The translations under genes were made by a program, and so were the position numbers. 64,000 nucleotides of DNA from Candidatus Fermentibacteraceae bacterium (GTDB lineage Bacteria; Fermentibacterota; Fermentibacteria; Fermentibacterales; JCC-6), in the NCBI GenBank assembly GCA_016744855.1, contig JADGDO010000004.1, positions 99,006-163,005 on the forward strand. Direction: 5' to 3'. The notes under the pieces were generated by a model. That model saw nothing but the letters and a program-made list of their open reading frames with translations, did no database searches and was not told the DNA's origin. Shown in pieces: positions 1 to 64,000 of the stretch. Numbering within the stretch: the stretch's first letter is position 1; the number at the start of each line of letters is the position of its first letter.

Positions 1-2
1 TG

Positions 3-443
3 ATTTATTATTACCCCAGCATGAAAGCAGACATGATTGATTCCATGGTCGAAAATGGATACAAGGGAATAATCATTGCCGGAACCGGCCTCGGTCATGT
101 TAACAAAGCTCTTTATGAGCCCATCCGCCGTGCAACAGAAGCCGGTGTCCATGTTTTCATGACAGTACAAACTCTCTGGGGATTTGCCCAGATGTATGTA
201 TACGATACAGGAAGACTTCTTATGCAGAGGGGAGTTGTGCCCTTGGGCAACATGCTTCCTGAAGCTGCCTACATAAAGCTTGGATGGGCAATGGGAGTTT
301 CTGATGATCCTGAAGAGGTTAAGCGCTTGATGCTTTCCCCAGTTGGAGGAGACATTACTGAAAGTGAGCCACCGGACGGATACATCATTCTTCAGGGGGG
401 CGTACCAGAGGTAAAAGACATTTTCAAGGGAATTAACCGATGA
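3..443 (+). CDS. L-asparaginase / GatD family protein, C-terminal part; the reading frame is open to the window edge, so the gene is probably 5'-truncated
   Basis: The GIIIAGTGLGHV...GVHVFMTVQTLWG motif is typical of the asparaginase/GatD C-terminal region; no in-frame stop between position 3 and the first Met. Confidence 0.55.
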   Translation: MYYYPSMKADMIDSMVENGYKGIIIAGTGLGHVNKALYEPIRRATEAGVHVFMTVQTLWGFAQMYVYDTGRLLMQRGVVPLGNMLPEAAYIKLGWAMGVSDDPEEVKRLMLSPVGGDITESEPPDGYIILQGGVPEVKDIFKGINR

Positions 444-934
444 AAACCAGAATCGAAATTGAAGCAGTCAATCTGAAATTCCCAGAGGGATGCAATATTG
501 TCCTCGGGCAATCTCATTTCATAAAAACAGTGGAAGATCTGTATGAGGCTGTTTCCGGCACCATTCCCGGAAGTCCCTTTGGATTAGCTTTCAGTGAAGC
601 TTCCGGTCCCTGTCTAATCCGCAGTGATGGCAATGATCTCGAACTAAAGAAAATTGCAGAGGAAAATGTAAAGGCGATAGGAGCCGGACACTGTTTCATG
701 ATAGTACTGGGTGAAGCTTTCCCTATCCAGATTCTTGGAAGGATCAAGGCAGTTCCAGAGGTGTGCAACATCTTTTGCGCAACTGCTAATCCTGTTCAGG
801 TGATTGTTGCAAGATCTGATCAGGGGGGGGGTATCCTAGGTGTCATCGACGGCGAATCTCCCACCGCTGTTGAATGCCAGGAAGATGTAAATGCAAGAAT
901 CGAACTTCTTAAGAGGTTTGGATACAAACGCTGA
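440..934 (+). CDS. Adenosine-specific kinase-like protein (PF04008-like, archaeal type)
   Basis: 164 aa; the IGQSHFIKTVEDL...GAGHCFMIVL...VPEVCNIFCATANPVQVIV pattern matches the small archaeal adenosine-kinase family from memory; the 4-nt overlap with the upstream gene suggests coupling. Confidence 0.45.
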   Translation: MKTRIEIEAVNLKFPEGCNIVLGQSHFIKTVEDLYEAVSGTIPGSPFGLAFSEASGPCLIRSDGNDLELKKIAEENVKAIGAGHCFMIVLGEAFPIQILGRIKAVPEVCNIFCATANPVQVIVARSDQGGGILGVIDGESPTAVECQEDVNARIELLKRFGYKR

Positions 935-992
935 CAAGTTCTTTTCAACAAATTTTCAGCGATAACAACAGCCCTCTGCTTTTTTGGTTGAT

Positions 993-3362
993 CTAGTTCA
1001 GGATTGATTTATGCAGAGGGATGTCGTTGAAAAATGATCGTTTGTAGTCTTCTGACTGAATCTTTGCAGCAGCGTTTGTAAGCTCATCTTTTGCTGCTTT
1101 TTTCCACTGACTTGCTTTCTCCCGGTAAATCAAGCTCTTTCCAGACGAGATCGAAGGCTTTGCTGAGATAGCAGCATATGTCTCTGACCACTTCCAATAG
1201 ATTCCCGGCAGGTACCTCTCATTCTCGATTTGTGTGTTTTGTGCTTCTTCAAGGATTTTGGTAATCTCAAGCATTTCTGAACCACTTTGGGCCAGAGTTA
1301 GAGCAAGATCTGTTCTGATCTTAGCAAGAACTCTTGTCATATTAAACTTTTCACAAAGATCAAGAATAACTCTCAGATGGTTGATTGCTCCGGAATGGTC
1401 TCCTCTTTTTACGAGGATTTCGGAGAGGAACATTCGGTTCTCGACGATACCTTCTTTGTCATCAATTGCTATACTTGTTTCCAGAGATTTTCTTAGAATT
1501 CTCTCTGCTTCTTCTACCAACCCGGTTTCCAGCATCAGTATTGCATAATTTGTCTGGAGAAGTCCTTCCATATTTTTCGATCCGATTGTTCTTGCTAGAA
1601 GAAGCGCTTCTGTAAAATGATCTTGAGCTAAATCATGCACCCCAAGAGAGAGCATAGCACTCCCCATGTTGTTCAGCGCTCTGCATACCGAGCGTTTATC
1701 GCCAAGCTCCATTGATAACTGCAGGCTTTTCTTAGCAGTTTCATAGGCAAGCTCGATCTCACCCAGATCATTATGAATTATGCCTATGTTGGTCAGAATC
1801 ATTGCTTCACCTGTTTGATCCCTGATTATTTCTGCAATCTGAAGTGATCTGTTGAAGTATTCAAGTGCTTCCGCAGAATTGCCTGATCGCAGGTAGACCA
1901 ATCCAGTATTGCAGAGAGAGTGTGCCTGGCCAGTGAGGGATTCCAGTTCTTTTGACATACTGAGACTCTGTCTCAATTTTTCCAAAGCTTCGCTGAACAA
2001 AGAGCGGTCGCAGTCTAGAAGAGCCATATTGTTAAGAAGAATGCATTTATCTCTTCTCATGTGGTTTTCTTCGGCCAGGCACATTGCCTTTTCATAGGCT
2101 TTATGAGCCATATCCGGGTTTCCCTGCATCCAAAGTGATATTCCGATAGATTGAAGAATGTTCAAGAGCCCGTTATGGTTATCAGTTCGAATCGCAATCT
2201 CTTCTGCCTCGTGCAACATTTCCAAGTCAGTTGAGTAGTCACCAGAGTTTCTGTATGTTTCTCCCAGAATTACCCGCGCAGGTATCATATCCGGCTCCTT
2301 GTCAATAACACTTCGGAGAAGTTTTCTGGTTTTCTCAACATCATCAGGGTTTGTACGTTTCTTCCACAGGTGCTTGGCTCTCAGGTATTTCTCGTATACC
2401 GAAACAGAATCCACTTCAACTTCAGTTACCCCAGGATACTCTTCCGGATTTTTACCAAGAGCCTTAAGGATACTGTCGGCAAGCTTTCCTTTTATCGCCG
2501 GTAGATCATCAATTTTTTCTACCCAAGTGTCTTTCCAGATAATCTTATCAGACTCTATCTCTTTCAGCGTCAGAGAAAGATTTATACTTGATCCATCTCT
2601 GGCAATAGTACCCTTTGCCATTGCTTTAGATCCGAATCTTGCAGCAACACCCTTTTCACTTTCTCCGCTTTTCATCGCCTTCAGAAGAGAAGTGAGAGGA
2701 ACAACCGATACAGAGTCCGCTTTACCGAGGTCGGTCAATAAATCAGCATAGATTCCATACGCATAGAATTCATCCTCCTCAGCACCCTCGTTGATAAACG
2801 GAAAAACAGACAGTACCACCTGACCGCCCCTGTATGCAGGAACTGGTTCTTTGTTCTCCCCGCAAGAGGGTCTGCTCGGACCAATACAGTGAATCTGAAG
2901 GAGTCGTCCCAGACCTTTTAATCTGGTCAAACCAAGATTAACTGTCTCAGGTTTCTCCCCTTCTGCAAAGAGAGAAAGAGCTTCTCTGCTAATCAGGATT
3001 CCTCCAGCAGGGGCTTTTTGCTCGAGTCGGGCAGCGACATTTACGGTATCACCGAATACATCATTACCTTCGAATAGAACACTCCCCGAATGAATTCCAA
3101 TACGTACTCTGAAACTCTCGGCTATAAGTAATTCCTGTATTTTCAGTGCAGTAGCAACAGCTGTTGGAGAAGAAGCAAAAACGCTGAGAGTTCCGTCTCC
3201 CATTTCCTTAACCAAGCTTCCCCCGGATGCTCTGACCAGTTGGCGAACAATTTTCATTTTGCAGGAGTGAATTCTCATGGCTTCACGTTCAGACTGCTCC
3301 ATTATTGATGTAAACCCGACTACATCAGTGAACATGATCGTTGCCTGTCGCCTGATTGGCAA
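993..3362 (-). CDS. Class III adenylate/guanylate cyclase with C-terminal TPR repeats
   Basis: N-terminal cyclase homology domain: FTDVVGFT (metal-binding Asp), MGDGTL, and RIGIHSGSV...FGDTVNVAARLE; the C-terminal ~450 aa are helical TPR-like repeats. Confidence 0.8.
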   Translation of the reverse strand: MPIRRQATIMFTDVVGFTSIMEQSEREAMRIHSCKMKIVRQLVRASGGSLVKEMGDGTLSVFASSPTAVATALKIQELLIAESFRVRIGIHSGSVLFEGNDVFGDTVNVAARLEQKAPAGGILISREALSLFAEGEKPETVNLGLTRLKGLGRLLQIHCIGPSRPSCGENKEPVPAYRGGQVVLSVFPFINEGAEEDEFYAYGIYADLLTDLGKADSVSVVPLTSLLKAMKSGESEKGVAARFGSKAMAKGTIARDGSSINLSLTLKEIESDKIIWKDTWVEKIDDLPAIKGKLADSILKALGKNPEEYPGVTEVEVDSVSVYEKYLRAKHLWKKRTNPDDVEKTRKLLRSVIDKEPDMIPARVILGETYRNSGDYSTDLEMLHEAEEIAIRTDNHNGLLNILQSIGISLWMQGNPDMAHKAYEKAMCLAEENHMRRDKCILLNNMALLDCDRSLFSEALEKLRQSLSMSKELESLTGQAHSLCNTGLVYLRSGNSAEALEYFNRSLQIAEIIRDQTGEAMILTNIGIIHNDLGEIELAYETAKKSLQLSMELGDKRSVCRALNNMGSAMLSLGVHDLAQDHFTEALLLARTIGSKNMEGLLQTNYAILMLETGLVEEAERILRKSLETSIAIDDKEGIVENRMFLSEILVKRGDHSGAINHLRVILDLCEKFNMTRVLAKIRTDLALTLAQSGSEMLEITKILEEAQNTQIENERYLPGIYWKWSETYAAISAKPSISSGKSLIYREKASQWKKAAKDELTNAAAKIQSEDYKRSFFNDIPLHKSILN

Positions 3363-3619
3363 AAGAATTCCTTTCTTTTATACGTTTCTGTAATAGTAAA
3401 CTGACAATACGGGGGTAAGCATTGAACTGTCAATGCCCTGCACTCCTATCGAGCTCAGATCCAGAGATTTCACTTTATCGGTTGAGGTAGTACTTGCCTT
3501 CAATCAAACTGTATAAATCCGCCATTCCTTGATAGACTCAGAATATGAACTACTGTTTTCTTTACTGGTCTTTTGCAATATTCATCCATATTCTTAAAAA
3601 TTCAATAAAGGAGTGCAAT

Positions 3620-5974
3620 ATGAAGTTTAGTTTGCCAAGCATTGTATTGGTGGCTATTATTACTGCTAGTTTCTCTTTTGGTAAAGAATTTGTAGTTACA
3701 ATACCAGTTGATGAATACAATTGCTCTCTTTCAGGCATATCTTCTGGAGCTTCAATTACCATCGAAGGAGTCCCAGGTATTGGCATAGTCGGTGCCCCGA
3801 TATTACCTGCAGTTCCCTTGAAACTAGCCCTGCCCACTGCGAATAGAGCCATATCAATTCGGATTTCAGAGATTTCATACAGTTCTGGAGAACATCTGGA
3901 GTATATTCCCCCAATGAGTAGGCCTGTTCCCACATCATGGGAGCATACATGCACTCCTGCTATACCAGATCCAGCTATTTATGAGCAAAACGAGTTTTTC
4001 CCTTCGACATCGGTAGTGCTGACGGGATCGGGAGTTTTATGGGGAATACCCATTGCAACTCTTACAATGTATCCAGCCAGATGGAATCCTATTTCACACC
4101 GAGTTGAATACATTGAATCTCTTACTCTGACTGTTGAAACCGAATACCACCCTGATGTTGTCAGGGTTAGCAGGAGAACAGCTGATAGTGAGAACCGTTC
4201 AATTGATATTCTCAGAAAACTTGTTGTGAACCCGGAAGACGTCTCTGCATCAGGTGCTGCAATCGTTCAACCTAGAGACCTTCAGTTTGGTCAGTACGTG
4301 GTTATATGTCCAGCTGAGTATCAGGAGGAATTTCAGGTTCTTGCAGACTGGAAAACCAGCAAGGGTATTCCTACTGCTGTTTATACAACAGACTGGGTAA
4401 CGACTAACTATTCCTATGGTGACCAACCTCAAAATATCCGTGCATTTCTCACTGATTGCATTTCTGAGGGAACAGATTACGCGCTTCTGGGGGGTGATGA
4501 TGATGTACTAGAGGCAAGGCAGGTAATACTTTCATCCCTGCAGATATCCCGTCCGTCAGATCTGTATTTTATAGACATTAATGATACAAATGTTGGTGTG
4601 GATAACTGGGATTCTAACAATAATTCGATATGGGGAGAATCCTATGATTCAGTAGAGTGGCATCCCGATATCTTTACAGGCAGGGCCTCAGTTAACAGTG
4701 AGGCTGAAGCTGAGCTGTTTGTTAACAAGGTTCTCTACTATGAACACGTTCTTGAAACATGGGCATCCAATCCCTGCAGCAGAGCGCCTGTGGAGATGAG
4801 AATCGGGTACAGCACTGGTGCTTATGAATACGGCGCTTCGGATACCTTGTGGGGAAGTACTGATGCTGAGCTTATTTCTTCCATGATTCCTGATACATGG
4901 CAAGAGGAGAAAAGATACGAGTCTGATGGTAACAATTCAGCTGCCCTCACCATTGAAATGATCAATATGGGGATGAACCAAGTGTTGCTTTTCTCGCATG
5001 GAGGTTACTGGGGATTTTACACCAGCTATGGTGACATTATGGACACCACCCATGTCAGCAATCTCGAGAATATTTCTCTTGGAGGAAGTGTTTCTATCTG
5101 GAACTCAACCGCTTGTTGTATAGGCTCATTCGACTCTCTTACATGCGTGGCCGATGCCTGGCTGAACAGCCCAGACGGTGGTGGATTCGGCTCCTTCAAT
5201 ACCCACTACGGATACTATAGTGGAATCAGTGCAGCTATAGTCGAGCGGTTTTTTCAAGAATACACTGTGAACGATGTTTACAACCATGGTATAGCGCACT
5301 CTCTTGCAATTGATTACTTCTGCCCACCAGACTGGTATTCTGCTACTGAAGATGTAGTGAAGGGGTACAATCTTTTTGGAGACCCTGAGTTACCGATGTG
5401 GACAGAAGAGCCTATTGATCTCTGGGTAATGCACCAGCCGGCAATTACAGGAAACACTACTTTGAGTGTAGTGGTCACTAGCCAGGGTGTTGCTCTAGAG
5501 GGTGCTAGGGTTTGTGTTCAGAAGGGAGACTGGCAGACTGGAGAGGTTTATGATGCAGCTGTCACTGATGTTACCGGAATGGCACAGGTCTGGGCGGCCC
5601 CGGAGACAACTGATCCAATCACAATTACAGTATGGGCGCATAACCATAACCTATATACAGGTGAAATCCAGGTTTTAGAAACAGGTCTGGTTTCCGGTGC
5701 TGTAGCAAATGTTACACTGATAGAATCAGTTTCTCCTGCCCCTGTTCACTCAGAAGCAGCTGTTAAGTTCTCAACATCAGAACTGGGGCTGGTCAAGCTG
5801 AACGTGTTCGATCTGCAGGGAAGAGAGGTAGAGACTCTTGTAACTGATGTTCTTGAAGCGGGTAGCCATTCTTACAACTGGAATTTGGAAGATGGTATTG
5901 CTTCAGGTATATATTTTGTAAGGCTCAGCAATGCTTCTCAAACCAGTACAAGACCAGTTGTTGTTTTAAGGTAA
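3620..5974 (+). CDS. Gingipain-like cysteine peptidase (family C25) with T9SS C-terminal sorting domain
   Basis: Signal peptide after the Met at 3620, preceded by an AAAGGAG RBS; candidate catalytic His in FSHGGYWG and Cys in STACCIGSFD; the C-terminus ...GIYFVRLSNASQTSTRPVVVLR is a Por/T9SS CTD. Confidence 0.7.
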   Translation: MKFSLPSIVLVAIITASFSFGKEFVVTIPVDEYNCSLSGISSGASITIEGVPGIGIVGAPILPAVPLKLALPTANRAISIRISEISYSSGEHLEYIPPMSRPVPTSWEHTCTPAIPDPAIYEQNEFFPSTSVVLTGSGVLWGIPIATLTMYPARWNPISHRVEYIESLTLTVETEYHPDVVRVSRRTADSENRSIDILRKLVVNPEDVSASGAAIVQPRDLQFGQYVVICPAEYQEEFQVLADWKTSKGIPTAVYTTDWVTTNYSYGDQPQNIRAFLTDCISEGTDYALLGGDDDVLEARQVILSSLQISRPSDLYFIDINDTNVGVDNWDSNNNSIWGESYDSVEWHPDIFTGRASVNSEAEAELFVNKVLYYEHVLETWASNPCSRAPVEMRIGYSTGAYEYGASDTLWGSTDAELISSMIPDTWQEEKRYESDGNNSAALTIEMINMGMNQVLLFSHGGYWGFYTSYGDIMDTTHVSNLENISLGGSVSIWNSTACCIGSFDSLTCVADAWLNSPDGGGFGSFNTHYGYYSGISAAIVERFFQEYTVNDVYNHGIAHSLAIDYFCPPDWYSATEDVVKGYNLFGDPELPMWTEEPIDLWVMHQPAITGNTTLSVVVTSQGVALEGARVCVQKGDWQTGEVYDAAVTDVTGMAQVWAAPETTDPITITVWAHNHNLYTGEIQVLETGLVSGAVANVTLIESVSPAPVHSEAAVKFSTSELGLVKLNVFDLQGREVETLVTDVLEAGSHSYNWNLEDGIASGIYFVRLSNASQTSTRPVVVLR

Positions 5975-6200
5975 AATGAGTTTGGCTTCGGGAAAAAAGC
6001 ATTTTTTACTTGCTTCTGTGAAGCAAATTTATGAGTAGAGGCTAAAGTATTAACTGCCGATGTTATATATGTTTGCGCAGTGCTTTGTCAGAGATTTTTC
6101 TTTATTGGTTGAATCACCACCCTGCCTTTCTGAGCAGAATGTCAAACGAGGATCGATTTGGTATGTTTGTCATTCTTTAGAGCATTTTGACAACTCAAGG

Positions 6201-7511
6201 ATGGAAATTCAGATGGAAATGATCTTGGGCCTTCTAACAGACTTGCTTGTTTGGGTCGTGCTGATAGCTCTTCTGTTGTTCTCAGTGTGGAATTACAGAT
6301 ATGGTTTTCTTCGAGCTTCAAGGCTGGCGTTGCTTCTGTTGCTTCTTGCTGGTGGAATTTATATTCTGTTTCACAACAGTATGATTCTTGTCTATTCGGT
6401 TCCAGCTGCATGTCTTATGATTTTCCTCTCTTTCCTTGTACCAATATCCCGAAAAACAAAGATGATTGTAGATTCTGACACGAGGCATGATGAGAGAGAT
6501 ATTACGTTTGCAAGACACAGACTGAAACCCGGTTCTGCGGACTATAAAGACTATTATGAGAGACATCCGGAGAAAGTGGAGAACGATAAAAAAACCAGAA
6601 ATCTTCCCGGCCTATGCGCTGAAAGAAGTAGTTTCTTCAATCGTTTGAATGCAGCAGCTACCGGGGCCAGCTTCTTTCTGCTAGGTAGTTTGAGAAATGC
6701 TGTGGATGGCCCTGTCTCAGAAATAAAACATGCTTCTCCTGAGGCCATAACAAACTTCCTTCGCGCTCTTTCGAAACATTATGGTGCCTGTTGTTTCGGA
6801 ACAGCAAAGATCAATTCCAAACACTACTATTCTCATGTTGGGAGAGGCGAAGGGCAGTACGGAAGCGAAATCCCTGCTGTACACAGCTATGCAATTGTGA
6901 TTGGCTCAGAAATGAAACCCGGTTTTACCGGAACTGCGCCATTGTCTCCTGAAGTTGTTGAAGTGGGAAGAAGGTATGTTGATTGTGCAGTAAGAGCTAT
7001 CGAGATTGCGGCAGTTGTAAGAAGCATGGGTTATTCAGCCAAAGCTCATATAGACGGTAATTACAAGGTTGTTGTACCCCTGGTAGCCAATGAAGCAAAA
7101 ATCGGTGGATTCGGCTGGAGCAACCTCTTTCTGACAAAGAAGTACGGGCCAAGGGTAAGATACTCCGTTGTAACGACTGATATGGAGATTCCTGCAGCTG
7201 AAGGTATACCTCCAGATTTCATACCATTTTGCAGTATCTGCCGGAAGTGTGCTGTTAACTGCCCTAGCCGCTCTATCAATCCCAAAAAACCGGACAAGAT
7301 AAATGCTGACAGATGTTACATGTACTGGAACTCGGTAGGAACCGATTGCGGCAAGTGTATTGCCGTTTGTCCAATGGGTCATCCGTGGGGTCCACTCAAG
7401 TCACTGGCTCTACGTTCCGCAACAGGAGCCCATTTACTCAAGACTCTGGATGATGCATTCTACGGCAAGAAACCTGAGTCACTGAAACTCTCTTCATGGA
7501 TGGGTAATTGA
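6201..7511 (+). CDS. Membrane-anchored iron-sulfur protein of the reductive dehalogenase / epoxyqueuosine reductase (RdhA/QueG) superfamily
   Basis: Two to three N-terminal TM helices; C-terminal CSICRKCAVNCP (CxxCxxCxxxCP) and DRCYMYW...DCGKCIAVCPMGHPWGP (C..CxxCxxxCP) ferredoxin-like motifs; start codon uncertain (6060, 6201 or 6213). Confidence 0.5.
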   Translation: MEIQMEMILGLLTDLLVWVVLIALLLFSVWNYRYGFLRASRLALLLLLLAGGIYILFHNSMILVYSVPAACLMIFLSFLVPISRKTKMIVDSDTRHDERDITFARHRLKPGSADYKDYYERHPEKVENDKKTRNLPGLCAERSSFFNRLNAAATGASFFLLGSLRNAVDGPVSEIKHASPEAITNFLRALSKHYGACCFGTAKINSKHYYSHVGRGEGQYGSEIPAVHSYAIVIGSEMKPGFTGTAPLSPEVVEVGRRYVDCAVRAIEIAAVVRSMGYSAKAHIDGNYKVVVPLVANEAKIGGFGWSNLFLTKKYGPRVRYSVVTTDMEIPAAEGIPPDFIPFCSICRKCAVNCPSRSINPKKPDKINADRCYMYWNSVGTDCGKCIAVCPMGHPWGPLKSLALRSATGAHLLKTLDDAFYGKKPESLKLSSWMGN

Positions 7512-7888
7512 TGAGCAATGTGCTTTTGATCGGAGCGAGTAACAACCCTTCCCGATACTCAAATAAGGCGATGGCTCGTTTGTTGGCTTCCGGACACCGT
7601 GTTATTCCAGTACACCCTTTTTCGGAAATAGAAGCCCCCGAACCCACTGTCCATCACCTTTCTCTCGTAAAAGGAAAAATAGATATTGCTGTTGTCTATG
7701 TGAGAGCGGAGTTGTTGAAAGCTGATCTGGTTGAATTGATAAGAATTGCTCCTGCACTGGTGATATTCAGCCCCGGAGCAGAGAGTGTTGAATTAAAAAA
7801 TAAACTTGAAAATACTGGTATCAGAACTAAAAACGCATGCACACTGGTTCTGTTGAGCATCGGTCGTTTTGACCTTGAGGAGGAATGA
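7508..7888 (+). CDS. CoA-binding domain protein
   Basis: LLIGASNNPSRYSNKAMARLLASGHRVIPVHP matches the CoA_binding_2 signature. Confidence 0.6.
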   Translation: MMSNVLLIGASNNPSRYSNKAMARLLASGHRVIPVHPFSEIEAPEPTVHHLSLVKGKIDIAVVYVRAELLKADLVELIRIAPALVIFSPGAESVELKNKLENTGIRTKNACTLVLLSIGRFDLEEE

Positions 7889-7889
7889 A

Positions 7890-8357
7890 ATGAGTGACAA
7901 GATTATTATTGCTTCACATGCTGATATTGAGAAATTTAACGGTAAAGAAGTTGGCAGATCCTCCTGGACCAGAATTACTCAGGAAACAATCAATGCTTTC
8001 GCTGATGCAACCAGCGATCATCAGTGGATACATGTTGACATTGAAAGGGCAGCAGCTTCTCCATTCGGGTCAACCATTGCACATGGTTTTCTAACGGTTT
8101 CACTTCTTCCGTCACTGCTTGATGAGATTATAGAAGTACGTGATTCTGAAATGACTGTAAACTACGCCGTTGAGAACCTTCGTTTCGGCACCCCAGTTCT
8201 TGTTAACAGTGAAGTTAGACTCATTCTCTCTGTAATTGAACTTCGGAATTTAAGGGGCATCACCAGAGTAACTCTTGGTGTCGAGATGGAAATAAATGGA
8301 GAGAAAAGACCAGCATACAAGGGTAGCATAATATTGCTATATCATTTCAAGCAGTAG
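7890..8357 (+). CDS. MaoC-like (hotdog fold) dehydratase
   Basis: WTRITQETINAFADATSDHQWIHVD...GSTIAHGFL is the MaoC dehydratase motif; GAGGAGG RBS 6 nt upstream of ATG 7890. Confidence 0.7.
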   Translation: MSDKIIIASHADIEKFNGKEVGRSSWTRITQETINAFADATSDHQWIHVDIERAAASPFGSTIAHGFLTVSLLPSLLDEIIEVRDSEMTVNYAVENLRFGTPVLVNSEVRLILSVIELRNLRGITRVTLGVEMEINGEKRPAYKGSIILLYHFKQ

Positions 8358-8360
8358 AAA

Positions 8361-9284
8361 TTACTTTCGAGGTGGTTGAATAGCTCTTTGAATGGTTTCA
8401 TCCAGTGAAAGTTTCGGCTTCCATCCGGTTATTCTTTCAACTTCTGTTTGCTTGCACAACCATTTTGAAGAGGTGATGTCTTTTGCCTTTTCGCGATCCA
8501 GCAGGGATCGACTTCCAGTTAATGTTGCCGCTGTTTCAGCTAGAAATCCAGCAGCATAAACAAGAAACGCAGGTACAGGAATTCTCAGTATCTTCTTTCC
8601 TGTGGTTTTTTCCATGGCTTTGTGAATGCCCTTCCATGTAACCATTTCGGGGTGCGATGGTTGCAGTATCTGCCCTTCAGCAGCCGGGTGGTTAACGAGT
8701 TCCGCCATGAATGAAGCAAGATCAGAAATTGAGATTACACAGAATTTAACATCATTGCCACCGAGAGTAACTGTGATTCCTCTACGTGCCCACAAGTAGA
8801 ATGACTCTGTTTCTTTGTCGTCCGGGCCAAGTGCCGCAGGAGATCTTACTATGATGAATCTTTTCAATCCGGTAACAACTTGCTCAGCAAGAATTTTACT
8901 TCTTCCATAAGACGATAGTGGCCCTGCACCATCAGGACCCGCAGCAGCCTGGCTTGAGGTCAGAACGAAGAGGGCTTCAGGACATTGAATTCTCACCGCT
9001 GCAGCAAGTGAAGCAGTCAGACCTCCATTGATCCTGTCAAAATCTTCTCCGGAGCGAGCCTTAACTGCGCCGGCAACATGATAAACAGCATCCATCCCTT
9101 CGAGGTGAGGGGAGATATCATGGATGGATTCAAGATTGACAACCACTTGTCTGCATTCAGCTGGAATGAGGCTCACTTCGGAAGTGGAGCGTACACCTGC
9201 AGTGACAGAGTGCCCGTTTTTTATCAGCTGTTCGGCAAGATTCCTGCCTACAAAGCCGGAAACGCCTGTCAGGAAAATTTTCAT
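8361..9284 (-). CDS. NAD-dependent epimerase/dehydratase family reductase (SDR; possible CerR-like ketoreductase)
   Basis: N-terminal Rossmann motif MKIFLTGVSGFVGRNL; 307 aa. Confidence 0.7.
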   Translation of the reverse strand: MKIFLTGVSGFVGRNLAEQLIKNGHSVTAGVRSTSEVSLIPAECRQVVVNLESIHDISPHLEGMDAVYHVAGAVKARSGEDFDRINGGLTASLAAAVRIQCPEALFVLTSSQAAAGPDGAGPLSSYGRSKILAEQVVTGLKRFIIVRSPAALGPDDKETESFYLWARRGITVTLGGNDVKFCVISISDLASFMAELVNHPAAEGQILQPSHPEMVTWKGIHKAMEKTTGKKILRIPVPAFLVYAAGFLAETAATLTGSRSLLDREKAKDITSSKWLCKQTEVERITGWKPKLSLDETIQRAIQPPRK

Positions 9285-9367
9285 CTGTTGCCCTTTCGTT
9301 CAAGCTTGGAATATGCCATTTCCTGTTTGATTTCGAAAGGTTTGTGGTTAGATTCATGTAGCAATCT

Positions 9368-10603
9368 ATGTTAACTAATTATCTATCCGGCTTAAACCGG
9401 AAAACGACGGGTGATTTCATGGACATTTTCCAGAAGTGTTTTGATTATGACAGGCCTGAGCAGGTAAAAGCCATGGGTCTTTATCCATATTTTGTTCCGC
9501 TGGAGGGGCATGTCGGTGCAGAAATGGAAATTGGTGGTCACAGCCTTATTATGCTTGGTTCCAATAACTATCTCGGGCTGACAGACAATCCATATGTAAT
9601 GGAGAAATCCCGAGAAGCCATTACCAAATACGGTACAGGATGTACCGGCAGCAGATTTATGAATGGAACTCTTGATATTCATATTGAACTTGAGGAAAGA
9701 TTGGCTAAATTCCTTAAACGAGATGCCTGTCTTACTTTCAGTACCGGTTTTCAATCCAATCTTGGTGCAATTAGTACTCTTGGACAGCGAGGTGATATTC
9801 TCTACCTCGACAGGGAAGATCATGCTTCAATAATAGATGGTGCCAGGCTTGGTTACGCCAAGGTTGTTAAATACAGACACAAGGATCTGGATCATCTTCG
9901 CCATATTCTGGAAAAATACCCCGGAGAACCTGGCCTTATTGTTACCGACGGTGTTTTCAGTATGGGTGGTGATCTTGCAGACATCAATGGTCTCGCTGAT
10001 CTTGCAGAGGAATTCGGAGTTCGCCTGCTTGTGGACGATGCACACGGTGTAGGTTCTATGGGTGCAACCGGTATGGGTACAGCAGAGCACCAGGGTTGTC
10101 ACGACAGGGTGGATATTACAGTCGGTACTTTTAGTAAATCATTCGCCTGTATAGGGGGATTTGCTGCTGGCGATGCCAAGGTAATCAGTTACCTTCGCCA
10201 CAACGCTAGAACAAATATTTTCAGCGCTAGTCTTTCTCCAGCTTCCGTTGCTACTGTTATTGCCTCGCTTGATGTATTGGAAAAAGAACCGGAACTTCTT
10301 GGTAAAGTCCACAGAGCCACCAAGAGATGCCGAGAGGGTTTGTCATCCCTTGGTTTCAATATAGGTCAGAGTGAAGCTCCAATTATTCCCATAGTGGTTG
10401 GTGAGGATCTGGATTGCTTCAGATTCTGGAAAGATATGTTTGATAACGGTGTGTTTACAAACCCCGTTATTTCTCCCGCTGTAGAGCCCGGTGCCGCAAT
10501 GCTTAGAACAAGTTTTATGGCAAGCCATACGGATGATATGATAGATCGTGCTCTTGAGATCTTTAAAAAGGTTGGCCGTGATCACAATCTGATAGGCGGC
10601 TAG
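9368..10603 (+). CDS. Alpha-oxoamine synthase family PLP enzyme (serine palmitoyltransferase / 8-amino-7-oxononanoate synthase-like)
   Basis: Class-II aminotransferase fold with GSNNYLGL, DDAHGVG and GTFSKSF (PLP lysine) motifs; alternative start at 9419. Confidence 0.75.
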   Translation: MLTNYLSGLNRKTTGDFMDIFQKCFDYDRPEQVKAMGLYPYFVPLEGHVGAEMEIGGHSLIMLGSNNYLGLTDNPYVMEKSREAITKYGTGCTGSRFMNGTLDIHIELEERLAKFLKRDACLTFSTGFQSNLGAISTLGQRGDILYLDREDHASIIDGARLGYAKVVKYRHKDLDHLRHILEKYPGEPGLIVTDGVFSMGGDLADINGLADLAEEFGVRLLVDDAHGVGSMGATGMGTAEHQGCHDRVDITVGTFSKSFACIGGFAAGDAKVISYLRHNARTNIFSASLSPASVATVIASLDVLEKEPELLGKVHRATKRCREGLSSLGFNIGQSEAPIIPIVVGEDLDCFRFWKDMFDNGVFTNPVISPAVEPGAAMLRTSFMASHTDDMIDRALEIFKKVGRDHNLIGG

Positions 10604-10604
10604 A

Positions 10605-11726
10605 ATGAAGTATTCTATTGAGAAAGTAGATAGCAGAAAAACAACAAAAGAATTTCTAATGCTACCATTCCGCATTAACAAGGATGACCCCCACTGGGTA
10701 CCTCCTTTGCTGATGAATGTGCGCCAGCTGATGAACGGTAAGCATCCCTTCCACGAGCACGCGGAGGTTGAATTCTACATTGCCAGAGATTCTGAAGGCA
10801 GAACTGCCGGTAGAATCAGTGCTTGTGTAAACAGAACTCATAATGAATACCATAATGAAAAAACCGGATTTTTCGGTTTCCTTGAATGTGAAAATGACCC
10901 GGAGCTTGCAGCACTTCTTCTGAAAACTGCAGAAGACTTTGTTAAGCCTCTTGGAATGGAAAGTATTCGAGGCCCATTCAACCTATCTACCAATGAGGAA
11001 TGCGGCCTTCTTGTCGAGGGGTTTGATACAGACCCCAGGCTTATGATGCTTCACAACCCCCAGTGGCTTGGGGGGCTTGTTGAAGCAGCCGGTTATACCA
11101 AACTTATGGATCTATTGGCGTACTGGCTTGATGGCGACAGTGATAAGTTCCAGAAGCTTTTCAGAATTGCAAAAATGGTGGAAAAGCGGGGTGAGTGGAA
11201 GGTTAGAGGTATCAATCTTAAAGACCTGGCTGAAGACATGCGAAAAATCATGGATGTCTACAACGAGTGCTGGGGCGAGAACTGGGGTTTCGTACCCATG
11301 ACTCCAAGAGAACTCACTGCAATGGTTGAAGAATTGAAGATGCTTATCACTTCTGAGCTTTCTCCCATTGTTGAGCTGAATGGGGAAGTTGTTGCGTTCG
11401 GAATAGGTCTTCCGGATGCCAACATAGCATTCAAAAAAGGCAATGGAAGAGCAGTACCGTCTGTTCTTGCTTTGAAGGTGCCACCATTTAAGGTAAACAT
11501 TGACCGGGTAAGAGTTCTGCTGATGGGTGTGAAAAAACAGCACAGAAACAAGGGGCTTGAGGCCCTAGTAATAGATAGACTGATAAAGAACAGCGCGAAA
11601 ATGGGAATGGGTCGGGGTGAGCTTTCCTGGATACTCGAGAACAATCGTGAGATGAGAGCCATACTCGAAAAACAGATGAATGCAGATCTGTATAAGCGAT
11701 ACAGAATTTACGAGAAGGAATTATAG
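10605..11726 (+). CDS. GNAT-fold N-acyltransferase-like protein (candidate bacterial ceramide synthase-like)
   Basis: 373 aa, begins immediately after the alpha-oxoamine synthase stop (operon); acyltransferase-like fold inferred, no confident family match by eye. Confidence 0.4.
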   Translation: MKYSIEKVDSRKTTKEFLMLPFRINKDDPHWVPPLLMNVRQLMNGKHPFHEHAEVEFYIARDSEGRTAGRISACVNRTHNEYHNEKTGFFGFLECENDPELAALLLKTAEDFVKPLGMESIRGPFNLSTNEECGLLVEGFDTDPRLMMLHNPQWLGGLVEAAGYTKLMDLLAYWLDGDSDKFQKLFRIAKMVEKRGEWKVRGINLKDLAEDMRKIMDVYNECWGENWGFVPMTPRELTAMVEELKMLITSELSPIVELNGEVVAFGIGLPDANIAFKKGNGRAVPSVLALKVPPFKVNIDRVRVLLMGVKKQHRNKGLEALVIDRLIKNSAKMGMGRGELSWILENNREMRAILEKQMNADLYKRYRIYEKEL

Positions 11727-13499
11727 ATGACTGAAAGAGAACTGGTTGATCTTTACATAAAGTTTTTTGAAGGCAAGGGTCACAAAAGAATTCCGGGGGC
11801 ATCGATAATCCCCGAGAACGATTCAACTATCCTCTTTACGCCTGCTGGTATGCAGCCTCTGGTTCCATACCTTCTGGGAGAGAAGCATCCTCAGGGGAAA
11901 AGGTTGGTTGACGTTCAGAAGTGTATTAGAACCGGTGATATCGAAGAGGTGGGAGACGCAACACACCTCACTTTTTTCAGAATGCTGGGAAACTGGTCTC
12001 TGGGTGGTTATTTCAAAAAAGAAGCTATTCAGTGGAGCTGGGAATTCCTGACTGGTGAAGAATGGCTGGGTTTCGACCCCGAAAGAATAAGTGTAACAGT
12101 TTTTGCAGGTGAAGGAGACATCCCTCCTGACAGAGAAGCAGAAGCTTTCTGGCTCGAAGCAGGTGTTCCTCCTGAGAGAATATACAGTCTGGGGATGAAG
12201 GACAACTGGTGGGGACCAACTGGTGCTACTGGCCCCTGTGGGCCTGATACCGAAATGTTCTTCGATACCGGGGCCGAGCCCTGCGGTGAGAATTGTATAC
12301 CTGGTTGTTCATGCGGTAAATACTTCGAGGTGTGGAACGATGTTTTCATGGAATACAGGAAAACTGAAGCAGCTTCTTTCGAACCCCTCTCTCAGAAAAA
12401 TGTTGATACTGGAATGGGTGTTGAGCGCACAGTAGCAATGCTGGGTGGTCACAAGACAGTATACGAAATCGGTGTTCTGAAACCCCTTATTGCAAGGATA
12501 AGAGAGCTTACTGCTTCTTCCGATCCGGGTCGATCTGAAAAAGTCTTAGCAGATCATATCAGAAGCGCAACGCATATTCTCGGTGATGACTTGGGTGTTG
12601 TACCATCCAATGTTGATCAGGGTTATGTACTCAGAAGGCTTATCCGACTTGCTATTCGACATGGAATGAAGCTAGAAATTCAAGATGGATTCCTCACTGA
12701 TCTTGCTTCCATAGTTATAGAAATAGAGGGTGAAGATTACCCTGAACTGAAGAGAAACAGCTCCACTATTATTGATGAACTTGAGAGAGAAGAAAAACTT
12801 TTCGGTGAAACTCTTGTTGCAGGCATGAAGCAGTTCAACAAGATGCTTCCTAATCTTCTGAAGAACCCTCAAAAAATCATAGCTGGCAGGCTTGCCTTTA
12901 AGTTGTATGATACCTACGGTTTCCCGGTTGAACTTACTGCAGACCTTGCAGTTGAACATGGATTGACCGTGGACATGGACGGATACAACAAGGCTTTCGA
13001 CAAACATCGCCAGCTTTCCAAGCAGGGTGCGGACAAGAAATTCAAGGGTGGCCTCGCGGATAACAGTGAGATGGTAACTAAACTTCATACCGCTACGCAT
13101 CTGCTCCACGCTGCCTTGCGGAAAGTTCTTGGGGAAACTGTACAGCAGAAGGGTAGTAATATCACTGCTGAAAGACTGAGATTCGACTTTCTCTTTGCTG
13201 AAAAAATGACTCAGGAACAGAAAGACGAAGTTGAAGCTCTTGTGAATAGCGCAATCAACGATAAAATTGCAGTGGAAATGAAGGAAATGTCTCCGGATGA
13301 GGCAGAGAAGCTAGGGGCTTTAGGGTTCTTTAAAGATAAGTATGGTGATGTTGTAAAGGTTTACAGTATAGGAGAATACTCAACTGAAATATGTGGTGGA
13401 CCTCATGTTGGAAACACCTCTGAGCTCGTCAGATTCAAGCTCGTCTCCGAGAAAAGCTCGTCCCGTGGTGTAAGAAGGATCAAGGCGGTAGTTGAATGA
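11727..13499 (+). CDS. alaS: Alanine--tRNA ligase, short form lacking the C-terminal C-Ala domain
   Basis: FTPAGMQP, RTGDIEEVG and FFRMLGNWS catalytic-core motifs; editing-domain HTATHLLHAAL and CGGPHV motifs; 590 aa. Confidence 0.85.
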   Translation: MTERELVDLYIKFFEGKGHKRIPGASIIPENDSTILFTPAGMQPLVPYLLGEKHPQGKRLVDVQKCIRTGDIEEVGDATHLTFFRMLGNWSLGGYFKKEAIQWSWEFLTGEEWLGFDPERISVTVFAGEGDIPPDREAEAFWLEAGVPPERIYSLGMKDNWWGPTGATGPCGPDTEMFFDTGAEPCGENCIPGCSCGKYFEVWNDVFMEYRKTEAASFEPLSQKNVDTGMGVERTVAMLGGHKTVYEIGVLKPLIARIRELTASSDPGRSEKVLADHIRSATHILGDDLGVVPSNVDQGYVLRRLIRLAIRHGMKLEIQDGFLTDLASIVIEIEGEDYPELKRNSSTIIDELEREEKLFGETLVAGMKQFNKMLPNLLKNPQKIIAGRLAFKLYDTYGFPVELTADLAVEHGLTVDMDGYNKAFDKHRQLSKQGADKKFKGGLADNSEMVTKLHTATHLLHAALRKVLGETVQQKGSNITAERLRFDFLFAEKMTQEQKDEVEALVNSAINDKIAVEMKEMSPDEAEKLGALGFFKDKYGDVVKVYSIGEYSTEICGGPHVGNTSELVRFKLVSEKSSSRGVRRIKAVVE

Positions 13500-14386
13500 T
13501 TTTTTCACTGATTGCTCTTCTTGCAACAGCAAACTTCAGCGGTACTTGGGAAACCACTTACGGAGATATGGTTCTCGAACAGAATGGCACTTCAGTTACC
13601 GGCTGGTACAGCTATGGAACCATGTCCACAATCGAGGGAACTGTTACCCAAGGTGGAAAAATGATGTTCACCTATGACGAAGGAACAGCTGCCGGAAGAG
13701 GATGGTTTGTTCTCTCTGAAAACGGTACATCCTTTTCAGGAGAATGGAGAGCAGAAGGGGCGCAGGGTTGGAGTGACTGGGAAGGCCACCGGGCAGACGG
13801 TGAACCATCTACCTGGGTTTTAATTCTTGAAGCAGAGTGGCAGGAGTCAATGCGCGAGAATGAGTATTCCTTCGGTGAAATGCTTGATGCCTGGCTTGGC
13901 AGACTTGAGGGCATTGAGATTAGACATCGTTTCATTCACGATCTCGATGATGTTCGGAATTTCTGTGCAGAAGCCGCGGTGCTCTCCGGTGATGTCTACC
14001 TGATTTTTGCCTCTCATGGAACAACTGCCGGTATTGCACTAAACTCTGGAACAGTATCAGCACGGGACCTTGCAGAAGCTCTGTTACCAATGACAAATCT
14101 TCAGCTGGTTCATTTCAGCTGCTGTGAGATTATGGCAGGAGGTACTGATGAGGCTATTATTAACTCTAGATCAAACTGGCATGACGACTTCGCAGTATCC
14201 GGTTACACTACCTCCGTGGACTGGGGTGGCAGTGCCATTATAGAATTTTACTATCTCAATCAGATACTGGAGAATGGACTTACTCCTGTAGAAGCGGCAC
14301 GGGCCCTCGAGAGTGATATCGGATTTTCCGGTGCATCATCAACACCCTGGATGGATGGTGCGGGTTTCGAGATTCAAACACCCTGA
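13496..14386 (+). CDS. Secreted clan CD (gingipain/caspase-like) cysteine peptidase-like protein
   Basis: N-terminal hydrophobic signal-like segment, then a beta-rich region, then a His in IFASHGTTAG and a Cys in VHFSCCEIMAGG, resembling the C25/C14 His-Cys dyad; ATGA overlap with the alaS stop. Confidence 0.4.
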   Translation: MIFSLIALLATANFSGTWETTYGDMVLEQNGTSVTGWYSYGTMSTIEGTVTQGGKMMFTYDEGTAAGRGWFVLSENGTSFSGEWRAEGAQGWSDWEGHRADGEPSTWVLILEAEWQESMRENEYSFGEMLDAWLGRLEGIEIRHRFIHDLDDVRNFCAEAAVLSGDVYLIFASHGTTAGIALNSGTVSARDLAEALLPMTNLQLVHFSCCEIMAGGTDEAIINSRSNWHDDFAVSGYTTSVDWGGSAIIEFYYLNQILENGLTPVEAARALESDIGFSGASSTPWMDGAGFEIQTP

Positions 14387-14399
14387 GAATCATATAGAA

Positions 14400-15440
14400 A
14401 TGAGGAACATGGATTTACTGAAGAGATTGTGTGAGGTCGACGGCATATCCGGTAGGGAAGATGCTGTTGTCAAGCTTCTGGAAGAGGAACTCAAAGATAG
14501 TGCTGACGAAATCTGGACAGATGCCATTAAGAACATAACTGCAGTTAAGTATGGAACTGAAGGTGAGGACAGGCTTCGAGTAATGCTCGCTGGGCATATT
14601 GATGAGATCGGTTTTCTGATTTACAACATAGACAAGAATGGTTTTGCATCAATAGTTCCGGTAGGCGGTTGGAGTGCATCATCTATTTTCGGCCACACCG
14701 TTAAGGTTCACACCCGAAAAGGTGAGTTGCTTACAGGTGTTGTCTGTGCTCCTCCTGCACTCACTCCTGAAGCCGCTGGGAAAGCTATCAAGCTAGACTC
14801 TCTCTACATTGATTTCGGTATGACCGGCGACGATGTAACAGAAAAAGTTTCCCGCGGAGACTGGGTCTCCATGGATACGAAATTCACAGAGATGGGTGAT
14901 TGTTTTGTGGCAAAGGCTTTTGATGACAGAGTCGGAGCCTACATAATTGCAGAAGCTTTTAAGAAGTACAGCAATCCTGCAATTGATGTTTACTGTGTAG
15001 GCACATCTCAGGAAGAGGTAGGTCTTAGAGGATCTACAGTAGCCGCTCAGACAATAATGCCCGATATCGGAATTGCAGCAGACATCACTGGAGCAGGAGA
15101 TACACCTGGTTTCCCTGCAGCAAAGAAAATCTGCGATTTGGGAAAAGGTGTTGCTATCAAGCAGCAGGATGCCAGCGTTATCTGTTCACCTTCCCTCGTT
15201 AATTTCATCCGTGACATTGCAGAGGAAAAGGAAATTGATCATCAGATGGAGATACTTGTAAGGGGTGGTACAGATACCAGCTCGATGCAGAAATTTGGCG
15301 GTAATACTCACGCCACCTGCCTCTCGATTCCCACTAGAAATGGACACAGCCCCGTCGCCATCATACATAGGCATGATGTTGAGACAGCAGTTGAACTTCT
15401 TGTGGAATTCCTGAACAAGGCTCATCTTTTTAAGGGCTAA
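14400..15440 (+). CDS. M42 family aminopeptidase (FrvX / glutamyl aminopeptidase-like)
   Basis: DGISGREDAV...MLAGHIDEIGF...VGTSQEEVGLRG motifs typical of the M42 family. Confidence 0.75.
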   Translation: MRNMDLLKRLCEVDGISGREDAVVKLLEEELKDSADEIWTDAIKNITAVKYGTEGEDRLRVMLAGHIDEIGFLIYNIDKNGFASIVPVGGWSASSIFGHTVKVHTRKGELLTGVVCAPPALTPEAAGKAIKLDSLYIDFGMTGDDVTEKVSRGDWVSMDTKFTEMGDCFVAKAFDDRVGAYIIAEAFKKYSNPAIDVYCVGTSQEEVGLRGSTVAAQTIMPDIGIAADITGAGDTPGFPAAKKICDLGKGVAIKQQDASVICSPSLVNFIRDIAEEKEIDHQMEILVRGGTDTSSMQKFGGNTHATCLSIPTRNGHSPVAIIHRHDVETAVELLVEFLNKAHLFKG

Positions 15441-15464
15441 GGCCAGTTTTTGCGAATCTTAATA

Positions 15465-15502
15465 GAAGAAGAAGGGGCTGCACAAGCAGCCCCTTCTTCT
15501 CT
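15465..15502 (+). terminator. Intrinsic-terminator-like hairpin downstream of the M42 peptidase gene
   Basis: Perfect 14-bp stem GAAGAAGGGGCTGC / GCAGCCCCTTCTTC with loop ACAA; the U-tract is weak (TCTCTAATAT). Confidence 0.5.
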
Positions 15503-15634
15503 AATATGACTAAAAAAGGATATAAAAGTAACAATGCAAGACTATTCTGTATTAAACACAAAACAGACTATAAAAAGGTCATTGTTATTTGTTCCTTAAC
15601 TATACAGATTCTTAAATCATATTAAGGAGATGTA

Positions 15635-17413
15635 ATGATTAAAAATGACAGGCTAATCACAGAACTGAATGAGAGTATTAAACGCGGTAATTATCTTCAA
15701 GCTATAGATTCTGCTAAACGAAATCTTGTTCAAACAGGTGATCCTCTACTAAGAAAACCTCTGGCCCTGGCGTTATCCAGGATGGGTCATGCAGAGGAGG
15801 CTCTAAGAGTTCTCAAGCCCCTTTTTCGCAAAGGTGCAGATCCGGAAACAAACGGACTCATGGGGGGAATCTTGAAACGAAACTGGCTCTCTTCCGGAAA
15901 CAGTAAGTATCTTGAAGATTCCTACAAATACTACCTTAAGGCATTTAAAGAGGGTGGTGGTTACTGGACCGGAATTAATGCAGCAACCCTCGCCTGCATC
16001 ATGAATAAAGATATTTCTCTAGTTCTGGCCGAAGAGGTATTGGATATTTGCTGGGAAGAGTACGGAAGGATGGGAACCAGAAGCTGCTTCTGGTTGCTGG
16101 TTTCAATAGCGGAAGCCCATCTTGTCAAGCGCGATATATCCACTGCAATTAAATGGTATAAGCTTGTAACACCAATGGCTTTCAAATCTGTAGGGCAGAT
16201 GAAAACGGTCAGACGGAATGCTAGAATTTTGGGTGAGAAACTCGGTACAGAGTCACTTGAACTGCTTATGAATACTATTACAGCACCTAGAGTTGCTTTC
16301 TTTGCAGGTCACAAGATTGATAGAGAAGGGATGCCTCCTAGATTCCCTCAGAAGGAAACTGAGGTTGTTAAGAATAAACTGAGAGCTACCCTTGGTAAAT
16401 TAAAAATCAGTGTCGGAGTTGCATCACTTGATGACGGCTCAGATATTCTCTTTCATGAGTGTTTGATTGAAGCTGGAAGGCAATGCAGAGTTATTCTTCC
16501 ATCACCAATTGCTGATTTCAGGAAAAAACTCGCGTCTGATGATCCAGGCGGGTGGGTTGAGAGGTTTGATAAAGTTTTGGCTGCCGCATCTTGTGTCGAA
16601 ATTGTTTCTAATTCAGTTTTTACAAAAGACTGGGGTATTGTCTACGAGTTGGCTACAGAGTACATGATCGGTTATGCCATGAGTCTTGCAGAAGAGTTCG
16701 ATGGAGAGATTGTTCCTCTAGTTGTCTGGGATAATAAGACGCAGGATAAGCGCGGGGGAACTTATTCAGCTGTAAAGATGCTTCGTTCTCTCGGGCATGA
16801 ACCGGTAGTAGTAACGGTTTTTCCAAAATCATCGCTGCAGGACTTCAACGGGTCCAAAACTAAAACATCGTTGTTGGAAACCAAAGGATATGTGCCTTTG
16901 AAGAATACATTTGTTGTTGTTGGTGTTGCTAAGGATATACGAAATGATGATGAAATAGCTGATGTGTTATCAAAGTACATTAAAACGGTTTCTGATATTA
17001 CTTCAACGGGCAGTCTTTCCAGTGTCGTTGCTAAAAGAAGCTTAAGCGGCAAGGAGATTTGTCTTACTTTCTCAACCATTGAATCTGCTGAAGAATTTAT
17101 TCGTTCTTTCAGGAAGAAACATTCGAAGAGCACAATATTCGCACATGTGGGTCTCAGTGTCCGGTTTGACGTTTCACTTTCCAGAGCAGGAGACTTTTTC
17201 AGCCCCGCTCTAATCGAGGCAGTCAAACTAGTCAGAGAGCTTTCTGCAGGTCAAACTTTCAGCACTGGTACATTCAGATCACTCGCATATCTTGAGAAGA
17301 GAAACCAGTACCGATACACGTATCGTGGTCAATTCAGTATTGATGAACGCAATGTTAAAATCTTCGAGATGAATTGTAGAAGTAGAACCGGCTCCAGACT
17401 GACAGAATTCTGA
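15635..17413 (+). CDS. Multidomain protein of unknown function: N-terminal TPR-like helical domain, central Rossmann-like (SLOG/LOG-like) domain, C-terminal degenerate nucleotide-cyclase-like region
   Basis: AAGGAG RBS before ATG 15635; central VGVASLDDGSDILFHECLIEAGRQCRVILPS...DDPGGWVERF resembles LOG/DprA-type Rossmann motifs; C-terminal IFAHVGLSV...AGDFFSPALIEAVKL faintly resembles cyclase beta-strands but lacks metal-binding Asp residues. Confidence 0.5.
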   Translation: MIKNDRLITELNESIKRGNYLQAIDSAKRNLVQTGDPLLRKPLALALSRMGHAEEALRVLKPLFRKGADPETNGLMGGILKRNWLSSGNSKYLEDSYKYYLKAFKEGGGYWTGINAATLACIMNKDISLVLAEEVLDICWEEYGRMGTRSCFWLLVSIAEAHLVKRDISTAIKWYKLVTPMAFKSVGQMKTVRRNARILGEKLGTESLELLMNTITAPRVAFFAGHKIDREGMPPRFPQKETEVVKNKLRATLGKLKISVGVASLDDGSDILFHECLIEAGRQCRVILPSPIADFRKKLASDDPGGWVERFDKVLAAASCVEIVSNSVFTKDWGIVYELATEYMIGYAMSLAEEFDGEIVPLVVWDNKTQDKRGGTYSAVKMLRSLGHEPVVVTVFPKSSLQDFNGSKTKTSLLETKGYVPLKNTFVVVGVAKDIRNDDEIADVLSKYIKTVSDITSTGSLSSVVAKRSLSGKEICLTFSTIESAEEFIRSFRKKHSKSTIFAHVGLSVRFDVSLSRAGDFFSPALIEAVKLVRELSAGQTFSTGTFRSLAYLEKRNQYRYTYRGQFSIDERNVKIFEMNCRSRTGSRLTEF

Positions 17414-17515
17414 GAATAGCAGTCAAGTAATTCCTTTGGGTTTACTCAGGGTTTCTTGAAATGTATCTTCAATCTTGATGAGATTTTTATTCAGTCCGCA
17501 ACAAAAGAGGTAAGA

Positions 17516-19711
17516 ATGAGATACATTTCTTTGATATTGCTCTGTTCCATTGCTTTTGCCGGGGGGGACCTTCCGGGAATTACGGGAGATTATCTTGAAC
17601 CGGTTGAGGTTACGGGCAGCTCTGTGCATCTTGTTACGTCTGTTCCTTCAAGGTTTAATGTGAATCCGGATACTCCGGAACCTGTTTCTGTTTTTGAGCC
17701 ACCAGCTGAGTACGAAGTAGTTGATTCATTCGATTGCCGATTTGTTGTGCCTGACAAAGAGGGGATTTGCCCAGCAGTTATCTCTCTTTCGGATGAAACA
17801 ATAGAGCCAGATGCAGAAATCACTTTAACGGATGATGCTCAACAGGCTGTAGATCTTGCACCAGAGTGGCTTCAGGACCATCTTATCTGGAAGTTTTCAA
17901 TACTTACAGAGGCTAATCAGGACAGGTATGGGGCCTTGTTGCTTGCTCATCAGGGACAGAATTACTTTGATGAACTAGCCTTCACTGTTGCTTATCTTTC
18001 CTGGACAATCTTGGCGAATCCAAGCTTGGATGAGACATTGCTCGTAGATAATGCTCAGGGTATTTATGACCATGATCCCTATCTCAGTTATGTAAATGTG
18101 AATGACTATGCTGGTGTAGACTACTACAGTACTACTGAATACAACACTATTGTGGGATCTGACACGGTATGGGTTGAAATACCAAAGGAGATTTACTACC
18201 ATTTCATAGTGATGCCGAAGGTTTCTGATGAGAAACCTCTCAATGATTCTACTGTTTATGATGAATTCTGGCGTCAGTATCTCTGGGATATGGATGATGC
18301 CGGGTATCCTGTTTTTAATGAGGTTCTGAACGAGAATGTACTTGTTTTCTGGGATGAGCAGACAAAGAATTACGGATGGTCAACAACACCGGTTTTCAGT
18401 GACAGTCTTCATGCCGTCGACATAATCAGTAAATGGAACCGCGCTATTATGCCTGACGGAGCCAGCGGTAACAGACCTGTCCAGCCCAATGTTATTGCCC
18501 ACGAGCACAACGGTAATTGCGGGGAGACTCAGGATCTGCTCTCTGCTTCTGCCAGGGTTGGGCTGATTCCGGTTGCCTGTACTATGGACATCAATGAGGA
18601 TCATGTGTGGTGTGAGATTTGGTGGGACGGTGAATGGCGTGGTTGGTATGTCGATACTGTTAACAATCACAACTGCGGTTATGACGCTGATTATGGTGGT
18701 TCAAAGGAAGTCAGCTGTGTCTGGAGCTGGCGCAATGATGGTTTTACCTGGGATGTTGTGGATTACTTCTCAGACTACTGCACATTTACAGTAACAGTTA
18801 CCGATTCTGCTGGAATTCCAGTTGACAATGCCAGTGTTCAGATTGCCAGTGAAGGCTGGCAGACAACTACTATATACAGGGGTACATGGGGAGAAACAGA
18901 TTGCAACGGGCAGATCACATTCAAGCTTGGTAATAATCAGAATTACTACTTGAGTATTGCCAGTTCTCTCGGTAATTTCGGCGGTGGTAGTTTCCAGGAG
19001 GTAATAGTCAATAGTGTTTCGGGTCAGGAGTACTATTTCGACTGGAGTCCTGAAAACCCTATGCCAGAACTTGAACTGAATGAAGTCAGTGAGGGTTCCT
19101 GGACAAAGTATCTTATCCAGGTTGATTACAATCTGCCTGCTGATATTATGAATGGAAGAGATTATTATGCAAGTCCCAGATCTGAGTATGCAGAACCTAT
19201 GGAAGATGGAACTGCAGACTTTTTCATTGTCGATTCTGCTAACTGGGAACTGTATCAGTCAGGAGAGGAATTCGACTGCTATGAGCTTATTCAAGGAGAG
19301 AGCAGTGGCATGGTATGGTTTTATGCTCCTCACACCGACGACTGGCACATAGTATTCAGCGGCGACAGACACCAGGGTGTTCAGACATTTGCTGAAGCTG
19401 AGTTTACCCTTTGGGAGCATGACGGCACTGGTATCAGTGGCGGAATCTCAACAGGAAATACTCCTGTTGTTTTCCCAAACCCATGCGTTAATACTGCTTC
19501 AGTTAAATTCACTACAACTGAAGCTGGGCGAACAGCGATCACAATGTATGATATCCATGGACGAGTAGTAAGTTCTCTTTCTGACGAGCAGATGGAAGCG
19601 GGAAGCCATGAACTTGTTCTTCCGACAGACGATCTTTCCAGTGGTCTCTATTTCTTGAGACTTGAGGGAGAGGGTTTAAACTCAATGCAGAGCGTTACTG
19701 TTTTAAGATAG
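17516..19711 (+). CDS. Transglutaminase-like cysteine protease superfamily protein with T9SS C-terminal sorting domain
   Basis: Signal peptide MRYISLILLCSIAFAGG; transglutaminase core Cys-His-Asp (NGNCGETQD ... DHVWCEIWWDGEWRGWYVD); the C-terminus GLYFLRLEGEGLNSMQSVTVLR is a T9SS CTD. Confidence 0.65.
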   Translation: MRYISLILLCSIAFAGGDLPGITGDYLEPVEVTGSSVHLVTSVPSRFNVNPDTPEPVSVFEPPAEYEVVDSFDCRFVVPDKEGICPAVISLSDETIEPDAEITLTDDAQQAVDLAPEWLQDHLIWKFSILTEANQDRYGALLLAHQGQNYFDELAFTVAYLSWTILANPSLDETLLVDNAQGIYDHDPYLSYVNVNDYAGVDYYSTTEYNTIVGSDTVWVEIPKEIYYHFIVMPKVSDEKPLNDSTVYDEFWRQYLWDMDDAGYPVFNEVLNENVLVFWDEQTKNYGWSTTPVFSDSLHAVDIISKWNRAIMPDGASGNRPVQPNVIAHEHNGNCGETQDLLSASARVGLIPVACTMDINEDHVWCEIWWDGEWRGWYVDTVNNHNCGYDADYGGSKEVSCVWSWRNDGFTWDVVDYFSDYCTFTVTVTDSAGIPVDNASVQIASEGWQTTTIYRGTWGETDCNGQITFKLGNNQNYYLSIASSLGNFGGGSFQEVIVNSVSGQEYYFDWSPENPMPELELNEVSEGSWTKYLIQVDYNLPADIMNGRDYYASPRSEYAEPMEDGTADFFIVDSANWELYQSGEEFDCYELIQGESSGMVWFYAPHTDDWHIVFSGDRHQGVQTFAEAEFTLWEHDGTGISGGISTGNTPVVFPNPCVNTASVKFTTTEAGRTAITMYDIHGRVVSSLSDEQMEAGSHELVLPTDDLSSGLYFLRLEGEGLNSMQSVTVLR

Positions 19712-19732
19712 AACCTACTGTTAATAACATGC

Positions 19733-19772
19733 AGCAGGGGAACTTAATGGTTCCCCTGCTCTTTTTGTTTTT
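19733..19772 (+). terminator. Rho-independent terminator
   Basis: AGCAGGGGAAC-TTAATG-GTTCCCCTGCT hairpin followed by CTTTTTGTTTTT. Confidence 0.8.
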
Positions 19773-19958
19773 AGCTCAATACCTCACAGGAAACGAAACG
19801 ATACACACAAGAACAACATTCATATTAAACCGGTCAGCTGTTAGGTGAATTGCCCCTGAAGTAGTGTTCTTGCACGACGAGGAATTGTTAATTATCTAAG
19901 GAACAATCTTTCTTGTGAATTGCAAGGTATTTCTTTTCTCGTTTTAAGGAATTTTTTC

Positions 19959-21194
19959 ATGAATGAACACAGGGTTGTTATTACTGGTCTTGGTGCTGTA
20001 ACACCGCTGGGTATAGGCGCAGAGGAGTCTTTCAGTAGTTTACTGAACGGGGTAAACGGTATAAGCAGGGTTACTCATTTTGATCCAACTGACTATCGTT
20101 CAAAACTCGCCGCGGAGGTTACAGATTTTGATCCTGAGAATTGGATAGACCGAAAATCTGCAAGCAGGATGGACCGTTTTACTCATTTTGCAATAGCTGC
20201 CTCCGCAATGGCCATGGAAGATTCCGGTTTGAAATCGTTTGATGCAAACAGAGCTGGAGTAGTCATCGGTTCAGGTATCGGAGGAGCTCAGACTCTTCAT
20301 GAGGGTTACACAACGCTCTTTGAAAAGGGGCCGGGCAGTCTCAGCTCGATTCTTGTATCCAGAATGCTAGTTAATATGGCAGCCTGTATGGCTTCAATTC
20401 GATTCGGCTTCAAAGGTCCACTATCCGCACCATCAGTTGCCTGTTCCACTGGATCCAATGCAATCGGCGATGCATTCAGAATTCTGCAGAGGGGGGACGC
20501 GGATATAATGCTTGCAGGAAGTGCAGAAGCTTGTATCTCCCCATTGCCCTATGGATGTTTTTGTGCAACCAGGTCTATGACGACAAATCCCTCTCCTGAA
20601 AATGCATCCAAACCTTTTGATAAAAAACGCGATGGTTTTGTAATGGGTGAGGGCTCCGGTATTGTTGTTCTAGAGACCCTGGAGCATGCGTTGAAGCGCG
20701 ATGCGAGAATCTACGCTGAAATGGCAGGATACGGCAACACTGCTGACGCTTATCATCTTACTGCTCCTGAACCCGAGAGTAATGGCATGATTCGCGTTAT
20801 GATTGCTGCCCTTAAGGATGCCGGACTGACTAAGAGAGATGTCGGTTACATAAATGCACATGGTACATCAACAAAACTAAATGACAAATGCGAGTGTGCT
20901 GCTATAAACAGTGTTTTTGGCGAATACTCATCTTCTCTTAAAGTGAGTTCAGTTAAGTCAATGATCGGTCACCTTATGGCCGCAGCGGGTGCTGTCGAGT
21001 TTATCACCACAGTATTGAGCGTTTTCACAGGAAAGGTTCCGCCAACGATAAACTACAGTGAGCCTGATCCTGATTGCGATCTTGATTTTGTAACATCGGG
21101 AGCTGAAACAGTTGATCTCCAGGCGGCGATCAGCAATTCATTCGGTTTTGGTGGAGGTAACTGTACTCTTGCCGTTAAGAAATACCGGGAGTAA
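19959..21194 (+). CDS. fabF: Beta-ketoacyl-ACP synthase II
   Basis: VVITGLGAVTPLG N-terminus; active-site Cys in SVACSTGSNAIGDA; the two catalytic His in NAHGTST and MIGHLMAAAG; RBS AAGGA upstream. Confidence 0.85.
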   Translation: MNEHRVVITGLGAVTPLGIGAEESFSSLLNGVNGISRVTHFDPTDYRSKLAAEVTDFDPENWIDRKSASRMDRFTHFAIAASAMAMEDSGLKSFDANRAGVVIGSGIGGAQTLHEGYTTLFEKGPGSLSSILVSRMLVNMAACMASIRFGFKGPLSAPSVACSTGSNAIGDAFRILQRGDADIMLAGSAEACISPLPYGCFCATRSMTTNPSPENASKPFDKKRDGFVMGEGSGIVVLETLEHALKRDARIYAEMAGYGNTADAYHLTAPEPESNGMIRVMIAALKDAGLTKRDVGYINAHGTSTKLNDKCECAAINSVFGEYSSSLKVSSVKSMIGHLMAAAGAVEFITTVLSVFTGKVPPTINYSEPDPDCDLDFVTSGAETVDLQAAISNSFGFGGGNCTLAVKKYRE

Positions 21195-21199
21195 TTCCT

Positions 21200-23401
21200 T
21201 TACCAGTCCCGTCGATAAACCCTGATATTGTCCACCAGATGTTGCATAGATGTCGAGTTGCCGTTGATGAAGAGTCTCAGAGAATCCGGAGCACTCAGCG
21301 AAGCTAGTGTTGCTATCAGACTGTCATTGATCAGGAAAAATACCGAATCATCATGGTTTTCAATGATGAAAAGGTGAGGCATGTTTGAAGCAAGTTGAAC
21401 TGGTACATCGAGTACATTGCGCGGAGAAACTCTTGAAGAAGAGATTGTCAGTTCCTGTTCAGCCCCATAATTCCACCTTAACTCACAGTCTGCAGTTTCC
21501 TGATTTGTTGCATAGAGGTAGCTTTCAGCAGTTCCAATCGATACCCAGTTGCTGTTAGAATCCAAGGTGACATCTGAAACGGTTATCTCTGCGGAGAAGC
21601 ACAATCCTGAAGTGAGTTTAAGAGGCTGCCTCTGCAGAACTGGAGAGTTGCTGACAGTCAGTGCAAGATCTTCGCCTGAACCATTGGAAATCACTTCAGG
21701 AGGAGTGCTGCCAGCTGAGCCGAGCATCCAGAATTCCTGCGTGATAAAGCCAGTATCCCAGTTCTCTGAAAAAATCGGGACACCTTGTATGCAGGAGCTA
21801 TTGCACTCCCCGTCCGTGTTCATTTCCACCAACCATGCATCTCTGTCGCCAAATCTGGTAGTAGAGCCTGAAAGAAGGAGAATCCCATCTTCTCTTTGGT
21901 TTACAGAGATGATGTGATCATCTTCTCCAGTATCAATAATTGATTTCCATTGTAGTTTTCCAGACTTATCTATACAGACAACCAATCCATCAGATTGTCC
22001 ATTTTCAGCAGGAATTGTTGACCCTGCAAGAATGATGGAACCGTCGGGTAGAATGTAGAGATCAGCAGGTATTCCCGAGATAACTTCTTCTGGGGTACAT
22101 TCCCACTCAATCTCGAAACTGCTGGTTAGCTTTGTTATCGATATTTCTTCCTCTCGGCTCATGTCTACAGCTACGGTTACTACCGAACCATCAGTACAAA
22201 ACCTGGCACAGTGTATTATCGATCTCTGATCACTCAGGATGGTTTGATCTTGTATACCATGTTGATTTAGTACTTTGAAGGTACTTAAGCCAGTTCCGTA
22301 GGCTCCGTTGAATAAGAGGATCTGCCCATTGTCTGAGACTGCAGTGCACTGATTCTCAAAGTTCCCCGGAACTTCAAATGTTTCTCCTGTACCTGTTGAA
22401 GCATCCAGTTCTGCAAAATAGACAGTTTCTCCACTTTCTGATCCGGTTTTCTTTATGAATCCGGCAATCGCTCTGTTCTCATCAAGCCAGTCCAGGGAGG
22501 TGATTACAGGAAACCCGTCACCACTGTAATCAATCCTCGGCTTAATTTCCCAGAGTATACTTCCCCCTGGGCTCAGTCTTACAGCTCTATATACGAAGCT
22601 GGAGTCATCAGAATCGGATGAATTTGTGTAAACACACATACAACCACCATCTGGCATGGAAAGTAAGAGGGGGATACTTTCTCCAGTAACTGAGTCAGAC
22701 CAGCTGTTGACAAAACTACCAGAATTATCAAAATAGGCAACCCATATTTCACTCCACAGGCCCGTGTCCCAGGCTCCTGAAAGTATCGTTCCACCGTTTA
22801 TGCCGGAAACAACATCAGAAGCATAATCCCAGGAATCTCTTCCACCCAATGCGATGTTTCCTAAGTTACTTAGGCTTGGGGCCGCTGTACCGGATGCTAG
22901 AAAAACCTTTGATAGCAATGCAATGAAAATGATTGCTGGTATTGCTATCCATTTGAGTTTTCCGCCTCTTCCTGACTTCAGTTCTGTATCTGTCTTCTGC
23001 GGTTTTTGTTTTACGAGAGTTAGAAGAGCTTCTGATATCCCGGGAGTATTCACTTGGCCAGTTATACAATCTATCCAGGGTACTGCATTTGTGTAATAGA
23101 GGATGCTCTTAGAAGCTTCGGCTTCCCGGAATTTAAGGGTTACTATTGGAATTCTCATATTTGCAGCAATTTCCAGTTCACCTCTTATATGATGTGAATC
23201 TGTTGCATTTTCCGAGAATACCAGCAGAACTGCTGCTGATTCAAGGATTGCGCTATAGACAGATTTCTCCCTGTCGGATCCAGACTGTGCATCCCTCGAA
23301 GATACCCAGCACTTGTATCCCAGAGCCTCAAGCTCTTCCAGAAGTGCTTTCGCAAGGTTAGCATCCTTGCTCGAGTGACAGATGAAAAACTGTTTATCCA
23401 A
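21200..23401 (-). CDS. Single-pass membrane protein with N-terminal cytoplasmic TIR domain and a large extracytoplasmic beta-propeller-like plus LamG-like region
   Basis: N-terminus FICHSSKDANLAKALLEELEALGYKCWVSSRD...LLVFSENATDSHHIRGELEIAANMRIPIVTL is a bacterial TIR (TIR_2-like) domain; a TM helix WIAIPAIIFIALLSKVFLA follows; repeats of the DGSIILAGST...DAWLV type suggest a propeller; TTG start overlaps the upstream stop by 8 nt. Confidence 0.65.
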   Translation of the reverse strand: MDKQFFICHSSKDANLAKALLEELEALGYKCWVSSRDAQSGSDREKSVYSAILESAAVLLVFSENATDSHHIRGELEIAANMRIPIVTLKFREAEASKSILYYTNAVPWIDCITGQVNTPGISEALLTLVKQKPQKTDTELKSGRGGKLKWIAIPAIIFIALLSKVFLASGTAAPSLSNLGNIALGGRDSWDYASDVVSGINGGTILSGAWDTGLWSEIWVAYFDNSGSFVNSWSDSVTGESIPLLLSMPDGGCMCVYTNSSDSDDSSFVYRAVRLSPGGSILWEIKPRIDYSGDGFPVITSLDWLDENRAIAGFIKKTGSESGETVYFAELDASTGTGETFEVPGNFENQCTAVSDNGQILLFNGAYGTGLSTFKVLNQHGIQDQTILSDQRSIIHCARFCTDGSVVTVAVDMSREEEISITKLTSSFEIEWECTPEEVISGIPADLYILPDGSIILAGSTIPAENGQSDGLVVCIDKSGKLQWKSIIDTGEDDHIISVNQREDGILLLSGSTTRFGDRDAWLVEMNTDGECNSSCIQGVPIFSENWDTGFITQEFWMLGSAGSTPPEVISNGSGEDLALTVSNSPVLQRQPLKLTSGLCFSAEITVSDVTLDSNSNWVSIGTAESYLYATNQETADCELRWNYGAEQELTISSSRVSPRNVLDVPVQLASNMPHLFIIENHDDSVFFLINDSLIATLASLSAPDSLRLFINGNSTSMQHLVDNIRVYRRDW

Positions 23402-23750
23402 TTGGACTCTTTTTCATGGTAGTTGAGTATTCTGTGAGTAGTGCTTTTGTGGCGTTTCTGTAGATTCTGAAGCGTAGGCCGCCAAGATGTTTACCGCCGT
23501 ACCACCTCGCCACCAGAACAAGGCAGTTTACTGAATTCATGTTTCTCATAACCTCAAGAATACAGTTTCCTGAACCGGATTCCCCTCCATCATTTTTTGT
23601 TTCGGTTCCATCCGAAAGACGCATCGCCCAGCTTAAATGGCTGGCTTTCTTCATCTTAAATTGTTTTGAAAGAGATTTTACTATTGCAGTATGATCATCT
23701 GCCGAGGAAAACGGGGTGCCACAAGCCAGGAACCGACTTTGCTTTTCCAA
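23394..23750 (-). CDS. IMPACT/YigZ family N-terminal domain (UPF0029) protein
   Basis: KQSRFLACGTPFSS...DDGGESGSGNCILEVMRNMNSVNCLVLVARWYGGKHLGGLRF matches the YigZ/IMPACT N-domain pattern (DDGEP-GTAG...VVVTRYFGG-LG-GGL); only 118 aa, lacking the usual C-terminal domain. Confidence 0.6.
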   Translation of the reverse strand: MEKQSRFLACGTPFSSADDHTAIVKSLSKQFKMKKASHLSWAMRLSDGTETKNDGGESGSGNCILEVMRNMNSVNCLVLVARWYGGKHLGGLRFRIYRNATKALLTEYSTTMKKSPIG

Positions 23751-23884
23751 AACAGACGTTCCGGAAACGGTTTCCTTCAGGGTTCGTGCAGTTCCTATTT
23801 AGAAACCTCCGGTTAAAGACCCGTGACACCCTTGTCCGAGGACCGGTGAAATATACGAATCAGCCAAGCTGTGACAAGCCAATT

Positions 23885-25363
23885 TCAAGAAACGCATATG
23901 CGTTCCACAAGCAATTCCATGTCGCTCAATTCTTTTGCCGAATACATGAGTTTCAACAGAGGAATCTTGAGCTTTCCTGTTCCGTGTTCAGCACTCACCG
24001 TTCCACCAAGCTTAACAGCTTCTTTAGCTATTAGTTCAACAGCAAGTTCAGCCTTTTCCAGCTCAAAATCATTTTTCGGGATCAAATTTGCATGAAGGTG
24101 GCCTTGTCCGGAATGGCCGAAAACAACATGCTCTATCTTTGTGCTCTCTAGAATGCTTTTCATTTTGAAGTAGTACTTTTGCAGCTTTTCGGGGTGCACA
24201 GCGGTATCAGTGCTGATCTTGTGTATTTTGTTGTTCTTTAGCGCATGCCCGGAGATTATTCTGTTCACAGTCTCGGGTAGCAGGTGTCTGAACTCTTTCA
24301 GCCGTTTGACTTCCATATCATCAAAACCTCCCCAGGTATTATCAGGAGAGATATTCAACTCTTCAAGAAGCATTTCCAATGTTTCAAGAATCACATCCAA
24401 TTCATCTTCAGAGGCAATGTCGATTGAAGTGAAAAGCACCCAATCTCCTTCTTCGGGGAAGGTCTTACCGGTATTTTCTGTCAAAAATGTGAGTGATGGA
24501 TCCGCTATCACTTCCATTTCTCGAAGGGGCAGATTGCTGTTCATAAGGTCTTTCCTGAGGTCCCAGAACTGATCCTCGCTGCAGAAAACTGCAAAACTTG
24601 CAACAGCATACGGTTTCCTGGCGAGTAAGAGGTCTGCTTCAAGAACCAGACCGAGTTTTCCCTCACTCCCGATAAACAGGTCGATAAGGTCCATACCGGG
24701 GGTGATGTAAAGACCTGCAGCATTTTTGATCGGTTGAGACTTATCCAGTTGAGGAAGATTGATTGTGCCAAGAACGGGGTGATTGAGCTTCCCTTTTCGA
24801 AAGCGGTGTTCTCCTCGCTTAACTGTAAGATCAGTGCCTGACGGAAGTATTATCCGGAGTCTGTCAATCCAGTTTCTTGTTGATCCGAACTTATAGCTGG
24901 CTGCACCTGAGGCGTCTGTGGCAATAGTACCACCGATTGAAGCTGTTGTTTCAGTTGGATCAGGTGGATAAAACAGTCCCGGTTTTTCCTTATTACAGTA
25001 GTTGGTAATGCTCTCTAGTGATTCACCTGCGAGAACCCTGATTATGTTTTGATCAGCAGTGGAAGTTATTCCTTTTAAGAGTTCAGTGGAAAGGATTGCT
25101 CCACCCATTGGAACAGCACCTCCAGTAATGCCTGTTCTTGCCCCTGATACTGTTATGTTTACAGAATCCTCAAAACACTCTTTCAGGAATTCAGTAACCT
25201 CATGTGCTTTTTCGGGCCATACTGCGACCTGACAATTGCCACCGGACAACGATGATTCATCGCGCAATAACTGCGGATGCTCCTCTTCTATGAATTTCGT
25301 CCCCCTAGCCAGTTTCACTGCAATTCTCCCTTCCTCGTATGCATATATTAAACTGGACAACAC
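23885..25363 (-). CDS. FAD-linked oxidase (GlcD / D-lactate dehydrogenase-like FAD-binding oxidoreductase)
   Basis: FAD-binding PCMH-type domain motifs (ITVSGARTGITGGAVP, VASFAVF) and a C-terminal FAD-oxidase domain; 492 aa. Confidence 0.65.
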   Translation of the reverse strand: MLSSLIYAYEEGRIAVKLARGTKFIEEEHPQLLRDESSLSGGNCQVAVWPEKAHEVTEFLKECFEDSVNITVSGARTGITGGAVPMGGAILSTELLKGITSTADQNIIRVLAGESLESITNYCNKEKPGLFYPPDPTETTASIGGTIATDASGAASYKFGSTRNWIDRLRIILPSGTDLTVKRGEHRFRKGKLNHPVLGTINLPQLDKSQPIKNAAGLYITPGMDLIDLFIGSEGKLGLVLEADLLLARKPYAVASFAVFCSEDQFWDLRKDLMNSNLPLREMEVIADPSLTFLTENTGKTFPEEGDWVLFTSIDIASEDELDVILETLEMLLEELNISPDNTWGGFDDMEVKRLKEFRHLLPETVNRIISGHALKNNKIHKISTDTAVHPEKLQKYYFKMKSILESTKIEHVVFGHSGQGHLHANLIPKNDFELEKAELAVELIAKEAVKLGGTVSAEHGTGKLKIPLLKLMYSAKELSDMELLVERICVS

Positions 25364-25465
25364 TCATGTGCAATGGTGGAATGCTGACCCTTGAAGGAAC
25401 CTTCTTCATTGTTCATAGTACAACCATGGTGAACGAATACGCAACTACTATTCGAAAGGAAATTT

Positions 25466-26716
25466 ATGGGACAGACTTTTGCTCAGAAAGTCCTTGGGCG
25501 CGCTGCTGGTAAAGCTGTTGAGCCGGGCGAGATTGTCTTTGTTGAACCTGACCTTGTACTAACCCACGACAATAGTTCTGCCATCATCGGTAAGTTTAAT
25601 TCTACGACGCCCGGTGGGAAAGTTAAGTATCCGGACAGAATTGTAATGATTCTGGATCACGTTATTCCTGCTGCAACCAGTAAAAATGCTGCTGGTCATG
25701 CGAAGGTCAGAAAGTTTGCTAAGGAACAGGGGATTGATAAGTTCTTCGATATCGGATGCGGAATCTGTCATCAGGTTCTCCCTGAACAGCATCTTGCGCT
25801 TCCCGGATCTATCGTGGTCGGTAGTGACAGCCATACATGCACATACGGAGCTTTCAATACATTTGCAACAGGCATAGATAGAACCGAAGCTGCCGGTCTC
25901 TGGATTACAGGCAGGACATGGTTCAAAGTTCCGGAGACTATTGAGATAAACCTTGAAGGTTATTTCAATAAGCACGTATCGGCAAAAGACCTCATTCTAA
26001 CGATAATTGGAAAACTAGGGTCAGATGGAGCAAATTACAAAGCTGTTGAATTCCACGGAAGTGCAATCGGTGGTCTTCTGATAAACGAGCGAATGACCAT
26101 TGCAAATATGGGTATCGAAATGGGCGCAAAGATTGCTGCATTCCCAGCCGATAGAGTTACCCAGAATTTCCTTTTCACCTGTGATCTCTGTCAGGATGCA
26201 CTGTGGAGCGATTCCGATGCTGAGTTCTGCGAAGTGCACAACTTTGATCTCGGCGAAATCGTGCCGGTTGTTGCCAGGCCTCATACAGTAGACAATGTCT
26301 GCCCAATATCGGAACTGCCTGAGACCAAAGTGGATCAGGTTTTCCTTGGAACTTGTACGAACGGAAGAGTAGAGGATCTCAAAGCTGCGCTCGCTGTGAT
26401 GAAGGGCAGAAAAGTTGTTCCATCGGTTCGTATGCTTGTTGGTGCTGCCAGTCGTGATGAATATGTAAAGGCTCTTAGTCAGGGAATCATAGAGGAGTTT
26501 GTTAAAGCTGGTGCTGTAATTCTTCCTCCGGGATGTGGTCCATGTCTTGGTGCACATCAGGGAGCCCTTGCTCCGGGAGAGGTTTGTCTTTCCACAGCAA
26601 ACAGGAACTTCAAAGGCCGTATGGGTGAGAAGGAAGCATTTATCTATCTGGGAAGCCCCGAAACAGCAGCAGCCACAGCAATCACTGGTGTTATAACAGA
26701 TCCCAGGGAGGTCTAA
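25466..26716 (+). CDS. leuC: Aconitase-family dehydratase large subunit (3-isopropylmalate / homoaconitate dehydratase LeuC-like, short archaeal type)
   Basis: QTFAQKVL...DLVLTHDNS, GSDSHTCTYGAF and GTCTNGR (cluster-ligand Cys) motifs; 416 aa. Confidence 0.75.
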   Translation: MGQTFAQKVLGRAAGKAVEPGEIVFVEPDLVLTHDNSSAIIGKFNSTTPGGKVKYPDRIVMILDHVIPAATSKNAAGHAKVRKFAKEQGIDKFFDIGCGICHQVLPEQHLALPGSIVVGSDSHTCTYGAFNTFATGIDRTEAAGLWITGRTWFKVPETIEINLEGYFNKHVSAKDLILTIIGKLGSDGANYKAVEFHGSAIGGLLINERMTIANMGIEMGAKIAAFPADRVTQNFLFTCDLCQDALWSDSDAEFCEVHNFDLGEIVPVVARPHTVDNVCPISELPETKVDQVFLGTCTNGRVEDLKAALAVMKGRKVVPSVRMLVGAASRDEYVKALSQGIIEEFVKAGAVILPPGCGPCLGAHQGALAPGEVCLSTANRNFKGRMGEKEAFIYLGSPETAAATAITGVITDPREV

Positions 26717-26718
26717 AA

Positions 26719-27198
26719 ATGGCAGTTCATTACTATGATCAGAACGATATCAATACAGATCTTCTCTTCCCGGGAAAGTACACATACACCTGTGGAACTG
26801 GCCCTGAAATTGTTGAGCATCTATTTGAGGATCTTGACCCCGAGTTTCGCAGTAAGGTTAAACCCGGAGATATTGTTATTGCCGGATCCAACTTCGGATG
26901 TGGTTCAAGCCGTGAGCAGCCGACTCTGGGAATGAAGTTTGTAGGTATTCGTGCTGTTATAGCCAAGTCATTTGCAAGAATTTTCTACAGAAGTTCGATA
27001 AATCAGGGTCTTCTTCTTGTACAGAGCCCTGAAGCTGTTGATTTTTACACTCCAGGTGATGAAGTTTTGGTTGATCCTGCTACAGGGATACTGAAGGTTG
27101 CTGACCGGGAGTTCCCTTTTCCCCCTCTTCCCGCTGATATGCTTGCTATACTGGATTCAGGCGGGCTCCTTAACTGGATAAAGGAAAACAATGCTTAG
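26719..27198 (+). CDS. leuD: Aconitase-family dehydratase small subunit (LeuD-like)
   Basis: 159 aa with GSNFGCGSSREQ motif immediately downstream of the large subunit. Confidence 0.75.
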   Translation: MAVHYYDQNDINTDLLFPGKYTYTCGTGPEIVEHLFEDLDPEFRSKVKPGDIVIAGSNFGCGSSREQPTLGMKFVGIRAVIAKSFARIFYRSSINQGLLLVQSPEAVDFYTPGDEVLVDPATGILKVADREFPFPPLPADMLAILDSGGLLNWIKENNA

Positions 27199-27802
27199 TT
27201 TGGCAGTTATACTATCGCTATTCTCCGGTCTTCCTGGTGGTCTTGGAGTTGATGTCGGAGCATCAATATCCAGCTTTGCGCCTGTAGAGACAGAGTACGA
27301 CCAGAGATTTCGCACTCCCGGTTTTTCTTATGGAATTGTTGCATCACTAGATGCACCCGGTCCACTGGTAATACACCTCGGAGGCGAGTATTTCAGTAAG
27401 AAAGCTGCTTCCGGGTGGGATGGCGAAGTTTCATCCATGCTTTTCTGGGCATTTCCATGTGCTCAGCTAAATGTTCTCGATGGATTCAGCGTTTTCGGTG
27501 GACCCGGAATTGTTGGTGTAAATGGAAGCTATTCAGGTACTGATGATTTCGGAAGCTTCGTAGAAGCAGATGGATCAAGCGTAGGTTTTGCAGCTTCAGC
27601 GGGAGCCGATTTAACTTTGTGGGGTCCAATTTTTGCAAGACTTGAGTTCAGGCATGGATGGATGGATATGAAAAGCGATCGCGTGATTAAGGATGGTGCG
27701 GAGACCGTCGTCTATCCTGCTGTCGATACTGACCTTGGTTATTCTCAGTACATATTCTCACTAAATGTGCACTTGTCTGCCGTTGACGGCGAAGGTATGT
27801 GA
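27191..27802 (+). CDS. Outer-membrane beta-barrel domain protein (hypothetical)
   Basis: Signal peptide, alternating hydrophobic beta-strand pattern, aromatic C-terminal region. Confidence 0.4.
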   Translation: MLSLAVILSLFSGLPGGLGVDVGASISSFAPVETEYDQRFRTPGFSYGIVASLDAPGPLVIHLGGEYFSKKAASGWDGEVSSMLFWAFPCAQLNVLDGFSVFGGPGIVGVNGSYSGTDDFGSFVEADGSSVGFAASAGADLTLWGPIFARLEFRHGWMDMKSDRVIKDGAETVVYPAVDTDLGYSQYIFSLNVHLSAVDGEGM

Positions 27803-27826
27803 AAATAGAATTGTGAACTTCGCGGA

Positions 27827-27902
27827 GCCGACGTGGCTCAGTTGGTAGAGCAGCGCACTCGTAATGCGCAGGTCATCGGTTCGACTCCGATCGTCGGCTC
27901 CA
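27827..27902 (+). tRNA. tRNA-Thr (anticodon CGU)
   Basis: Hand-folded cloverleaf: acceptor GCCGACG/CGTCGGC; D-arm GCTC-AGTTGGTA-GAGC; anticodon stem GCGCA/TGCGC with loop CTCGTAA (anticodon CGT); T-arm ATCGG-TTCGACT-CCGAT; encoded CCA. Confidence 0.85.
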
Positions 27903-27930
27903 GCGCTCCGCTCCCGAAAGGGGATATTTA

Positions 27931-29274
27931 ATGGATAAGCCTATAATCAGTGGTTCCGGTATACGCGGTATATTTGGCAAAAGCTTCACCGTTCAGGATG
28001 CCTGCAGTTTTGCGGCCGCTTTCGGTGAGCTGGTTGGACCGGGCAGAGTGGTTGTGGGACGAGATACCCGTAAAAGTGGCCCAGCTGTTGAGGCTGCCGT
28101 ATGTGCTGGTTTACTCGGTGTGGGTTGTACTCCTGTTCTTCTTGGTATTGTAACAACACCTACTGTACAACTTGAAGCAATTAACGATGGTGTTTGCGGG
28201 GGCATTGCTGTCACCAGCAGTCACAACCCTGGTGAATGGAATGCTCTCAAACTGATCGGCCCTGATGGTGTTTTCCTCAGAGCTGAAGCAAGGGCAGAAC
28301 TTACTAAACTTCTTACTGCTGAGAGAAAATGGATCACTTACCGAAACTGTACTGAGACTGAGAAACTTGAGGGAAGCACATTCAGACATGTTAATCTTGT
28401 CGCTAAGATGCCTCTTGTTCAAAAAAACGGAAGAAAACTGAGAGTTGTACTTGATGTTACAGGAGCAACGGCGGCTCTTCTTGGACCTGCAATGATGGAT
28501 GCAATAAATGTTGAGTGGGAAATGATCTTTCCTGAAATGACTCCTGAGGGCGATTTTCCAAGAATCGCAGAACCCAACAGAGAAAGCCTTTCCGTCCTTG
28601 CCGAAGAGGTTGTGAGGAGAGGGGCTGACGTCGGTTTCGGTTTTGATCCTGACGGCGACAGGCTTGCTCTTGTTGATAACAAGGGACGACTTATTGGAGA
28701 AGAGTATACTCTTGCTTTTGCGCTGGATCACGTATTGGGACACAATCCCGGTCCTTCAGTCGTAAATCTTTCAACTTCAAGACTGTCGGAAGACGCAGCA
28801 GAAAAACATGGCTGCACTGTTTTCAGAAGCCCTGTAGGTGAAGTGAATGTTATCGAGGAAATGGAGAGAAAAGGGGCTGATATCGGTGGTGAGGGAAACG
28901 GCGGTGTAATCCACAGAGATTGTCACCTTGGACGTGACAGTGCTGTCGCTATGGCATACGTTGTTTCTTACTTAAGGGAACACCCTGATATGACAGTTTC
29001 TGATTGGGCTGACAGTTTTCCTGTTTACATTAATGTGAAGAAAAAAGTGAACTTTACCGGCGATTTCGGTGTCTTCGCAGAGGAGCTGGAGAAACAGCTT
29101 GGTACACCTGATGATACCTGCGACGGTCTCTGGTGGCGGAGGAATGGTGGTTGGGTTCATATAAGACCATCCGGCACTGAACCTGTAGTAAGATTTATTG
29201 CGGAGAACAGTGAAACTGAAATCCTGGACAATGATTATGCTCTGTTCAGAAAGGCACTTATATGTGTGGAATAG
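27931..29274 (+). CDS. Phosphoglucosamine mutase / phosphomannomutase family (archaeal-type GlmM-like)
   Basis: Active-site Ser motif GIAVTSSHNPGEWN; four-domain phosphohexomutase length (447 aa); immediately upstream of and overlapping glmS. Confidence 0.75.
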   Translation: MDKPIISGSGIRGIFGKSFTVQDACSFAAAFGELVGPGRVVVGRDTRKSGPAVEAAVCAGLLGVGCTPVLLGIVTTPTVQLEAINDGVCGGIAVTSSHNPGEWNALKLIGPDGVFLRAEARAELTKLLTAERKWITYRNCTETEKLEGSTFRHVNLVAKMPLVQKNGRKLRVVLDVTGATAALLGPAMMDAINVEWEMIFPEMTPEGDFPRIAEPNRESLSVLAEEVVRRGADVGFGFDPDGDRLALVDNKGRLIGEEYTLAFALDHVLGHNPGPSVVNLSTSRLSEDAAEKHGCTVFRSPVGEVNVIEEMERKGADIGGEGNGGVIHRDCHLGRDSAVAMAYVVSYLREHPDMTVSDWADSFPVYINVKKKVNFTGDFGVFAEELEKQLGTPDDTCDGLWWRRNGGWVHIRPSGTEPVVRFIAENSETEILDNDYALFRKALICVE

Positions 29275-31097
29275 TTGGATATGTCGGTAATGGTAAGGCT
29301 CTCGATGTACTGCTTGGGGGCTTGAAGAGACTCGAATACAGAGGTTACGATTCTGCAGGTTATTCCCTGCAGGCAGATGATTCTCTGGTTGTTCGCAAGT
29401 GTATTGGTCGCGTTGCAGAACTCGAAGAATTGGACGCTGGCACAGCAGCTGAAGCAACCACTGGAATTGCCCATACCAGATGGGCCACACACGGCGAGCC
29501 GACTACTGTAAACGCCCATCCTCACAGCGATTTCTCCGGAAGAATTTCTCTTGTTCACAATGGTATTATTGAGAATTACAAATCCCTGAGCAAAAAGCTC
29601 ATCGCGCATGGCATTATTCTTGAATCAGAAACCGACACTGAAGTACTGGCTAAGCTTGTAGGCTATGAGGCCAGCAAGGGTAAGGACCTGTTTAATGCAG
29701 TTAAAGATGCCCTTGTCCAGGTAAGAGGTACCTACGGAATTGCAGTGGTCAGCGCTGACCAACCATCTACTCTTGTGGCAGCGAGGTACGGTAGTCCTCT
29801 TCTTGTTGGTATTGGTGAGGGAGAGAATATTGTTGCCAGCGATGTCGCTGCTATTGTTGCACACACTAGAAATGTTATTTACCTTGAAGAAGGTGAGATT
29901 GTAGAAATAACCAGCGGAGCAATCTCTTCCAACTCCCTGAACCCTCAAATGACCCGTGATCGCATTCAGCACGTTGACTGGGACCTTGCAGAAATTGAGA
30001 AAGATGGATTTCCCCACTACATGCTTAAGGAAATAAATTCCCAGCCTGAATCACTTCGAAATGCTTTCAGGGGAAGAATAGATCTCGTAAATGGAACTGC
30101 TCGTCTTGGCGGTCTCAACATGACTGAAGGTGATATGCGGGGAGTAAAACGAATTGTTATTACTGCCTGCGGTACATCATGGCACTCCGGCCTCATCGGC
30201 AAATACATAATAGAAAAGCTTTCACGTATTCCTGTTGATGTTGAATACGCCAGTGAATTCAGATACAGAGACCCTGTTCTTGAAGATGGAACAGTTATGC
30301 TCGTTATAAGTCAGAGCGGAGAAACCGCTGATACTCTTGCAGCACTGCGACTTGCTAAAGAACGCGGAGTTAGAACTCTCGGCATAGTCAATGTGGTGGG
30401 TTCAACAATAGCAAGAGAAACGGACAGCGGTGTTTACATTCATGCTGGTCCAGAGATAGGGGTTGCATCGACAAAAGCATTTACAGGGCAGACGATGATT
30501 CTCTCACTCATTGCTCTTGCATTGGGACGAGCAAAAGGTAACCTGACAAGAGAAGACGGAATAGAGTTTTGCCGTGCTTTAATGGAGGTTCCCGAGAAGG
30601 TAGAGACCATTCTTCAAGGCTGCGATTCAATCAGGGAAATCGCCAAGCAGTTTACCTATGCTGGGAATTTCCTTTATCTCGGTCGTGGAGTTAACTATCC
30701 TGTAGCACTGGAAGGTGCCTTAAAACTGAAGGAAATTAGTTACATCCATGCAGAAGGGTATCCGGCTGCTGAGATGAAACACGGACCAATTGCTTTGATT
30801 GATGACATGATGCCTGTGGCGGTAATTGCTGTTCAGGATGCGGCTTACGAGAAAGTAATGTCAAATATCCATGAGGTAAAAGCTCGCAAGGGAAGAGTGC
30901 TTGCAATTGCTACAGAGGGTGACGAAGTAATTAGAACTGTTGCTGAATGGGTTCTGGAAATTCCTCCAGTAACAGACATTCTGGTACCACTTCTCTCTGT
31001 AATTCCCCTTCAGCTACTCTCGTATTACGTTGCCGTTTTCAGAGGATGCGATGTTGACAAGCCAAGGAACCTTGCGAAAAGTGTCACGGTTGAATAG
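29262..31097 (+). CDS. glmS: Glutamine--fructose-6-phosphate aminotransferase
   Basis: N-terminal MCGIVGYVG (Ntn Cys), two SIS domains, C-terminal ...DKPRNLAKSVTVE; 611 aa. Confidence 0.9.
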   Translation: MCGIVGYVGNGKALDVLLGGLKRLEYRGYDSAGYSLQADDSLVVRKCIGRVAELEELDAGTAAEATTGIAHTRWATHGEPTTVNAHPHSDFSGRISLVHNGIIENYKSLSKKLIAHGIILESETDTEVLAKLVGYEASKGKDLFNAVKDALVQVRGTYGIAVVSADQPSTLVAARYGSPLLVGIGEGENIVASDVAAIVAHTRNVIYLEEGEIVEITSGAISSNSLNPQMTRDRIQHVDWDLAEIEKDGFPHYMLKEINSQPESLRNAFRGRIDLVNGTARLGGLNMTEGDMRGVKRIVITACGTSWHSGLIGKYIIEKLSRIPVDVEYASEFRYRDPVLEDGTVMLVISQSGETADTLAALRLAKERGVRTLGIVNVVGSTIARETDSGVYIHAGPEIGVASTKAFTGQTMILSLIALALGRAKGNLTREDGIEFCRALMEVPEKVETILQGCDSIREIAKQFTYAGNFLYLGRGVNYPVALEGALKLKEISYIHAEGYPAAEMKHGPIALIDDMMPVAVIAVQDAAYEKVMSNIHEVKARKGRVLAIATEGDEVIRTVAEWVLEIPPVTDILVPLLSVIPLQLLSYYVAVFRGCDVDKPRNLAKSVTVE

Positions 31098-31133
31098 TGA
31101 CAGTAATGTAAGCATGTTTCTCAGAGGAAGTTT

Positions 31134-32051
31134 ATGCCATTGAAATCGATTTCTTTGCGTAAATTGTTTCCATGGAAGAAGTTTGTTCTTATACTCAGAA
31201 TTTCGGTAAGGACAGCTGGAAATTTTTCCAAGCAATTGTATCAGGGATGGGGAAAAGATAATGTCTTTTTTGGAGCGGCGGCCATTGCATTTAATGTATT
31301 GGTTACCCTGATACCACTTATTGTGCTGATCTTTCAATTCAGTGCTTTTGCTGTTATGGGTGACTTGTCTATCAGAGTTGAATTTATGAACTGGCTCACG
31401 GGCTTGAATCCCTTTGTACCAGAGGGCATTATTGCTGACTTGGAAACGGCTGTTCTGGGTGGTAGCTCAACTATCAGTATTATTGGTTCTGTAACTCTCC
31501 TCTGGATGGTCAGCAGGCTTTTCGGAACCATTCGTACCGCTCTGGATAAGGTTTTCGAAGCACCGGGCAGGCATTTAGTCTGGGGAAAACTCTATGATTT
31601 TATGTTGGCAACTTTGGTAGCACTCTGTTTTCTTCTAGCCGCTGTTTTCACAATAGCAGCAAAGTTTGCAGTTGGATCACCTGCAGGTGAATTTCTAACT
31701 GCAATGCCGGGAATAGGTCCTGCCCTCAGTGGATTCCTGGCTCGTATTCTCAGTCTTACGTTCACGTTTCTGATATTCTTTCTGCTTTATTGGGCTGCTC
31801 CAAACAAGCAAATGTCGAAGAAAGTGGCAGCCTTGATTGCGCTTCTTGCGATGGGTGCAACAACCGTTGGAACAGAAATCTACATGACAGCAGTAAGCGC
31901 TCCCGACTGGGGAATCGTCTACGGATCATTTATCAGCATTATGGCCACACTCATATGGCTGTATTGGCTCTGCGTGATCTTTATCGGTTCTGCCGAAGTG
32001 GGATCGGTTGTTCAGCGAATGAGAGTTAAAGAAGAACCCTCACTACACTGA
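31134..32051 (+). CDS. YihY/BrkB family membrane protein
   Basis: GAAAIAFNVLVTLIPLIVL and multi-TM topology typical of YihY (RNase BN-like misnomer family). Confidence 0.65.
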   Translation: MPLKSISLRKLFPWKKFVLILRISVRTAGNFSKQLYQGWGKDNVFFGAAAIAFNVLVTLIPLIVLIFQFSAFAVMGDLSIRVEFMNWLTGLNPFVPEGIIADLETAVLGGSSTISIIGSVTLLWMVSRLFGTIRTALDKVFEAPGRHLVWGKLYDFMLATLVALCFLLAAVFTIAAKFAVGSPAGEFLTAMPGIGPALSGFLARILSLTFTFLIFFLLYWAAPNKQMSKKVAALIALLAMGATTVGTEIYMTAVSAPDWGIVYGSFISIMATLIWLYWLCVIFIGSAEVGSVVQRMRVKEEPSLH

Positions 32052-33032
32052 GAACTTTATCTCAAGAATATCACCGTCCTGCACAATGTATTCCTTACCC
32101 TGAAGACCGATTGAACCAGATTTGCGAAGCTCTACTTCACTTGGTGTTTCTTTGTAAAGGGCAAATGGAATCACCTGAGCACGTATGAATCCTCTTGCAA
32201 GATCGGAGTGGATCGTACCGGCAGCTTCCAGAGCTGTGCTTCCACGTTTGATCGGCCAGGCTCTTACCTCGTCTTTACCCATTGTGAGAAAACTGATCAG
32301 GTCGAGCAGGGTATGTGCTGCTGAAAGAACCCTTGCTTTACCAGACGATGAAAAACCCATAGACTCAAGAAATTCATCTCTGTCTTCCTCAGGAAATTCA
32401 CACAATTCCAGTTCAAACCCGCTGTCTATTCCAAGAAATGCTCCACCATGTTTTTTTACGAGTGCACTAATTGCAGTTTCGTCACTGATCCCTTCACCTG
32501 ATCTGTTTGAGATTACAAGAAGCGGCTTAAGGGATGCCAGCGTGAATGGAGAAAGTATATCGAGCTCCTGACCTGTAAGCTCCATTAAACGAAGAGGTAT
32601 TTCATTCTCAATGGATTGCATAGCTCTTACAAGAAGCATAGCCTCTGCCTGTTTTGCCTTACTCTCTTTGGTAAGACGAGCAACTCTCTTTTCCATTATT
32701 GATAAATCAGAAATCATTAGCTCTGATTCATTCTGAAGGAAAGTTTCTTCCAGATTACCCAGAGCATAATTATCCAGCACGTAAGCTACTGCTGTGGATT
32801 CCTTTATTCTACCCATGTTTCGTGGATTGAAAGCAGGGGAGGGGACATCGAAAAATGTAACGGTTGCGTTAACAATACTCTTTGGATTCCAGTGATCGGT
32901 TAGAAAGTCAATTCTTTCATCTGGAACTTGCACCGTTAGAGGTTTTGAAGTATCTGCGTCCGGAGAACCGGCAAGTGCTTTGTATAAGGTGGATCGCCCG
33001 GAACCTGATTGCCCGGCAAGTGCTATTTTCAT
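32043..33032 (-). CDS. YchF-like GTPase/ATPase paralog with non-canonical P-loop
   Basis: C-terminal TGS-like region EVRAWPIKRGSTALEAAGTIHSDLARGFIRAQV...GKEYIVQDGDILEIKF matches YchF; the N-terminal Walker A reads GQSGSGRST (Lys replaced by Arg). Confidence 0.6.
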   Translation of the reverse strand: MKIALAGQSGSGRSTLYKALAGSPDADTSKPLTVQVPDERIDFLTDHWNPKSIVNATVTFFDVPSPAFNPRNMGRIKESTAVAYVLDNYALGNLEETFLQNESELMISDLSIMEKRVARLTKESKAKQAEAMLLVRAMQSIENEIPLRLMELTGQELDILSPFTLASLKPLLVISNRSGEGISDETAISALVKKHGGAFLGIDSGFELELCEFPEEDRDEFLESMGFSSSGKARVLSAAHTLLDLISFLTMGKDEVRAWPIKRGSTALEAAGTIHSDLARGFIRAQVIPFALYKETPSEVELRKSGSIGLQGKEYIVQDGDILEIKFSV

Positions 33033-33101
33033 TGTCAGCCCCCTGGTTTAGTTATATCTGTTTTCCCAGGGGGCTAATCTACAAAACTTCCCCGTTCAAT
33101 C

Positions 33102-33503
33102 CTATTCTGTAAATATGCGAACAATGTCGCCATCAGCACTGTCAACATTAACTTCTAGCTCTCTCAGAGCTTCAAGCAACTCATCTGTGGGCAAATCTCT
33201 TAGTTTGGAAAGGTCAATTCCCTGATCCTTAACTGCATCTAAAGCATCAACCGGCATCAAGGCTGATAGTTTGATTCCCGTTTTTATAAGGCTCATTGGA
33301 ACCTTAACATTGACCTTGTCTCCGTCTGCACTGTCCACCACTACCCGCAGATACTTCGGAATACCACTTACCACAGGTCTATCGACAGGGGCTTCAGTTA
33401 CATTCTCTGAAGCGGTTACCTTTTCGAGAAGAGAGGAGGCTTCATCGGCTGTGATCTTGCCTTCTGCGAGCATCTCGAGGATCTTCATTCTTGAATCACT
33501 CAT
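33102..33503 (-). CDS. SHOCT-like / YvlB (DUF4097) family protein
   Basis: N-terminus MSDSRMKILEMLAEGKITADEASSLLEKV is the SHOCT/YvlB helix-pair motif, followed by a beta-rich repeat region; start chosen at an internal Met of the longer ORF. Confidence 0.5.
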   Translation of the reverse strand: MSDSRMKILEMLAEGKITADEASSLLEKVTASENVTEAPVDRPVVSGIPKYLRVVVDSADGDKVNVKVPMSLIKTGIKLSALMPVDALDAVKDQGIDLSKLRDLPTDELLEALRELEVNVDSADGDIVRIFTE

Positions 33504-33514
33504 TTTGATCTCCT

Positions 33515-33763
33515 TTACACAAATGACAGAAATACACTGTCGCCCTTTTTGCTGTTTACGTCGACTTTCAAACCGTGAAGCCCTACCATAACCCACCAGG
33601 CCAGGTGAGCATTTCTCAGGATATTCCCACATTCTTTCCTTGCGAAGAAAGGGCTTATGAGCATCGCAATTGGAACGAACGGTAGAAGTAGTATCCAGAA
33701 GAGAACCCATGGGATAGGAATTATCACCTTCTGAATTTTAATTAGAAGAAGGAAAGCTGGCAT
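33515..33763 (-). CDS. Small membrane protein (hypothetical)
   Basis: Two predicted TM helices (FLLLIKIQKVIIPIPWVLFWILLLPFVPIAMLI); sandwiched between the DUF2089 and SHOCT-like genes. Confidence 0.35.
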   Translation of the reverse strand: MPAFLLLIKIQKVIIPIPWVLFWILLLPFVPIAMLISPFFARKECGNILRNAHLAWWVMVGLHGLKVDVNSKKGDSVFLSFV

Positions 33764-33764
33764 G

Positions 33765-34112
33765 TCAGAGCACCTCCAATGCCTCAGAGACAGAGATCTC
33801 ACCTTTTTCGAGTTTTCTAATTGTTGTATCCTGGGGTGGATTAATTTCCATTCCCCGGTTTAACTTCTCAACAAGCTTTTCCAGCCTGCCTCGTGCTGTC
33901 GGGTAGCTTACACCCAGTGCATCCTGCAGCTTCTTGATAGAACCGAAGCTTCTTATGAATGCAATTGCCAGAGCCTGATCGTTGTAATCAAGACCAGCGA
34001 GAGCATCCATTTCGAAATTACCATTAATAGAAATGTCACAAGTTTTGCAGTGGAGCTTAACCGGTGTCATAGGGTTCTTGCAGGAAGGGCATCTAACATC
34101 ACCAATATTCAT
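33765..34112 (-). CDS. DUF2089 family zinc-ribbon / HTH protein
   Basis: MNIGDVRCPSCKNPM...HCKTCDISI zinc ribbon followed by a helix-turn-helix-like region ...LQDALGVSYPTARGRLEKL. Confidence 0.55.
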   Translation of the reverse strand: MNIGDVRCPSCKNPMTPVKLHCKTCDISINGNFEMDALAGLDYNDQALAIAFIRSFGSIKKLQDALGVSYPTARGRLEKLVEKLNRGMEINPPQDTTIRKLEKGEISVSEALEVL

Positions 34113-34286
34113 CTGTAACCTCCATTTCTCTAAAGCAAATATAAGCATTATTTAAAAATGTCAAGGTTGGACTTGATAAAGTTACAAACTATAGAATCAT
34201 GTAGAAATCAGACATTGACTCGGGAAGAAGAATGTAGCTAATTACAGTGGTGTTTCCTTTAATCGGAAAAAACAGGGGGGGATGTT

Positions 34287-35549
34287 ATGGATATTGTTTC
34301 TGTTATTCTCGGTGGCGGCAGAGGGACAAGGCTTTTTCCATTAACCCTTCACAGGAGTAAACCAGCCGTGCCAATCGGTGGAAAATACAGACTCATTGAT
34401 ATTCCTGTATCCAATTGTGTTAATAATGGGATCAAGAAAATTCTAGTTCTGACCCAGTATAACAGTGAGAGTCTTAACAGACACGTAGGTCAGACTTACA
34501 GGTTTGACAGGTTCTCAGATGGATTTGTTTCCATTCTCGCTGCGGAACAGACACCAGAGAACACCAATTGGTTTCAGGGAACAGCCGACGCGGTAAGGCA
34601 GGGGCTTGTCCACATTCTATCCCAGTACCCCGAGATGGTTTTGATTCTTTCTGGAGATCAGCTATATCGGATGGATTTTTCACATTTTGTGGAAGAATTC
34701 CGCAGATCAGGGGCTGACATCAGCATTGCTACCAAACCGGTAACTACAGAAGAAGCACCGGGGCTTGGTATAATGCAGGTGAACACTGCTGGCGAAATCA
34801 AGGGATTCGTTGAGAAGCCATCACTCGATGAGCTATCAAATCTTACCAGTGACCAGAAGGGTGTATCAGAGGAAAGACCTTTCCTGGGCAGCATGGGTAT
34901 CTACCTATTCAAGCCTGAAGTTCTCAAACGGATACTCCTCGACGAGGACAGAGATAAAACGGATTTCGGGAAAGAAATTATTCCTGATGCAATTGAACGC
35001 TACAAAGTGACATCATACCTGTTTGATGGCTACTGGTCAGATATCGGAACCATCAGTAGTTTCTTCAAGGCCAATATTGAAATGGCAATGCCAGACCCTG
35101 AATTCGATATGTACTCGACTTTTACTCCTCTGTACACACGAGCGAGAGCACTCCCCGGTGCAAGAATCAAAGACACAAAACTGAATAACACTATTATTTG
35201 CGGTGCGTCAGATATAGCCGGGGCAGAGATAGAAAATTCCATAATCGGGATTCGCAGTTACATTGGCTCCGGAACCTCAATCCAGAACACAATTAACATG
35301 GGAACTGACTATTGGAGAGGCCATTCAAAAGACGCAGGTGCAGTCAACGGCAGTCACCCAGCTTTGGGTATAGGTAGAAATTGCGTTATAAGAAACACAA
35401 TACTTGACAAGAATGTAAGGTTGGGGAACGACGTTAGACTGGTTAATGAAGCAGGACTGGAATTCTATGATGGCGATAACATCTACATAAGAGATGGCAT
35501 TATTGTGGTCCCCAAAGGGGTTACAGTTCCTGATGGGACTGTAATATAA
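34287..35549 (+). CDS. glgC: Glucose-1-phosphate adenylyltransferase
   Basis: [14 protein letters not shown]...[17 protein letters not shown]-terminal nucleotidyltransferase motif plus C-terminal left-handed beta-helix; 420 aa. Confidence 0.85.
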
Positions 35550-35550
35550 G

Positions 35551-35856
35551 CTATCTGGAGATGGCTTCCAGCAGTCTTCTGGTGAACTCTTTTTCGTCTG
35601 GTATTTCATCAAAATCTAATGAAACAGCAGACATTGCATCTATGTAAGCTCTTATTACAGAAGCTTTTGTGATCCTCTGCTGCTTGTTATTCTTAGATCT
35701 ATTGGTTGAAATGGTTCTTACAATGCGAGTTAGAACTTCTTCCTGCTCGGGTCTAACCGGAACAGTGAGTCGTACTGTTGCTGCAGACTGCTCTTCAATG
35801 TCTGCTATACTGCTGACCAGGCCGTTGCTTCTTCCCAATACTGCCATTTTGTACAC
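35551..35856 (-). CDS. Hypothetical small protein
   Basis: 101-aa ORF with no recognisable motif; coding status uncertain. Confidence 0.25.
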   Translation of the reverse strand: MYKMAVLGRSNGLVSSIADIEEQSAATVRLTVPVRPEQEEVLTRIVRTISTNRSKNNKQQRITKASVIRAYIDAMSAVSLDFDEIPDEKEFTRRLLEAISR

Positions 35857-36063
35857 CTCCAGTAAACCAAAGATACATGTTTCAGGAGCTGTGTCAATAG
35901 AATTATGAAATTCATCAGTTATGAAGTTGGGGTATTGACGATGGGAGCACTTGTTGCTAGTGTAATACCACAGTGAGGTAACAAGTCCCGTTATTTTACG
36001 GGATTAGCGGATTCCGGAGGTGAATATGATGAGTATTCGGAGTCGATTGCAGGGAGGGGAGAC

Positions 36064-37797
36064 ATGCTGATCTTTGGAGGGTCAGGAAAGTCATCTGTTG
36101 GCCTGGATATTGGTAGCCATTCGGTAAAAGTTGTAGAACTCGTTCGATCCGGTAAAGGATTGAAACTGAGTAAATATGCAGTTGTCGAATTGCCTCCAGA
36201 TACAGTTGTCGACGGAGAGGTGATCAACAGAGATCACCTGGTGGAATCCATTAAGGATGCCTTGACTAAATCTGGTATCAAGACGAAAACGGTAAACTCG
36301 GCAGTTTCCGGTAGAAGCGTTATTGTTCGCAGAATTCCAATGGAAAAAATGACGGAGGCTCAGGCTCGCCAGGCTATACATTGGGAAGCCGAGCAGCACA
36401 TTCCTTTCCGGGTAGATGAAGTGAGTATCGATTTCAAGATACTCAATGAAGAATTGTCACCGGGTCAGATGGAAGTTCTGCTGGTTGCTGCGAAGAAAGA
36501 AATCATCAATCTTCATCGAAGCGTTGTTCAGGGCGCCGGTATCAAATCTTCATCGGTTGATCTTGAACAGTTCGCACTGCTCCGTGCATACGAGAACTCT
36601 TATCATCCATCGGATGACGAGTGTGTTACAATTCTTAATGTTGGATCTGACAACACTAACCTTGTAATTACAAAAGGTGGAGTACCAAGCTTCAACCGTG
36701 ATATTGCAATGGGTGGAGGACGATTTATAGAGGCTATACTTCGCTCTCTTGGTGTAGACTATCCAACAGCAGAGGCCATTCTCAGAGGCCACCTCCCGGA
36801 AGGTGTTTCAGAGAGTGACGTTAAGAATGCTGTAAGCAGTGTTCTTGAAGAACTGTCTACGAGCGTTAGAAGATCTTTCATCAGTTTCCAAGCTTCCGGT
36901 GAGAGCAGTCGAATTGATAAAATGCTTATCAGTGGTGGATGTTCTCTTATGGCCGGTCTCGCTGAAACACTCAGCGATCACCACGGACTACCTGTTGAAG
37001 CCTTTGACGTTCTTGGTAACATTCAGCTTGAAGGAGAAATCCAGACTGATGAAACTGCAAGGCGTTCTGTTGAGGCAGTTATTGCAGTTGCAGTTGGACT
37101 TGCTCTTAAAGCGATGGAGCCAGGCAGCCTTGATATCGATATTCTTCCAGTGGAGGAGAAAACCAGAAAAGCCAGAAAAACAAACACCGGAAGTTCTCCG
37201 CTGTTGAGCATTCTGAGCTGGGCTCCGCTGGGTCTTATTGTAATAGGTGTGATCATTCTCTTTATCCATTACAGTGGATTGACAGGAACCCGAGATCAGC
37301 TTGACAATGAGATATCGCAGAAAAACAGCGAGATTGCAAGTATGCAGCAGCAGGTTTCCCGGCAGCAGGAGCTCGATGCCCTGGAAGCTCAGTTGGAAGA
37401 GCGCAGAACCGCTGTGAATGCATTGTCTCTCAGACAGAAGAGTACCGTTTATGTGCTTGAATATCTTGTTCGGGCATTGTATCCTGTACAGGCTGAGTTT
37501 GCTGAAGAAGCAGGCAAAACCATCTACCTGACAGAACTTTCACTTAATGAAAGCAATCTCCACATTTCCGGCATTGCCAGGACATGGGGAGATATTGTTG
37601 CCTTCCAGACCAGACTTGAGGAAACGATGCCTGACGGCGAAACTCCTCTTTTCCTTCTGGAAGATTTTGGACAAAATTATAACGTGGCACCTGTTATTGA
37701 CGCCGCAGGCGGCGAGACAAGGTATCAATTCAGTACTGACATTGGCGTAAATCAGATGTCACTTGAGCCACTAGTTGGCGATTACGCCGGAATCTGA
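36064..37797 (+). CDS. pilM: Type IV pilus assembly protein PilM fused to a PilN-like membrane/coiled-coil region
   Basis: N-terminus VGLDIGSHSVKVVEL is the actin-like PilM fold; a TM helix at about residue 385 and coiled-coil/periplasmic region follow, as in PilN. Confidence 0.7.
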   Translation: MLIFGGSGKSSVGLDIGSHSVKVVELVRSGKGLKLSKYAVVELPPDTVVDGEVINRDHLVESIKDALTKSGIKTKTVNSAVSGRSVIVRRIPMEKMTEAQARQAIHWEAEQHIPFRVDEVSIDFKILNEELSPGQMEVLLVAAKKEIINLHRSVVQGAGIKSSSVDLEQFALLRAYENSYHPSDDECVTILNVGSDNTNLVITKGGVPSFNRDIAMGGGRFIEAILRSLGVDYPTAEAILRGHLPEGVSESDVKNAVSSVLEELSTSVRRSFISFQASGESSRIDKMLISGGCSLMAGLAETLSDHHGLPVEAFDVLGNIQLEGEIQTDETARRSVEAVIAVAVGLALKAMEPGSLDIDILPVEEKTRKARKTNTGSSPLLSILSWAPLGLIVIGVIILFIHYSGLTGTRDQLDNEISQKNSEIASMQQQVSRQQELDALEAQLEERRTAVNALSLRQKSTVYVLEYLVRALYPVQAEFAEEAGKTIYLTELSLNESNLHISGIARTWGDIVAFQTRLEETMPDGETPLFLLEDFGQNYNVAPVIDAAGGETRYQFSTDIGVNQMSLEPLVGDYAGI

Positions 37798-37808
37798 TAG
37801 GGGGTATC

Positions 37809-38249
37809 ATGAAAAAGACGATCCTGGCACTGGTTGTGCTGAGTGTGCTTATGTTGCTTGTTGGTTGTGATCCGTTTGGATCCGAGAAAGCTATGACTTA
37901 CATAACAGGCACCATCTACTCAGATTCCTTAATGACAGTTCCTGCAGAGGGAGTTGGAGTGGAGTTACTTGTTAATCAGGACAGTTCTGCAGTTAGGTCT
38001 CAGACTGTATTCACCAATTCTTCCGGTGTATTCTTTATGGATATTCAGTTCTATCCTTCTCTTCCTGACGAGGAAACCGGAACTGGTTACACTCTTCCGA
38101 GTACCACGACGGTGGGCTTAAAGGCTCACTATGGAGGCGTATACTACGAATACAAAAAAATTGATGACGGATTTATTCTTTCAGCAGGAGATACACTTGT
38201 TGTATGGCCTATAGATTTGTCTTCTTTTTCAGCTTCCGGAGGAAAATAA
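37809..38249 (+). CDS. Lipoprotein (hypothetical) embedded in the pil cluster
   Basis: Lipobox LLVGC after a signal peptide; 146 aa. Confidence 0.45.
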   Translation: MKKTILALVVLSVLMLLVGCDPFGSEKAMTYITGTIYSDSLMTVPAEGVGVELLVNQDSSAVRSQTVFTNSSGVFFMDIQFYPSLPDEETGTGYTLPSTTTVGLKAHYGGVYYEYKKIDDGFILSAGDTLVVWPIDLSSFSASGGK

Positions 38250-38300
38250 CAATGATGATCTTTGCATCGATAAAACAGGAATCTGGAAGGGAGGCAGGCA

Positions 38301-38858
38301 TTGGCTGTTGATTTTCGAGATCCTCGATTACTCAGGTTCATCATCGGGATCATCCTCCTCGGCGCCCTGGTTTTCAGCTATTTCAACTTCTTTGCAAATT
38401 CTGTAAGTGAAGAAATTGCGGATAGAGAACAGACACTTGAGATGAAGGAGCTGGAATACAGTCAACTTCAGGGGCAGACTACGGATGATCTGGCCATGAT
38501 GGGTCAGAGAATTGAGATGTATAACCAGGAGCTTGAGGAACTGGACAGATTTCTTCCACGCCAGTACGGCCAGGAGGAAATTCTCGAGATGCTTACCGAT
38601 TTTGCAGGCGGAAGTGGCCTGCAGGTAGTATCCCTTGTTCCTATGGCACCGGTAGTAGACAGTGAGTACCAGATTTATGACTGGCAGATAACATTGACAG
38701 GTAGGTTTCACAGACTAGGTGTTTTCTTTGATCAGTTGACTCAGCAGCCCATGATGAGTTCTGTAACAAACTTACAGGTTCATCAGTTAAAGGCAGCAGA
38801 AGGTAAATTCGATAACATAGAAACTACATTCACTTTCTCGGCATACATACAGCCGTAG
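38301..38858 (+). CDS. pilO: Type IV pilus assembly protein PilO
   Basis: N-terminal TM helix, coiled coil, C-terminal ferredoxin-like region; position between pilM/N and pilP/Q. Confidence 0.6.
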   Translation: MAVDFRDPRLLRFIIGIILLGALVFSYFNFFANSVSEEIADREQTLEMKELEYSQLQGQTTDDLAMMGQRIEMYNQELEELDRFLPRQYGQEEILEMLTDFAGGSGLQVVSLVPMAPVVDSEYQIYDWQITLTGRFHRLGVFFDQLTQQPMMSSVTNLQVHQLKAAEGKFDNIETTFTFSAYIQP

Positions 38859-38879
38859 TAAGGAAGGAGGAACAAAACG

Positions 38880-40289
38880 ATGTACAGAATTACCAGACTT
38901 ACAGCACTTACAGTTTTCCTCTTCCTGCTGCTTGCTGCAGGATGCGGAGAAGAAGCGGCAGAACAGGAAACCGCTGATGCTGGTTCAGTAACAGTTGAGA
39001 TTGCAGAGCAATCGCCTGTTACCGGATGGCTTGATGTGGTAATGCCCTCGGAAGCCGTTGCGATGGATGCCTGCGGAGAGAATCTTTGGATTCTAACTTC
39101 TGAAGGTATCGTTATGCGGTGGAACACGGTGGACGCTGAATGGTCAGCTGTCGAATCTGATATACCATTGGAATTGACTGACTTTGCCTTTGAAATAGTC
39201 GCAGTCGAAAATGGTTCAGCTGTTCTTTCGGAGAACTCTGTTGTCATTTTCACTGGTGACGAGGTAAGTAAAATTGAATTCGCTGACGGCTGCGACCCAG
39301 AAGCACTCTGTTCATCTGATACCAACGGAATAGCTGTTTTATTCAGCGATGGTTCTGTGGCTCTTGTTAATGAGACAGCAGATGAAATGGTTCAGATTGT
39401 TGAGCCTGCTGAAAAAATTGTTGCCGGTAGCTTCAGTCATGAGGGAAACCTTCTTGCCTGGCTGAACACTGACGGAACAATGAGCAGGTTTGACATCACA
39501 GAAAGTCTCTTGACTGACATGACTGTTCCGGAAAACACGATTAACATCACCCTTGAAGATGGCGACTCTTTCGCCTCTGACGGATCTCTTGTTTATCGTG
39601 CGAACAGTGATGGCGAATGGGCTGAACACTGTAACGGCAGTATTACCGGAGATAATCTTATCTACACTGACTTGGGTATAGCCTCACTGAGCTGTATTGA
39701 CCCAGTTACAGCAGGTCTCCCTGGTGTACCGATTAGAACCTGCCAGCTCGATGACGGTACCATCTGGTCAATCACCAGCGGAGGAGTAGCGGTTTGGGCC
39801 GAACTCGGTTGTGTTGAGACAAGACTACCCGATGCAGATGTTCAAATGATTAGATACAGAATGGCAGGCCAGACGGGTGGAGGATCCGCAAACGGCTCAG
39901 GTATTGCGGCATCAGATGCTTCTTTTGGTGGTGTTTTCAGGATTTATGAATCGGTTTCAAGTAGACCGGATCCATTCAGTGAGTTCCCTCTCTCCAGCAG
40001 AGATTTAAGGCGTTCTCTTGAGGATCTGACAATAGAAGAACTCCATCTGGTAGGAATAACTCTTGATCCTTCAGGAGGAGATCAGGCAATGGTTGAGGAT
40101 GCTAACGGAGTAGCTTATGTACTGAATGAGGGTACTGTGCTTCGTAACAACACTCATATTGCAGAGATAACAGGTAATGAAGTAATAGTTGTACAGGAAG
40201 TTACTGTCGGCACTGAGGATACACCCGGAGGTACCACATCGATACCTACGATATTCTCAATGCGACTCCATGAAGAAGGTGGTCTGTAA
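38880..40289 (+). CDS. PilP-like lipoprotein
   Basis: Lipobox LAAGC; the C-terminal beta domain ...AYVLNEGTVLRNNTHIAEITGNEVIVVQE resembles the secretin-binding PilP domain; immediately upstream of the secretin. Confidence 0.45.
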   Translation: MYRITRLTALTVFLFLLLAAGCGEEAAEQETADAGSVTVEIAEQSPVTGWLDVVMPSEAVAMDACGENLWILTSEGIVMRWNTVDAEWSAVESDIPLELTDFAFEIVAVENGSAVLSENSVVIFTGDEVSKIEFADGCDPEALCSSDTNGIAVLFSDGSVALVNETADEMVQIVEPAEKIVAGSFSHEGNLLAWLNTDGTMSRFDITESLLTDMTVPENTINITLEDGDSFASDGSLVYRANSDGEWAEHCNGSITGDNLIYTDLGIASLSCIDPVTAGLPGVPIRTCQLDDGTIWSITSGGVAVWAELGCVETRLPDADVQMIRYRMAGQTGGGSANGSGIAASDASFGGVFRIYESVSSRPDPFSEFPLSSRDLRRSLEDLTIEELHLVGITLDPSGGDQAMVEDANGVAYVLNEGTVLRNNTHIAEITGNEVIVVQEVTVGTEDTPGGTTSIPTIFSMRLHEEGGL

Positions 40290-42043
40290 TGCGTATGATC
40301 GCTTTGATCCTACTGGTACTGGCTGTGCCGGTTATGGCTTACCGGGTTACGGATATCTCGGTAGTGCCTAGCGGCGACCGTACCCAGGTGACCATTGTTA
40401 CCGATGGTCCCATCAGCTACGAGAAGTTTTTGCTTACCGATCCGATGAGAGTTGTTATTGATCTCGGAGATGCACTTCATGCTCTCCCGGCTACCGATTT
40501 TGCTGTTAGTAGGGGTGGTGTAAGTGCTGTTAGAACAAGTCAGTACAAGGCTCCTCCTGATGGCATCGTTAGAATTATTGTTGATGTTAACGGTGAGTTG
40601 ATGAACTACAGCACCTCTCTTCAAGAGAGCAACAGGTTAGTTCTGACACTAAGCACCGATCCTTCGGGAACACCTTTCACATCCTGGTCAGCATCTTCTC
40701 AGGAAGTATCTCAGGTTGTCACAGGGGGCAATGTTCCTGCATTGTCTAACCCCACAGGTGGAAATGAATCTGGCTCAACGTATGGTGTAACAACTGTAAC
40801 TCAGGGTATTCAGGTTTCTGAGCCTAACAGGCTTATTGAAGACGGATTCCCGGTAGAGTGGTCTGGTACGGGCGGTAGAAGAATAACAATAGACGTTGTT
40901 GATGCTGAAATCAGAACGGTAATGCGTTCAATTGCTGACGTCAGTGGCATGAACATTGTTATTCCTGAAGGTTATCAGGGAACTGTTACAGCAAGACTGC
41001 GCAATCTCGGATGGCGCGATGCTCTTGAGGCCATTCTAGATTCTCAGGATCTGATGGCAACAATGTCTGGAAACAACACACTCCGTATTTTGGCGCGTGA
41101 TGATTTCTACAATGAAATCAACCAGATGGCTGTAAGTGACTCTGAGCGTGAGAACCTGCAGGATCTTCTTACAGAGGTTTTCGTAATAAGGTATGCTCAG
41201 GCTGAGGATGTACAAAGTGCCACTCAATCAGTTCTTTCTGAGCGTGGTCAGATTTCTATCGACTCTAGAACAAATTCTCTGATAGTATCTGACATTCCAA
41301 GAAAGCTGAACGAGATTGGAAGACTTCTTCCTATTCTTGACAGCCCGACCGCCCAGGTAATGATCGAGGCAAAGCTTGTTGAGATTGACGCAACAGCGTC
41401 AAGAGAGTTCGGAATTGACTGGAGTGCAGGTAATCTGAGCCGTACAGACAACCTCACACACGCAGGGATGACTACGAACCTCGGTGTAGGTGCACCAACC
41501 GGTTCTGTTTCCTTCGGTCACATTACCGATATCCTCGATATTAATGCAACAATCAACTACCTCGAGCAGGAGAACAGGGCTCACATACTTTCCGAGCCCA
41601 GAATCGCTATCTGCGATAACATGACCGGTATGGTTATGAGTGGTAAGCAGATTCCACTTTCCCTGCAGGATGCAGACGGAAACACATATGTTCAGCTCTA
41701 CAACGTTGGAGTCAGCCTCACTGTTACTCCACACATCAACGCTGACAACAATGTTACTCTTGAACTGAACCCTGTTGTAAGCGACTTGTCAGGTGAAGCT
41801 ACCTCTCAGGAGCAGCCTATCTTCCTGACACAGGAAGCCCAGACAACGCTAATGATAGATGACGGTGCTACAGCAGTTATTGGTGGAATTATGAGAAGAA
41901 AAACTACTGAACTCGAGAAAAAGATTCCTATTCTCGGGCACATCCCTCTTCTCGGAGAGTGGCTGTTCACCTACACATCACAGAGTGATGAAACAAGTGA
42001 GCTGGTTATTTTCGTAACACCACACATTATCAGACCTTACTAA
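40289..42043 (+). CDS. pilQ: Type IV pilus secretin PilQ
   Basis: AMIN-like N-domain, then the secretin signature NRAHILSEPRIAICDNMTGMVMSGKQIP...VIGGIMRRK...IPILGHIPLLGEWLF...ELVIFVTPHII. Confidence 0.85.
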   Translation: MRMIALILLVLAVPVMAYRVTDISVVPSGDRTQVTIVTDGPISYEKFLLTDPMRVVIDLGDALHALPATDFAVSRGGVSAVRTSQYKAPPDGIVRIIVDVNGELMNYSTSLQESNRLVLTLSTDPSGTPFTSWSASSQEVSQVVTGGNVPALSNPTGGNESGSTYGVTTVTQGIQVSEPNRLIEDGFPVEWSGTGGRRITIDVVDAEIRTVMRSIADVSGMNIVIPEGYQGTVTARLRNLGWRDALEAILDSQDLMATMSGNNTLRILARDDFYNEINQMAVSDSERENLQDLLTEVFVIRYAQAEDVQSATQSVLSERGQISIDSRTNSLIVSDIPRKLNEIGRLLPILDSPTAQVMIEAKLVEIDATASREFGIDWSAGNLSRTDNLTHAGMTTNLGVGAPTGSVSFGHITDILDINATINYLEQENRAHILSEPRIAICDNMTGMVMSGKQIPLSLQDADGNTYVQLYNVGVSLTVTPHINADNNVTLELNPVVSDLSGEATSQEQPIFLTQEAQTTLMIDDGATAVIGGIMRRKTTELEKKIPILGHIPLLGEWLFTYTSQSDETSELVIFVTPHIIRPY

Positions 42044-42057
42044 AGTAGGGAAGGATA

Positions 42058-42606
42058 TTGCTTAGAATTGGACGGGGAATCTGGCGTGGCCAGGTTCTCC
42101 GTCCTGATTTAAAGGGAGTACGCCCGACCCCATCAAGAGTTCGCCAGGCACTCATTAACATTCTAATTGAAAGATTGCCCGGGGCTGTTGTGTGGGATCT
42201 GTTTAGTGGAAGCGGAGCGTTTGGAATTGAATGTGTAAGCTGTGGTGCAGAAAAGGCCGTTTTCATGGATAGTTCTCCTGTGAATTTAAGAAAGATAAAG
42301 ACGTTTTTTAAAGAAAGAAATTCTGAAGAGAAGTGTGTTACAGTAAAAGGAAAACTTCCTGGCTCATTCTCCAAACTAGTTTCTAAGGCAGATGTCGTTT
42401 TCCTCGACCCACCTTACAAAAATAGTGATATATATTCATGGATACTGGAAAACCGGTGGAATTCTTATGTAAGAGATGGCGGTGTTGTAATTGCAGAGTC
42501 CGGAGGATTCGAATTCGACTCCAGATGGCAGCATCGAAAGTATGGAGATACACACATACACATATTGGAAGTCAATCGTGAAAGTTGTTTACCCGGGAAC
42601 ATTTGA
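42058..42606 (+). CDS. rsmD: 16S rRNA (guanine966-N2)-methyltransferase
   Basis: RPTPSRVRQALINIL...DLFSGSGAFGIE...DVVFLDPPY motifs; TTG start. Confidence 0.8.
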   Translation: MLRIGRGIWRGQVLRPDLKGVRPTPSRVRQALINILIERLPGAVVWDLFSGSGAFGIECVSCGAEKAVFMDSSPVNLRKIKTFFKERNSEEKCVTVKGKLPGSFSKLVSKADVVFLDPPYKNSDIYSWILENRWNSYVRDGGVVIAESGGFEFDSRWQHRKYGDTHIHILEVNRESCLPGNI

Positions 42607-43066
42607 TCCAATAACTGCTGGGCATCTTGATATTATTAAACGAGCAGCAGGTATCTTTGAAGAGCTTGAAGTCGCAGTTGTAAACATTAGTTCCAAGTCT
42701 ATGATTTTTGATACTGAAGAACGAATAGCACTTGTAAGAAAGTCAATTGAAGAAGCAGAGATTACGGGAAGCATTGAGGTATGCTCTTTCGAAGGCATGC
42801 TTGTCGATTACATGCGCAGGCAGAATTATGAGCTTTTCATACGAGGTCTACGGGCAAATTCAGATTTTGAGTATGAGTTTCAAATGCAGCTTATGAACAG
42901 GAGACTAGCACCCAAAATCACCGGAATCTACATGATGCCTTCTGAGCACAACATGTACCTTTCTTCAACAGTTGTTAAAGAAGTGGCTAAATTTGAGGGA
43001 AACCTTAAGACTTTGGTCACCCCTTCCGTTGAGGAAGCACTTAAGCACTACTACCGGAGGAATTGA
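42578..43066 (+). CDS. coaD: Phosphopantetheine adenylyltransferase
   Basis: VVYPGTFDPITAGHLDIIKRA motif (T/HxGH nucleotidyltransferase); GTG start at 42578 overlapping the rsmD end. Confidence 0.8.
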   Translation: MKVVYPGTFDPITAGHLDIIKRAAGIFEELEVAVVNISSKSMIFDTEERIALVRKSIEEAEITGSIEVCSFEGMLVDYMRRQNYELFIRGLRANSDFEYEFQMQLMNRRLAPKITGIYMMPSEHNMYLSSTVVKEVAKFEGNLKTLVTPSVEEALKHYYRRN

Positions 43067-44235
43067 TGTATTACGCAAAAAATGCAGCATCTCTTGAAGG
43101 GTCCGCAACACTTATTTACACAGCCAAAGCCGCTTCGATGAAAGCTTCCGGTAAAGATATTATTTGTCTTACTGCCGGTCAGCCAGACTTTCCAACTCCG
43201 AAAGCAGCAATTGAGGCAGCCGAGAAAGCGATGGCTGAAGGAAAGACGCTCTATACCCCGAGTATGGGAATTGCTGAGCTTAGACAAGCAGTTGCCTCTC
43301 GTTGGTCTACATTTCACAACCAGAATTATAAAATAGAGAACACAATGGTATCCTGTGGAGCCAAACACAGCATTGCGAATATGCTTGAAGCAGTAGTTTC
43401 GCCCGGTGACAAGGTTTTACTTCCCAAACCATTCTGGGTTAGCTATCCTCAGATGGTAAGACGTCTGGGTGGTATTTCTGTCTACCCCGAGGGCGGTCAG
43501 ATGCTTATTACCGGTGATGACATCCGCAAAGCTGCAGCAGATGGTGCAAAGGGTATGATTTTTAATTCACCCTGCAACCCTTCCGGCCTCGTTAATACTA
43601 TGGAAATGATTAAGGATGTTGCCGCTGCTATAAAGGAAACAGGTTTTTGGGTGATATCTGATGACATATATGAGGATCTTTACTACGGCCCGGGAAAGGT
43701 ACCTCATATATTGACAGCTGACCCGGATCTTAAGGATCAAGTTGCCCTTATTACAGGAGTATCTAAGACATACGCCATGACTGGATGGCGGATCGGCTTC
43801 GCGCTTGCAAACCCTGAGTGGATAAAAATTGCCGGCAGGATTCAGGCTCATACTACATCCAATCCATGTTCCGTCTCCCAGTATGCTGCGCTTGCAGTGG
43901 TGGAAGGAAAGGCAGAAGAGGATAGAGTCTTCATGTACAATGCTTTCAAACGGAGACGTGATCTTATCTGTGAGTTGCTTGGAGAAATCCCAGGTCTTGC
44001 ATTTGATAAACCTGAGGGTGCATTTTATGTTTATCCCCGTATTGTAGCAGACAAACCAATAAGCTCAGAACAATTTTGCATCTCTCTTCTTGAAAATGGA
44101 GGGCTTGGAACTATCCCGGGAAGTGCTTTTGGAAACGAAGGATACATAAGGCTTTCCTTTGCGGCTTCAGATGATGATATTGTAGAAGCGGTGAAAAGAT
44201 TGAACAGTTTTTTAGAACGGGGTGATTTCAAATGA
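43063..44235 (+). CDS. Class I/II PLP-dependent aminotransferase (aspartate aminotransferase-like)
   Basis: Fold-type I aminotransferase motifs: SPCNPSG, GVSKTYAMTGWRIGF (PLP Lys in SKT); 390 aa. Confidence 0.75.
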   Translation: MMYYAKNAASLEGSATLIYTAKAASMKASGKDIICLTAGQPDFPTPKAAIEAAEKAMAEGKTLYTPSMGIAELRQAVASRWSTFHNQNYKIENTMVSCGAKHSIANMLEAVVSPGDKVLLPKPFWVSYPQMVRRLGGISVYPEGGQMLITGDDIRKAAADGAKGMIFNSPCNPSGLVNTMEMIKDVAAAIKETGFWVISDDIYEDLYYGPGKVPHILTADPDLKDQVALITGVSKTYAMTGWRIGFALANPEWIKIAGRIQAHTTSNPCSVSQYAALAVVEGKAEEDRVFMYNAFKRRRDLICELLGEIPGLAFDKPEGAFYVYPRIVADKPISSEQFCISLLENGGLGTIPGSAFGNEGYIRLSFAASDDDIVEAVKRLNSFLERGDFK

Positions 44236-44642
44236 TCGTAACGTGCCCTAATTGCAGTAAGAAGTACCAGATTTCAGAGGAGAAGCTTGCAGGCAAATCC
44301 AGAAGACTCAGATGCAAGAACTGCCGTGAAGTGTTTATTATTCACCCACCAAAGAGTGAGCCGGCAACACCAGTTGCAGCTATAGATGAACGAGCTGCCA
44401 GGTTTGCAAGGGTACTTTCTTCAGATATGCTTATATACAATAAAGATACAGTGGAGGAAGCCCGAAATGAAGGCAACCTTTCTGAAACTATGGCTGGAGA
44501 AATTGAACGATCATGGCAACTCTGGAAGAGCAGATTTCCGGAAGCAGCGGGAAGTGAAGATGGTGTTAGTGTTTTCCGCAACTCCCTGAAAGACATTCTT
44601 GCAGGAGGAGATGACCAGTTCGACGACTGGAAGCCCGAGTAA
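44232..44642 (+). CDS. MJ0042-type zinc-ribbon domain protein
   Basis: N-terminus MIVTCPNCSKKYQISEEKL...LRCKNCREVFII. Confidence 0.6.
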   Translation: MIVTCPNCSKKYQISEEKLAGKSRRLRCKNCREVFIIHPPKSEPATPVAAIDERAARFARVLSSDMLIYNKDTVEEARNEGNLSETMAGEIERSWQLWKSRFPEAAGSEDGVSVFRNSLKDILAGGDDQFDDWKPE

Positions 44643-45221
44643 TTAGAATTCTGCTATTTCTCTTCTAAGGCATCTGAAAATAATGTGTGTCAAAATCATG
44701 TGGACATCCTCAATCTGCTGCATGTCTTTGGATGGTACCACTATTGCGTCATGAGCGGCGTGGAGTGCATTACCACCGTCGAAACCGGAGAAAAGGACAG
44801 ATATTGCACCTGCATCATTTGCTACATGAAAAGCATTTATCACGTTGGGGCTCATACCGCTGCCCGACAGTCCTATAACAACATCATTCTCCTCTACAAG
44901 GTTTTTAAGTTGTTCCCCAAAAGTATTGGTGTAATCTGTATCATTTGCCCAGGCAGTAAGCAGTGGCATGTTTTCTGCAAGAGATATCGCCTTTAACCTC
45001 GGCTTCCCTTCGGTTATTGTTCCTTTTGCAAGATCACAGACAAAATGTGCACTTGTCGAGCTGCCGCCGCCATTGCCGAAAACAAAAACCCTGTTTCCGC
45101 TTTTATATGCCCTGAAAATCACTGATGTTATTCTCTCCACAGCCTCTGAAGGAATCTTCAATACAAGCTTACTTACTTCATCCAGGTATTTTTCAATCCT
45201 TGTAACCATTATCATCTCCAA
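44643..45221 (-). CDS. gmhA: Phosphoheptose isomerase (SIS domain)
   Basis: VFVFGNGGSSTSAHFVCDL...VVIGLSGSGMSPNV motifs of the GmhA/SIS family. Confidence 0.8.
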   Translation of the reverse strand: MEMIMVTRIEKYLDEVSKLVLKIPSEAVERITSVIFRAYKSGNRVFVFGNGGGSSTSAHFVCDLAKGTITEGKPRLKAISLAENMPLLTAWANDTDYTNTFGEQLKNLVEENDVVIGLSGSGMSPNVINAFHVANDAGAISVLFSGFDGGNALHAAHDAIVVPSKDMQQIEDVHMILTHIIFRCLRREIAEF

Positions 45222-46026
45222 GAAAACTCAGGTACTTGTCCTGTTGAACCGTGTTGCGCGAAATTCTCGTTCCGGCCAATATCAGGCAGTTCCTGAGGTT
45301 TGAGTTTTCTCCTACTTCTGAATTATCAAGTATAACACAGTTCTCAAGGATACATCCACTCCCGATTGTGCATTTTTTGCCAACCCAGAGAGTGCCTCTT
45401 ACGATGGTATCCTCCGGTATAGTACTGTTCAAAACGACACCCTTTTCCGGAAGAGGGAGGTGGGGCCAGGGCAATACTTCCCTGCACAAAACATTGTGGA
45501 TAGCCAGAAGATAGTTTTCTCTACTATCAGGACACCTCCAGTAACCGGGAAGATGGAGAGCATGTACCTTACCCTCAAGGGGGTGAAGGGGATTAAAATC
45601 TTCTTTGGCCACCCAGACTAATCCTGAAAAACACAGGTTTGTTTCAGCGTTTTCGGGAGGAGGGTTGTTCTCAACCTTTACTATTAGACCACTTGCGTCA
45701 GTTAGTATTGTTGTTCGCTCCCAGGGTTTTGATGAACAAGCCATTGAAACAGTTACATCAGCTCCCAGTGTTCTGGAAAAACGTCGTAGGTCGATCGGAG
45801 ATTGGCGGGTCAGTGAGCCGCTGTATGCTGCGAGCCATTCAGATCCGAGCTCAGCTTTCACTGACTCAAAATCACAGGAGACAACTCCTTCATGAATTTC
45901 CTCTGAATCACAAAAGATTTCCTTCACACCGGAGTTTTTCAAGTGAGATATAAGGTCTCTTAAGGGATCCGATCCGCAGATATCATGGAATGCAGCAGGA
46001 TTCCTCTCAAATATGAAACACTTCAT
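45193..46026 (-). CDS. Sugar-phosphate nucleotidyltransferase with left-handed beta-helix (HddC / mannose-1-P guanylyltransferase-like)
   Basis: The C-terminal hexapeptide repeats are readable; the N-terminal nucleotide-binding motif is degenerate; adjacent to gmhA. Confidence 0.45.
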   Translation of the reverse strand: MKCFIFERNPAAFHDICGSDPLRDLISHLKNSGVKEIFCDSEEIHEGVVSCDFESVKAELGSEWLAAYSGSLTRQSPIDLRRFSRTLGADVTVSMACSSKPWERTTILTDASGLIVKVENNPPPENAETNLCFSGLVWVAKEDFNPLHPLEGKVHALHLPGYWRCPDSRENYLLAIHNVLCREVLPWPHLPLPEKGVVLNSTIPEDTIVRGTLWVGKKCTIGSGCILENCVILDNSEVGENSNLRNCLILAGTRISRNTVQQDKYLSFLGDDNGYKD

Positions 46027-46955
46027 TTTTGGAACCTGGCGTATCTGATCAGTCCGTTTCCTTTACCGATAAGTCGAGCTGAATTGTATAGTAGCTGTTG
46101 AATTCCCATTCTGTAATAGAAAAACCTTGCCCAGCGCTCATAAAAATGACCCTTGTTGACAAGAGGAGGTTTGATGTGCCGTCTGATGGCCCCATAGTTA
46201 CCGCTCTGCTTTCTGAAAGTAGAGAAGCCTCCTTTTTTCATGAATGCTTCAAGTGTTTCCGGCCCAAAGAAATACAGATGGGCGGGGACAGCATCCGGAG
46301 TAATTGAACAGGGTTTCATTTTTTTCAGAAAAGCCTCAGCTCTTTCCTCCCAGTGAGTCAGTTCCCACGGGCATTGCACAACCAGTACACCATTTGGGGT
46401 CAGAATTCTTCCTATTTCAGCAAGGGTTTCAAAGGGTCTGTGGAGGTGTTCAAGAACATCAAGGAGTAAGACAACATCAAAGGCGTTATCATTGTAGCCT
46501 GCATCTTCGAGTTTACCGCAGTATACATCAAGACCTAGCTTCTCTGTTGCATATCCTGCTGCGAGAGGACTTACTTCGAGTCCCTTCACTTCCCACTTTT
46601 TAGCGCGAAGGTGGTCTAGAAGAAATCCGTGAGCACAACCAACTTCAAGAAGCCGATTATTGCCTCTAAAAGGCTCAATGTCCTGAGCTCTGCGATTAAA
46701 AAGCTTGGTGAATATGCTGTTGTATCTGTTGAAATTTTCTACATAGCCACCATAACCGACATCTGCATTATCATAATACTCACTGCTGTACAATTCTTCG
46801 AGGGCTGATTCAACCGGGCGGGATGAGAGATAAATAAAACCGCAGTGGCTACACCTTGCAACCGGCCAACTTCTCTGAACACTCAGAATTTCAGGTTCGT
46901 CATGACCGCATAGCATGCATTTAACAGTTTCTCTTGGAAAATCAGACCAGTTCAT
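46023..46955 (-). CDS. Class I SAM-dependent methyltransferase with N-terminal zinc ribbon
   Basis: CMLCGHD...CSHCGF ribbon, then LLEVGCAHGFLL motif I and VVLLLDVLEHL motif. Confidence 0.65.
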   Translation of the reverse strand: MNWSDFPRETVKCMLCGHDEPEILSVQRSWPVARCSHCGFIYLSSRPVESALEELYSSEYYDNADVGYGGYVENFNRYNSIFTKLFNRRAQDIEPFRGNNRLLEVGCAHGFLLDHLRAKKWEVKGLEVSPLAAGYATEKLGLDVYCGKLEDAGYNDNAFDVVLLLDVLEHLHRPFETLAEIGRILTPNGVLVVQCPWELTHWEERAEAFLKKMKPCSITPDAVPAHLYFFGPETLEAFMKKGGFSTFRKQSGNYGAIRRHIKPPLVNKGHFYERWARFFYYRMGIQQLLYNSARLIGKGNGLIRYARFQK

Positions 46956-47102
46956 TCAACCTCCGTAAAACCACCGTCAACCCCTTGACGATTTGTCAAG
47001 TATTGACAAATCGATTATCATTGGTGGAACCATTCCCGACTCGGGCAATATATAGGGCGAAAGCATTTTGAAAAATACGCGGTTTCGAAAGGCGGATGTA
47101 AT

Positions 47103-47945
47103 TTGGCCACCAGAAGAACAGAAGGACGCTCTCTAGAGCTCTATCTAAGAGAAATTGGTACTCGTGATACGCTTACTTCAGAGGAGGAAGCGAATCTTGC
47201 GCTACGGATCAGAGAGGGTGACCAGAGTGCACTGAATGAGCTAACCGAAGCAAACCTCAGATTCGTCGTGTCAATAGCAAAGCAGTATGCGAATCAGGGA
47301 GTCGCTCTCGAGGATCTTATTAATGAGGGTAACGTTGGCCTTATCAGAGCAGCTAAGGGTTTTGATGAAACCAAGGGCTGTCGTTTTATTACATATGCTG
47401 TATGGTGGATTAGACAGGCCATTCTTCAGGCACTCGCAGAGCAGTCGAGGATTGTTCGTCTTCCGTTGAACCGTGTTGGAGAGCTATACAAGATGGGTAG
47501 AGCAACAAGGGAGCTGGGGCATTCTCTCGGAAGAGACCCATCCACTGTTGAAATTGCCGGTGAACTTGATGTTTCCCGAGAGGAAGTAGAGGGTATGATG
47601 TCTATTCATAGTACTCATCTTTCTCTTGATAGCCCTGTTTATGAGGGCAGCGATAAAACATTCCAGGAGATGATAGCAGCTGAAGGGGGAGTTACTCCCA
47701 ATGAAGCTGTTCTTGTTGATGCTCTAAAAACCAGCGTAGATGATATGCTCAGTATTCTTGATCATCGCGAAAGAACCATTATTCAGCTTTTCTTCGGCAT
47801 TCAGACAGACAGACGTCACACACTGGCAGAAATCGGCAGAACCATGGGTATCAGCCGTGAAAGAGTCAGGCAGCTGAAGAACAGAGCCATTGCTAAACTT
47901 CATGAGTGCAGCGACAGCACAACTCTGCTTCATTTTTTGAAATAG
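47103..47945 (+). CDS. RNA polymerase sigma-70 family factor (RpoD/RpoS-like, groups 2-3)
   Basis: Region 2 (LRFVVSIAKQYANQGVALEDLINEGNVGLIRAAKGFD...RFITYAVWWIRQAI) and region 4 (TLAEIGRTMGISRERVRQLKNRAIAKL); TTG start. Confidence 0.8.
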   Translation: MATRRTEGRSLELYLREIGTRDTLTSEEEANLALRIREGDQSALNELTEANLRFVVSIAKQYANQGVALEDLINEGNVGLIRAAKGFDETKGCRFITYAVWWIRQAILQALAEQSRIVRLPLNRVGELYKMGRATRELGHSLGRDPSTVEIAGELDVSREEVEGMMSIHSTHLSLDSPVYEGSDKTFQEMIAAEGGVTPNEAVLVDALKTSVDDMLSILDHRERTIIQLFFGIQTDRRHTLAEIGRTMGISRERVRQLKNRAIAKLHECSDSTTLLHFLK

Positions 47946-47957
47946 AGCGGATAATAT

Positions 47958-48857
47958 ATGTTCAGGGGTTCTTTGAACTGGGTTCCGGACAATCCCTCAA
48001 GCGGGCGCAGACACATAGTTATGAATCCGGTAAAAGCCGGTTGGTCTGTGCTTATCGCTGTGGGAGTAATTTGTGTATTCATGGCTCTCGGCTTTGCTCT
48101 TGGTAAAGGAGTGTCCGGGAACAACAGCCTCAGCGCTGATCAGGAATATCTTACCCTTCAGGGCGAGCTTATTCAGTTGAATACAAAAGTTGAAAATGTT
48201 CAGAGCAGTCTGGAACAGGTTGCCCAACGCGAAGAACTTGCATTCATGGCTGCTGCCGATATGAACATTGATTTCTCAAATATGATAGATCAATTCTCTG
48301 ATGAAAACACCGGCACCGACATTTTCCAATACATTGATGATATTGAACTTAGAGTGCTACTGTGCGAGCGGATCGCCTATGCCGAACAGATAGCCTACGA
48401 TTCACTTGCAGTGCTTCTTGTCGATAAGGCTAATGAGCTTAAACATACCCCCTCGATTTGGCCGGTTAACGGCATCTTCGTTAGTGACTTCGGAGCTAGA
48501 GTTGATCCTTTCACCGGAGCAGTAAGATATCACAAGGGAATAGATATTTCAGCGAACACCGGAACATCTATATTAGCTCCAGCAGATGGAACTGTTATTT
48601 TTTGCGGATGGAGCGGTGGCTGGGGGCTGAATCTTGTTGTCAAGCATTCGGAAACCATATCAACAAGGTATGCTCATTGCTCTGCAATAGATGTTGCCGT
48701 GGGGCAGTCTGTGCAGAGGGGAGACCTTGTTGCAAGAGTCGGTTCTACAGGAAGATCAGTTGGTCCCCATGTACATTACGAAGTACTCAGAAATGGTATT
48801 CAGATTGATCCCGAAGACTTCATAATCAGGGCGGGACCTACTGAAGCTGCCTTCTAA
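47958..48857 (+). CDS. M23 family metallopeptidase (LytM domain)
   Basis: HKGIDISANTGTSILAPADGTV...GSTGRSVGPHVHYEV motifs; N-terminal TM anchor and coiled coil. Confidence 0.8.
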   Translation: MFRGSLNWVPDNPSSGRRHIVMNPVKAGWSVLIAVGVICVFMALGFALGKGVSGNNSLSADQEYLTLQGELIQLNTKVENVQSSLEQVAQREELAFMAAADMNIDFSNMIDQFSDENTGTDIFQYIDDIELRVLLCERIAYAEQIAYDSLAVLLVDKANELKHTPSIWPVNGIFVSDFGARVDPFTGAVRYHKGIDISANTGTSILAPADGTVIFCGWSGGWGLNLVVKHSETISTRYAHCSAIDVAVGQSVQRGDLVARVGSTGRSVGPHVHYEVLRNGIQIDPEDFIIRAGPTEAAF

Positions 48858-48881
48858 GGCGCGTTTTATCGTGGAGGTCGC

Positions 48882-49640
48882 ATGAGCACCAGAGATTTAT
48901 GGAACAGTTATGCCCGTTATTTTAATGCAGAAGAATGTATCGTCTTTCCTGCTGATGAACCCGAATTGGAATTCTACAGAAGAATAAGAGAAGAATTCGA
49001 TGGCGCCTGCCTGGAAATAGGAGCAGGATCGGGGAGACTTGCAGCTTCATTAAAGAGTAAATCAGTAACAATAGCTCTCGAGCCCAGTGATTCCATGCTC
49101 GGCGGCTGGTCTGCTGAGGACCGCAGGGATGCAGTTAGAATTCAGGGCACCGGTGAACAGATGCCCTTCAAATCAGACCATTTCCAGTTTGTTTGTTTTC
49201 CTTACAACGGACTTCAGTGTGTGCCGGAAGAAAACATTCGACTCGGAATTCTGAAGGAAGCTTTTAGGGTAATAGCCCCAGGTGGGTTTTTTCTGCTTGA
49301 GGTGAGTCCTGTATTTGACAGGAGAGAGTCGGAGCAACTCACAGAGAGATACTGCGCAGATATGCCGGATGGCTCCCGCCTGATTTTAAGGGAAAGAGTG
49401 GTACGACGACGGAATCCGGATTCAATTAAATACCATATGTTCTACACTACAGTGAAACACGACGGCGAAACTACCGAGGAAATTATCCTTGACCTCTTCG
49501 TAACCAATCGTGATGAGGTAATCGGTCTTCTAAAAGATGCAGGTTTTTGTAGTGTTATTGAATGGGGGAACTACGACAGAAGTCCATACGATGATGAGTT
49601 ATCACCGAGGCTACTCGCTCTTGCAATAAAGGGGTTATAA
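48882..49640 (+). CDS. Class I SAM-dependent methyltransferase
   Basis: ACLEIGAGSGRLAASL motif I. Confidence 0.6.
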   Translation: MSTRDLWNSYARYFNAEECIVFPADEPELEFYRRIREEFDGACLEIGAGSGRLAASLKSKSVTIALEPSDSMLGGWSAEDRRDAVRIQGTGEQMPFKSDHFQFVCFPYNGLQCVPEENIRLGILKEAFRVIAPGGFFLLEVSPVFDRRESEQLTERYCADMPDGSRLILRERVVRRRNPDSIKYHMFYTTVKHDGETTEEIILDLFVTNRDEVIGLLKDAGFCSVIEWGNYDRSPYDDELSPRLLALAIKGL

Positions 49641-49641
49641 A

Positions 49642-52638
49642 ATGCTTTCGTTCTTTCTTATCCTTTTATCATTAACATCTTCCGGAGAAATGACTGACCC
49701 AAGATACCCTACTCTATCTCCTGATGGATCTGAGGTAGTCTTTTGCTGGAGAGGTAAGCTTTGGAAAACCCCCCTTACAGGTGGCACCTCCAGGTGTCTT
49801 ACTCCGGGCGAAGGCGATATTACCAATCCTGCTTTCAGTGAAGACGGTGAGTGGATTGCCTTTACTAATGATGTTACAGGTGGTGGGGATGTTTACTTGA
49901 TGCCTGCTGAGGGTGGAGTCTCCAGACGTTTAACATATCACGGCGGAAGCGATGATGTTCTTGGATGGAATGGCGATAATATTCTTTTTTCTTCCTCCAG
50001 AGAGGGCGGAAACAACTGGGTTTGGAGGGTGTCTGCAGATGCTTTTACCCCAGCTTTGGAGCTTGCCGTTTCAGTCAATAATATTGTTTCCACTCCCAAT
50101 AGCGGATATGTAATTGAACGAGGTGTTACCCCCTGGTGGAGAAAACACTACAATGGAAGTGCATCCAGTTCCCTGTGGGCTGTCGAATCGGGAGACTATA
50201 CACCCCTTGCACAATTGAATTCGGATCAGCGGTGGCCGCTTGCAGACGCTGATGGCAACATAATTTTTGTTATGGAAGATGAAACAGGCCAGGACAGGTT
50301 CTTCGACACGAATGGAGACCCTCTGTCAGAACCAGTTCCCGGTGGAATCACATTTCCTGCGATCAGTTCAGACGGTTCCATTGTTGTCTTTGAGTCGGGG
50401 GGCAGGCTTGTCCGCACTTCTTTACCCGATATGGTTTTAGAGGATATCTATCTTGCTGACAATGTCGACCTTCCCTTTCCTATGGAAGTGCTTTCATTTG
50501 CTGGTGTTTACACATCAGATTTCGCCGTTGCCAGTGATGCTTCGTTCATTGTTATGGAAGCAGAGGGCGAAATTTATGCTGCAACCTTAACGGATGGTGA
50601 ACTTGATGACGCCGTCAGGGTTACTTCGACCAATGCACTTGAAAGTCGCCCGAGGATAAGCCCTGATAACTCCATGATCCTTTTCCAGAGGGAAGACCAG
50701 GGGAAAGTTACAATTGTTCTCGGTTTCATTGAGATAGTTGATGGCGATCCCATTCGGATCAGCCTCGACGAACAGAATACCGGTAGTGATGTATCCCGCA
50801 ATGCAGAGTGGGCACCTTCCGGTGATTTTTCTTTCCTGGACAGTGAAGGATATCTCTACTCAATGGATGTCCTCAGTGGCAGATCAAAAAAAATCTGTGA
50901 AACAGGCAGAATTCTACACCATTCATGGTCACCTGACTCAAGATGGATAGCATTCAGTTCAACTGTTGAAGCTCACCGTGAGGATGTCTTTGTTGTATCA
51001 GCACAAGGTGGAGAGGCTGTTAATGTTAGTCGTCACCCCAACGATGATTTCCAACCTCTGTGGCCTTCGGACGGAAGACGATTGATCTGGGCCAGCAGAA
51101 CAGATGATGGCGATTATTCAATCGTGCAGGCGTGGTTTAGCCCTGAAGATTGGGAAGCCGGCAGAGATGAAAAGGATGAATTGCTTGATATTCCTCTGGA
51201 TGTAGTCACAGCAAACTCAGATGATCTTTACATGCGTACAGAAGAGCTCTGTCATGTTTCGGGCTACTACAATTTTTTCGGAATCACTCCTGACGGAAGG
51301 AAAATTTACTATCCTTCCACAGATACTTCGGGAAGCATGGATCTTTACTCTGTAGACTGGGATGGTGAGAACCTTACCAGAGAGAGCAACGGAGGTTATT
51401 CTCCTGAAAGAATACAACCTACCGATACAGAAGTTGCCGGTGCTGTTTATTACCTTAGTTATGGGTCTTCAATAAGGAATACAGACAGTGATCTACTTGT
51501 TTGGAGTGCACCGTACTCAAAGAACAGAGAAGAAATGCAGAGACAGAAGTTTGTTTCAGCATGGAGACAGCTCAGAGATAGCTTCTATGACAGCAATATG
51601 CATGGTGTTGACTGGGATGAAATGCGTAGGAAATACGAAGAGAGGGCAGCGGTGTCTCTGGTTAACGCAGATTTTAACAATGTTGTCCGAAGAATGCTTG
51701 GAGAACTTTCAGCATCACATCTCGGAATTTATGGTCCGTGGACATATACCCGAACAGCTTACACCGGTGAGACAGGAATTTTCATTAGTCATTCCTGGAG
51801 AGGAGCAGGAGTTCAGATAGACAGCATTCTTCCCATGTCACCTGCTTACCTTTCTGGATTTCTTCCCGGTGACCTCGTTACAGAGATTGACGGTCAGCTG
51901 GTGGGGCACAACCACAATTTCTATGCTCCCCTCAGAAACACAGCGGATCGAGAGATAGAAATAAATATTGAACGTGACGGGGAACCTTTAAGCGTTATGC
52001 TAACTCCTATTTCACAGTGGGAGATCTGGAACCTTGGGTATGATGAATGGATTGCAGCCAGTAGAAGGAGAGTTTCTGAACTTTCGAACGATCGCGTTGG
52101 CTATCTTCACGTTCCTTCTATGGACCAGACTTCTGTAGGAGATTTCAGAAGAGACCTGTACGCCGAAGGACTCGGTAGAGATGCGATGATTATTGATGTA
52201 CGGGGTAATGGAGGCGGTTCCACGCACGATCAGATTCTTTCCAGCCTTGGTGGAACACCTTATGCAATGAGTCGAGATAGAAGCGGAACTGCTACAGTTG
52301 AACCCCTTGGTGTTTGGAAAAAACCACTGGTTCTTCTCATCAATGAAACTTGCTACTCAGATGCTGAGATTTTCCCGGCTGCATGGAAGGAATTGGAACT
52401 TGGACCTGTTGTCGGCAATGCTACTTTCGGAGCGGTTATAGGCACAGTAGACATCGAGCTCGCTGACGGAACAGGATTCAGACTACCCGGAACTGGCTGG
52501 TATACAATCGAAGGTGACAATCTTGAGAACAACGGTGTAACACCTGATATACTGGTTTTAGAAATGCCGGAAGATGCTGGTCTCGGCATAGATAGACAAC
52601 TTGATGCTGCAATTCAATCTGCAGTTGATCAGATTTAG
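49642..52638 (+). CDS. Tricorn protease homolog (beta-propeller + PDZ + S41-type peptidase)
   Basis: 998 aa; N-terminal TolB-like propeller repeats (LSPDGSEVVF, FSEDGEWIAF); C-terminal S41-like region VRGNGGGSTHD...LVLLINETCYSDAEIF. Confidence 0.65.
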   Translation: MLSFFLILLSLTSSGEMTDPRYPTLSPDGSEVVFCWRGKLWKTPLTGGTSRCLTPGEGDITNPAFSEDGEWIAFTNDVTGGGDVYLMPAEGGVSRRLTYHGGSDDVLGWNGDNILFSSSREGGNNWVWRVSADAFTPALELAVSVNNIVSTPNSGYVIERGVTPWWRKHYNGSASSSLWAVESGDYTPLAQLNSDQRWPLADADGNIIFVMEDETGQDRFFDTNGDPLSEPVPGGITFPAISSDGSIVVFESGGRLVRTSLPDMVLEDIYLADNVDLPFPMEVLSFAGVYTSDFAVASDASFIVMEAEGEIYAATLTDGELDDAVRVTSTNALESRPRISPDNSMILFQREDQGKVTIVLGFIEIVDGDPIRISLDEQNTGSDVSRNAEWAPSGDFSFLDSEGYLYSMDVLSGRSKKICETGRILHHSWSPDSRWIAFSSTVEAHREDVFVVSAQGGEAVNVSRHPNDDFQPLWPSDGRRLIWASRTDDGDYSIVQAWFSPEDWEAGRDEKDELLDIPLDVVTANSDDLYMRTEELCHVSGYYNFFGITPDGRKIYYPSTDTSGSMDLYSVDWDGENLTRESNGGYSPERIQPTDTEVAGAVYYLSYGSSIRNTDSDLLVWSAPYSKNREEMQRQKFVSAWRQLRDSFYDSNMHGVDWDEMRRKYEERAAVSLVNADFNNVVRRMLGELSASHLGIYGPWTYTRTAYTGETGIFISHSWRGAGVQIDSILPMSPAYLSGFLPGDLVTEIDGQLVGHNHNFYAPLRNTADREIEINIERDGEPLSVMLTPISQWEIWNLGYDEWIAASRRRVSELSNDRVGYLHVPSMDQTSVGDFRRDLYAEGLGRDAMIIDVRGNGGGSTHDQILSSLGGTPYAMSRDRSGTATVEPLGVWKKPLVLLINETCYSDAEIFPAAWKELELGPVVGNATFGAVIGTVDIELADGTGFRLPGTGWYTIEGDNLENNGVTPDILVLEMPEDAGLGIDRQLDAAIQSAVDQI

Positions 52639-52730
52639 GGGTAGCAATTTAATAAACGGCGTCTTATTTTCCTTATGCCGCCGGTAGGTTCCGGTAGCAG
52701 TAGTTTACTTTTTTTCAGGAGGATTACCGA

Positions 52731-53921
52731 ATGAGGAGAACAGTAGTAACAATGCCCGGTGATGGAATTGGCGAGCCAGTTCTGAAAGAAACTTTGAGGG
52801 TATTGGATGCGGTTGGTTTCGAGGCCGATTATGTTCATGCAGATATTGGTTGGGAATTCTGGAAGAAAGAGGGCAATCCTCTTCCACAAAGAACTATTGA
52901 TCTTCTTGCAGAGCATAAGATCGCTCTTTTTGGAGCCATCACATCTAAACCAAAGGATAAGGCCCTTGCAGACCTTGATCCTTCTCTCCGCGACAAGGGA
53001 CTTGTTTACTTTAGCCCCATCGTGGCCATGCGTCAGCATTTCAATCTGGACATCTGTACCCGTCCATGCAAAGCATTTGCCGGTAACCCTCTGAATTTCA
53101 TCAGAAGAGGTGCTGGAAATACTGTTGAAGAGCCACCTGTGGATGCGGTTATTTTCCGTCAGAATACAGAAGGTTTGTACGGTGGAGTCGAGTGGACAAA
53201 TCCTCCAGATGTTGTATACAATGCTCTCAACACACATGTTAAATTCTCAAAGAACTTTGGTGATGTGCCTAGAGAAGATCTTGCTATCTCTACAAGAATA
53301 TTCTCAAGAAATGCTTGCCAGAGAATACTCAGAGCTGCTTTTGATTACGCTAAGAAATTTGGATACAAGAGTGTTACCATCTGCGAGAAACCCAATGTTA
53401 TCCGCGAAACAAGCGGCATGATGCGTGAAGAGGGTCGCAAGATGGTTAAGGAATACGATGGTATTGATCTCTGGGAGACCAACATTGACGCGCAGATGAT
53501 GTGGCTTACAAAGAACCCTGAAGACTACGGTGTATTAGTAAGTGGAAATATGTTCGGCGACATTGTCAGTGACGGTTTTGCCGGTCTTGTCGGCGGTCTC
53601 GGCTTTGCTTGCAGTGCAAACATCGGCGATGAAGTCGCTGTATTTGAGCCTACACACGGATCAGCACCCAAGTATGCTGATTACGAAGTGTCAATCGTTA
53701 ATCCAATTGCCATGATAATGAGTGCCTGCATGATGCTTGATCATATCGGAGAGATTGATATGGCAGCAAAGATTCGCAACGCTGTTGAAACGGTTATCAG
53801 CGAGGGCAAGGTTCAGACATACGATATGAAGAAGATGCGTGGAACTCCTGATGTTATCAACAACGGCGCGGCAACTACTTCTCAGATGACAGATGCTGTT
53901 ATCGAAGCAATGGGCAGGTAG
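52731..53921 (+). CDS. Isocitrate / isopropylmalate / homoisocitrate dehydrogenase family protein
   Basis: MPGDGIGEPV N-terminal motif; GNMFGDIVSD and EPTHGSAPKYA motifs; strong AGGAGG RBS. Confidence 0.75.
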   Translation: MRRTVVTMPGDGIGEPVLKETLRVLDAVGFEADYVHADIGWEFWKKEGNPLPQRTIDLLAEHKIALFGAITSKPKDKALADLDPSLRDKGLVYFSPIVAMRQHFNLDICTRPCKAFAGNPLNFIRRGAGNTVEEPPVDAVIFRQNTEGLYGGVEWTNPPDVVYNALNTHVKFSKNFGDVPREDLAISTRIFSRNACQRILRAAFDYAKKFGYKSVTICEKPNVIRETSGMMREEGRKMVKEYDGIDLWETNIDAQMMWLTKNPEDYGVLVSGNMFGDIVSDGFAGLVGGLGFACSANIGDEVAVFEPTHGSAPKYADYEVSIVNPIAMIMSACMMLDHIGEIDMAAKIRNAVETVISEGKVQTYDMKKMRGTPDVINNGAATTSQMTDAVIEAMGR

Positions 53922-53925
53922 AACA

Positions 53926-54486
53926 ATGAAAGCAGCGATGGAAAGACTTTTTGCTGTTCAACTGGCAAAAATTTCTGATGCAGACCTCAGGAATAAAGTC
54001 GTGAACGTGTGGGCAACTGCTGCAGAGGAAGGTGGCTGGACTATTGAACAGCTATCCGAAATCCCCTTCACCTTGCTTACGGAGACTCATGGTGTGAACC
54101 TTATTCAGCATACAATTGCTGTAACTGAGGGTGCAATCGGTCTTGCCGGGGCAATTGAGGGTACCTATACACCTCCATTCAGTGTTAACATGGACTGGCT
54201 GGTTGCAGGCGGTCTTCTTCACGATGTGGGCAAACTGCTCGAAATAGAGTACGTCGACGGGAATCATCAGAAGAGCTACAGCGGTAAGTGCGCAAGGCAT
54301 CCGATCTCCGGTGCTATCCTCGCAGCAAAAGCCGGTCTTCCTGAAGAAATAGTCAACATTATAGGATGTCATGCAAAAGAAGGTGACGGCCGGCCACAGC
54401 GCGTTGAAACCGTGCTTGTTCACCAAGCCGACTTTGCCACATTCAACCCGATGGTAATGTTATCAAAGGGGTTGCTTATCGTCTGA
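53926..54486 (+). CDS. HD domain phosphohydrolase
   Basis: H...HD motif (IQHTIAV ... GLLHDVGK). Confidence 0.6.
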   Translation: MKAAMERLFAVQLAKISDADLRNKVVNVWATAAEEGGWTIEQLSEIPFTLLTETHGVNLIQHTIAVTEGAIGLAGAIEGTYTPPFSVNMDWLVAGGLLHDVGKLLEIEYVDGNHQKSYSGKCARHPISGAILAAKAGLPEEIVNIIGCHAKEGDGRPQRVETVLVHQADFATFNPMVMLSKGLLIV

Positions 54487-54535
54487 TAACCCAGCAGAAC
54501 AGTCGGAATTTATCTGACTGATTCGGAACCATTGA

Positions 54536-54577
54536 CTCGGTAGGGGTTTGCCTTTAGAGTAAGGCAAACCCCGAGCT
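54536..54577 (+). promoter_or_regulatory. Strong stem-loop between the HD-domain gene and the downstream C25 peptidase gene (terminator-like, no U-tract)
   Basis: CTCGG-TA-GGGGTTTGCCTT tagagt AAGGCAAACCCCGAG: 12-bp perfect core stem plus 5-bp extension. Confidence 0.4.
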
Positions 54578-54600
54578 TATATATATACAAGGAGGTAACT

Positions 54601-56823
54601 ATGATCAGGGTTATTGGGATCTTATTGATTTTATCTGTATCTGCATTTGCAGGAGTAGTTTACAGGGCTGTACAGCCTGTGGACGCAGCTCAGTATCTTG
54701 GTACAGATGGTGGACCTGCGGTAGAGTTCAATCTCACTGCACTTGAAACTGTTGAGGGTACTGTTGCCGGTTACGGCAGTGGAGTTACTTTCCGTATTCC
54801 CGGCGGAGGCTATGGCGCTGAAGTTGGAACTCCTGATGTTCCATGCATCAGAAGAATGGTCCAGATTCCAAATACAGGCGACATTACTATTGAGATTATC
54901 AGTTCAGAATCATCCGTTCTTGGCAACTACAATGTTCTTCCTACTCAGCCATTCATGGATAGAAACGGAAATGTTGCTCCCCTGAGAGTTAACGAAGATG
55001 TTTATTCATCCTCAGCTGGATATCCTTCATCTCCTGTTGTTATCGAAAGCATTTCTATTCTTAGAGATATTCGTGTAGCGTGGGTAAGATTCAATCCAGT
55101 ATCAGTTAATCCTGTTACAGGTGAAACTGTTATCACTACAAACGTTTCAGTAAGACTCGTAAGCGGCTCCGAAGAGGGCGAAAACGAGCTTTTCAGATCA
55201 TCTAACGGTACAACCAGAAGTTACCAGGCCATCTACAAAGATGTTCTCGGTCTTCAGCTTACAGATGCACTCGTTGATGGTTCTTATCTTGTTATCGGAC
55301 CCGAGGAAGCAATAGCTCTTGCAAGTGATCTTATTCAGTGGAAACGCGAAAAGGGTTACGAGGTTCATGTTGCTACCACTGAAACAATTGGTACAACATC
55401 TTCAGCTATCGATTCCTACATTGAAGATGCCTTTAATACCTGGACAAATCCTCCAGAGTACTGCCTTCTTCTTGGTGATGAAGCTGCAGTACCGGTTTAC
55501 TGGGTAGGATCAATCGCTGCTGATAACCAGTACGGTGTTATCGGATCAGGTGTTGACCCCAGTATTCACGTTGCCAGACTCTGTTCCGACACTGGCAGTC
55601 TTGCTTACTCATCATGGAAAGTATGGGCATACGAAACTGACCCATACGAACCTTCTGCCAGCTGGTTCCAGTATGCTGTCAGCATTGGTTCGACAGATTT
55701 CCAGGATCCTATGATGTCTTTCAGGTTCAAAGAGGTCATGGCAAATGACGGTAATATGGATGTAATGCTTTATTGCAACAGCGGAGCTTACGGTGGCATT
55801 GCCCCTTCAGTGGCAAACCTCTCTGAAAAATTCAACCTCGGAACTTCCCTTGTAAGTTACATTGGACATGGAGCAATTACCCAGTGGGTTACAACAGGTT
55901 TTAACAATTCCGATGTTGCTGCTCTGACGAATGGAAGAATGCTTCCATGGATCAGCTCTATTGCCTGTAATAACTCAGAATTCGGTGGTGGAACCACCTG
56001 TTTCGGAGAAGCATGGCTTAACTCCGGTACAATTGCTGAGCCCAAAGGAGCAATCGGTTTCATGGGCGCTTCTGTCTCAAGCCCTGTAGGCCCAACTGAT
56101 TCTCTCGCAATGTATCAGTTCAAGGGTTACTTCCAGGAAGAAATGTACCACATGGGTGCAGCTTTCGACTATGGAAAAATTAAAGCATATGAGTACACCG
56201 GTAGTGTTACCAACAGCAATATGCATCTTATCTTCGGTGAGCCTGAGCATGATATCTTCACTACCACAGGACCCATTGTGCACCTCACCGCAGACTATGA
56301 TGACCAGGTTTCTGTGGGTAACTTCACAGTAAATGTTTCAGCCGCAACAGACGCTTCTGTTGAGGGAGCAATGGTCGGTCTCTGCCAGGGAGAGGTTACT
56401 CTCGGTAGCGGCTACACAGATGCTTCTGGTTCTGTTACAATCAATGTGGAAAGTGTTCCAAGTGGTGATGATGTAACAGTAACTGTTACTGCACACAATC
56501 TCTATCCTCTCCAGGCAACTGTTCCTGCATGGCAGACAGGTGTCGAACAGGAGGAGGGTGGCGTTGTAACCGGTATCAGTCTTAACATCGGTACTCCTAT
56601 TACAGGAACTGCTGCTGTTAACTTTACAGTACCATCCACTGGTCACACAAATCTTAGTGTATTCGATATGAATGGTCGAGTTGTGGAAACACTTGTTAAC
56701 AACGAAGTTGCTGCAGGAAACCACAGTCTTAACTGGGGAGCAAATACCGCAGGCGGTATCTATTTCCTCAGATTGACAACTCCGGACCAGAGTATCGTAA
56801 AGAACTGCGTAGTTCTGCCCTAG
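54601..56823 (+). CDS. Gingipain-like cysteine peptidase (family C25) with T9SS C-terminal sorting domain
   Basis: Signal peptide; His in SYIGHGAITQW and Cys in SSIACNNSEFGGG; the C-terminus GGIYFLRLTTPDQSIVKNCVVLP is a T9SS CTD; AAGGAGG RBS. Confidence 0.7.
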   Translation: MIRVIGILLILSVSAFAGVVYRAVQPVDAAQYLGTDGGPAVEFNLTALETVEGTVAGYGSGVTFRIPGGGYGAEVGTPDVPCIRRMVQIPNTGDITIEIISSESSVLGNYNVLPTQPFMDRNGNVAPLRVNEDVYSSSAGYPSSPVVIESISILRDIRVAWVRFNPVSVNPVTGETVITTNVSVRLVSGSEEGENELFRSSNGTTRSYQAIYKDVLGLQLTDALVDGSYLVIGPEEAIALASDLIQWKREKGYEVHVATTETIGTTSSAIDSYIEDAFNTWTNPPEYCLLLGDEAAVPVYWVGSIAADNQYGVIGSGVDPSIHVARLCSDTGSLAYSSWKVWAYETDPYEPSASWFQYAVSIGSTDFQDPMMSFRFKEVMANDGNMDVMLYCNSGAYGGIAPSVANLSEKFNLGTSLVSYIGHGAITQWVTTGFNNSDVAALTNGRMLPWISSIACNNSEFGGGTTCFGEAWLNSGTIAEPKGAIGFMGASVSSPVGPTDSLAMYQFKGYFQEEMYHMGAAFDYGKIKAYEYTGSVTNSNMHLIFGEPEHDIFTTTGPIVHLTADYDDQVSVGNFTVNVSAATDASVEGAMVGLCQGEVTLGSGYTDASGSVTINVESVPSGDDVTVTVTAHNLYPLQATVPAWQTGVEQEEGGVVTGISLNIGTPITGTAAVNFTVPSTGHTNLSVFDMNGRVVETLVNNEVAAGNHSLNWGANTAGGIYFLRLTTPDQSIVKNCVVLP

Positions 56824-56840
56824 ATAGTATAAATTTCACA

Positions 56841-56870
56841 AGAGGGGGTCAGGTAATCCTGACCCCCTCT
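56841..56870 (+). terminator. Terminator-like hairpin after the C25 peptidase gene
   Basis: AGAGGGGGTCAGG-TAAT-CCTGACCCCCTCT, 13-bp stem; weak U-tract. Confidence 0.5.
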
Positions 56871-56999
56871 CAGTAATTGACATTTATGGTGTGATTCACT
56901 AGATTTCGACAACTTGCACATATGTGCGATTAACAGCAGATGGCAGATTTGTAAAGCTGATGCTGCCATCATAGAACTGCACTTGCAGAAGGAGATGAA

Positions 57000-57611
57000 A
57001 TGAGCAGATTCACAGGATCGAGACTTAAAAAGGTAAGATCACTTGGAACCGAGCTTCCAGGTCTTGTCCGTAAAGAGCCCAAGTCAGCAAACAGCCCCGG
57101 TGAGCAGGGTGTTATGCGTCGTCGTAGAAGAGTTTCAACTTTCCGTCTCCAGCTGCAGGAGAAGCAGAAGATTCGCTTCAACTATGGCCTTACCGAGAAA
57201 ACCCTTCGTCGTTACTATTCAGATGCATGCAGTCTGAAGGGTGAAACTGGTGTTAACCTTCTTCAGCTTATCGAGAGCAGACTTGATAACGTTGTTGCAA
57301 GAGGTGGTTTTGCTCCAACAATTCCAGCAGCAAGACAGCTTGTTAATCATGGTCACATTCTGGTTAACGGTAAGAAAGTAACAATCGCCAGTTTCAGAAT
57401 CAAAATAGGTGATGTCGTGAGCTTGAGAGAGAAGAGCAGAGATCTCAAAGTTATCACAGAGCACATTACATCCGGTTCCGGTATCGGCGTTCCAAGTTTC
57501 CTTGAAGCTGATCCCAAGAACAGAAAAATTACAGTAAAAACCCTTCCTGCACGCGAAGATGTTCCTATCGAGGTATCCGAGCGAGCTGTTGTTGAGTTTT
57601 ACTCGAAATAA
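57000..57611 (+). CDS. rpsD: 30S ribosomal protein S4
   Basis: MSRFTGSRLKKVRSLG...RRYYSDA...LESRLDNVVARGGFAPT...ARQLVNHGHILVNGKKV. Confidence 0.9.
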   Translation: MSRFTGSRLKKVRSLGTELPGLVRKEPKSANSPGEQGVMRRRRRVSTFRLQLQEKQKIRFNYGLTEKTLRRYYSDACSLKGETGVNLLQLIESRLDNVVARGGFAPTIPAARQLVNHGHILVNGKKVTIASFRIKIGDVVSLREKSRDLKVITEHITSGSGIGVPSFLEADPKNRKITVKTLPAREDVPIEVSERAVVEFYSK

Positions 57612-57631
57612 ACGTTTCAGTTATTTAATAG

Positions 57632-57661
57632 AGTCCGGGGTTAACCCGGGCTCTTTTTTTT
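57632..57661 (+). terminator. Rho-independent terminator after rpsD
   Basis: GAGTCCGGGG-TTAA-CCCGGGCTC followed by TTTTTTTT. Confidence 0.75.
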
Positions 57662-57712
57662 GTTATACTTTGCTGCTTGGTTTAATTTATTCCTAATTTA
57701 AGGAGGATAGTA

Positions 57713-58123
57713 ATGAGATACCTGTTGATAATTGCTCTTTTGACAATCGCTGTAGGAACTGCTTCGGCGCAGGAGGCTGCGGGAAACACTTCTGAAACAA
57801 CCTGCGCTCCAATTGAGCAATCTCCGGATGGAAGAGATCTCGGGAGTATAAGAGTTAAGGTGAATGAGATAAAAACAGTTGTTCAGACAGATTACGAAGT
57901 TCTTCTTGCTACAAACCCAGAGGCTGAAGGCACCGTCACCCTGAGTTTCGCAATAGCTCCAGAAGGCACTGTCACTGATGCTGAAGTTGAGTGCACGGAA
58001 GATCTGGTTAGCCTACAGGCCGACATTCTCATGGCTGTTGAAGAACTCGAATTCGAACCCTCTTCTGAACAGACAGAGAACATTCCAGTAACTGTTCCTT
58101 TTACACTCACACCACCACAGTAA
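57713..58123 (+). CDS. Secreted hypothetical protein
   Basis: Signal peptide MRYLLIIALLTIAVGTASAQE; acidic and Thr/Val-rich; AAGGAGG RBS. Confidence 0.4.
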   Translation: MRYLLIIALLTIAVGTASAQEAAGNTSETTCAPIEQSPDGRDLGSIRVKVNEIKTVVQTDYEVLLATNPEAEGTVTLSFAIAPEGTVTDAEVECTEDLVSLQADILMAVEELEFEPSSEQTENIPVTVPFTLTPPQ

Positions 58124-58143
58124 AAGCAGTTATCCTGACCCGC

Positions 58144-58854
58144 TCAGTTAATGTAGCTATCAAGACGATTGGTCGAGGATACATTCATTGATTTAAAGAG
58201 CAGGAAGGGACTGTTTCTGACGGTAGTTATCTGAGAAGGCTGAAGCGAGTTCTCACCGATTCTTTCAGAGAATTCGCCAGCCCCCATAATGCAAGAGATA
58301 TCATCAGCTACTTCCGGGTCATCAACTGTGTGGATAAGACCCAGACAGTGACCTATTTCATGCGCTAGTGCAAATGCTTCCTGATCTCTGTTCTCGCTAC
58401 CGGAAGCCCCCTCTGCAGCTGCTACAAAGCAGATTGAACCCGACTGCATGCCCAAACCCCTAGGACCCGGTACACCGTTGATTGCATTCACAAGAATAAG
58501 ACTGATCCTGGGCACTCCTGATCCCCACAACCCCCTTTCGATACCTTCAATAACAATGCTGTCCACATCAACAGAACCATCTCTCACAGCCGAGCAGTCA
58601 AAGTATCTTTCTGCTAGCCAGACCAGCTCAACATCTGCCTGGGCATATACTGCTTCAACTCTATCTCTGTGCAGTCTGCTCATCGCAGCGTTAGTACCGG
58701 AATCAGACCTGCATATCACAGGTTCTATCAAGAGGTATGCTAGTTCCGGTTCTTCAACAATATTTGCTGAAGCTTGAGCCACTTGAAGGGGGAGAAGAAG
58801 AACTAAAAACAGAACACATGATGAAACAACTAAAGAAGACATTTTTACTCCCAT
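58144..58854 (-). CDS. Secreted metzincin-type zinc metalloprotease
   Basis: HEIGHCLGLIH (HExxHxxGxxH) zinc-binding motif; signal peptide; AGGAAT RBS before MGVK. Confidence 0.65.
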   Translation of the reverse strand: MGVKMSSLVVSSCVLFLVLLLPLQVAQASANIVEEPELAYLLIEPVICRSDSGTNAAMSRLHRDRVEAVYAQADVELVWLAERYFDCSAVRDGSVDVDSIVIEGIERGLWGSGVPRISLILVNAINGVPGPRGLGMQSGSICFVAAAEGASGSENRDQEAFALAHEIGHCLGLIHTVDDPEVADDISCIMGAGEFSERIGENSLQPSQITTVRNSPFLLFKSMNVSSTNRLDSYIN

Positions 58855-59010
58855 TCTATTCCTAACCTGCTGTTTGTTCTCAATGAGTCTCATGAACTTC
58901 TCTAGCATAATGAAAATGAAAAGTAGCCCTTCTCAGAAGTGAATGCGTTTGCTTCCTCGCTGTGAATAAATGATAGTATGCTTTGCTTTCTTTAAGGGGG
59001 GAATGATTCA

Positions 59011-59898
59011 ATGCGGAAGCTCATATTTACTTTAGTCATCTTTCTTAGCTGTTCAAGTAATACCCAAAACTCTGCTGAAACAGGGTTAACTGTACTTGTA
59101 AGCGTAGTTCCCCAGGAATACTTTGTAGAGAAAATAGCCGGTGATCTGGTTAACATCGCGGTGTTGATCCCCCCGGGTGCCAGTCCTGCGGCTTATGAGA
59201 TATCACCCCGTGATATGAGGATTGTAAGCGAGGCAGATGTCTGGTTCACTATCGGTCTCCAGCGGGAGAGCAGCTGGATGGAAGACTTTTCTTCTCTGAA
59301 TGACCATCTACTGATAATAGATACAGCAGCAAACATTCAACGTCTTCCAATTGACAGATACGGTGTTCATGAAGAACACTCGGATCACGATCATGACCAT
59401 GATCATTCCGGCCTTGATCCTCACATCTGGCTTTCACCGGCGCTTGTTGCCGTTCAGGCTTCGGAGATATGCAATACTCTTTCTGAAATTGATCCTGAGA
59501 ACAGTGCAGTTTACAGAGAGAATCTTTTAGCACTCGAGGAAGAAATCAGCTTGTTGCAGACCAGTATTCACGAGCTAATAGATCCATACTCCGGCAGCGG
59601 TTTCATAGTCTTTCACCCTTCATGGGGCTACTTTGCAGATGAATTCGATCTTGTTCAGGTTCCGATAGAAGTCATGGGGAATGAACCCTCTCCTTCAGAG
59701 ATGGCTGCACTGGTTGATTACGGGAACAGCAATTCTGTAAGGGCAATATTTGCCGCTCCTCAGTTCAGTGAATCCTCAGCAGCAACAATTGCAGGGGAGA
59801 TCAATGCTTCCGTCATATTGATCGACCCCCTTTCCGGAAACTGGAGTGAGAACCTTCTATTCGTAGCCACTCGGCTTGCCTCTGTACTGGAGCAATAA
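59011..59898 (+). CDS. znuA: Zinc ABC transporter substrate-binding protein (ZnuA/TroA family)
   Basis: Cluster-9 SBP fold with His/Asp-rich loop HEEHSDHDHDHDHSGLDPHIWLS. Confidence 0.8.
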   Translation: MRKLIFTLVIFLSCSSNTQNSAETGLTVLVSVVPQEYFVEKIAGDLVNIAVLIPPGASPAAYEISPRDMRIVSEADVWFTIGLQRESSWMEDFSSLNDHLLIIDTAANIQRLPIDRYGVHEEHSDHDHDHDHSGLDPHIWLSPALVAVQASEICNTLSEIDPENSAVYRENLLALEEEISLLQTSIHELIDPYSGSGFIVFHPSWGYFADEFDLVQVPIEVMGNEPSPSEMAALVDYGNSNSVRAIFAAPQFSESSAATIAGEINASVILIDPLSGNWSENLLFVATRLASVLEQ

Positions 59899-60659
59899 TG
59901 AATCTCATCAGTCTCGAGAACGTCACCGCAGGGTACAACCGTGAGCATCCGACAATTAAGAATGTTTCACTCGATGTAGGAGAGAACGACTTTCTGGCTG
60001 TTATAGGACCGAATGGTGGAGGGAAAACAACTCTTATTAAGGTTATTCTCGGGTTGATAACCCCATTTTCCGGTACGGTGGAGCTGTTTGGTGAGCCCCC
60101 GGTTCGTTCGAGAAAAAAAGTCGGATATGTTCCACAGATTGTTCCTTCAAGAACTTTTCCTGTTTCCGTTCTTGATGTTGTTCTTATGGGCAGGCTTTCC
60201 TCCACAAAGAAATTTGGAAGGTACAGCCATACAGACAGGGAAGCAGCCATTGATAAACTTGAAAAGCTTGGAGTCGATCACCTTGCATCAAAGAGAATGG
60301 ATCAGCTTTCAGGAGGGCAGAAGCAGAGGGTTCTTATTGCAAGAGCACTTGCAGGTGAACCTCGTCTTCTGCTTCTTGATGAACCGGTTGCAAGTGTGGA
60401 TTCTGAAACTCAGCAAAACTTTTACAACCTGCTTGCAGAACTTAACGAGCACCTTTCAGTAGTTCTGGTAACTCATGATGTGGGAGCAGTTTCTTCTCAT
60501 GTTAAGAGTATAGCTTGCATAAATACAAAACTTGTTAGCCATGGGGAAACCATTTCTCAGCATGATGTGGAGAAAGCATACGGATGCCCATTCGAGCTGA
60601 TTGCTCACGGGGTTCCTCACCGGGTGATAGGAATAAGGGGGGACACAAGCCATGAGTGA
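59898..60659 (+). CDS. znuC: Zinc ABC transporter ATP-binding protein
   Basis: Walker A GPNGGGKTT, ABC signature LSGGQKQR, Walker B LLLLDEP. Confidence 0.85.
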   Translation: MNLISLENVTAGYNREHPTIKNVSLDVGENDFLAVIGPNGGGKTTLIKVILGLITPFSGTVELFGEPPVRSRKKVGYVPQIVPSRTFPVSVLDVVLMGRLSSTKKFGRYSHTDREAAIDKLEKLGVDHLASKRMDQLSGGQKQRVLIARALAGEPRLLLLDEPVASVDSETQQNFYNLLAELNEHLSVVLVTHDVGAVSSHVKSIACINTKLVSHGETISQHDVEKAYGCPFELIAHGVPHRVIGIRGDTSHE

Positions 60660-61452
60660 GATGTTAAGTTACTCATTTATGCAGAATGCCTTTATTCTTA
60701 CGGTTCTTGCTTCCATTGCTTGCGGAATTGTTGGAAGCCTTATCACAGTTAACAGAATGTCTTCATTCACTGGAAGCATTGCACACGCTTCTTTCGGTGG
60801 GCTCGGGCTGGCATACCTTGTTGGAATTCATCCAATGATTGGAGCCACTATTTTTGCTCTGGCTTCTGCCCTCGGGATAGGGGCTCTTTCTGAGAAAAAC
60901 AAGCTTGGTTCAGATACTGCAATGGCAGCTCTCTGGGCTACCGGAATGGCAGCAGGTCTTGTTTTTATCAAGCTTTCCGGAAGCTATTCATCTGATCTTA
61001 TGAGCTGGCTTTTCGGTAGTCTGATGGCAGTTTCCAGCCTGGATATTACCCTGACAGCTGCTCTGGATGTACTGGTAGTTACCTCTGTGTTGTTACTGTA
61101 TAAGGAATTCCTGGGAATCTCTTATGACCTAGAGTTCGCAAGAATTCAGGGAGTTTCCGTCAGATTTGTAAGAGGACTGTTCTTTGTTATGGCAGCTCTT
61201 ACAACAATTGTTCTGATGAAAGTAACCGGACTCATCATGGTTATTGCACTCCTCACTATTCCAGCAGCAGTAGCAGAGCGGTTCAGCAGTTCTCTTTCAA
61301 GAATGATGATACTTGCTTCTCTTCTGAGTCTTGTGTTCAGCATTATCGGTCTAACCCTCTCCTGGTGGTTTGATCTTCCCTCCGGCCCTGTGATTATTCT
61401 TGTTGCCTCGGCTGTGTATTTTGTCTCTCTTTGCTTAAAAAAACCAAGTTAA
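60652..61452 (+). CDS. znuB: Zinc ABC transporter permease
   Basis: ABC-3 family multi-TM permease overlapping the znuC end. Confidence 0.8.
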   Translation: MSEMLSYSFMQNAFILTVLASIACGIVGSLITVNRMSSFTGSIAHASFGGLGLAYLVGIHPMIGATIFALASALGIGALSEKNKLGSDTAMAALWATGMAAGLVFIKLSGSYSSDLMSWLFGSLMAVSSLDITLTAALDVLVVTSVLLLYKEFLGISYDLEFARIQGVSVRFVRGLFFVMAALTTIVLMKVTGLIMVIALLTIPAAVAERFSSSLSRMMILASLLSLVFSIIGLTLSWWFDLPSGPVIILVASAVYFVSLCLKKPS

Positions 61453-61719
61453 TTCTCGAGAGACTCTATTCTTTACCTGGACTATGTATTATTATTCATG
61501 AAACGGGTCAGGAAAATTTCCTGACCACCCCCGGTAACTGAAGGGAGAGCTTGTATGATCCAATTTGTGATCAGCATAAGAACCTGACAGGTACCGTTGG
61601 AGTTCAGTCTGAACTCCACTCCGCCGGGGGTTCCGAACAAAGTTTCCCTGCTTTTCTAAAGTCCCCCCGGCGGTTCATTTCAGTAGCATTTAGCTATTGG
61701 GGCCACGGGAGGGTGTGTT

Positions 61720-62520
61720 ATGAAGAAGACGGGGATGAAACTCAGTGATGTACAGGAAGTTTACAGCGGGTTTGAGGGCGCTCTGTGGGAACTCATTATG
61801 GGCGAACAGATCCATATCGGGGGTTTTGCTAGCTCAAAGGCCCTGGGAGACTCCGCAGGCTGGAAAAAAGATGAAGAAGTTCTTGATCTCTGCAGCGCTG
61901 TAGGCGGCGGAGTTCGCTTTCTTACAAGAGTTTATGATGTTAAAGCATATGGTGTCGACGCTACACCTCATATGGTTAACAGATCTATAGAACGGATAAA
62001 AGCCGAGGGGTTTGCCGATAGAATTGAGATTAAACTCGGTGATGTAACAGATATTCCTTACCCTGATGCAAAATTTGACGGAGTTTGGGGCGAGGACACC
62101 TGGTGCTATGTCGAGGACAAGGCAAAACTCATAGAGGAAGCAGCAAGAGTTCTCAAACCGGGCGGCAAGATTGCCTTTACAGACTGGCTTGTTGGACCTG
62201 CCGGGATGACTGAAGAGGATTCAGCCAGAATCTGTACAACAATGAAATTCCCGGATATGCTTAATCTCCAGGAATACTCAGAGCTTCTGGAGAAAAACGG
62301 ATTTGAGGTTGTTGAGTCGGCAGATCTGACCGATACGATGGCTGAGCATATAGAGAATTACCTTGGACAGCTTGCAGGACAGAGGCATTTTGATGCAATG
62401 CAACTTCTAGGCTGGAACTACGATGTTTTCAATTTCCTGGGTGCAGAGTTCGGTTTCATGCTTGAAAAAGCCAAGTCAGGCGAATTCGGTCGCGGCCGCC
62501 TCGTCGCTGTTAAGAAATAA
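61720..62520 (+). CDS. Class I SAM-dependent methyltransferase (glycine/sarcosine-N-methyltransferase-like)
   Basis: VLDLCSAVGGGVRFL motif I, KPGGKIAFTDW post-I motif; 266 aa. Confidence 0.6.
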   Translation: MKKTGMKLSDVQEVYSGFEGALWELIMGEQIHIGGFASSKALGDSAGWKKDEEVLDLCSAVGGGVRFLTRVYDVKAYGVDATPHMVNRSIERIKAEGFADRIEIKLGDVTDIPYPDAKFDGVWGEDTWCYVEDKAKLIEEAARVLKPGGKIAFTDWLVGPAGMTEEDSARICTTMKFPDMLNLQEYSELLEKNGFEVVESADLTDTMAEHIENYLGQLAGQRHFDAMQLLGWNYDVFNFLGAEFGFMLEKAKSGEFGRGRLVAVKK

Positions 62521-63612
62521 ATGGAAGAGCTGTCCATAAGAGCCAAAGCGCTCTACGAAGAAGAGCTCGCAGCTCTTAGCGCTTTTAGAGCTTCAGGAAA
62601 TAAAACAGCTGCTCTTGTGTGCAGAACTTTTCCGTCAGCTGTTCTGGCCGGTCTTGGTTTAAGACCGGTCAGGCTGCCGTTTTCTGTTTCCACAAGCAAC
62701 AACGCAGCTGTCAAATCTCTTGTAAGACAGGATGTCTGCCCGTTGGTTCTCGAATTGCTGCAGACTGTTCAATCGGATTGTGCTGATGTAATCATAGGAA
62801 TGCATTCCTGTGATACCACCCGGCGTTTCTTTCAGGAGAGCGACAGATTCACTTCACTCCCTGTCCATCAAATTCAACTTCCCGCAACACTCGGTGATGC
62901 TTCACTCGGATTCTTCAATTCGCAGGTTTATAGAGTTTGCAAAGATCTTATTCTGGGTGGTTTTTCAGAGGGGTATGATTCCAGTGTTGCCGAAGAGTGG
63001 TATAGAAGCAGAATGGAGACAGCCGGGTATCTCCGGTCAGTAGTGAAGACTATTCCTCCGGTTGCACTACAGTACATTCTGCATCTCTTTCGGATTGCAG
63101 ATCCCACAACATTGAGGGCAAAGATAGAGAAGCTTCTTGCTGCACCGGTCAAGGAGTTCAAACCCGATTTTACTCTTCTGCTTTCAGGCAGCCCTGTTAC
63201 TCCGGGCGATGACTCTGTGGCAGAAACTGTAGAGGAGATGGGTGGTGCTCTCATTCCGGTTAACTGCACCGGATTTCAGATGTTTCCAGAGAAGAAAGAG
63301 GATGATTTCTCAATTTCATCAATCTCGACTTCCTATTTCAGTTCCATGAAGTGTGTCAGATGCAGACCAAATGAGAGAACTTTTGAACACCTTATTGATG
63401 AGCTCTCAAATACCGGGGCAAGTGGTCTTATTGTGAAGAGCCTCGTTTTTTGTGATCTCTGGTTTACAGAGAAAGTCAGACTTAAAGAAAGAATGCCTGC
63501 TCCTGTGATGGTTGTGGATACAGGATTTTCAAGTGGTGAATCGGAAAGAACTGCTGTGCGCGTCGAAGCCTTTATTCAATCCCTGGAGATAAATGGAGAT
63601 GGATGCAGATGA
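62521..63612 (+). CDS. 2-hydroxyacyl-CoA dehydratase family protein (HgdB/BcrC/BadD-like, PF06050-like)
   Basis: Cys-containing motifs (MHSCDTTRR, NCTG, FCDLW) and overall resemblance to dehydratase D-component; starts 1 nt after the methyltransferase stop. Confidence 0.5.
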   Translation: MEELSIRAKALYEEELAALSAFRASGNKTAALVCRTFPSAVLAGLGLRPVRLPFSVSTSNNAAVKSLVRQDVCPLVLELLQTVQSDCADVIIGMHSCDTTRRFFQESDRFTSLPVHQIQLPATLGDASLGFFNSQVYRVCKDLILGGFSEGYDSSVAEEWYRSRMETAGYLRSVVKTIPPVALQYILHLFRIADPTTLRAKIEKLLAAPVKEFKPDFTLLLSGSPVTPGDDSVAETVEEMGGALIPVNCTGFQMFPEKKEDDFSISSISTSYFSSMKCVRCRPNERTFEHLIDELSNTGASGLIVKSLVFCDLWFTEKVRLKERMPAPVMVVDTGFSSGESERTAVRVEAFIQSLEINGDGCR

Positions 63613-64000
63613 CTGATCCCGTAAAGAAACTTACAATTGCAGAGTGGGATGAGAGGATAAAAACAGTTCCCGAGGAATTTCGCAATAAGTGCCGTTCCCT
63701 CAGAAACCTTGTCCCAGGTGGTGTTCCGTATCTGTTTAGCCCTTATGAGTACTCATGCAGGGGAGATACCCTCCTGCGAAGATTAAAATATGACAGTAGT
63801 TTTGCTTCATTACGATTATGGGCCTTTCTTTTCAGTGAGAAAGACCGGTTGTTTCTTGCCAGGGAAAAAGGTGAGAAAATCATTACCCTCATGAAAGATC
63901 TCGGGCAGACTGCTGTGATTTCCTATGCTTTTCCGGGGCAGTTATCTTTTTATGCTGATGAGTTGTGGTGGGCTCCCTGTTTTTCAGAGGAAACATACCT
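63603..64000 (+). CDS. Second 2-hydroxyacyl-CoA dehydratase family protein (N-terminal part, truncated by window end)
   Basis: AVISYAFPGQLSFYADELWWAPC resembles the N-terminal motif of the HgdA/HgdB family; overlaps the previous stop. Confidence 0.4.
   Translation, partial: MQMTDPVKKLTIAEWDERIKTVPEEFRNKCRSLRNLVPGGVPYLFSPYEYSCRGDTLLRRLKYDSSFASLRLWAFLFSEKDRLFLAREKGEKIITLMKDLGQTAVISYAFPGQLSFYADELWWAPCFSEETY

Follow-up and report, generated by a model that had tools for sequence, protein, structure and literature searches.

We propose that the window, the 64-kb stretch of DNA analyzed here, probably contains a compact three-gene module for ceramide (dihydroceramide) biosynthesis in a Candidatus Fermentibacteria (Sabulitectum-like) genome. 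The predicted module comprises an Spt-like alpha-oxoamine synthase (AOS), a tandem-GNAT N-acyltransferase resembling bCerS, and an extended SDR resembling CerR. The first-pass annotation had already read these genes according to the Spt, bCerS and CerR logic of ceramide synthesis, and this reading is strengthened by the placement of the AOS in the Spt clade, by the homology of the GNAT and SDR proteins to Sphingomonad proteins, and by the linkage of the three genes in other genomes. The pathway is a known one that gains one more member, rather than a new kind of system, and judging from these sequence comparisons sphingolipids are a probable product of the organism. The nearest homologs carry the names Candidatus Sabulitectum or Fermentibacteria, in agreement with the earlier guess of an FCB lineage; Fermentibacteria are anaerobic fermenters of sediments, digesters and hypersaline mats.

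The five open reading frames first described at this locus were all recovered in place and in the families assigned to them (Table 1). As had been noted, the reductase gene lies upstream of the AOS gene and divergent from it, and the gene for the 373-aa protein follows the AOS gene directly, with a gap of 1 nt between the stop codon of the first and the start codon of the second. The AOS start is more likely the ATG at 9419, giving a protein of 394 aa that matches the lengths of its homologs, in which case the divergent spacer extends to 134 bp. This spacer is presumed to be the site of both promoters; a sigma-70 consensus scan of it returned nothing above shuffled expectation, a result that is uninformative in this lineage. 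The MaoC and CoA_binding_2 genes run toward the 3' end of the SDR gene, leaving a gap of 3 nt, and CoA_binding_2 overlaps both the MaoC gene and the upstream QueG-like Fe-S gene; because of this convergence and these overlaps, the two genes are taken as a separate transcription unit. Their adjacency to the reductase gene, pointed out previously, is real, but they are not counted as members of the module, which keeps them in close relatives only. At the other end of the module, the start of a gene for a short-form alanyl-tRNA synthetase (AlaRS, 590 aa) abuts the GNAT stop. No gene for an ACP, the acyl-ACP synthetase AasR, an LptF/G/C paralog or a head-group enzyme was found in the 64-kb window.

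Table 1. Features of the candidate ceramide locus and its flank (positions within the window)
Feature	Position	Strand	Length	Basis
Reductive-dehalogenase/QueG-like Fe-S gene, upstream of CoA_binding_2	6060-7511			
CoA_binding_2 gene	7508-7888	+	126 aa	ORF and family assignment
MaoC dehydratase gene	7869-8357	+	162 aa	ORF and family assignment
SDR, NAD-dependent epimerase family (extended), CerR-like	8361-9284	-	307 aa	Pfam Epimerase/NAD_binding_10
SDR/AOS divergent intergenic spacer	9285-9367	.	83 bp	Read from sequence
Spt-like AOS, class I/II aminotransferase fold	9368-10603	+	411 aa (ORF)	
bCerS-like N-acyltransferase, tandem-GNAT	10605-11726	+	373 aa	

The AOS carries the Pfam domain Aminotran_1_2 (184 bits), and among NCBIfam models the CFB-type Spt (NF047600) scores it highest, at 480.2 bits, which is under the 640-bit equivalog cut-off. 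The enzyme has diverged further than the curated proteins behind this model and is Spt-like, with serine as its putative substrate. The alpha-type Spt model scored it at 284 bits, as against 480 for the CFB type, and it remained below the cut-offs of the BioF model (350 bits, cut-off 426) and of the Kbl models (364 bits, cut-off 460; 292 bits, cut-off 493). Similarly, a phmmer search of the PDB placed Sphingobacterium multivorum Spt (SmSPT) first, at 400 bits and 49% identity, with lower scores for BioF/Kbl-type (274 bits), alpha Spt (252–257 bits), Kbl (at most 243 bits), BioF (at most 185 bits), ALAS (180 bits) and CqsA (145 bits) entries. A phylogeny had been suggested as a check, with grouping with BioF or Kbl counting against the Spt reading. 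In a neighbor-joining (NJ) tree, which is small, distance-based and built without CapB, CqsA or ALAS sequences, the AOS grouped with characterized Spt; the Spt clade was separated from Kbl/BioF with a bootstrap value of 92, the subclade with SmSPT received 90, and E. coli BioF, E. coli Kbl and Thermus BioF/Kbl all fell outside.

The active site is consistent with this placement. The catalytic set of fold-type I PLP enzymes is complete in the AOS, with the PLP lysine (K257), the histidine stacking on PLP (H152), the aspartate to N1 (D223) and the histidine to O3' (H226) aligning with SmSPT K244, H138, D210 and H213, respectively. Identity extends to 13 of the 15 SmSPT active-site residues that were checked (N52, G80, S81, F83, H138, S185, D210, A212, H213, T241, S243, K244 and F272 in SmSPT numbering), the two changes being Leu84 to Met and Met271 to Ile. 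In crystal structures of SmSPT, L-serine is contacted by Asn52, Gly80, Ser81, Ser243 and the main chain of Met271 (PMC10196870). The first four contacts are kept in the AOS as N66, G94, S95 and S256, and Met271, which makes its contact through the main-chain carbonyl, corresponds to Ile284.

The 373-aa protein has a GNAT fold of the acyl-CoA N-acyltransferase type and is soluble, without transmembrane segments; its public annotation is merely "N-acetyltransferase". In Sphingomonad sphingolipid clusters, a GNAT gene sits after the LptF/G paralogs and downstream of spt, at the position of Swit_3908. The proposed HMM comparison with bCerS, carried out with a model built from these Sphingomonad orthologs, gave a full-length match of 270.7 bits, and pairwise comparisons with the genes at this position likewise revealed full-length homologs (33–37.5% identity, E 1e-50 to 1e-63). 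Orthology of Swit_3908 to Caulobacter bCerS CC_1154 has been published (45% identity, E 5e-109; PMC11324152, Table S2B), and the connection to bCerS is therefore made in two steps, the window protein being compared with the Sphingomonad gene here and the Sphingomonad gene with that of Caulobacter in the published table. These matches support a bCerS-like assignment, with N-acylation of 3-ketosphinganine or sphinganine as the predicted activity.

The SDR displays the motifs of its family, GxxGxxG at residues 7–13 (G7, G10 and G13) and YxxxK at Y126/K130. An HMM of Sphingomonad SDRs located 0.5–1.5 kb upstream of spt, in the arrangement SDR-ACP-Spt that defines the position of Swit_3897 and CerR, matched it end-to-end at 123 bits; the best curated NCBIfam model was HpnA, at 56.6 bits. 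Pairwise identity with the Sphingomonad genes at the CerR position is 24–36%, within the large family of extended SDRs. Again the link has two steps, one from the window to the Sphingomonad gene, made here, and one from Swit_3897 to Caulobacter CC_1164, for which 40% identity has been published (PMC11324152). In addition, the top PDB matches of the SDR include NDUFA9 chains, and CerR has been described as NDUFA9-like (PMC11087976). A CerR-like assignment is supported by these comparisons, and it is the weakest of the three. The SDR has no N-terminal signal peptide, its Rossmann motif starting from residue 7, and Caulobacter CerR is reported to be periplasmic and associated with the inner membrane; because the Sphingomonad and metagenomic homologs are alike in this respect, the absence does not discriminate on location. 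NCBIfam names neither the genuine Sphingomonas protein at the bCerS position nor that at the CerR position, so an empty NCBIfam result for the GNAT and SDR of the window is not counter-evidence.

Gene linkage in other genomes adds to these assignments. Among 43 metagenomic loci with a homolog of the GNAT, an AOS gene lies within 400 bp in 34; in the 30 loci that are well flanked, an AOS gene is adjacent in 26, an SDR gene is present as well in 19, and a PAP2_3 gene occurs in 12. The linkage of GNAT, AOS and SDR genes recurs in unrelated metagenomes, with at least four different gene orders, an association far beyond chance, and the persistence of this linkage despite rearrangement suggests that the three enzymes share a pathway. 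In 29 Sphingomonad loci, the GNAT gene lies 3.4–9.8 kb from spt.

In the predicted pathway, 3-ketosphinganine would be formed by the Spt-like PLP enzyme through condensation of L-serine and a long-chain acyl thioester. Since neither a dedicated ACP nor an acyl-ACP synthetase is encoded nearby, the thioester is probably acyl-CoA, the donor also used by the Sphingobacterium enzyme. The tandem-GNAT bCerS homolog would N-acylate the amine with a second acyl-CoA, and the CerR-like extended SDR would use NAD(P)H to reduce the 3-keto group, yielding dihydroceramide; the order of acylation and reduction is disputed even in Caulobacter. We infer by analogy which substrates are used, what is made and where it goes, presumably to the outer membrane, the organism being a diderm with a T9SS. 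Any head-group genes must be elsewhere in the genome.

It is conceivable, but in our view unlikely, that the product is non-canonical, for example a 1-deoxy(dihydro)ceramide built on alanine, a base derived from glycine, or some other lipid or signal of the N-acyl amino-ketone or amino-alcohol kind. The score of the AOS under the curated Spt cut-off would fit such a product, as would the acceptance of Ala and Gly by Spt enzymes at low efficiency (PMC10196870) and the association of "Spt-like" enzymes of Black Sea anaerobes with unusual sphingolipids, including 1-deoxy forms (PMC11334938), whereas the conserved serine-contacting residues argue for serine. The AlaRS gene, which abuts the GNAT gene in all Fermentibacteria-like loci, with the order kept across Fermentibacteria at ~52% protein identity, could also hint at alanine; however, AlaRS yields Ala-tRNA rather than free alanine, and because its linkage is missing from loci outside Fermentibacteria it looks like neighborhood inheritance. 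A functional GNAT-AlaRS coupling, either tying sphingoid-base synthesis to alanine (1-deoxy-sphingolipids) or letting a dupli-GNAT use Ala-tRNA in a Fem/MprF-like manner, is given very little weight. 1-Deoxy-sphingolipids are known from euxinic waters, and an alanine-tied product would resemble those; the Ala-tRNA variant would amount to a Fem/MprF-like aminoacyl transfer onto a lipid.

The sulfonolipid (capnine/sulfobacin) pathway, raised as an option in the first-pass annotation, is disfavored and seems improbable. The AOS would then be a cysteate-C-fatty acyltransferase of the CapB/SulA type, with the SDR acting on dehydrocapnine as reductase and the GNAT on capnine as N-acyltransferase, the same chemistry by the same enzyme classes in an organism of the FCB group, which includes sulfonolipid producers. 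Homology of the AOS to solved cysteate acyltransferases is detectable (phmmer, PDB; 28eh, 244 bits; 7u7h, 221 bits), but Sphingobacterium Spt is far nearer, the L-serine-positioning residues of SmSPT are kept, the GNAT and SDR are homologous to genes of Sphingomonad sphingolipid clusters, and the 64-kb window holds no cysteate synthase-like gene. That the trio are chance housekeeping neighbors (a sugar epimerase, an acetyltransferase of no special role, and a BioF or Kbl serving biotin or threonine metabolism) is hardly credible and effectively refuted by the linkage in many lineages and differing orders, the NJ tree and the Sphingomonad HMM matches: the BioF, Kbl and "BioF/Kbl family" scores (350–373 bits), though strong, are under their own cut-offs and under the Spt score, and no bio or tdh genes are nearby. 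Besides the strength of those scores, the plain public name of the GNAT is in its favor.

If the ceramide reading is true, ceramide-based lipids are made within the uncultured candidate phylum Fermentibacteria, which would add one more lineage to the predicted bacterial sphingolipid producers, would fit recent work identifying anaerobic bacteria as major sources of sphingolipids in the environment, and would bear on the reading of sphingolipid biomarkers in anoxic settings. As three contiguous genes without ACP or acyl-ACP synthetase, the module would lend itself, as a minimal system, to heterologous reconstitution and to experiments on whether acylation or reduction comes first, which is disputed. 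In addition, neither NCBIfam nor Pfam at present offers a curated model for the bCerS and CerR families, and such clusters are consequently annotated only as "N-acetyltransferase" and "epimerase".

The ceramide genes of Caulobacter crescentus are Spt CC_1162, bCerS CC_1154/CCNA_01212 and CerR CC_1164/CCNA_01222 (PMC11324152 and PMC11087976, citing Olea-Ozuna 2021 and Stankeviciute 2022). The window shares with the Caulobacter/Sphingomonad pathway the same three enzyme families in clustered genes, with scores of 271 bits (GNAT) and 123 bits (SDR) to the HMMs of the Sphingomonad orthologs and an SDR that, like theirs, resembles NDUFA9 and has no signal peptide. Unlike in those organisms, no AcpR, AasR, LptF/G/C paralogs or head-group genes are near the trio, which is directly adjacent rather than spread over ~10–15 kb, and its Spt is of the CFB type rather than the alphaproteobacterial type. 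Solved tandem-GNATs (the mycothiol synthase MshD, 1OZP; MAB_4324, 7Q3A; a GlcN N-acetyltransferase, 5KF1) are only 11–15% identical to the window GNAT and act as acetyltransferases on sugars or thiol precursors, as against the long-chain acyl transfer to a sphingoid base predicted here. The closest characterized relative of the AOS is S. multivorum Spt (PDB 3A2B, 8GUH), whose catalytic and substrate-binding residues are conserved, and like it the AOS is presumably a soluble homodimer using acyl-CoA. It differs from the Bacteroidota Spt set (NF047600) in its score (480 bits versus the 640 cut-off), and spt, cerS and cerR, dispersed in Bacteroidota (PMC11334938), are contiguous in the window. 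Our literature search found no paper pairing Fermentibacter* with sphingolipids, and Fermentibacter* is not named in the text of PMC11334938 or in those of its supplements that were examined. That study described "Spt-like clade B", divergent Spt-like genes of uncultured anaerobic marine bacteria from Black Sea metagenomes, often with bCerS and CerR homologs nearby, and extended the predicted sphingolipid producers to ~40 phyla (PMC11334938). The present locus invites the same kind of reasoning as those of clade B, from a divergent Spt-like gene in an uncultured anaerobe.

All five genes that the first-pass annotation had placed between 7508 and 11726 were borne out by the ORF list and family scans (table below). 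The genes for the extended SDR and the alpha-oxoamine synthase (AOS) form a divergent pair with 83 bp between them, 1 nt lies between the AOS stop and the gene for the 373-aa GNAT protein, and the alanyl-tRNA synthetase (AlaRS) gene starts 1 nt past the stop of the latter. The CoA_binding_2 gene overlaps the MaoC gene on its 3' side and the Fe-S protein gene on its 5' side, and this plus-strand unit converges on the 3' end of the SDR gene with a 3-nt gap, indicating a transcription unit distinct from the SDR-AOS-GNAT module. A scan for promoters and terminators gave counts not above shuffled expectation. The 411-aa AOS ORF is probably 17 codons too long, with the true start at the ATG at 9419, because AOS homologs are 392-394 aa and the alignment with the Sphingobacterium multivorum serine palmitoyltransferase (SmSPT) starts at residue 23; a GGGTGA motif precedes this ATG.

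Genes and gene clusters of the window discussed in the text
Feature	Position	Strand	Basis or remark
T9SS cargo-like proteins	3545-5974, 17456-19711, 54601-56823		Two C25 (gingipain-like) peptidases and one Big_1 protein
Reductive-dehalogenase/QueG-like Fe-S protein	6060-7511	+	TIGR02486, 78 bits, below cut-off
CoA_binding_2	7508-7888	+	ORF list and family scans
MaoC dehydratase	7869-8357	+	ORF list and family scans
Epimerase-family extended SDR	8361-9284	-	ORF list and family scans
Alpha-oxoamine synthase (AOS)	9368-10603	+	ORF list and family scans
373-aa protein (GNAT)	10605-11726	+	ORF list and family scans
Alanyl-tRNA synthetase, short-form, 590 aa, PRK01584-type	11727-13499		Next after the 373-aa gene
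296-aa protein, no family match	13496-14386		After AlaRS, before an M42 peptidase (region 11727-15440)
Type IV pilus assembly cluster	36064-42043		PilM-like, PilO, a 469-aa protein without family match, PilQ-type secretin with AMIN domain

Model scores, matches to PDB sequences and phylogeny place the AOS with serine palmitoyltransferases (Spt). Its top NCBIfam model was the CFB-type serine palmitoyltransferase (NF047600, 480 bits), followed by the beta-proteobacterial Spt (385), the BioF/Kbl family (373), Kbl (364), BioF (350) and the alpha Spt (284). Against all PDB sequences, SmSPT ranked first with 400 bits (49% identity), ahead of a Thermus BioF/Kbl-type enzyme (274 bits) and the Sphingomonas Spts (252-257), with Kbl at most 243 and BioF at most 185. 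Among the PLP- and serine-contacting residues of SmSPT named in a crystallographic study (PMC10196870), Asn52, Gly80, Ser81, Phe83, His138, Ser185, Asp210, Ala212, His213, Thr241, Ser243, Lys244 and Phe272 are unchanged in the window AOS, with Leu84 replaced by Met and Met271 by Ile as the sole differences; Met271 makes its contact via its main-chain carbonyl (PMC10196870). In a neighbor-joining (NJ) tree of 57 sequences, comprising GNAT-linked AOSs, SmSPT, the Spts of S. wittichii and other Sphingomonads, Kbl and BioF of E. coli and the BioF/Kbl of Thermus, the window AOS grouped in one clade with the GNAT-linked AOSs and SmSPT, the alphaproteobacterial Spts were sister to it, and Kbl and BioF lay outside (bootstrap 90 and 92 of 100 in a 26-taxon subset); this tree is small and distance-based and was built without CapB, CqsA and ALAS. 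Since the best scores are those to Spt and Kbl and BioF lie outside the clade, the AOS does not group with BioF or Kbl, the outcome that would have spoken against the first-pass reading. The 480 bits to NF047600 are below the 640-bit equivalog cut-off, and because of this shortfall the enzyme might, though less probably, use a substrate other than serine, such as alanine or glycine.

The 373-aa protein was less readily named, as Pfam gave a sub-threshold GNAT match only, NCBIfam gave no match, and PDB searches with the single sequence and with a 41-member profile returned weak C-terminal GNAT matches and no structure of the bacterial ceramide synthase bCerS. The lack of a match in the curated libraries is uninformative, because the Sphingomonas proteins that occupy the bCerS and CerR positions likewise match no specific curated model. 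To obtain authentic references, we collected 80 spt loci of Sphingomonadales, with flanks of 10 kb, via the S. wittichii Spt as it appears in the PDB alignment, and compared the window proteins with them by tblastn. Of these 80 loci, 29 contained a homolog that spans the whole 373-aa protein (33-37.5% identity, E 1e-50 to 1e-63), always on the spt strand and 3.4-9.8 kb downstream of spt. In one of them (L051), whose Spt scored 800 bits to the alpha-type model, above the cut-off, the genes run from SDR through ACP, Spt, histidine kinase, a pair of LptF/LptG paralogs and one ORF to GNAT, which equals the published S. wittichii layout, where CerR, AcpR and Spt are Swit_3897, Swit_3899 and Swit_3900, LptF2/G2 are Swit_3905/3906, and the ortholog of bCerS (CC_1154) is Swit_3908, with 45% identity and E 5e-109 (PMC11324152, Table S2B). 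In another locus (L009), with an Spt sharing 94% identity with that of S. wittichii, the homolog lies exactly at the Swit_3908 position. In addition, an HMM of 22 Sphingomonad GNATs matched the window protein end-to-end with 270.7 bits, and the metagenomic and Sphingomonad GNAT families matched each other with 100% probability when their profiles were compared. On the basis of the Sphingomonad homology, the Swit_3908 position and the published ortholog table, which supplies the link from Sphingomonads to Caulobacter, we assign the 373-aa protein to the bCerS family, as the first-pass annotation had proposed.

The SDR carries GxxGxxG (residues 7-13) and YxxxK (126-130) motifs and has few PDB matches, NDUFA9 chains among them; CerR has likewise been reported as NDUFA9-like (PMC11087976). 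Upstream of spt, at a distance of 0.5-1.5 kb and on the same strand, 45 Sphingomonad loci carry a homolog with 24-36% identity and E-values as low as 1e-26; this is the Swit_3897 position. The window SDR matched an HMM of these proteins end-to-end with 123 bits, and its best NCBIfam model was HpnA with 56.6. No signal peptide was found in the window SDR or its homologs, which speaks neither for nor against the periplasmic location reported for Caulobacter CerR. These features are consistent with a CerR-like reductase, the weakest of the three assignments.

With these partners, the alternative of sulfonolipid synthesis, also raised at first, is disfavoured, since the GNAT and SDR are homologs of sphingolipid-cluster proteins and the AOS scored only 244 and 221 bits to cysteate-C-fatty acyltransferases in the PDB, against 400 to SmSPT. 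For the ceramide reading, we infer substrates and product by analogy. Spt would form 3-ketosphinganine by condensing L-serine and a long-chain acyl thioester, the tandem-GNAT bCerS would N-acylate this product, and the CerR-like SDR would yield dihydroceramide by reducing the 3-keto group; for Caulobacter, it is debated whether N-acylation or reduction comes first. Acyl-CoA is the more likely donor, as for SmSPT, because AcpR, AasR, Lpt paralogs and head-group genes are all absent from the 64-kb window (a search of it for PAP2, ACP, LptF/G and Rce1-like genes gave none), and any further decoration would thus be encoded elsewhere.

A metagenome scan with the GNAT family profile yielded 80 loci. 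An AOS gene lay within 400 bp of the GNAT gene in 34 of the 43 loci with at least 1.3 kb of flank on each side and adjoined it in 26 of the 30 with at least 2.6 kb; among these 30, an SDR gene was also found within 2.5 kb in 19 and a PAP2_3 gene within 3 kb in 12. At least four gene orders were observed. Fermentibacteria-like contigs (52-83% GNAT identity) carry a minus-strand SDR followed by AOS, GNAT, AlaRS, the 296-aa orphan and an M42 peptidase, and the AlaRS/296-aa/M42 order was present in all such loci (L001, L003, L088, L089, L170 and L171) and in no other lineage. Soil contigs (44-45% GNAT identity) have SDR, AOS, GNAT, PAP2_3 and Rce1-like genes, co-directional and without AlaRS. The synteny and the NJ tree effectively exclude a chance juxtaposition of a BioF/Kbl enzyme with unrelated genes. 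Taken together, the AOS tree, the GNAT and SDR homology and the linkage support the original reading of an Spt, bCerS and CerR ceramide cluster.

The MaoC and CoA-binding genes do adjoin the SDR, as had been pointed out, and they are not part of the module. Their homologs were absent from the 80 Sphingomonad loci, the 80 metagenomic loci, L001 and L003, which rules them out as pathway members; MaoC is kept only in relatives at 76-83% identity, and the Fe-S/CoA_binding_2/MaoC unit (6060-8357) only in close relatives (L170).

Other neighbors vary among lineages. PAP2_3 (PF14378) genes stand beside the Spt/bCerS/CerR trio in L006, L007, L101, L103, L106, L108, L115, L149, L161, L163, L165 and other loci, with an Rce1-like CPBP gene as well in L006 and L007. 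We take PAP2_3 to be the Pfam family that includes the yeast inositol-phosphorylceramide synthase Aur1; if so, these neighbors, and the Rce1-like ones, may be head-group transferases in distant relatives. In three loci (L105, L139 and L141), a bCerS-family gene adjoins an AOS gene on the opposite strand whose product shares only 31-32% identity with the window AOS and is placed outside the Spt clade by the NJ tree, which may represent a different amino-ketone lipid pathway with the same acyltransferase family.

Elsewhere in the window, a stand-alone FabF/FabB-like beta-ketoacyl synthase (19920-21194) follows the module at a distance of about 8 kb, and L170 also has a ketoacyl synthase downstream. 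A 733-aa protein with an N-terminal TIR domain (21200-23401, minus strand) and the adjacent RES and TIR_2 genes past the M42 peptidase in L001 (13446-14446) look like defence or toxin genes. The C-terminal Por_Secre_tail sorting domain was confirmed by Pfam in the T9SS cargo-like proteins at 17456-19711 and 54601-56823, and the one at 3545-5974 was judged from sequence alone. Such cargo is consistent with a diderm FCB-group organism and, together with the names Candidatus Sabulitectum or Fermentibacteria borne by the nearest homologs of the 373-aa protein (87-88% identity), agrees with the lineage initially suggested.

A metagenomic study has described 'Spt-like' genes with neighboring bCerS and CerR in mostly anaerobic bacteria from about 40 phyla (PMC11334938); Fermentibacter* is unnamed in its text and in the supplements examined, and our literature search found no paper pairing Fermentibacter* with sphingolipids. 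NCBIfam release 20 and Pfam contain Spt models and no bCerS or CerR family model, so that such clusters are annotated as 'N-acetyltransferase' and 'epimerase', and the module described here is useful for annotation. The three-enzyme bacterial ceramide pathway is already known, and the Fermentibacteria module is a further member of it.

Follow-up and report, generated by a model that had tools for sequence, protein, structure and literature searches.

Between an alaS gene and an M42-family aminopeptidase gene of a Candidatus Fermentibacteraceae bacterium lies a 296-aa open reading frame whose product we read, with a probability of roughly 0.65, as an exported clan CD cysteine endopeptidase that would work through His174 and Cys210 and carry an eight-stranded beta-barrel as a binding or positioning module. 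The family to which it belongs is sizeable and is recognised by no curated resource that we searched. Its fold and chemistry are already familiar, and what is new, besides the family itself, is the combination of an avidin-like barrel with a minimal CHAT-like domain, together with the barrel module, which is itself unannotated. The features discussed are given below by their positions in the window, by which we mean the whole 64,000-nucleotide stretch of DNA that was analysed.

9368..11726, + strand: SPT/BioF-like alpha-oxoamine synthase and an unannotated GNAT-like protein, at the head of the gene block
11727..13499, + strand: alaS, encoding a short 590-aa AlaRS (NF002436 at 872 bits, PF01411 at E 3e-133)
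13496..14386, + strand: the whole ORF, 296 aa, with leader, eight-stranded beta-barrel and predicted clan CD (CHAT-like) domain
13496..13531, + strand: short hydrophobic leader, residues 1-12, MIFSLIALLATA, a probable, atypically short signal peptide
13532..13795, + strand: predicted eight-stranded up-and-down beta-barrel module, residues 13-100, avidin/de novo-barrel-like
13802..14383, + strand: predicted caspase-hemoglobinase (clan CD) domain, residues 103-296
14015..14017, + strand: codon of His174 (SHG), candidate catalytic histidine, two residues past b3
14123..14125, + strand: codon of Cys210 (second Cys of SCC), candidate nucleophile, two residues past b4
14400..15440, + strand: M42-family aminopeptidase without signal peptide (PF05343 at E 7e-78)

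The original prediction, made from the DNA letters, had the ORF starting inside the alaS stop codon and ending just ahead of the M42 gene, and both placements are exact, such that the ORF ATG (13496-13498) shares bases with the alaS TGA (13497-13499) as ATGA, and 13 nt separate the ORF stop codon (14384-14386) from the M42 ATG at 14400. The identities it gave to these two neighbours agree with the model matches listed above, and the tight packing it described is seen in gaps of -4 to 13 nt between the five genes of the block. The ORF has a GC content of 48% (45% for the window) and is single-copy within the window. Also present as described are a beta-rich, Gly/Thr-rich N-terminal module (18% Gly and 14% Thr over residues 13-100) and the SHG and SCC motifs, the former in IFASHGTTAG with His174 and the latter in VHFSCCEIMAGG with Cys209 and Cys210 (codons 14120-14125, motif VHFSCCEIM).

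Modelling the protein with AlphaFold from an alignment of 119 sequences (A2) gave a mean pLDDT of 91.7 and a pTM of 0.80, with disorder confined to residues 1-9 (pLDDT <50). The model comprises two domains, the first formed by eight consecutive beta-strands (residues 16-99) and the second by an alpha/beta domain (residues 106-294), and a six-residue linker joins the barrel to the protease-like domain. Read from the DSSP string of the model, the second domain runs b1-a1-b2-a2-b3-(3 short strands)-a3-b4-a4-b5-a5-(a)-b6, with b1 at 106-112, a1 at 126-134, b2 at 140-146, a2 at 150-161, b3 at 166-172, the three short strands at 174-188, a3 at 189-196, b4 at 202-208, a4 at 217-222, b5 at 233-237, a5 at 243-258, an extra helix at 264-274 and b6 at 291-294. 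As reviewed by McLuskey and Mottram (PMC4357240), the clan CD fold comprises a sheet of strand order 2-1-3-4-5-6, five helices and, between beta3 and alpha3, a small sheet of three strands; the catalytic His is located at the C-terminal end of beta3 and the catalytic Cys at that of beta4, and S1 determinants are found in loop L1, at Cys-2 and in loop L5. The predicted elements agree one-to-one with this scheme, an agreement in element order, strand order in the sheet not having been read directly. The model also shares its overall fold with solved clan CD structures, the nearest of which is a CHAT domain and not a gingipain, CHAT ranking above C25 in both structure searches. As modelled, the C-terminal half thus has a clan CD fold, and CHAT is the nearest structural neighbour of the protease-like domain. 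The resemblance to clan CD peptidases proposed for this half in the original prediction was therefore sound, in the form of a caspase-hemoglobinase fold with the dyad residues at canonical positions.

Evaluating 202 complete domains, taken from the two homologue searches together, we found His174 and Cys210 each kept in 201, which makes the pair more than a matter of chance. At Cys209, which comes first in the SCC motif, the residues C, S and A all occur, leaving Cys210 as the candidate nucleophile. In the model, His174 follows the strand at 166-172 and Cys210 the strand at 202-208, and from this topology, in which the two residues follow neighbouring parallel strands of a confidently matched fold, we infer that they would lie adjacent in space. 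Aligning the family profile with human caspase-3 (a query identical to PDB 2j30_A) by hhalign produced a single weak alignment (E 0.0073, probability 5%), which has no break between alpha1 and beta4 and sets His174 opposite His121, Cys210 opposite Cys163 and Ser208 opposite Gln161, the S1 residue. Glu112 at the end of beta1, Ser208 at Cys-2 and Asp242 after beta5 are invariant or almost so and, by analogy, would occupy the clan CD S1-determinant positions (loop L1, Cys-2 and loop L5), a placement from which one might guess at a preference for basic P1 residues. Further family-specific invariant residues are Trp115, Arg143, Arg145, His206 and Trp243.

By sequence the family is isolated, and it is tied to clan CD through its fold and active-site geometry. 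The window protein has no match in Pfam, NCBIfam or PADLOC and none by sequence in the PDB, sequence searches of the PDB and other databases with two family profiles returned nothing significant, and none of the sequence methods tied the family significantly to any peptidase family. All 120 close homologues, which derive from Fermentibacteria, Aegiribacteria, Sabulitectum and WOR-3 MAGs, are named 'hypothetical protein', and none has a precomputed Pfam domain. Searching 1.84 billion cluster representatives with HMMER yielded 805 matches at E<=1e-3 and 267 at E<=1e-10, part of which rest on the barrel only. When 5.8 billion proteins were searched with a profile restricted to the protease-like domain (A4), every match was an unannotated member of the family, and none was a CHAT-annotated relative. 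Apparent truncation of the gene in two Sabulitectum genomes was rejected, as it was caused by an assembly gap and a frameshift.

Scanning 89 diverse members against Pfam at E<=10 gave scattered sub-threshold matches to clan CD models, namely C80 in 2 members, C13 in 2 (E 0.11) and CHAT in 1. The CHAT model (PF12770) left the window protein unmatched at E<=1 and met 1 of the 89 members at E 0.11. Neither the window protein nor any of the 89 matched Pfam C14, and the sequence similarity of the family to C13 (legumain) is not significant and that to C14 (caspases, metacaspases, paracaspases) is weak. The Gln that caspases have at the S1 position Cys-2 is Ser in the window protein, and nothing points to dimerisation or to an inter-subunit cleavage site of the caspase type. 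A single Pfam model recurred, the uncharacterised DUF6642 (PF20347), which was matched in 14 of the 89 members (best E 0.0015), with all matches under the 27-bit gathering score and none in the window protein. The match in one member, P0199, covers the His-to-Cys region at 15.2 bits. DUF6642 was mentioned nowhere in our literature search, and a search on Fermentibacteria and peptidase found nothing relevant.

Set against the CHAT proteases that we compared (SAVED-CHAT 8tl0, Craspase Csx29/TPR-CHAT, DdvA and separase-like proteins), the window family differs in several respects. Its His-Cys spacing is 36 residues, whereas CHAT has 47 (H375/C422, SAVED-CHAT) and 45 (H862/C907); the domain in the window is only about 190 aa, with a non-significant match to PF12770; and the TPR, SAVED or other known sensor of CHAT proteases is absent, an avidin-like barrel standing in that position. 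Of bearing on the candidate dyad, the H375A/C422A mutation of the equivalent pair in SAVED-CHAT abolishes activity, and of bearing on location, DdvA has a periplasmic CHAT domain.

The barrel has no sequence similarity to known barrels and no Pfam model. In the structure search it resembled avidin/streptavidin-type barrels, designed eight-stranded barrels, the Cap15 cyclic-dinucleotide receptor and the N-terminal barrel of the tyrosinase PvdP, and because its match to Cap15 is no better than those to designed barrels and avidins, this similarity is generic. Running one HMM for the barrel and another for the protease-like domain on 268 collected relatives revealed that the latter is nearly always directly preceded by a barrel, with one barrel in 130 proteins, two in 82 and single cases with three and five. 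Arrays of 2-5 barrels also occur without the protease-like domain, fused to, for example, an ECF sigma factor, thioredoxin-like domains or HEAT repeats. One such sigma fusion (P0122) has a transmembrane segment between the sigma domain and its five barrels, which places those barrels outside the cytoplasm. Tandem arrays of up to five set the family barrel apart from the avidin, designed, Cap15 and PvdP barrels.

The signal-like N-terminus of the original prediction fared less evenly: the leader is hydrophobic, but it is only 12 residues long and has no basic residues. This unusually short, uncharged form is shared by the closest relatives of the window protein. Many orthologues have canonical M-R/K-hydrophobic-A-x-A leaders, in the homologue from cultured Legionella steigerwaltii the signal peptide is of the textbook kind, and by a crude hydrophobicity rule 157 of 196 full-length barrel-plus-protease members have hydrophobic leaders. 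The 25 two-barrel relatives without a leader show that export is not universal in the family. Judging from these leader sequences, family members are likely exported, and we infer the same for the window protein.

The ORF sits in a five-gene block (SPT/BioF-like aminotransferase, GNAT-like protein, alaS, the ORF and M42). Scanning species-representative genomes, we collected 80 loci of the gene and searched them by tblastn with the window neighbours, revealing that the block is kept in essentially every Fermentibacteria genome (about 50 species) and persists where the orthologue of the window protein is only 45% identical; the called genes of Fermentibacter daniensis have the same order, 4-nt overlap included. 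Synteny with alaS, which the original prediction proposed to check in relatives, thus extends throughout Fermentibacteria but is absent outside that phylum, where we found no alaS/M42 linkage and no recurring neighbour (WOR-3, the 'Desulfuromonas sp. SDB' MAG, Planctomycetota, Verrucomicrobiota, Burkholderiales, Legionella). We therefore interpret the association with alaS and M42 as a lineage-specific, operon-like gene order and not as a property of the family. Since AlaRS and the M42 enzyme lack signal peptides, a pathway shared with an exported product is unlikely; the position between them probably reflects co-expression rather than a common pathway, and the alaS linkage is probably unimportant mechanistically. 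The cytoplasmic location of these operon partners fits awkwardly with an exported product. Nothing about the function of the window protein could be learned from the SPT-like and GNAT-like genes upstream, and promoter and terminator scans across the block did no better than on shuffled sequence. Inspecting eight neighbourhoods across phyla, we found no defence, CBASS or CRISPR genes near any member and no conserved substrate or partner gene. The defence-island context of CHAT systems is thus missing around the window family, and with no PADLOC match either, a defence-system CHAT was rejected on context. Peptidase genes (M32, M29, S41, trypsin-like, M42, M28) often stand near members but are never one and the same, and so we treat them as anecdotal.

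Taken as a mechanism, the short hydrophobic leader would probably direct export, His174 at the end of beta3 and Cys210 at the end of beta4 would form the catalytic dyad, the barrel would serve as a non-catalytic binding, positioning or regulatory module, and the minimal caspase-hemoglobinase domain would, given that putative dyad, most likely act as an extracytoplasmic endopeptidase. The original prediction had instead leaned towards a mini C25 domain, which would make the protein a gingipain-like paralogue of the two large C25 peptidases of the window that has lost the propeptide, Ig-like domain and T9SS sorting domain. It was correct that the window encodes two large C25 peptidases (3545..5974 and 54601..56823), which are genuine Peptidase_C25 proteins with T9SS C-terminal sorting domains, and that the window protein has no such domain, its polypeptide stopping just past beta6. 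The likeness to their SHGG...ACC motifs is real as far as the motifs go, but it amounts to the generic His-Gly/Ala-Cys signature of clan CD. By hhalign the family profile matched the two window C25 proteins at probabilities of 0.2% and 0.1%. Homologues of the second of these were also collected into a C25 alignment (A5), in which His195-Gly196 and Cys228 are invariant at a spacing of 33 residues, and here the probability was 0.6%, with the aligned segment outside the active site. Peptidase_C25 was never matched in the Pfam scan of the 89 members. Compared with C25 (RgpB 4ief, Kgp 4rbm and the window genes), the 296-aa protein is less than half the size and, with a six-strand caspase/legumain-type core, has none of the accessory domains found in the window's true C25 genes. 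Together with the ranking of CHAT above C25 in both structure searches, the three non-significant hhalign comparisons led us to reject the mini-C25 assignment, and loss of accessory domains from a C25 ancestor is highly improbable; kinship to the window C25 peptidases is at the level of fold only.

Another reading is that of a signal-controlled regulatory protease instead of a bulk peptidase, its CHAT-like domain being gated by the barrel through binding of a small ligand or a protein. Such an enzyme would cut specifically, perhaps within an envelope-stress, anti-sigma or defence pathway, in the manner of SAVED-CHAT, Craspase and DdvA. We consider this rather unlikely, given that there is no PADLOC match, that the inspected neighbourhoods hold no defence genes or conserved partner, and that the gene occurs in one copy and keeps its synteny with housekeeping genes throughout the phylum; in addition, the similarity of the barrel is generic, and barrels in one to five tandem copies are what one sees more often in binding or spacer modules than in a single allosteric sensor. 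A more specific version, distinctly unlikely in our estimation, has the barrel sensing a small molecule or a cell-envelope or peptide fragment and allosterically activating a minimal periplasmic CHAT-type protease, the same barrel being the sensing module of the ECF-sigma/anti-sigma fusions. If true, the protein would be a compact counterpart, outside the cytoplasm, of the CHAT proteases that are coupled to sensors (SAVED-CHAT, Craspase, DdvA). The clan CD domain might also be something other than a conventional endopeptidase, whether a transpeptidase/ligase, a processing domain that cleaves itself, as the C80 CPD does in MARTX/Tcd toxins, or a scaffold without catalysis, of the kind seen in Raptor and c-FLIP. 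This too is unlikely: near-absolute conservation of the dyad residues argues against a pseudo-enzyme, and known pseudo-caspases lack the Cys; we found no conserved acceptor or substrate gene and no sorting signal; and the C80 matches are far under threshold.

We therefore favour the exported cysteine endopeptidase. If active, it would add a compact new family to clan CD, with one of the smallest CHAT-like domains, exported and coupled to a beta-barrel without a database model, and would widen the known extracellular or periplasmic proteolysis of protein-fermenting anaerobes past gingipain-type enzymes; annotation pipelines would gain two new domain models. The family is widespread in uncultured phyla (Fermentibacteria, WOR-3, Planctomycetota), and because a member is also carried by culturable Legionella, it can be tested directly.

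Evaluating gene order around the focal gene in other genomes, we found that its 4-nt overlap with the preceding stop codon is shared by relatives from unrelated phyla, in which the genes lying 5' of it differ. At L005 (4699..5004), the family's gene overlaps the stop of a 101-aa ORF by 4 nt, and at L007 (3796..5004) it overlaps that of an aminotransferase gene by the same length. Judged from gene layout, putative translational coupling of the family's gene to the gene before it recurs, despite these differing upstream genes.

Neighbouring features of the focal gene and one relative (window coordinates unless stated)
9368..11726, +, alpha-oxoamine synthase (serine-palmitoyltransferase/BioF/Kbl-like; best match NF047600, below cutoff) and 373-aa GNAT-like protein
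11727..13499, +, alaS, 590-aa short AlaRS form (NF002436)
15635..17413, +, 592-aa protein with a TPR-S 'sensor' domain at its N-terminus (PF20308, E 5e-21)
17456..19711, +, T9SS cargo candidate with Big_1 domain (Por_Secre_tail, E 4e-10)
L070 3923..5158, 411-aa two-barrel family member, Legionella steigerwaltii SC-18-C9

The five-gene block conserved across Fermentibacteria opens with the synthase and the GNAT-like gene, separated by a 1-nt gap; no family assignment was found for the GNAT-like protein, and the product of the pair could be an N-acyl amino acid or a lipid of sphingoid type. The alaS that follows best matches only the first ~430 of the 847 positions of TIGR00344, the standard bacterial alaS model. 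Beyond the M42 aminopeptidase gene, the TPR-S gene follows only in the closest Sabulitectum-clade genomes; its product leaves the C-terminal ~360 aa unannotated and gave no match in NCBIfam or PADLOC. The Big_1 protein is, from its sequence, a candidate third T9SS cargo besides the C25 peptidases at 3545..5974 and 54601..56823, and T9SS-sorted proteins are abundant in the window.

Two Sabulitectum MAGs carry apparently disrupted copies of the family's gene, that of S. silens JCC-6 (L062 4001..4839) by a frameshift and that of GMC8.metabat2.149 (L064 4001..4711) by a stretch of Ns, and these are most likely assembly artefacts rather than loss of the gene.

The 8-stranded barrel also occurs where the protease-like domain is absent, in arrays of 3-5 copies (relatives P0122, P0156, P0200, P0236, P0251), with P0122 joining an ECF sigma factor and a transmembrane segment to five barrels; such arrays look like a repeat for extracytoplasmic binding or sensing that has no annotation. 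The Legionella two-barrel protein has a clear signal peptide, and its cultured host makes a family member practically accessible to experiment.

Follow-up and report, generated by a model that had tools for sequence, protein, structure and literature searches.

A TPR-S–SLOG protein with a dead cyclase domain in Fermentibacterota and its possible role in TIR signaling

The gene 15635..17413 of a Candidatus Fermentibacteraceae bacterium encodes a protein of three domains: a TPR-S (sensor-type tetratricopeptide) module, a YpsA-like SLOG domain, and a class III cyclase domain that is catalytically dead as judged from its residues. This architecture is confirmed. A first-pass annotation had guessed at a TPR-like N-terminus, a SLOG-like Rossmann domain and a degenerate cyclase at the C-terminus, and independent tests bore out all three guesses. 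The gene was studied within a stretch of 64,000 nucleotides of contig JADGDO010000004.1, which we call the window; coordinates of its relevant features are collected in Table 1. The protein belongs to a large TPR-S–SLOG–cyclase family, in which it would be a cytosolic member with a non-enzymatic output. The genes of this family are strongly coupled to genes of TIR-domain proteins. Our preferred reading, about as probable as all others taken together, is that the protein is a sensor or adaptor without catalysis that responds to an NAD-derived messenger made by a TIR protein, and that it descends from a Thoeris-like system with a cyclase output. The first-pass annotation had proposed a non-catalytic sensor or regulator in nucleotide signaling, and the gene neighborhoods of the homologues make this the best supported reading.

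Table 1. Features of the studied gene, its upstream region and the candidate partner gene
Feature	Coordinates	Strand	Residues	Basis
Intrinsic-terminator-like hairpin (14-bp perfect stem, 4-nt loop)	15468..15499	+		Folding energy, orthologue comparison
AT-rich leader or promoter region	15500..15634	+		Composition, alignment of 7 orthologous upstream regions
ORF of the 592-aa protein (ATG start)	15635..17413	+	1-592	Shine-Dalgarno AAGGAG at 15624-15629
All-helical TPR-S module	15635..16267	+	1-211	Pfam PF20308, PF13281
SLOG domain, YpsA-like kind	16268..16840	+	212-402	Fold, signature residues
Poorly conserved linker	16841..16906	+	403-424	23-32% identity, pN/pS 0.6-0.9 (close orthologues)
Class III cyclase-homology domain, predicted catalytically dead	16907..17413 (stop codon included)	+	425-592	Fold, homology
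Candidate partner gene, 733-aa TIR protein	21200..23401	-		TIR_2 E=1e-16

The TPR-S profile PF20308 matches residues 21-120 over its positions 3-102 of 102, scoring 75.6 bits where the cutoff is 27.6 (E=5e-21). PF13281 (MAP3K_TRAF_bd/DUF4071), which the first-pass annotation had named, matches residues 38-127 (E=1e-5). The domain is present in all homologues and is a clear member of TPR-S, like the TPR scaffold of the ASK (MAP3K5) signalosome, to which the same two Pfam families belong. Burroughs & Aravind in 2020 reportedly predicted that TPR-S domains recognize NAD+-derived signals and that their genes neighbor TIR and YpsA genes. A full-text literature search for TPR-S returned nothing relevant.

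The middle region has a Rossmannoid SLOG fold (residues ~218-395), and its structural neighbors are SLOG proteins. A Gly-rich loop follows strand 2, and a GG(T/S) motif precedes the last helix, as is characteristic of SLOG domains. In 45 sequences G261, G268-S-D270 and G374-G375-T376 are invariant or nearly so. The SLOG signature H226, D229, R236, G268-x-D270, E275, W307, R310 and G374-G-T is invariant family-wide, and its ligand-site residues are the same in the clades with active and with dead cyclases. The invariant polar residues (H, D, R, E, R) would also be compatible with an enzyme. The conserved G268-x-D270 corresponds to the GxD/E motif of the YpsA clade, which was defined in YpsA and is required for YpsA function (PMC6459960). 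No Pfam model, including the YpsA model PF06908/DUF1273, matched the middle region even at E<=10, and a profile of the SLOG domain found no match among PDB sequences, 2nx2 included. Because a sequence match to PF06908/DUF1273 is lacking, we do not file the domain in the YpsA family and call it YpsA-like solely for its structure and its GxD/E motif. Its identity to YpsA of B. subtilis (PDB 2nx2; SLOG superfamily, DUF1273) is 14%. YpsA stands alone as a protein and has been linked, in Firmicutes, to GpsB and cell division, whereas the SLOG domain described here is TIR-linked and lies between a TPR-S and a cyclase-fold domain. Its subfamily comprises about 1,000 clusters at 50% identity (E<=1e-30) and has no Pfam model. 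Stand-alone relatives of the domain were rejected as a guide to function because they were uninformative: the context of one is housekeeping, and another is a TIR/nSTAND1-linked copy in fragments.

The SLOG domain could instead be a working enzyme that cleaves the N-glycosidic bond of a nucleotide, like SLOG enzymes of the LOG type. Such an enzyme would either degrade or process the TIR-made messenger, being an off-switch or a threshold setter, or make a signal of its own, while TPR-S and the dead cyclase would regulate it or form a scaffold. We regard this explanation as unlikely. The domain has only part of the LOG motif PGGxGTxxE, with GGT present and Glu absent. Moreover, YpsA, which is the closest structural relative, and the SLOG domain of ThsA are ligand binders with no demonstrated catalysis.

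The cyclase fold spans residues ~425-585. It is of class III, and this region is homologous to the active cyclase domains of relatives; direct sequence matches to PF00211 or to PDB were not found. Its closest known counterparts are class III cyclases and their inactive relatives: Rv1264, Rv1900c, sGC alpha/beta, AC C1/C2, and the AC-like ATP-binding protein of P. aeruginosa (6yii). Catalysis in this class needs two metal-binding Asp and a transition-state Arg (and Asn). In place of the first Asp stands V429, next to G430; K473 takes the place of the second, and K531 that of the Arg. Since both Asp and Arg are replaced, the protein is not filed as an active cyclase, and we describe its domain as catalytically dead by residue content. 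The D/D/R set is present in 24-25 of 45 aligned relatives, absent from all 21 members of the dead-cyclase clade, and missing in all 17 Fermentibacterota genes examined.

All three domains are under purifying selection. The pN/pS values are 0.13-0.19 for SLOG and TPR-S (about 0.18 for TPR-S against orthologues with 72% identity) and 0.24-0.35 for the dead cyclase; the linker, which also varies in length in the family alignment, has the highest values (Table 1). The dead cyclase is the fastest-evolving domain, sharing 32% identity with S. silens, where the other two share 62-64%. This rate, together with the loss of catalytic residues, could mean that the gene is a decaying, functionless relic of an ancestral TPR-S–SLOG–cyclase gene. 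We find that extremely improbable, and the selection data largely refute it, as pN/pS is well below 1 in every domain. In addition, the ORF is intact and full-length in all examined Fermentibacterota genomes carrying the gene, the confidently predicted folds are intact, and the promoter or leader and the Shine-Dalgarno sequence are conserved.

The gene is not an orphan, as it was first called: its relatives include 48 database homologues and were found in 372 genome stretches. Relatives with an active TPR-S–SLOG–cyclase are found in several phyla, among them Acidobacteriota and Verrucomicrobiota. The dead-cyclase clade was found in Fermentibacterota only, and at least one Fermentibacteraceae genome (L058) has an active paralogue.

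The first-pass annotation had suggested a search of homologue neighborhoods for linked effectors, and TIR genes were indeed found beside the relatives. A TIR gene lies within 300 bp in 24 of 43 independent active-type clusters. Of 46 TIR ORFs, 42 are within 2 kb, against an expectation of 24% (p=1e-21). About 40% of the active relatives lack a TIR gene at distances up to 10 kb. A recurrent cassette of active relatives consists of the family gene, a TIR-DUF4062 gene and nSTAND1, and SIR2-TIR genes are also among their neighbors. We rejected the nSTAND1 cassette as a universal partner and do not treat it as a defining component, because only 18 of ~67 active loci have it and all Fermentibacterota loci lack it. 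The adjacent TIR proteins of relatives contain TIR together with TPR, DUF4062, WD40 or unknown regions, and no cNMP-binding domain was found in them.

In one Fermentibacterota sub-clade, which is sister to that of our protein, the coupling takes the form of a tight operon, in which genes for a TIR–TM–extracytoplasmic protein, a secreted protein of ~230 aa and a member of the studied family follow one another (loci L015, L018-L021, L023, L089-L092 and L095). Starting from the family side the operon was seen in 6 loci; starting from the TIR side it was seen in all 5 informative loci, with overlapping stop and start codons. Homology of the secreted ~230-aa proteins to the C-terminus of the TIR protein is not claimed (BLAST E about 0.75-1). 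The window contains a full-length orthologue of the operon TIR protein, the product of 21200..23401 (28-32% identity over 1-733, E about 1e-115). It has an N-terminal TIR domain with a conserved candidate catalytic Glu (E75), a single TM helix (~152-170) and an extracytoplasmic region of ~560 aa. Its gene is located 3.8 kb downstream of 15635..17413 on the opposite strand, with two unrelated genes between them. In other Sabulitectum-type genomes the TIR gene and the orthologue of 15635..17413 are syntenic, but their linkage is loose (~30 kb apart on one contig) or absent. Strict co-inheritance of the two genes in these genomes was rejected: S. silens has the orthologue and no TIR gene within 10 kb, and one genome has kept the TIR gene while the orthologue is missing from the locus.

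TIR proteins and SLOG domains meet in the Thoeris systems, where the TIR protein ThsB makes 3'cADPR and the SLOG domain of ThsA is the sensor; ThsI, the effector of type VIII, has a TPR predicted by Aravind and presumed to perceive cADPR (bioRxiv 10.64898/2025.12.03.692087). Variants of cADPR interact with YpsA-like SLOG domains (PMC9503650). Type I is the pair of ThsB TIR and ThsA SIR2-SLOG, and type VIII is the pair of ThsB TIR and ThsI CMP-hydrolase-TPR. The putative system described here differs from Thoeris in several respects. TPR-S and a SLOG domain of the YpsA kind are united in one protein. A class III cyclase, dead in our protein, takes the place of SIR2, SLATT, Macro or a hydrolase as output domain. 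The putative TIR partner in Fermentibacterota crosses the membrane once and has a large domain outside, and the gene lies in a block of housekeeping synteny instead of a defense island. A cyclase effector is absent from PADLOC and from the text and supplements of the 2025 Thoeris survey.

A similarity also exists with Pycsar, which combines the PycC cyclase with a TIR or TM effector: active relatives have a class III-type cyclase gene beside a TIR gene. The working form of class III cyclases is a dimer, and heterodimers with one dead half are familiar. One could suppose that signaling runs in the Pycsar direction, i.e., that a cyclase makes a cNMP that activates the neighboring TIR effector, and that our protein is a regulatory subunit. 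It would then form a heterodimer with an active class III cyclase, either the product of 993..3362 or an active paralogue such as that of L058, as in the pseudo-symmetric dimers C1/C2 and sGC alpha/beta, both of which are among the fold matches of the domain. The PycC model gives weak matches to active relatives (E about 5e-3) and to the 993..3362 protein; it does not match the 15635..17413 protein. We consider this scheme very unlikely. In contrast to C1/C2-type half-sites, residues are gone from both halves of the catalytic site, so our protein would be unable to complement an active partner in the classical way. The TIR partners of the family, unlike those of Pycsar, have no cNMP-binding domain. 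No active cyclase gene shows conserved linkage to the family gene, and the scheme has no place for TPR-S and SLOG, which are known or predicted to receive TIR products. The first-pass annotation had pointed to the cyclase-TPR gene 993..3362 (minus strand) in the same window. This gene does exist and encodes a protein of 789 aa, but its supposed connection with 15635..17413 did not stand: we rejected it as a paralogue or linked partner because BLAST detects no similarity, the architecture is different, and co-location is not conserved. Returning to the sensor or adaptor reading, the modules for sensing a TIR signal reside in the cyclase protein itself, so the direction of signaling would be opposite to that of Pycsar.

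The surroundings of the gene bear on its role. The gene order AlaRS – unknown – M42 – gene – T9SS protein is kept across genera, down to 53% identity. The M42-peptidase gene ends with its stop codon at 15440 and is followed by the G+C-rich hairpin (-33.9 kcal/mol, z = -6.0, none of 200 shuffles equally stable). All 7 orthologous loci have a strong hairpin at this position, though of differing sequence. It is terminator-like and probably ends the M42 peptidase transcript and insulates 15635..17413. A simple terminator scan did not call it because its tail has no clean T-run. The leader downstream of the hairpin, 136 nt long, has 26% GC compared with 43% in the gene. Both the upstream terminator hairpin and the AT-rich leader had been noticed at the first pass, and these data uphold them. 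The alignment of the orthologous upstream regions reveals two conserved blocks, TTGTTATTTG at 15582-15591 and ACAGATTCTTAAAT at 15604-15617. An Rfam search of the leader gave no family above the gathering score. A riboswitch or known leader RNA was rejected, as all Rfam matches were sub-threshold and driven by the hairpin.

The fixed position, the vertical inheritance and the conserved leader behind a terminator suggest that the gene has a domesticated physiological signaling role rather than that of a mobile defense gene. The earlier idea of a stand-alone defense sensor disagrees with this location in a vertically inherited housekeeping block and with the pairing of relatives with TIR genes. 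A related possibility is that the gene belongs to a bona fide anti-phage system, a Thoeris-like variant. Active relatives do lie beside TIR, nSTAND1 and SIR2-TIR genes typical of conflict systems, the presence of 15635..17413 and TIR genes among close genomes is patchy, and the adjacent intergenic slot holds STAND/TIR insertions in one genome. However, the locus is constant across genera, its flanks are housekeeping genes, and no mobile-element or other defense genes flank it within the window. The leader is conserved and dedicated, the effector-type output is dead, and PADLOC (2023) recognizes neither the protein nor the cassettes of its relatives. On balance, we think a true defense function quite unlikely.

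The mechanism that we propose is as follows. A TIR protein would turn NAD+ into an ADP-ribose-derived messenger; in Fermentibacterota this would be the membrane-anchored product of 21200..23401, whose TIR would lie in the cytoplasm and whose large extracytoplasmic region would be the sensor. The TPR-S module, the YpsA-like SLOG module, or both would bind this messenger. In active relatives the binding would switch on the C-terminal cyclase, and the cNMP made would complete a two-step messenger relay. In the Fermentibacterota clade the cyclase domain would now be a structural module, probably a dimerizing one, and the protein would be a ligand-controlled adaptor, scaffold or buffer, not an enzyme. 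Three parts of this scheme are inferred: the binding of a ligand by SLOG or TPR-S, the action of the putative TIR partner as an NADase, and the direction in which the signal travels.

A broader reading, which we put forward tentatively and hold less probable than not, unites a domesticated Toll-like-receptor-style pathway in Fermentibacterota with an undescribed Thoeris-like class. The ~560-aa extracytoplasmic domain, aided by one or two of the secreted ~230-aa proteins, would sense an outside cue. The cytoplasmic TIR would then fire, and its NAD-derived messenger would be read by the TPR-S/SLOG pseudo-cyclase adaptor. In active relatives the TIR signal would be passed on as a second, cyclic-mononucleotide signal.

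So far, signaling from TIR to SLOG or TPR domains is known from the anti-phage Thoeris systems, in which the output leads to death or arrest of the cell. The family described here would add a widespread, un-annotated architecture that unites receiver and class III cyclase in one protein, implying that an NAD-derived messenger is relayed into a cyclic mononucleotide. It would also add a lineage-wide derivative with a dead cyclase and a TIR partner of transmembrane-receptor topology, suggesting that ordinary transmembrane signaling here arose from a module of the immune type. Both ideas bear on how TIR signaling diversified before eukaryotic immunity.

The gene is a genuine ORF of 592 aa, with an ATG start and AAGGAG in front of it. 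Its N-terminus is a TPR-S domain (Pfam PF20308, E=5e-21; the related MAP3K_TRAF_bd was also matched), in agreement with the TPR-like repeats described in the first-pass annotation. The middle region matched no family in Pfam, NCBIfam or PADLOC, and nothing among PDB sequences. The SLOG-like fold suggested for it is supported by a confident AlphaFold model (pLDDT 89, pTM 0.87; 28-sequence alignment as input) and by G268-x-D270, the GxD/E signature of the YpsA clade, which is needed for YpsA function (PMC6459960). This signature is invariant family-wide, as are H226, D229, R236, E275, W307, R310 and G374-G-T. Distant relatives have PF00211-positive cyclase domains with which the C-terminal ~165 residues align collinearly. 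At the catalytic positions the first metal Asp is replaced by V429 (next to G430), the second by K473, and the Arg by K531. Judged by these residues it is a dead cyclase-homology domain, as the earlier description of a degenerate cyclase lacking metal-binding Asp had it.

Each domain belongs to a known superfamily. A fusion of TPR-S, YpsA-like SLOG and class III cyclase was not found in the literature searched, though an earlier description may exist. Against orthologues of 70-72% identity, pN/pS is lowest in SLOG (~0.14) and TPR-S (~0.18), higher in the dead cyclase (0.24-0.35) and highest in the linker (0.6-0.9), all rough values since dS is saturated. Selection maintains all three domains; this contradicts decay, so that a decaying relic is hardly credible.

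Coordinates of features in the window and in compared genome loci (L numbers)
Feature	Position	Strand	Remark
Cyclase-TPR protein, 789 aa	993..3362	-	N-terminal class III cyclase (PF00211, E=1e-14), then many TPR_12
296-aa ORF	13496..14386	+	syntenic between AlaRS and M42 peptidase in Sabulitectum-type genomes
Stop of M42-peptidase gene	15440		upstream of the focal gene
Hairpin	15468-15499		perfect 14-bp G+C-rich stem
Leader blocks	15582-15617		TTGTTATTTG + ACAGATTCTTAAAT
Focal gene	15635..17413	+	TPR-S, SLOG, dead cyclase
TIR-TM protein, 733 aa	21200..23401	-	TIR_2, E=1e-16
Four-gene cassette	L005 10071-15655; L006 10359-15868		two of 18 loci
Relative in three ORFs	L099 5625-7528		TPR-S 130 aa, SLOG 313 aa, cyclase 171 aa
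Locus lacking the focal orthologue	L102 13596-16977		Sabulitectum; also L103
Variable slot	L100 9827-15195; L104 12127-21773; L010 5500-9114; L012 8970-11702		between focal and T9SS genes
Secreted ~230-aa genes	L015 4110-4799; L016 598-2014; L019 7009-8378; L089 4935-6304; others		between TIR-TM and family genes

The protein had been called an orphan, which proved wrong: a database search returned 48 homologues, a one-genome-per-species scan 372 related stretches, and an exhaustive SLOG-domain profile search 5,650 50%-identity clusters, of which 1,067 reach E<=1e-30. Most of the top profile matches are proteins of 600-800 aa with the domain similarly placed. Relatives of the active type, [RyR]–TPR-S–SLOG–cyclase with D/D/R intact, occur in Acidobacteriota, Verrucomicrobiota, Deltaproteobacteria, Cyanobacteria and other phyla. 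The dead-cyclase type was found only in Candidatus Fermentibacterota (Sabulitectum, Fermentibacteraceae, Aegiribacteria) and a few unclassified MAGs; the literature searched did not mention this lineage, and PADLOC recognised neither the focal protein nor its relatives. The receiver part (TPR-S/SLOG) forms a core that stays invariant throughout the family, and cyclase catalysis is dispensable in one clade. Active cyclase domains (e.g. homologues P0025, P0036 and P0037; alignment A4) have Asn where adenylyl cyclases have Lys and guanylyl cyclases Glu (k-N-T-W-G-D; in sGC beta, V-E-T-I-G-D), so that the nucleotide they make may be non-canonical. One relative appears to be spread over three consecutive ORFs adjoining SIR2_2-TIR_2 and nSTAND1 genes; this copy is frameshifted or else split by nature.

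A neighbourhood analysis for linked effectors, as proposed in the first-pass annotation, identified TIR genes as the dominant neighbours of the family. In 24 of 43 active-type clusters (counted as independent at <=70% identity) a TIR-domain ORF lies <=300 bp away, and of the 46 TIR ORFs in active-type loci 42 lie no more than 2 kb from the family gene, where 24% would be expected (p about 1e-21). The partners are diverse; among them are TIR-DUF4062, TIR-TPR, WD40-containing forms and TIR proteins with unknown extensions. A four-gene cassette recurs in 18 loci of Acidobacteriota and others, consisting of TPR-S–SLOG–cyclase, TIR_2+DUF4062 (~490 aa), an nSTAND1-TPR NTPase (~930 aa) and a ~380-aa protein with no confident Pfam match. 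PADLOC did not recognise the cassette, and we found neither systematic pairing of the family with TIR genes nor a transmembrane TIR partner in the literature searched.

Such a transmembrane partner is present in the Aegiribacteria-type branch of the dead-cyclase clade, where the family member is the last gene of a tight operon. The first gene encodes a TIR domain, a single TM and a ~560-aa extracytoplasmic region. This operon was seen from the family gene (L015, L018-L021, L023) and also, starting from the TIR gene, in all loci whose sequence reached far enough (L089-L092, L095), where stop and start codons overlap. One or two tandem genes for secreted ~230-aa proteins always lie in between; the proteins have a signal peptide, a conserved C-terminal ...HDN[LV]V[VL]YRP and no Pfam match, and no homologue of them was detected in the window.

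Over residues 1-733 the window TIR-TM protein is 28-32% identical (E about 1e-115) to the first protein of this operon and is its full-length orthologue, sharing the TM helix (~152-170) and the conserved TIR Glu (E75). Its topology is receptor-like, and its extracytoplasmic region has a weak DUF5122 beta-propeller match. Orthologues occur across Fermentibacterota, at 42-54% identity in Sabulitectum-type and 28-32% in Aegiribacteria-type genomes.

Linkage to the focal gene is loose in the Sabulitectum-type branch. The window order is AlaRS – unknown – M42 / focal gene – T9SS-sorted protein – FabF – TIR (opposite strand), and its left part is kept as far as S. silens (focal orthologue 53% identical). 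The unknown gene, the 296-aa ORF, has no Pfam family; its 'ASHG ... HFSCCE' His/Cys pattern is reminiscent of caspase/CHAT-type proteases. Elsewhere in the branch large insertions leave ~30 kb between the focal and TIR genes on one contig. In L102, TIR-TM, FabF, T9SS protein and M42 keep their order, the focal orthologue is absent from the locus, and the T9SS gene and M42 are only 167 bp apart where it would sit; S. silens (L003) shows the reverse, an orthologue with no TIR within 10 kb. The slot between the focal and T9SS genes varies among close genomes. It behaves like an insertion hotspot, since in one genome it holds genes for a 3,649-aa T9SS protein, an AAA_16-TPR protein (1,050 aa) and a TIR_2-AAA_16 STAND protein (739 aa).

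Isolated transcription behind a terminator and an AT-rich leader, also proposed earlier, is supported. The upstream hairpin folds at -33.9 kcal/mol (z = -6; 0/200 shuffles fold equally well). It has no clean T-tail and was not called by a consensus terminator scan, yet a strong hairpin of different sequence keeps this position in 7/7 orthologous loci examined, as a functional terminator would. The 136 nt that follow have a GC content of 26% vs 43% in the gene. Upstream alignment of orthologues shows a conserved Shine-Dalgarno and the two leader blocks, nearly invariant though the proteins are only 53-84% identical. The blocks are candidate promoter or operator elements; no Rfam family reached threshold on the leader. 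The gene thus seems to possess a promoter/leader of its own and to be insulated from upstream transcription.

The TIR-SLOG/TPR logic is shared with Thoeris, in which ThsA-SLOG binds 3'cADPR (bioRxiv 10.64898/2025.12.03.692087; PMC9503650; bioRxiv 10.1101/2023.05.26.542521) and the cADPR-responsive ThsI effector carries a TPR predicted as sensor by Aravind and colleagues (bioRxiv 10.64898/2025.12.03.692087; bioRxiv 10.1101/2023.05.26.542521). The 2025 Thoeris survey, in its text and the supplements examined, lists no cyclase effector, whereas the focal family has a cyclase-type output domain. The focal protein carries SLOG and TPR-S, two module kinds established or predicted as receivers of TIR-made NAD-derived messengers; that the focal SLOG is instead an enzyme processing or degrading the messenger is unlikely. 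The cyclase-TPR protein, which had tentatively been tied to the focal protein through a nucleotide-signalling pathway, does exist and its cyclase is apparently catalytically intact, with a modest PADLOC PycC match (9e-9), but the two sequences are unrelated. It is very unlikely that signalling runs in reverse, Pycsar-like, or that the focal protein heterodimerises with an active cyclase.

We hold with middling confidence that the TIR partner would generate a messenger for TPR-S/SLOG to read. Among active relatives, cNMP synthesis would be controlled in this way; in the focal protein the cyclase fold would be a structural element only, probably dimerising, and the protein a ligand-controlled adaptor, scaffold or buffer. 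Membership of a genuine defence system is quite improbable, as the receptor-like TIR partner, secreted accessory proteins, vertical inheritance and dedicated leader all point to a domesticated physiological pathway in Fermentibacterota rather than a mobile defence system.
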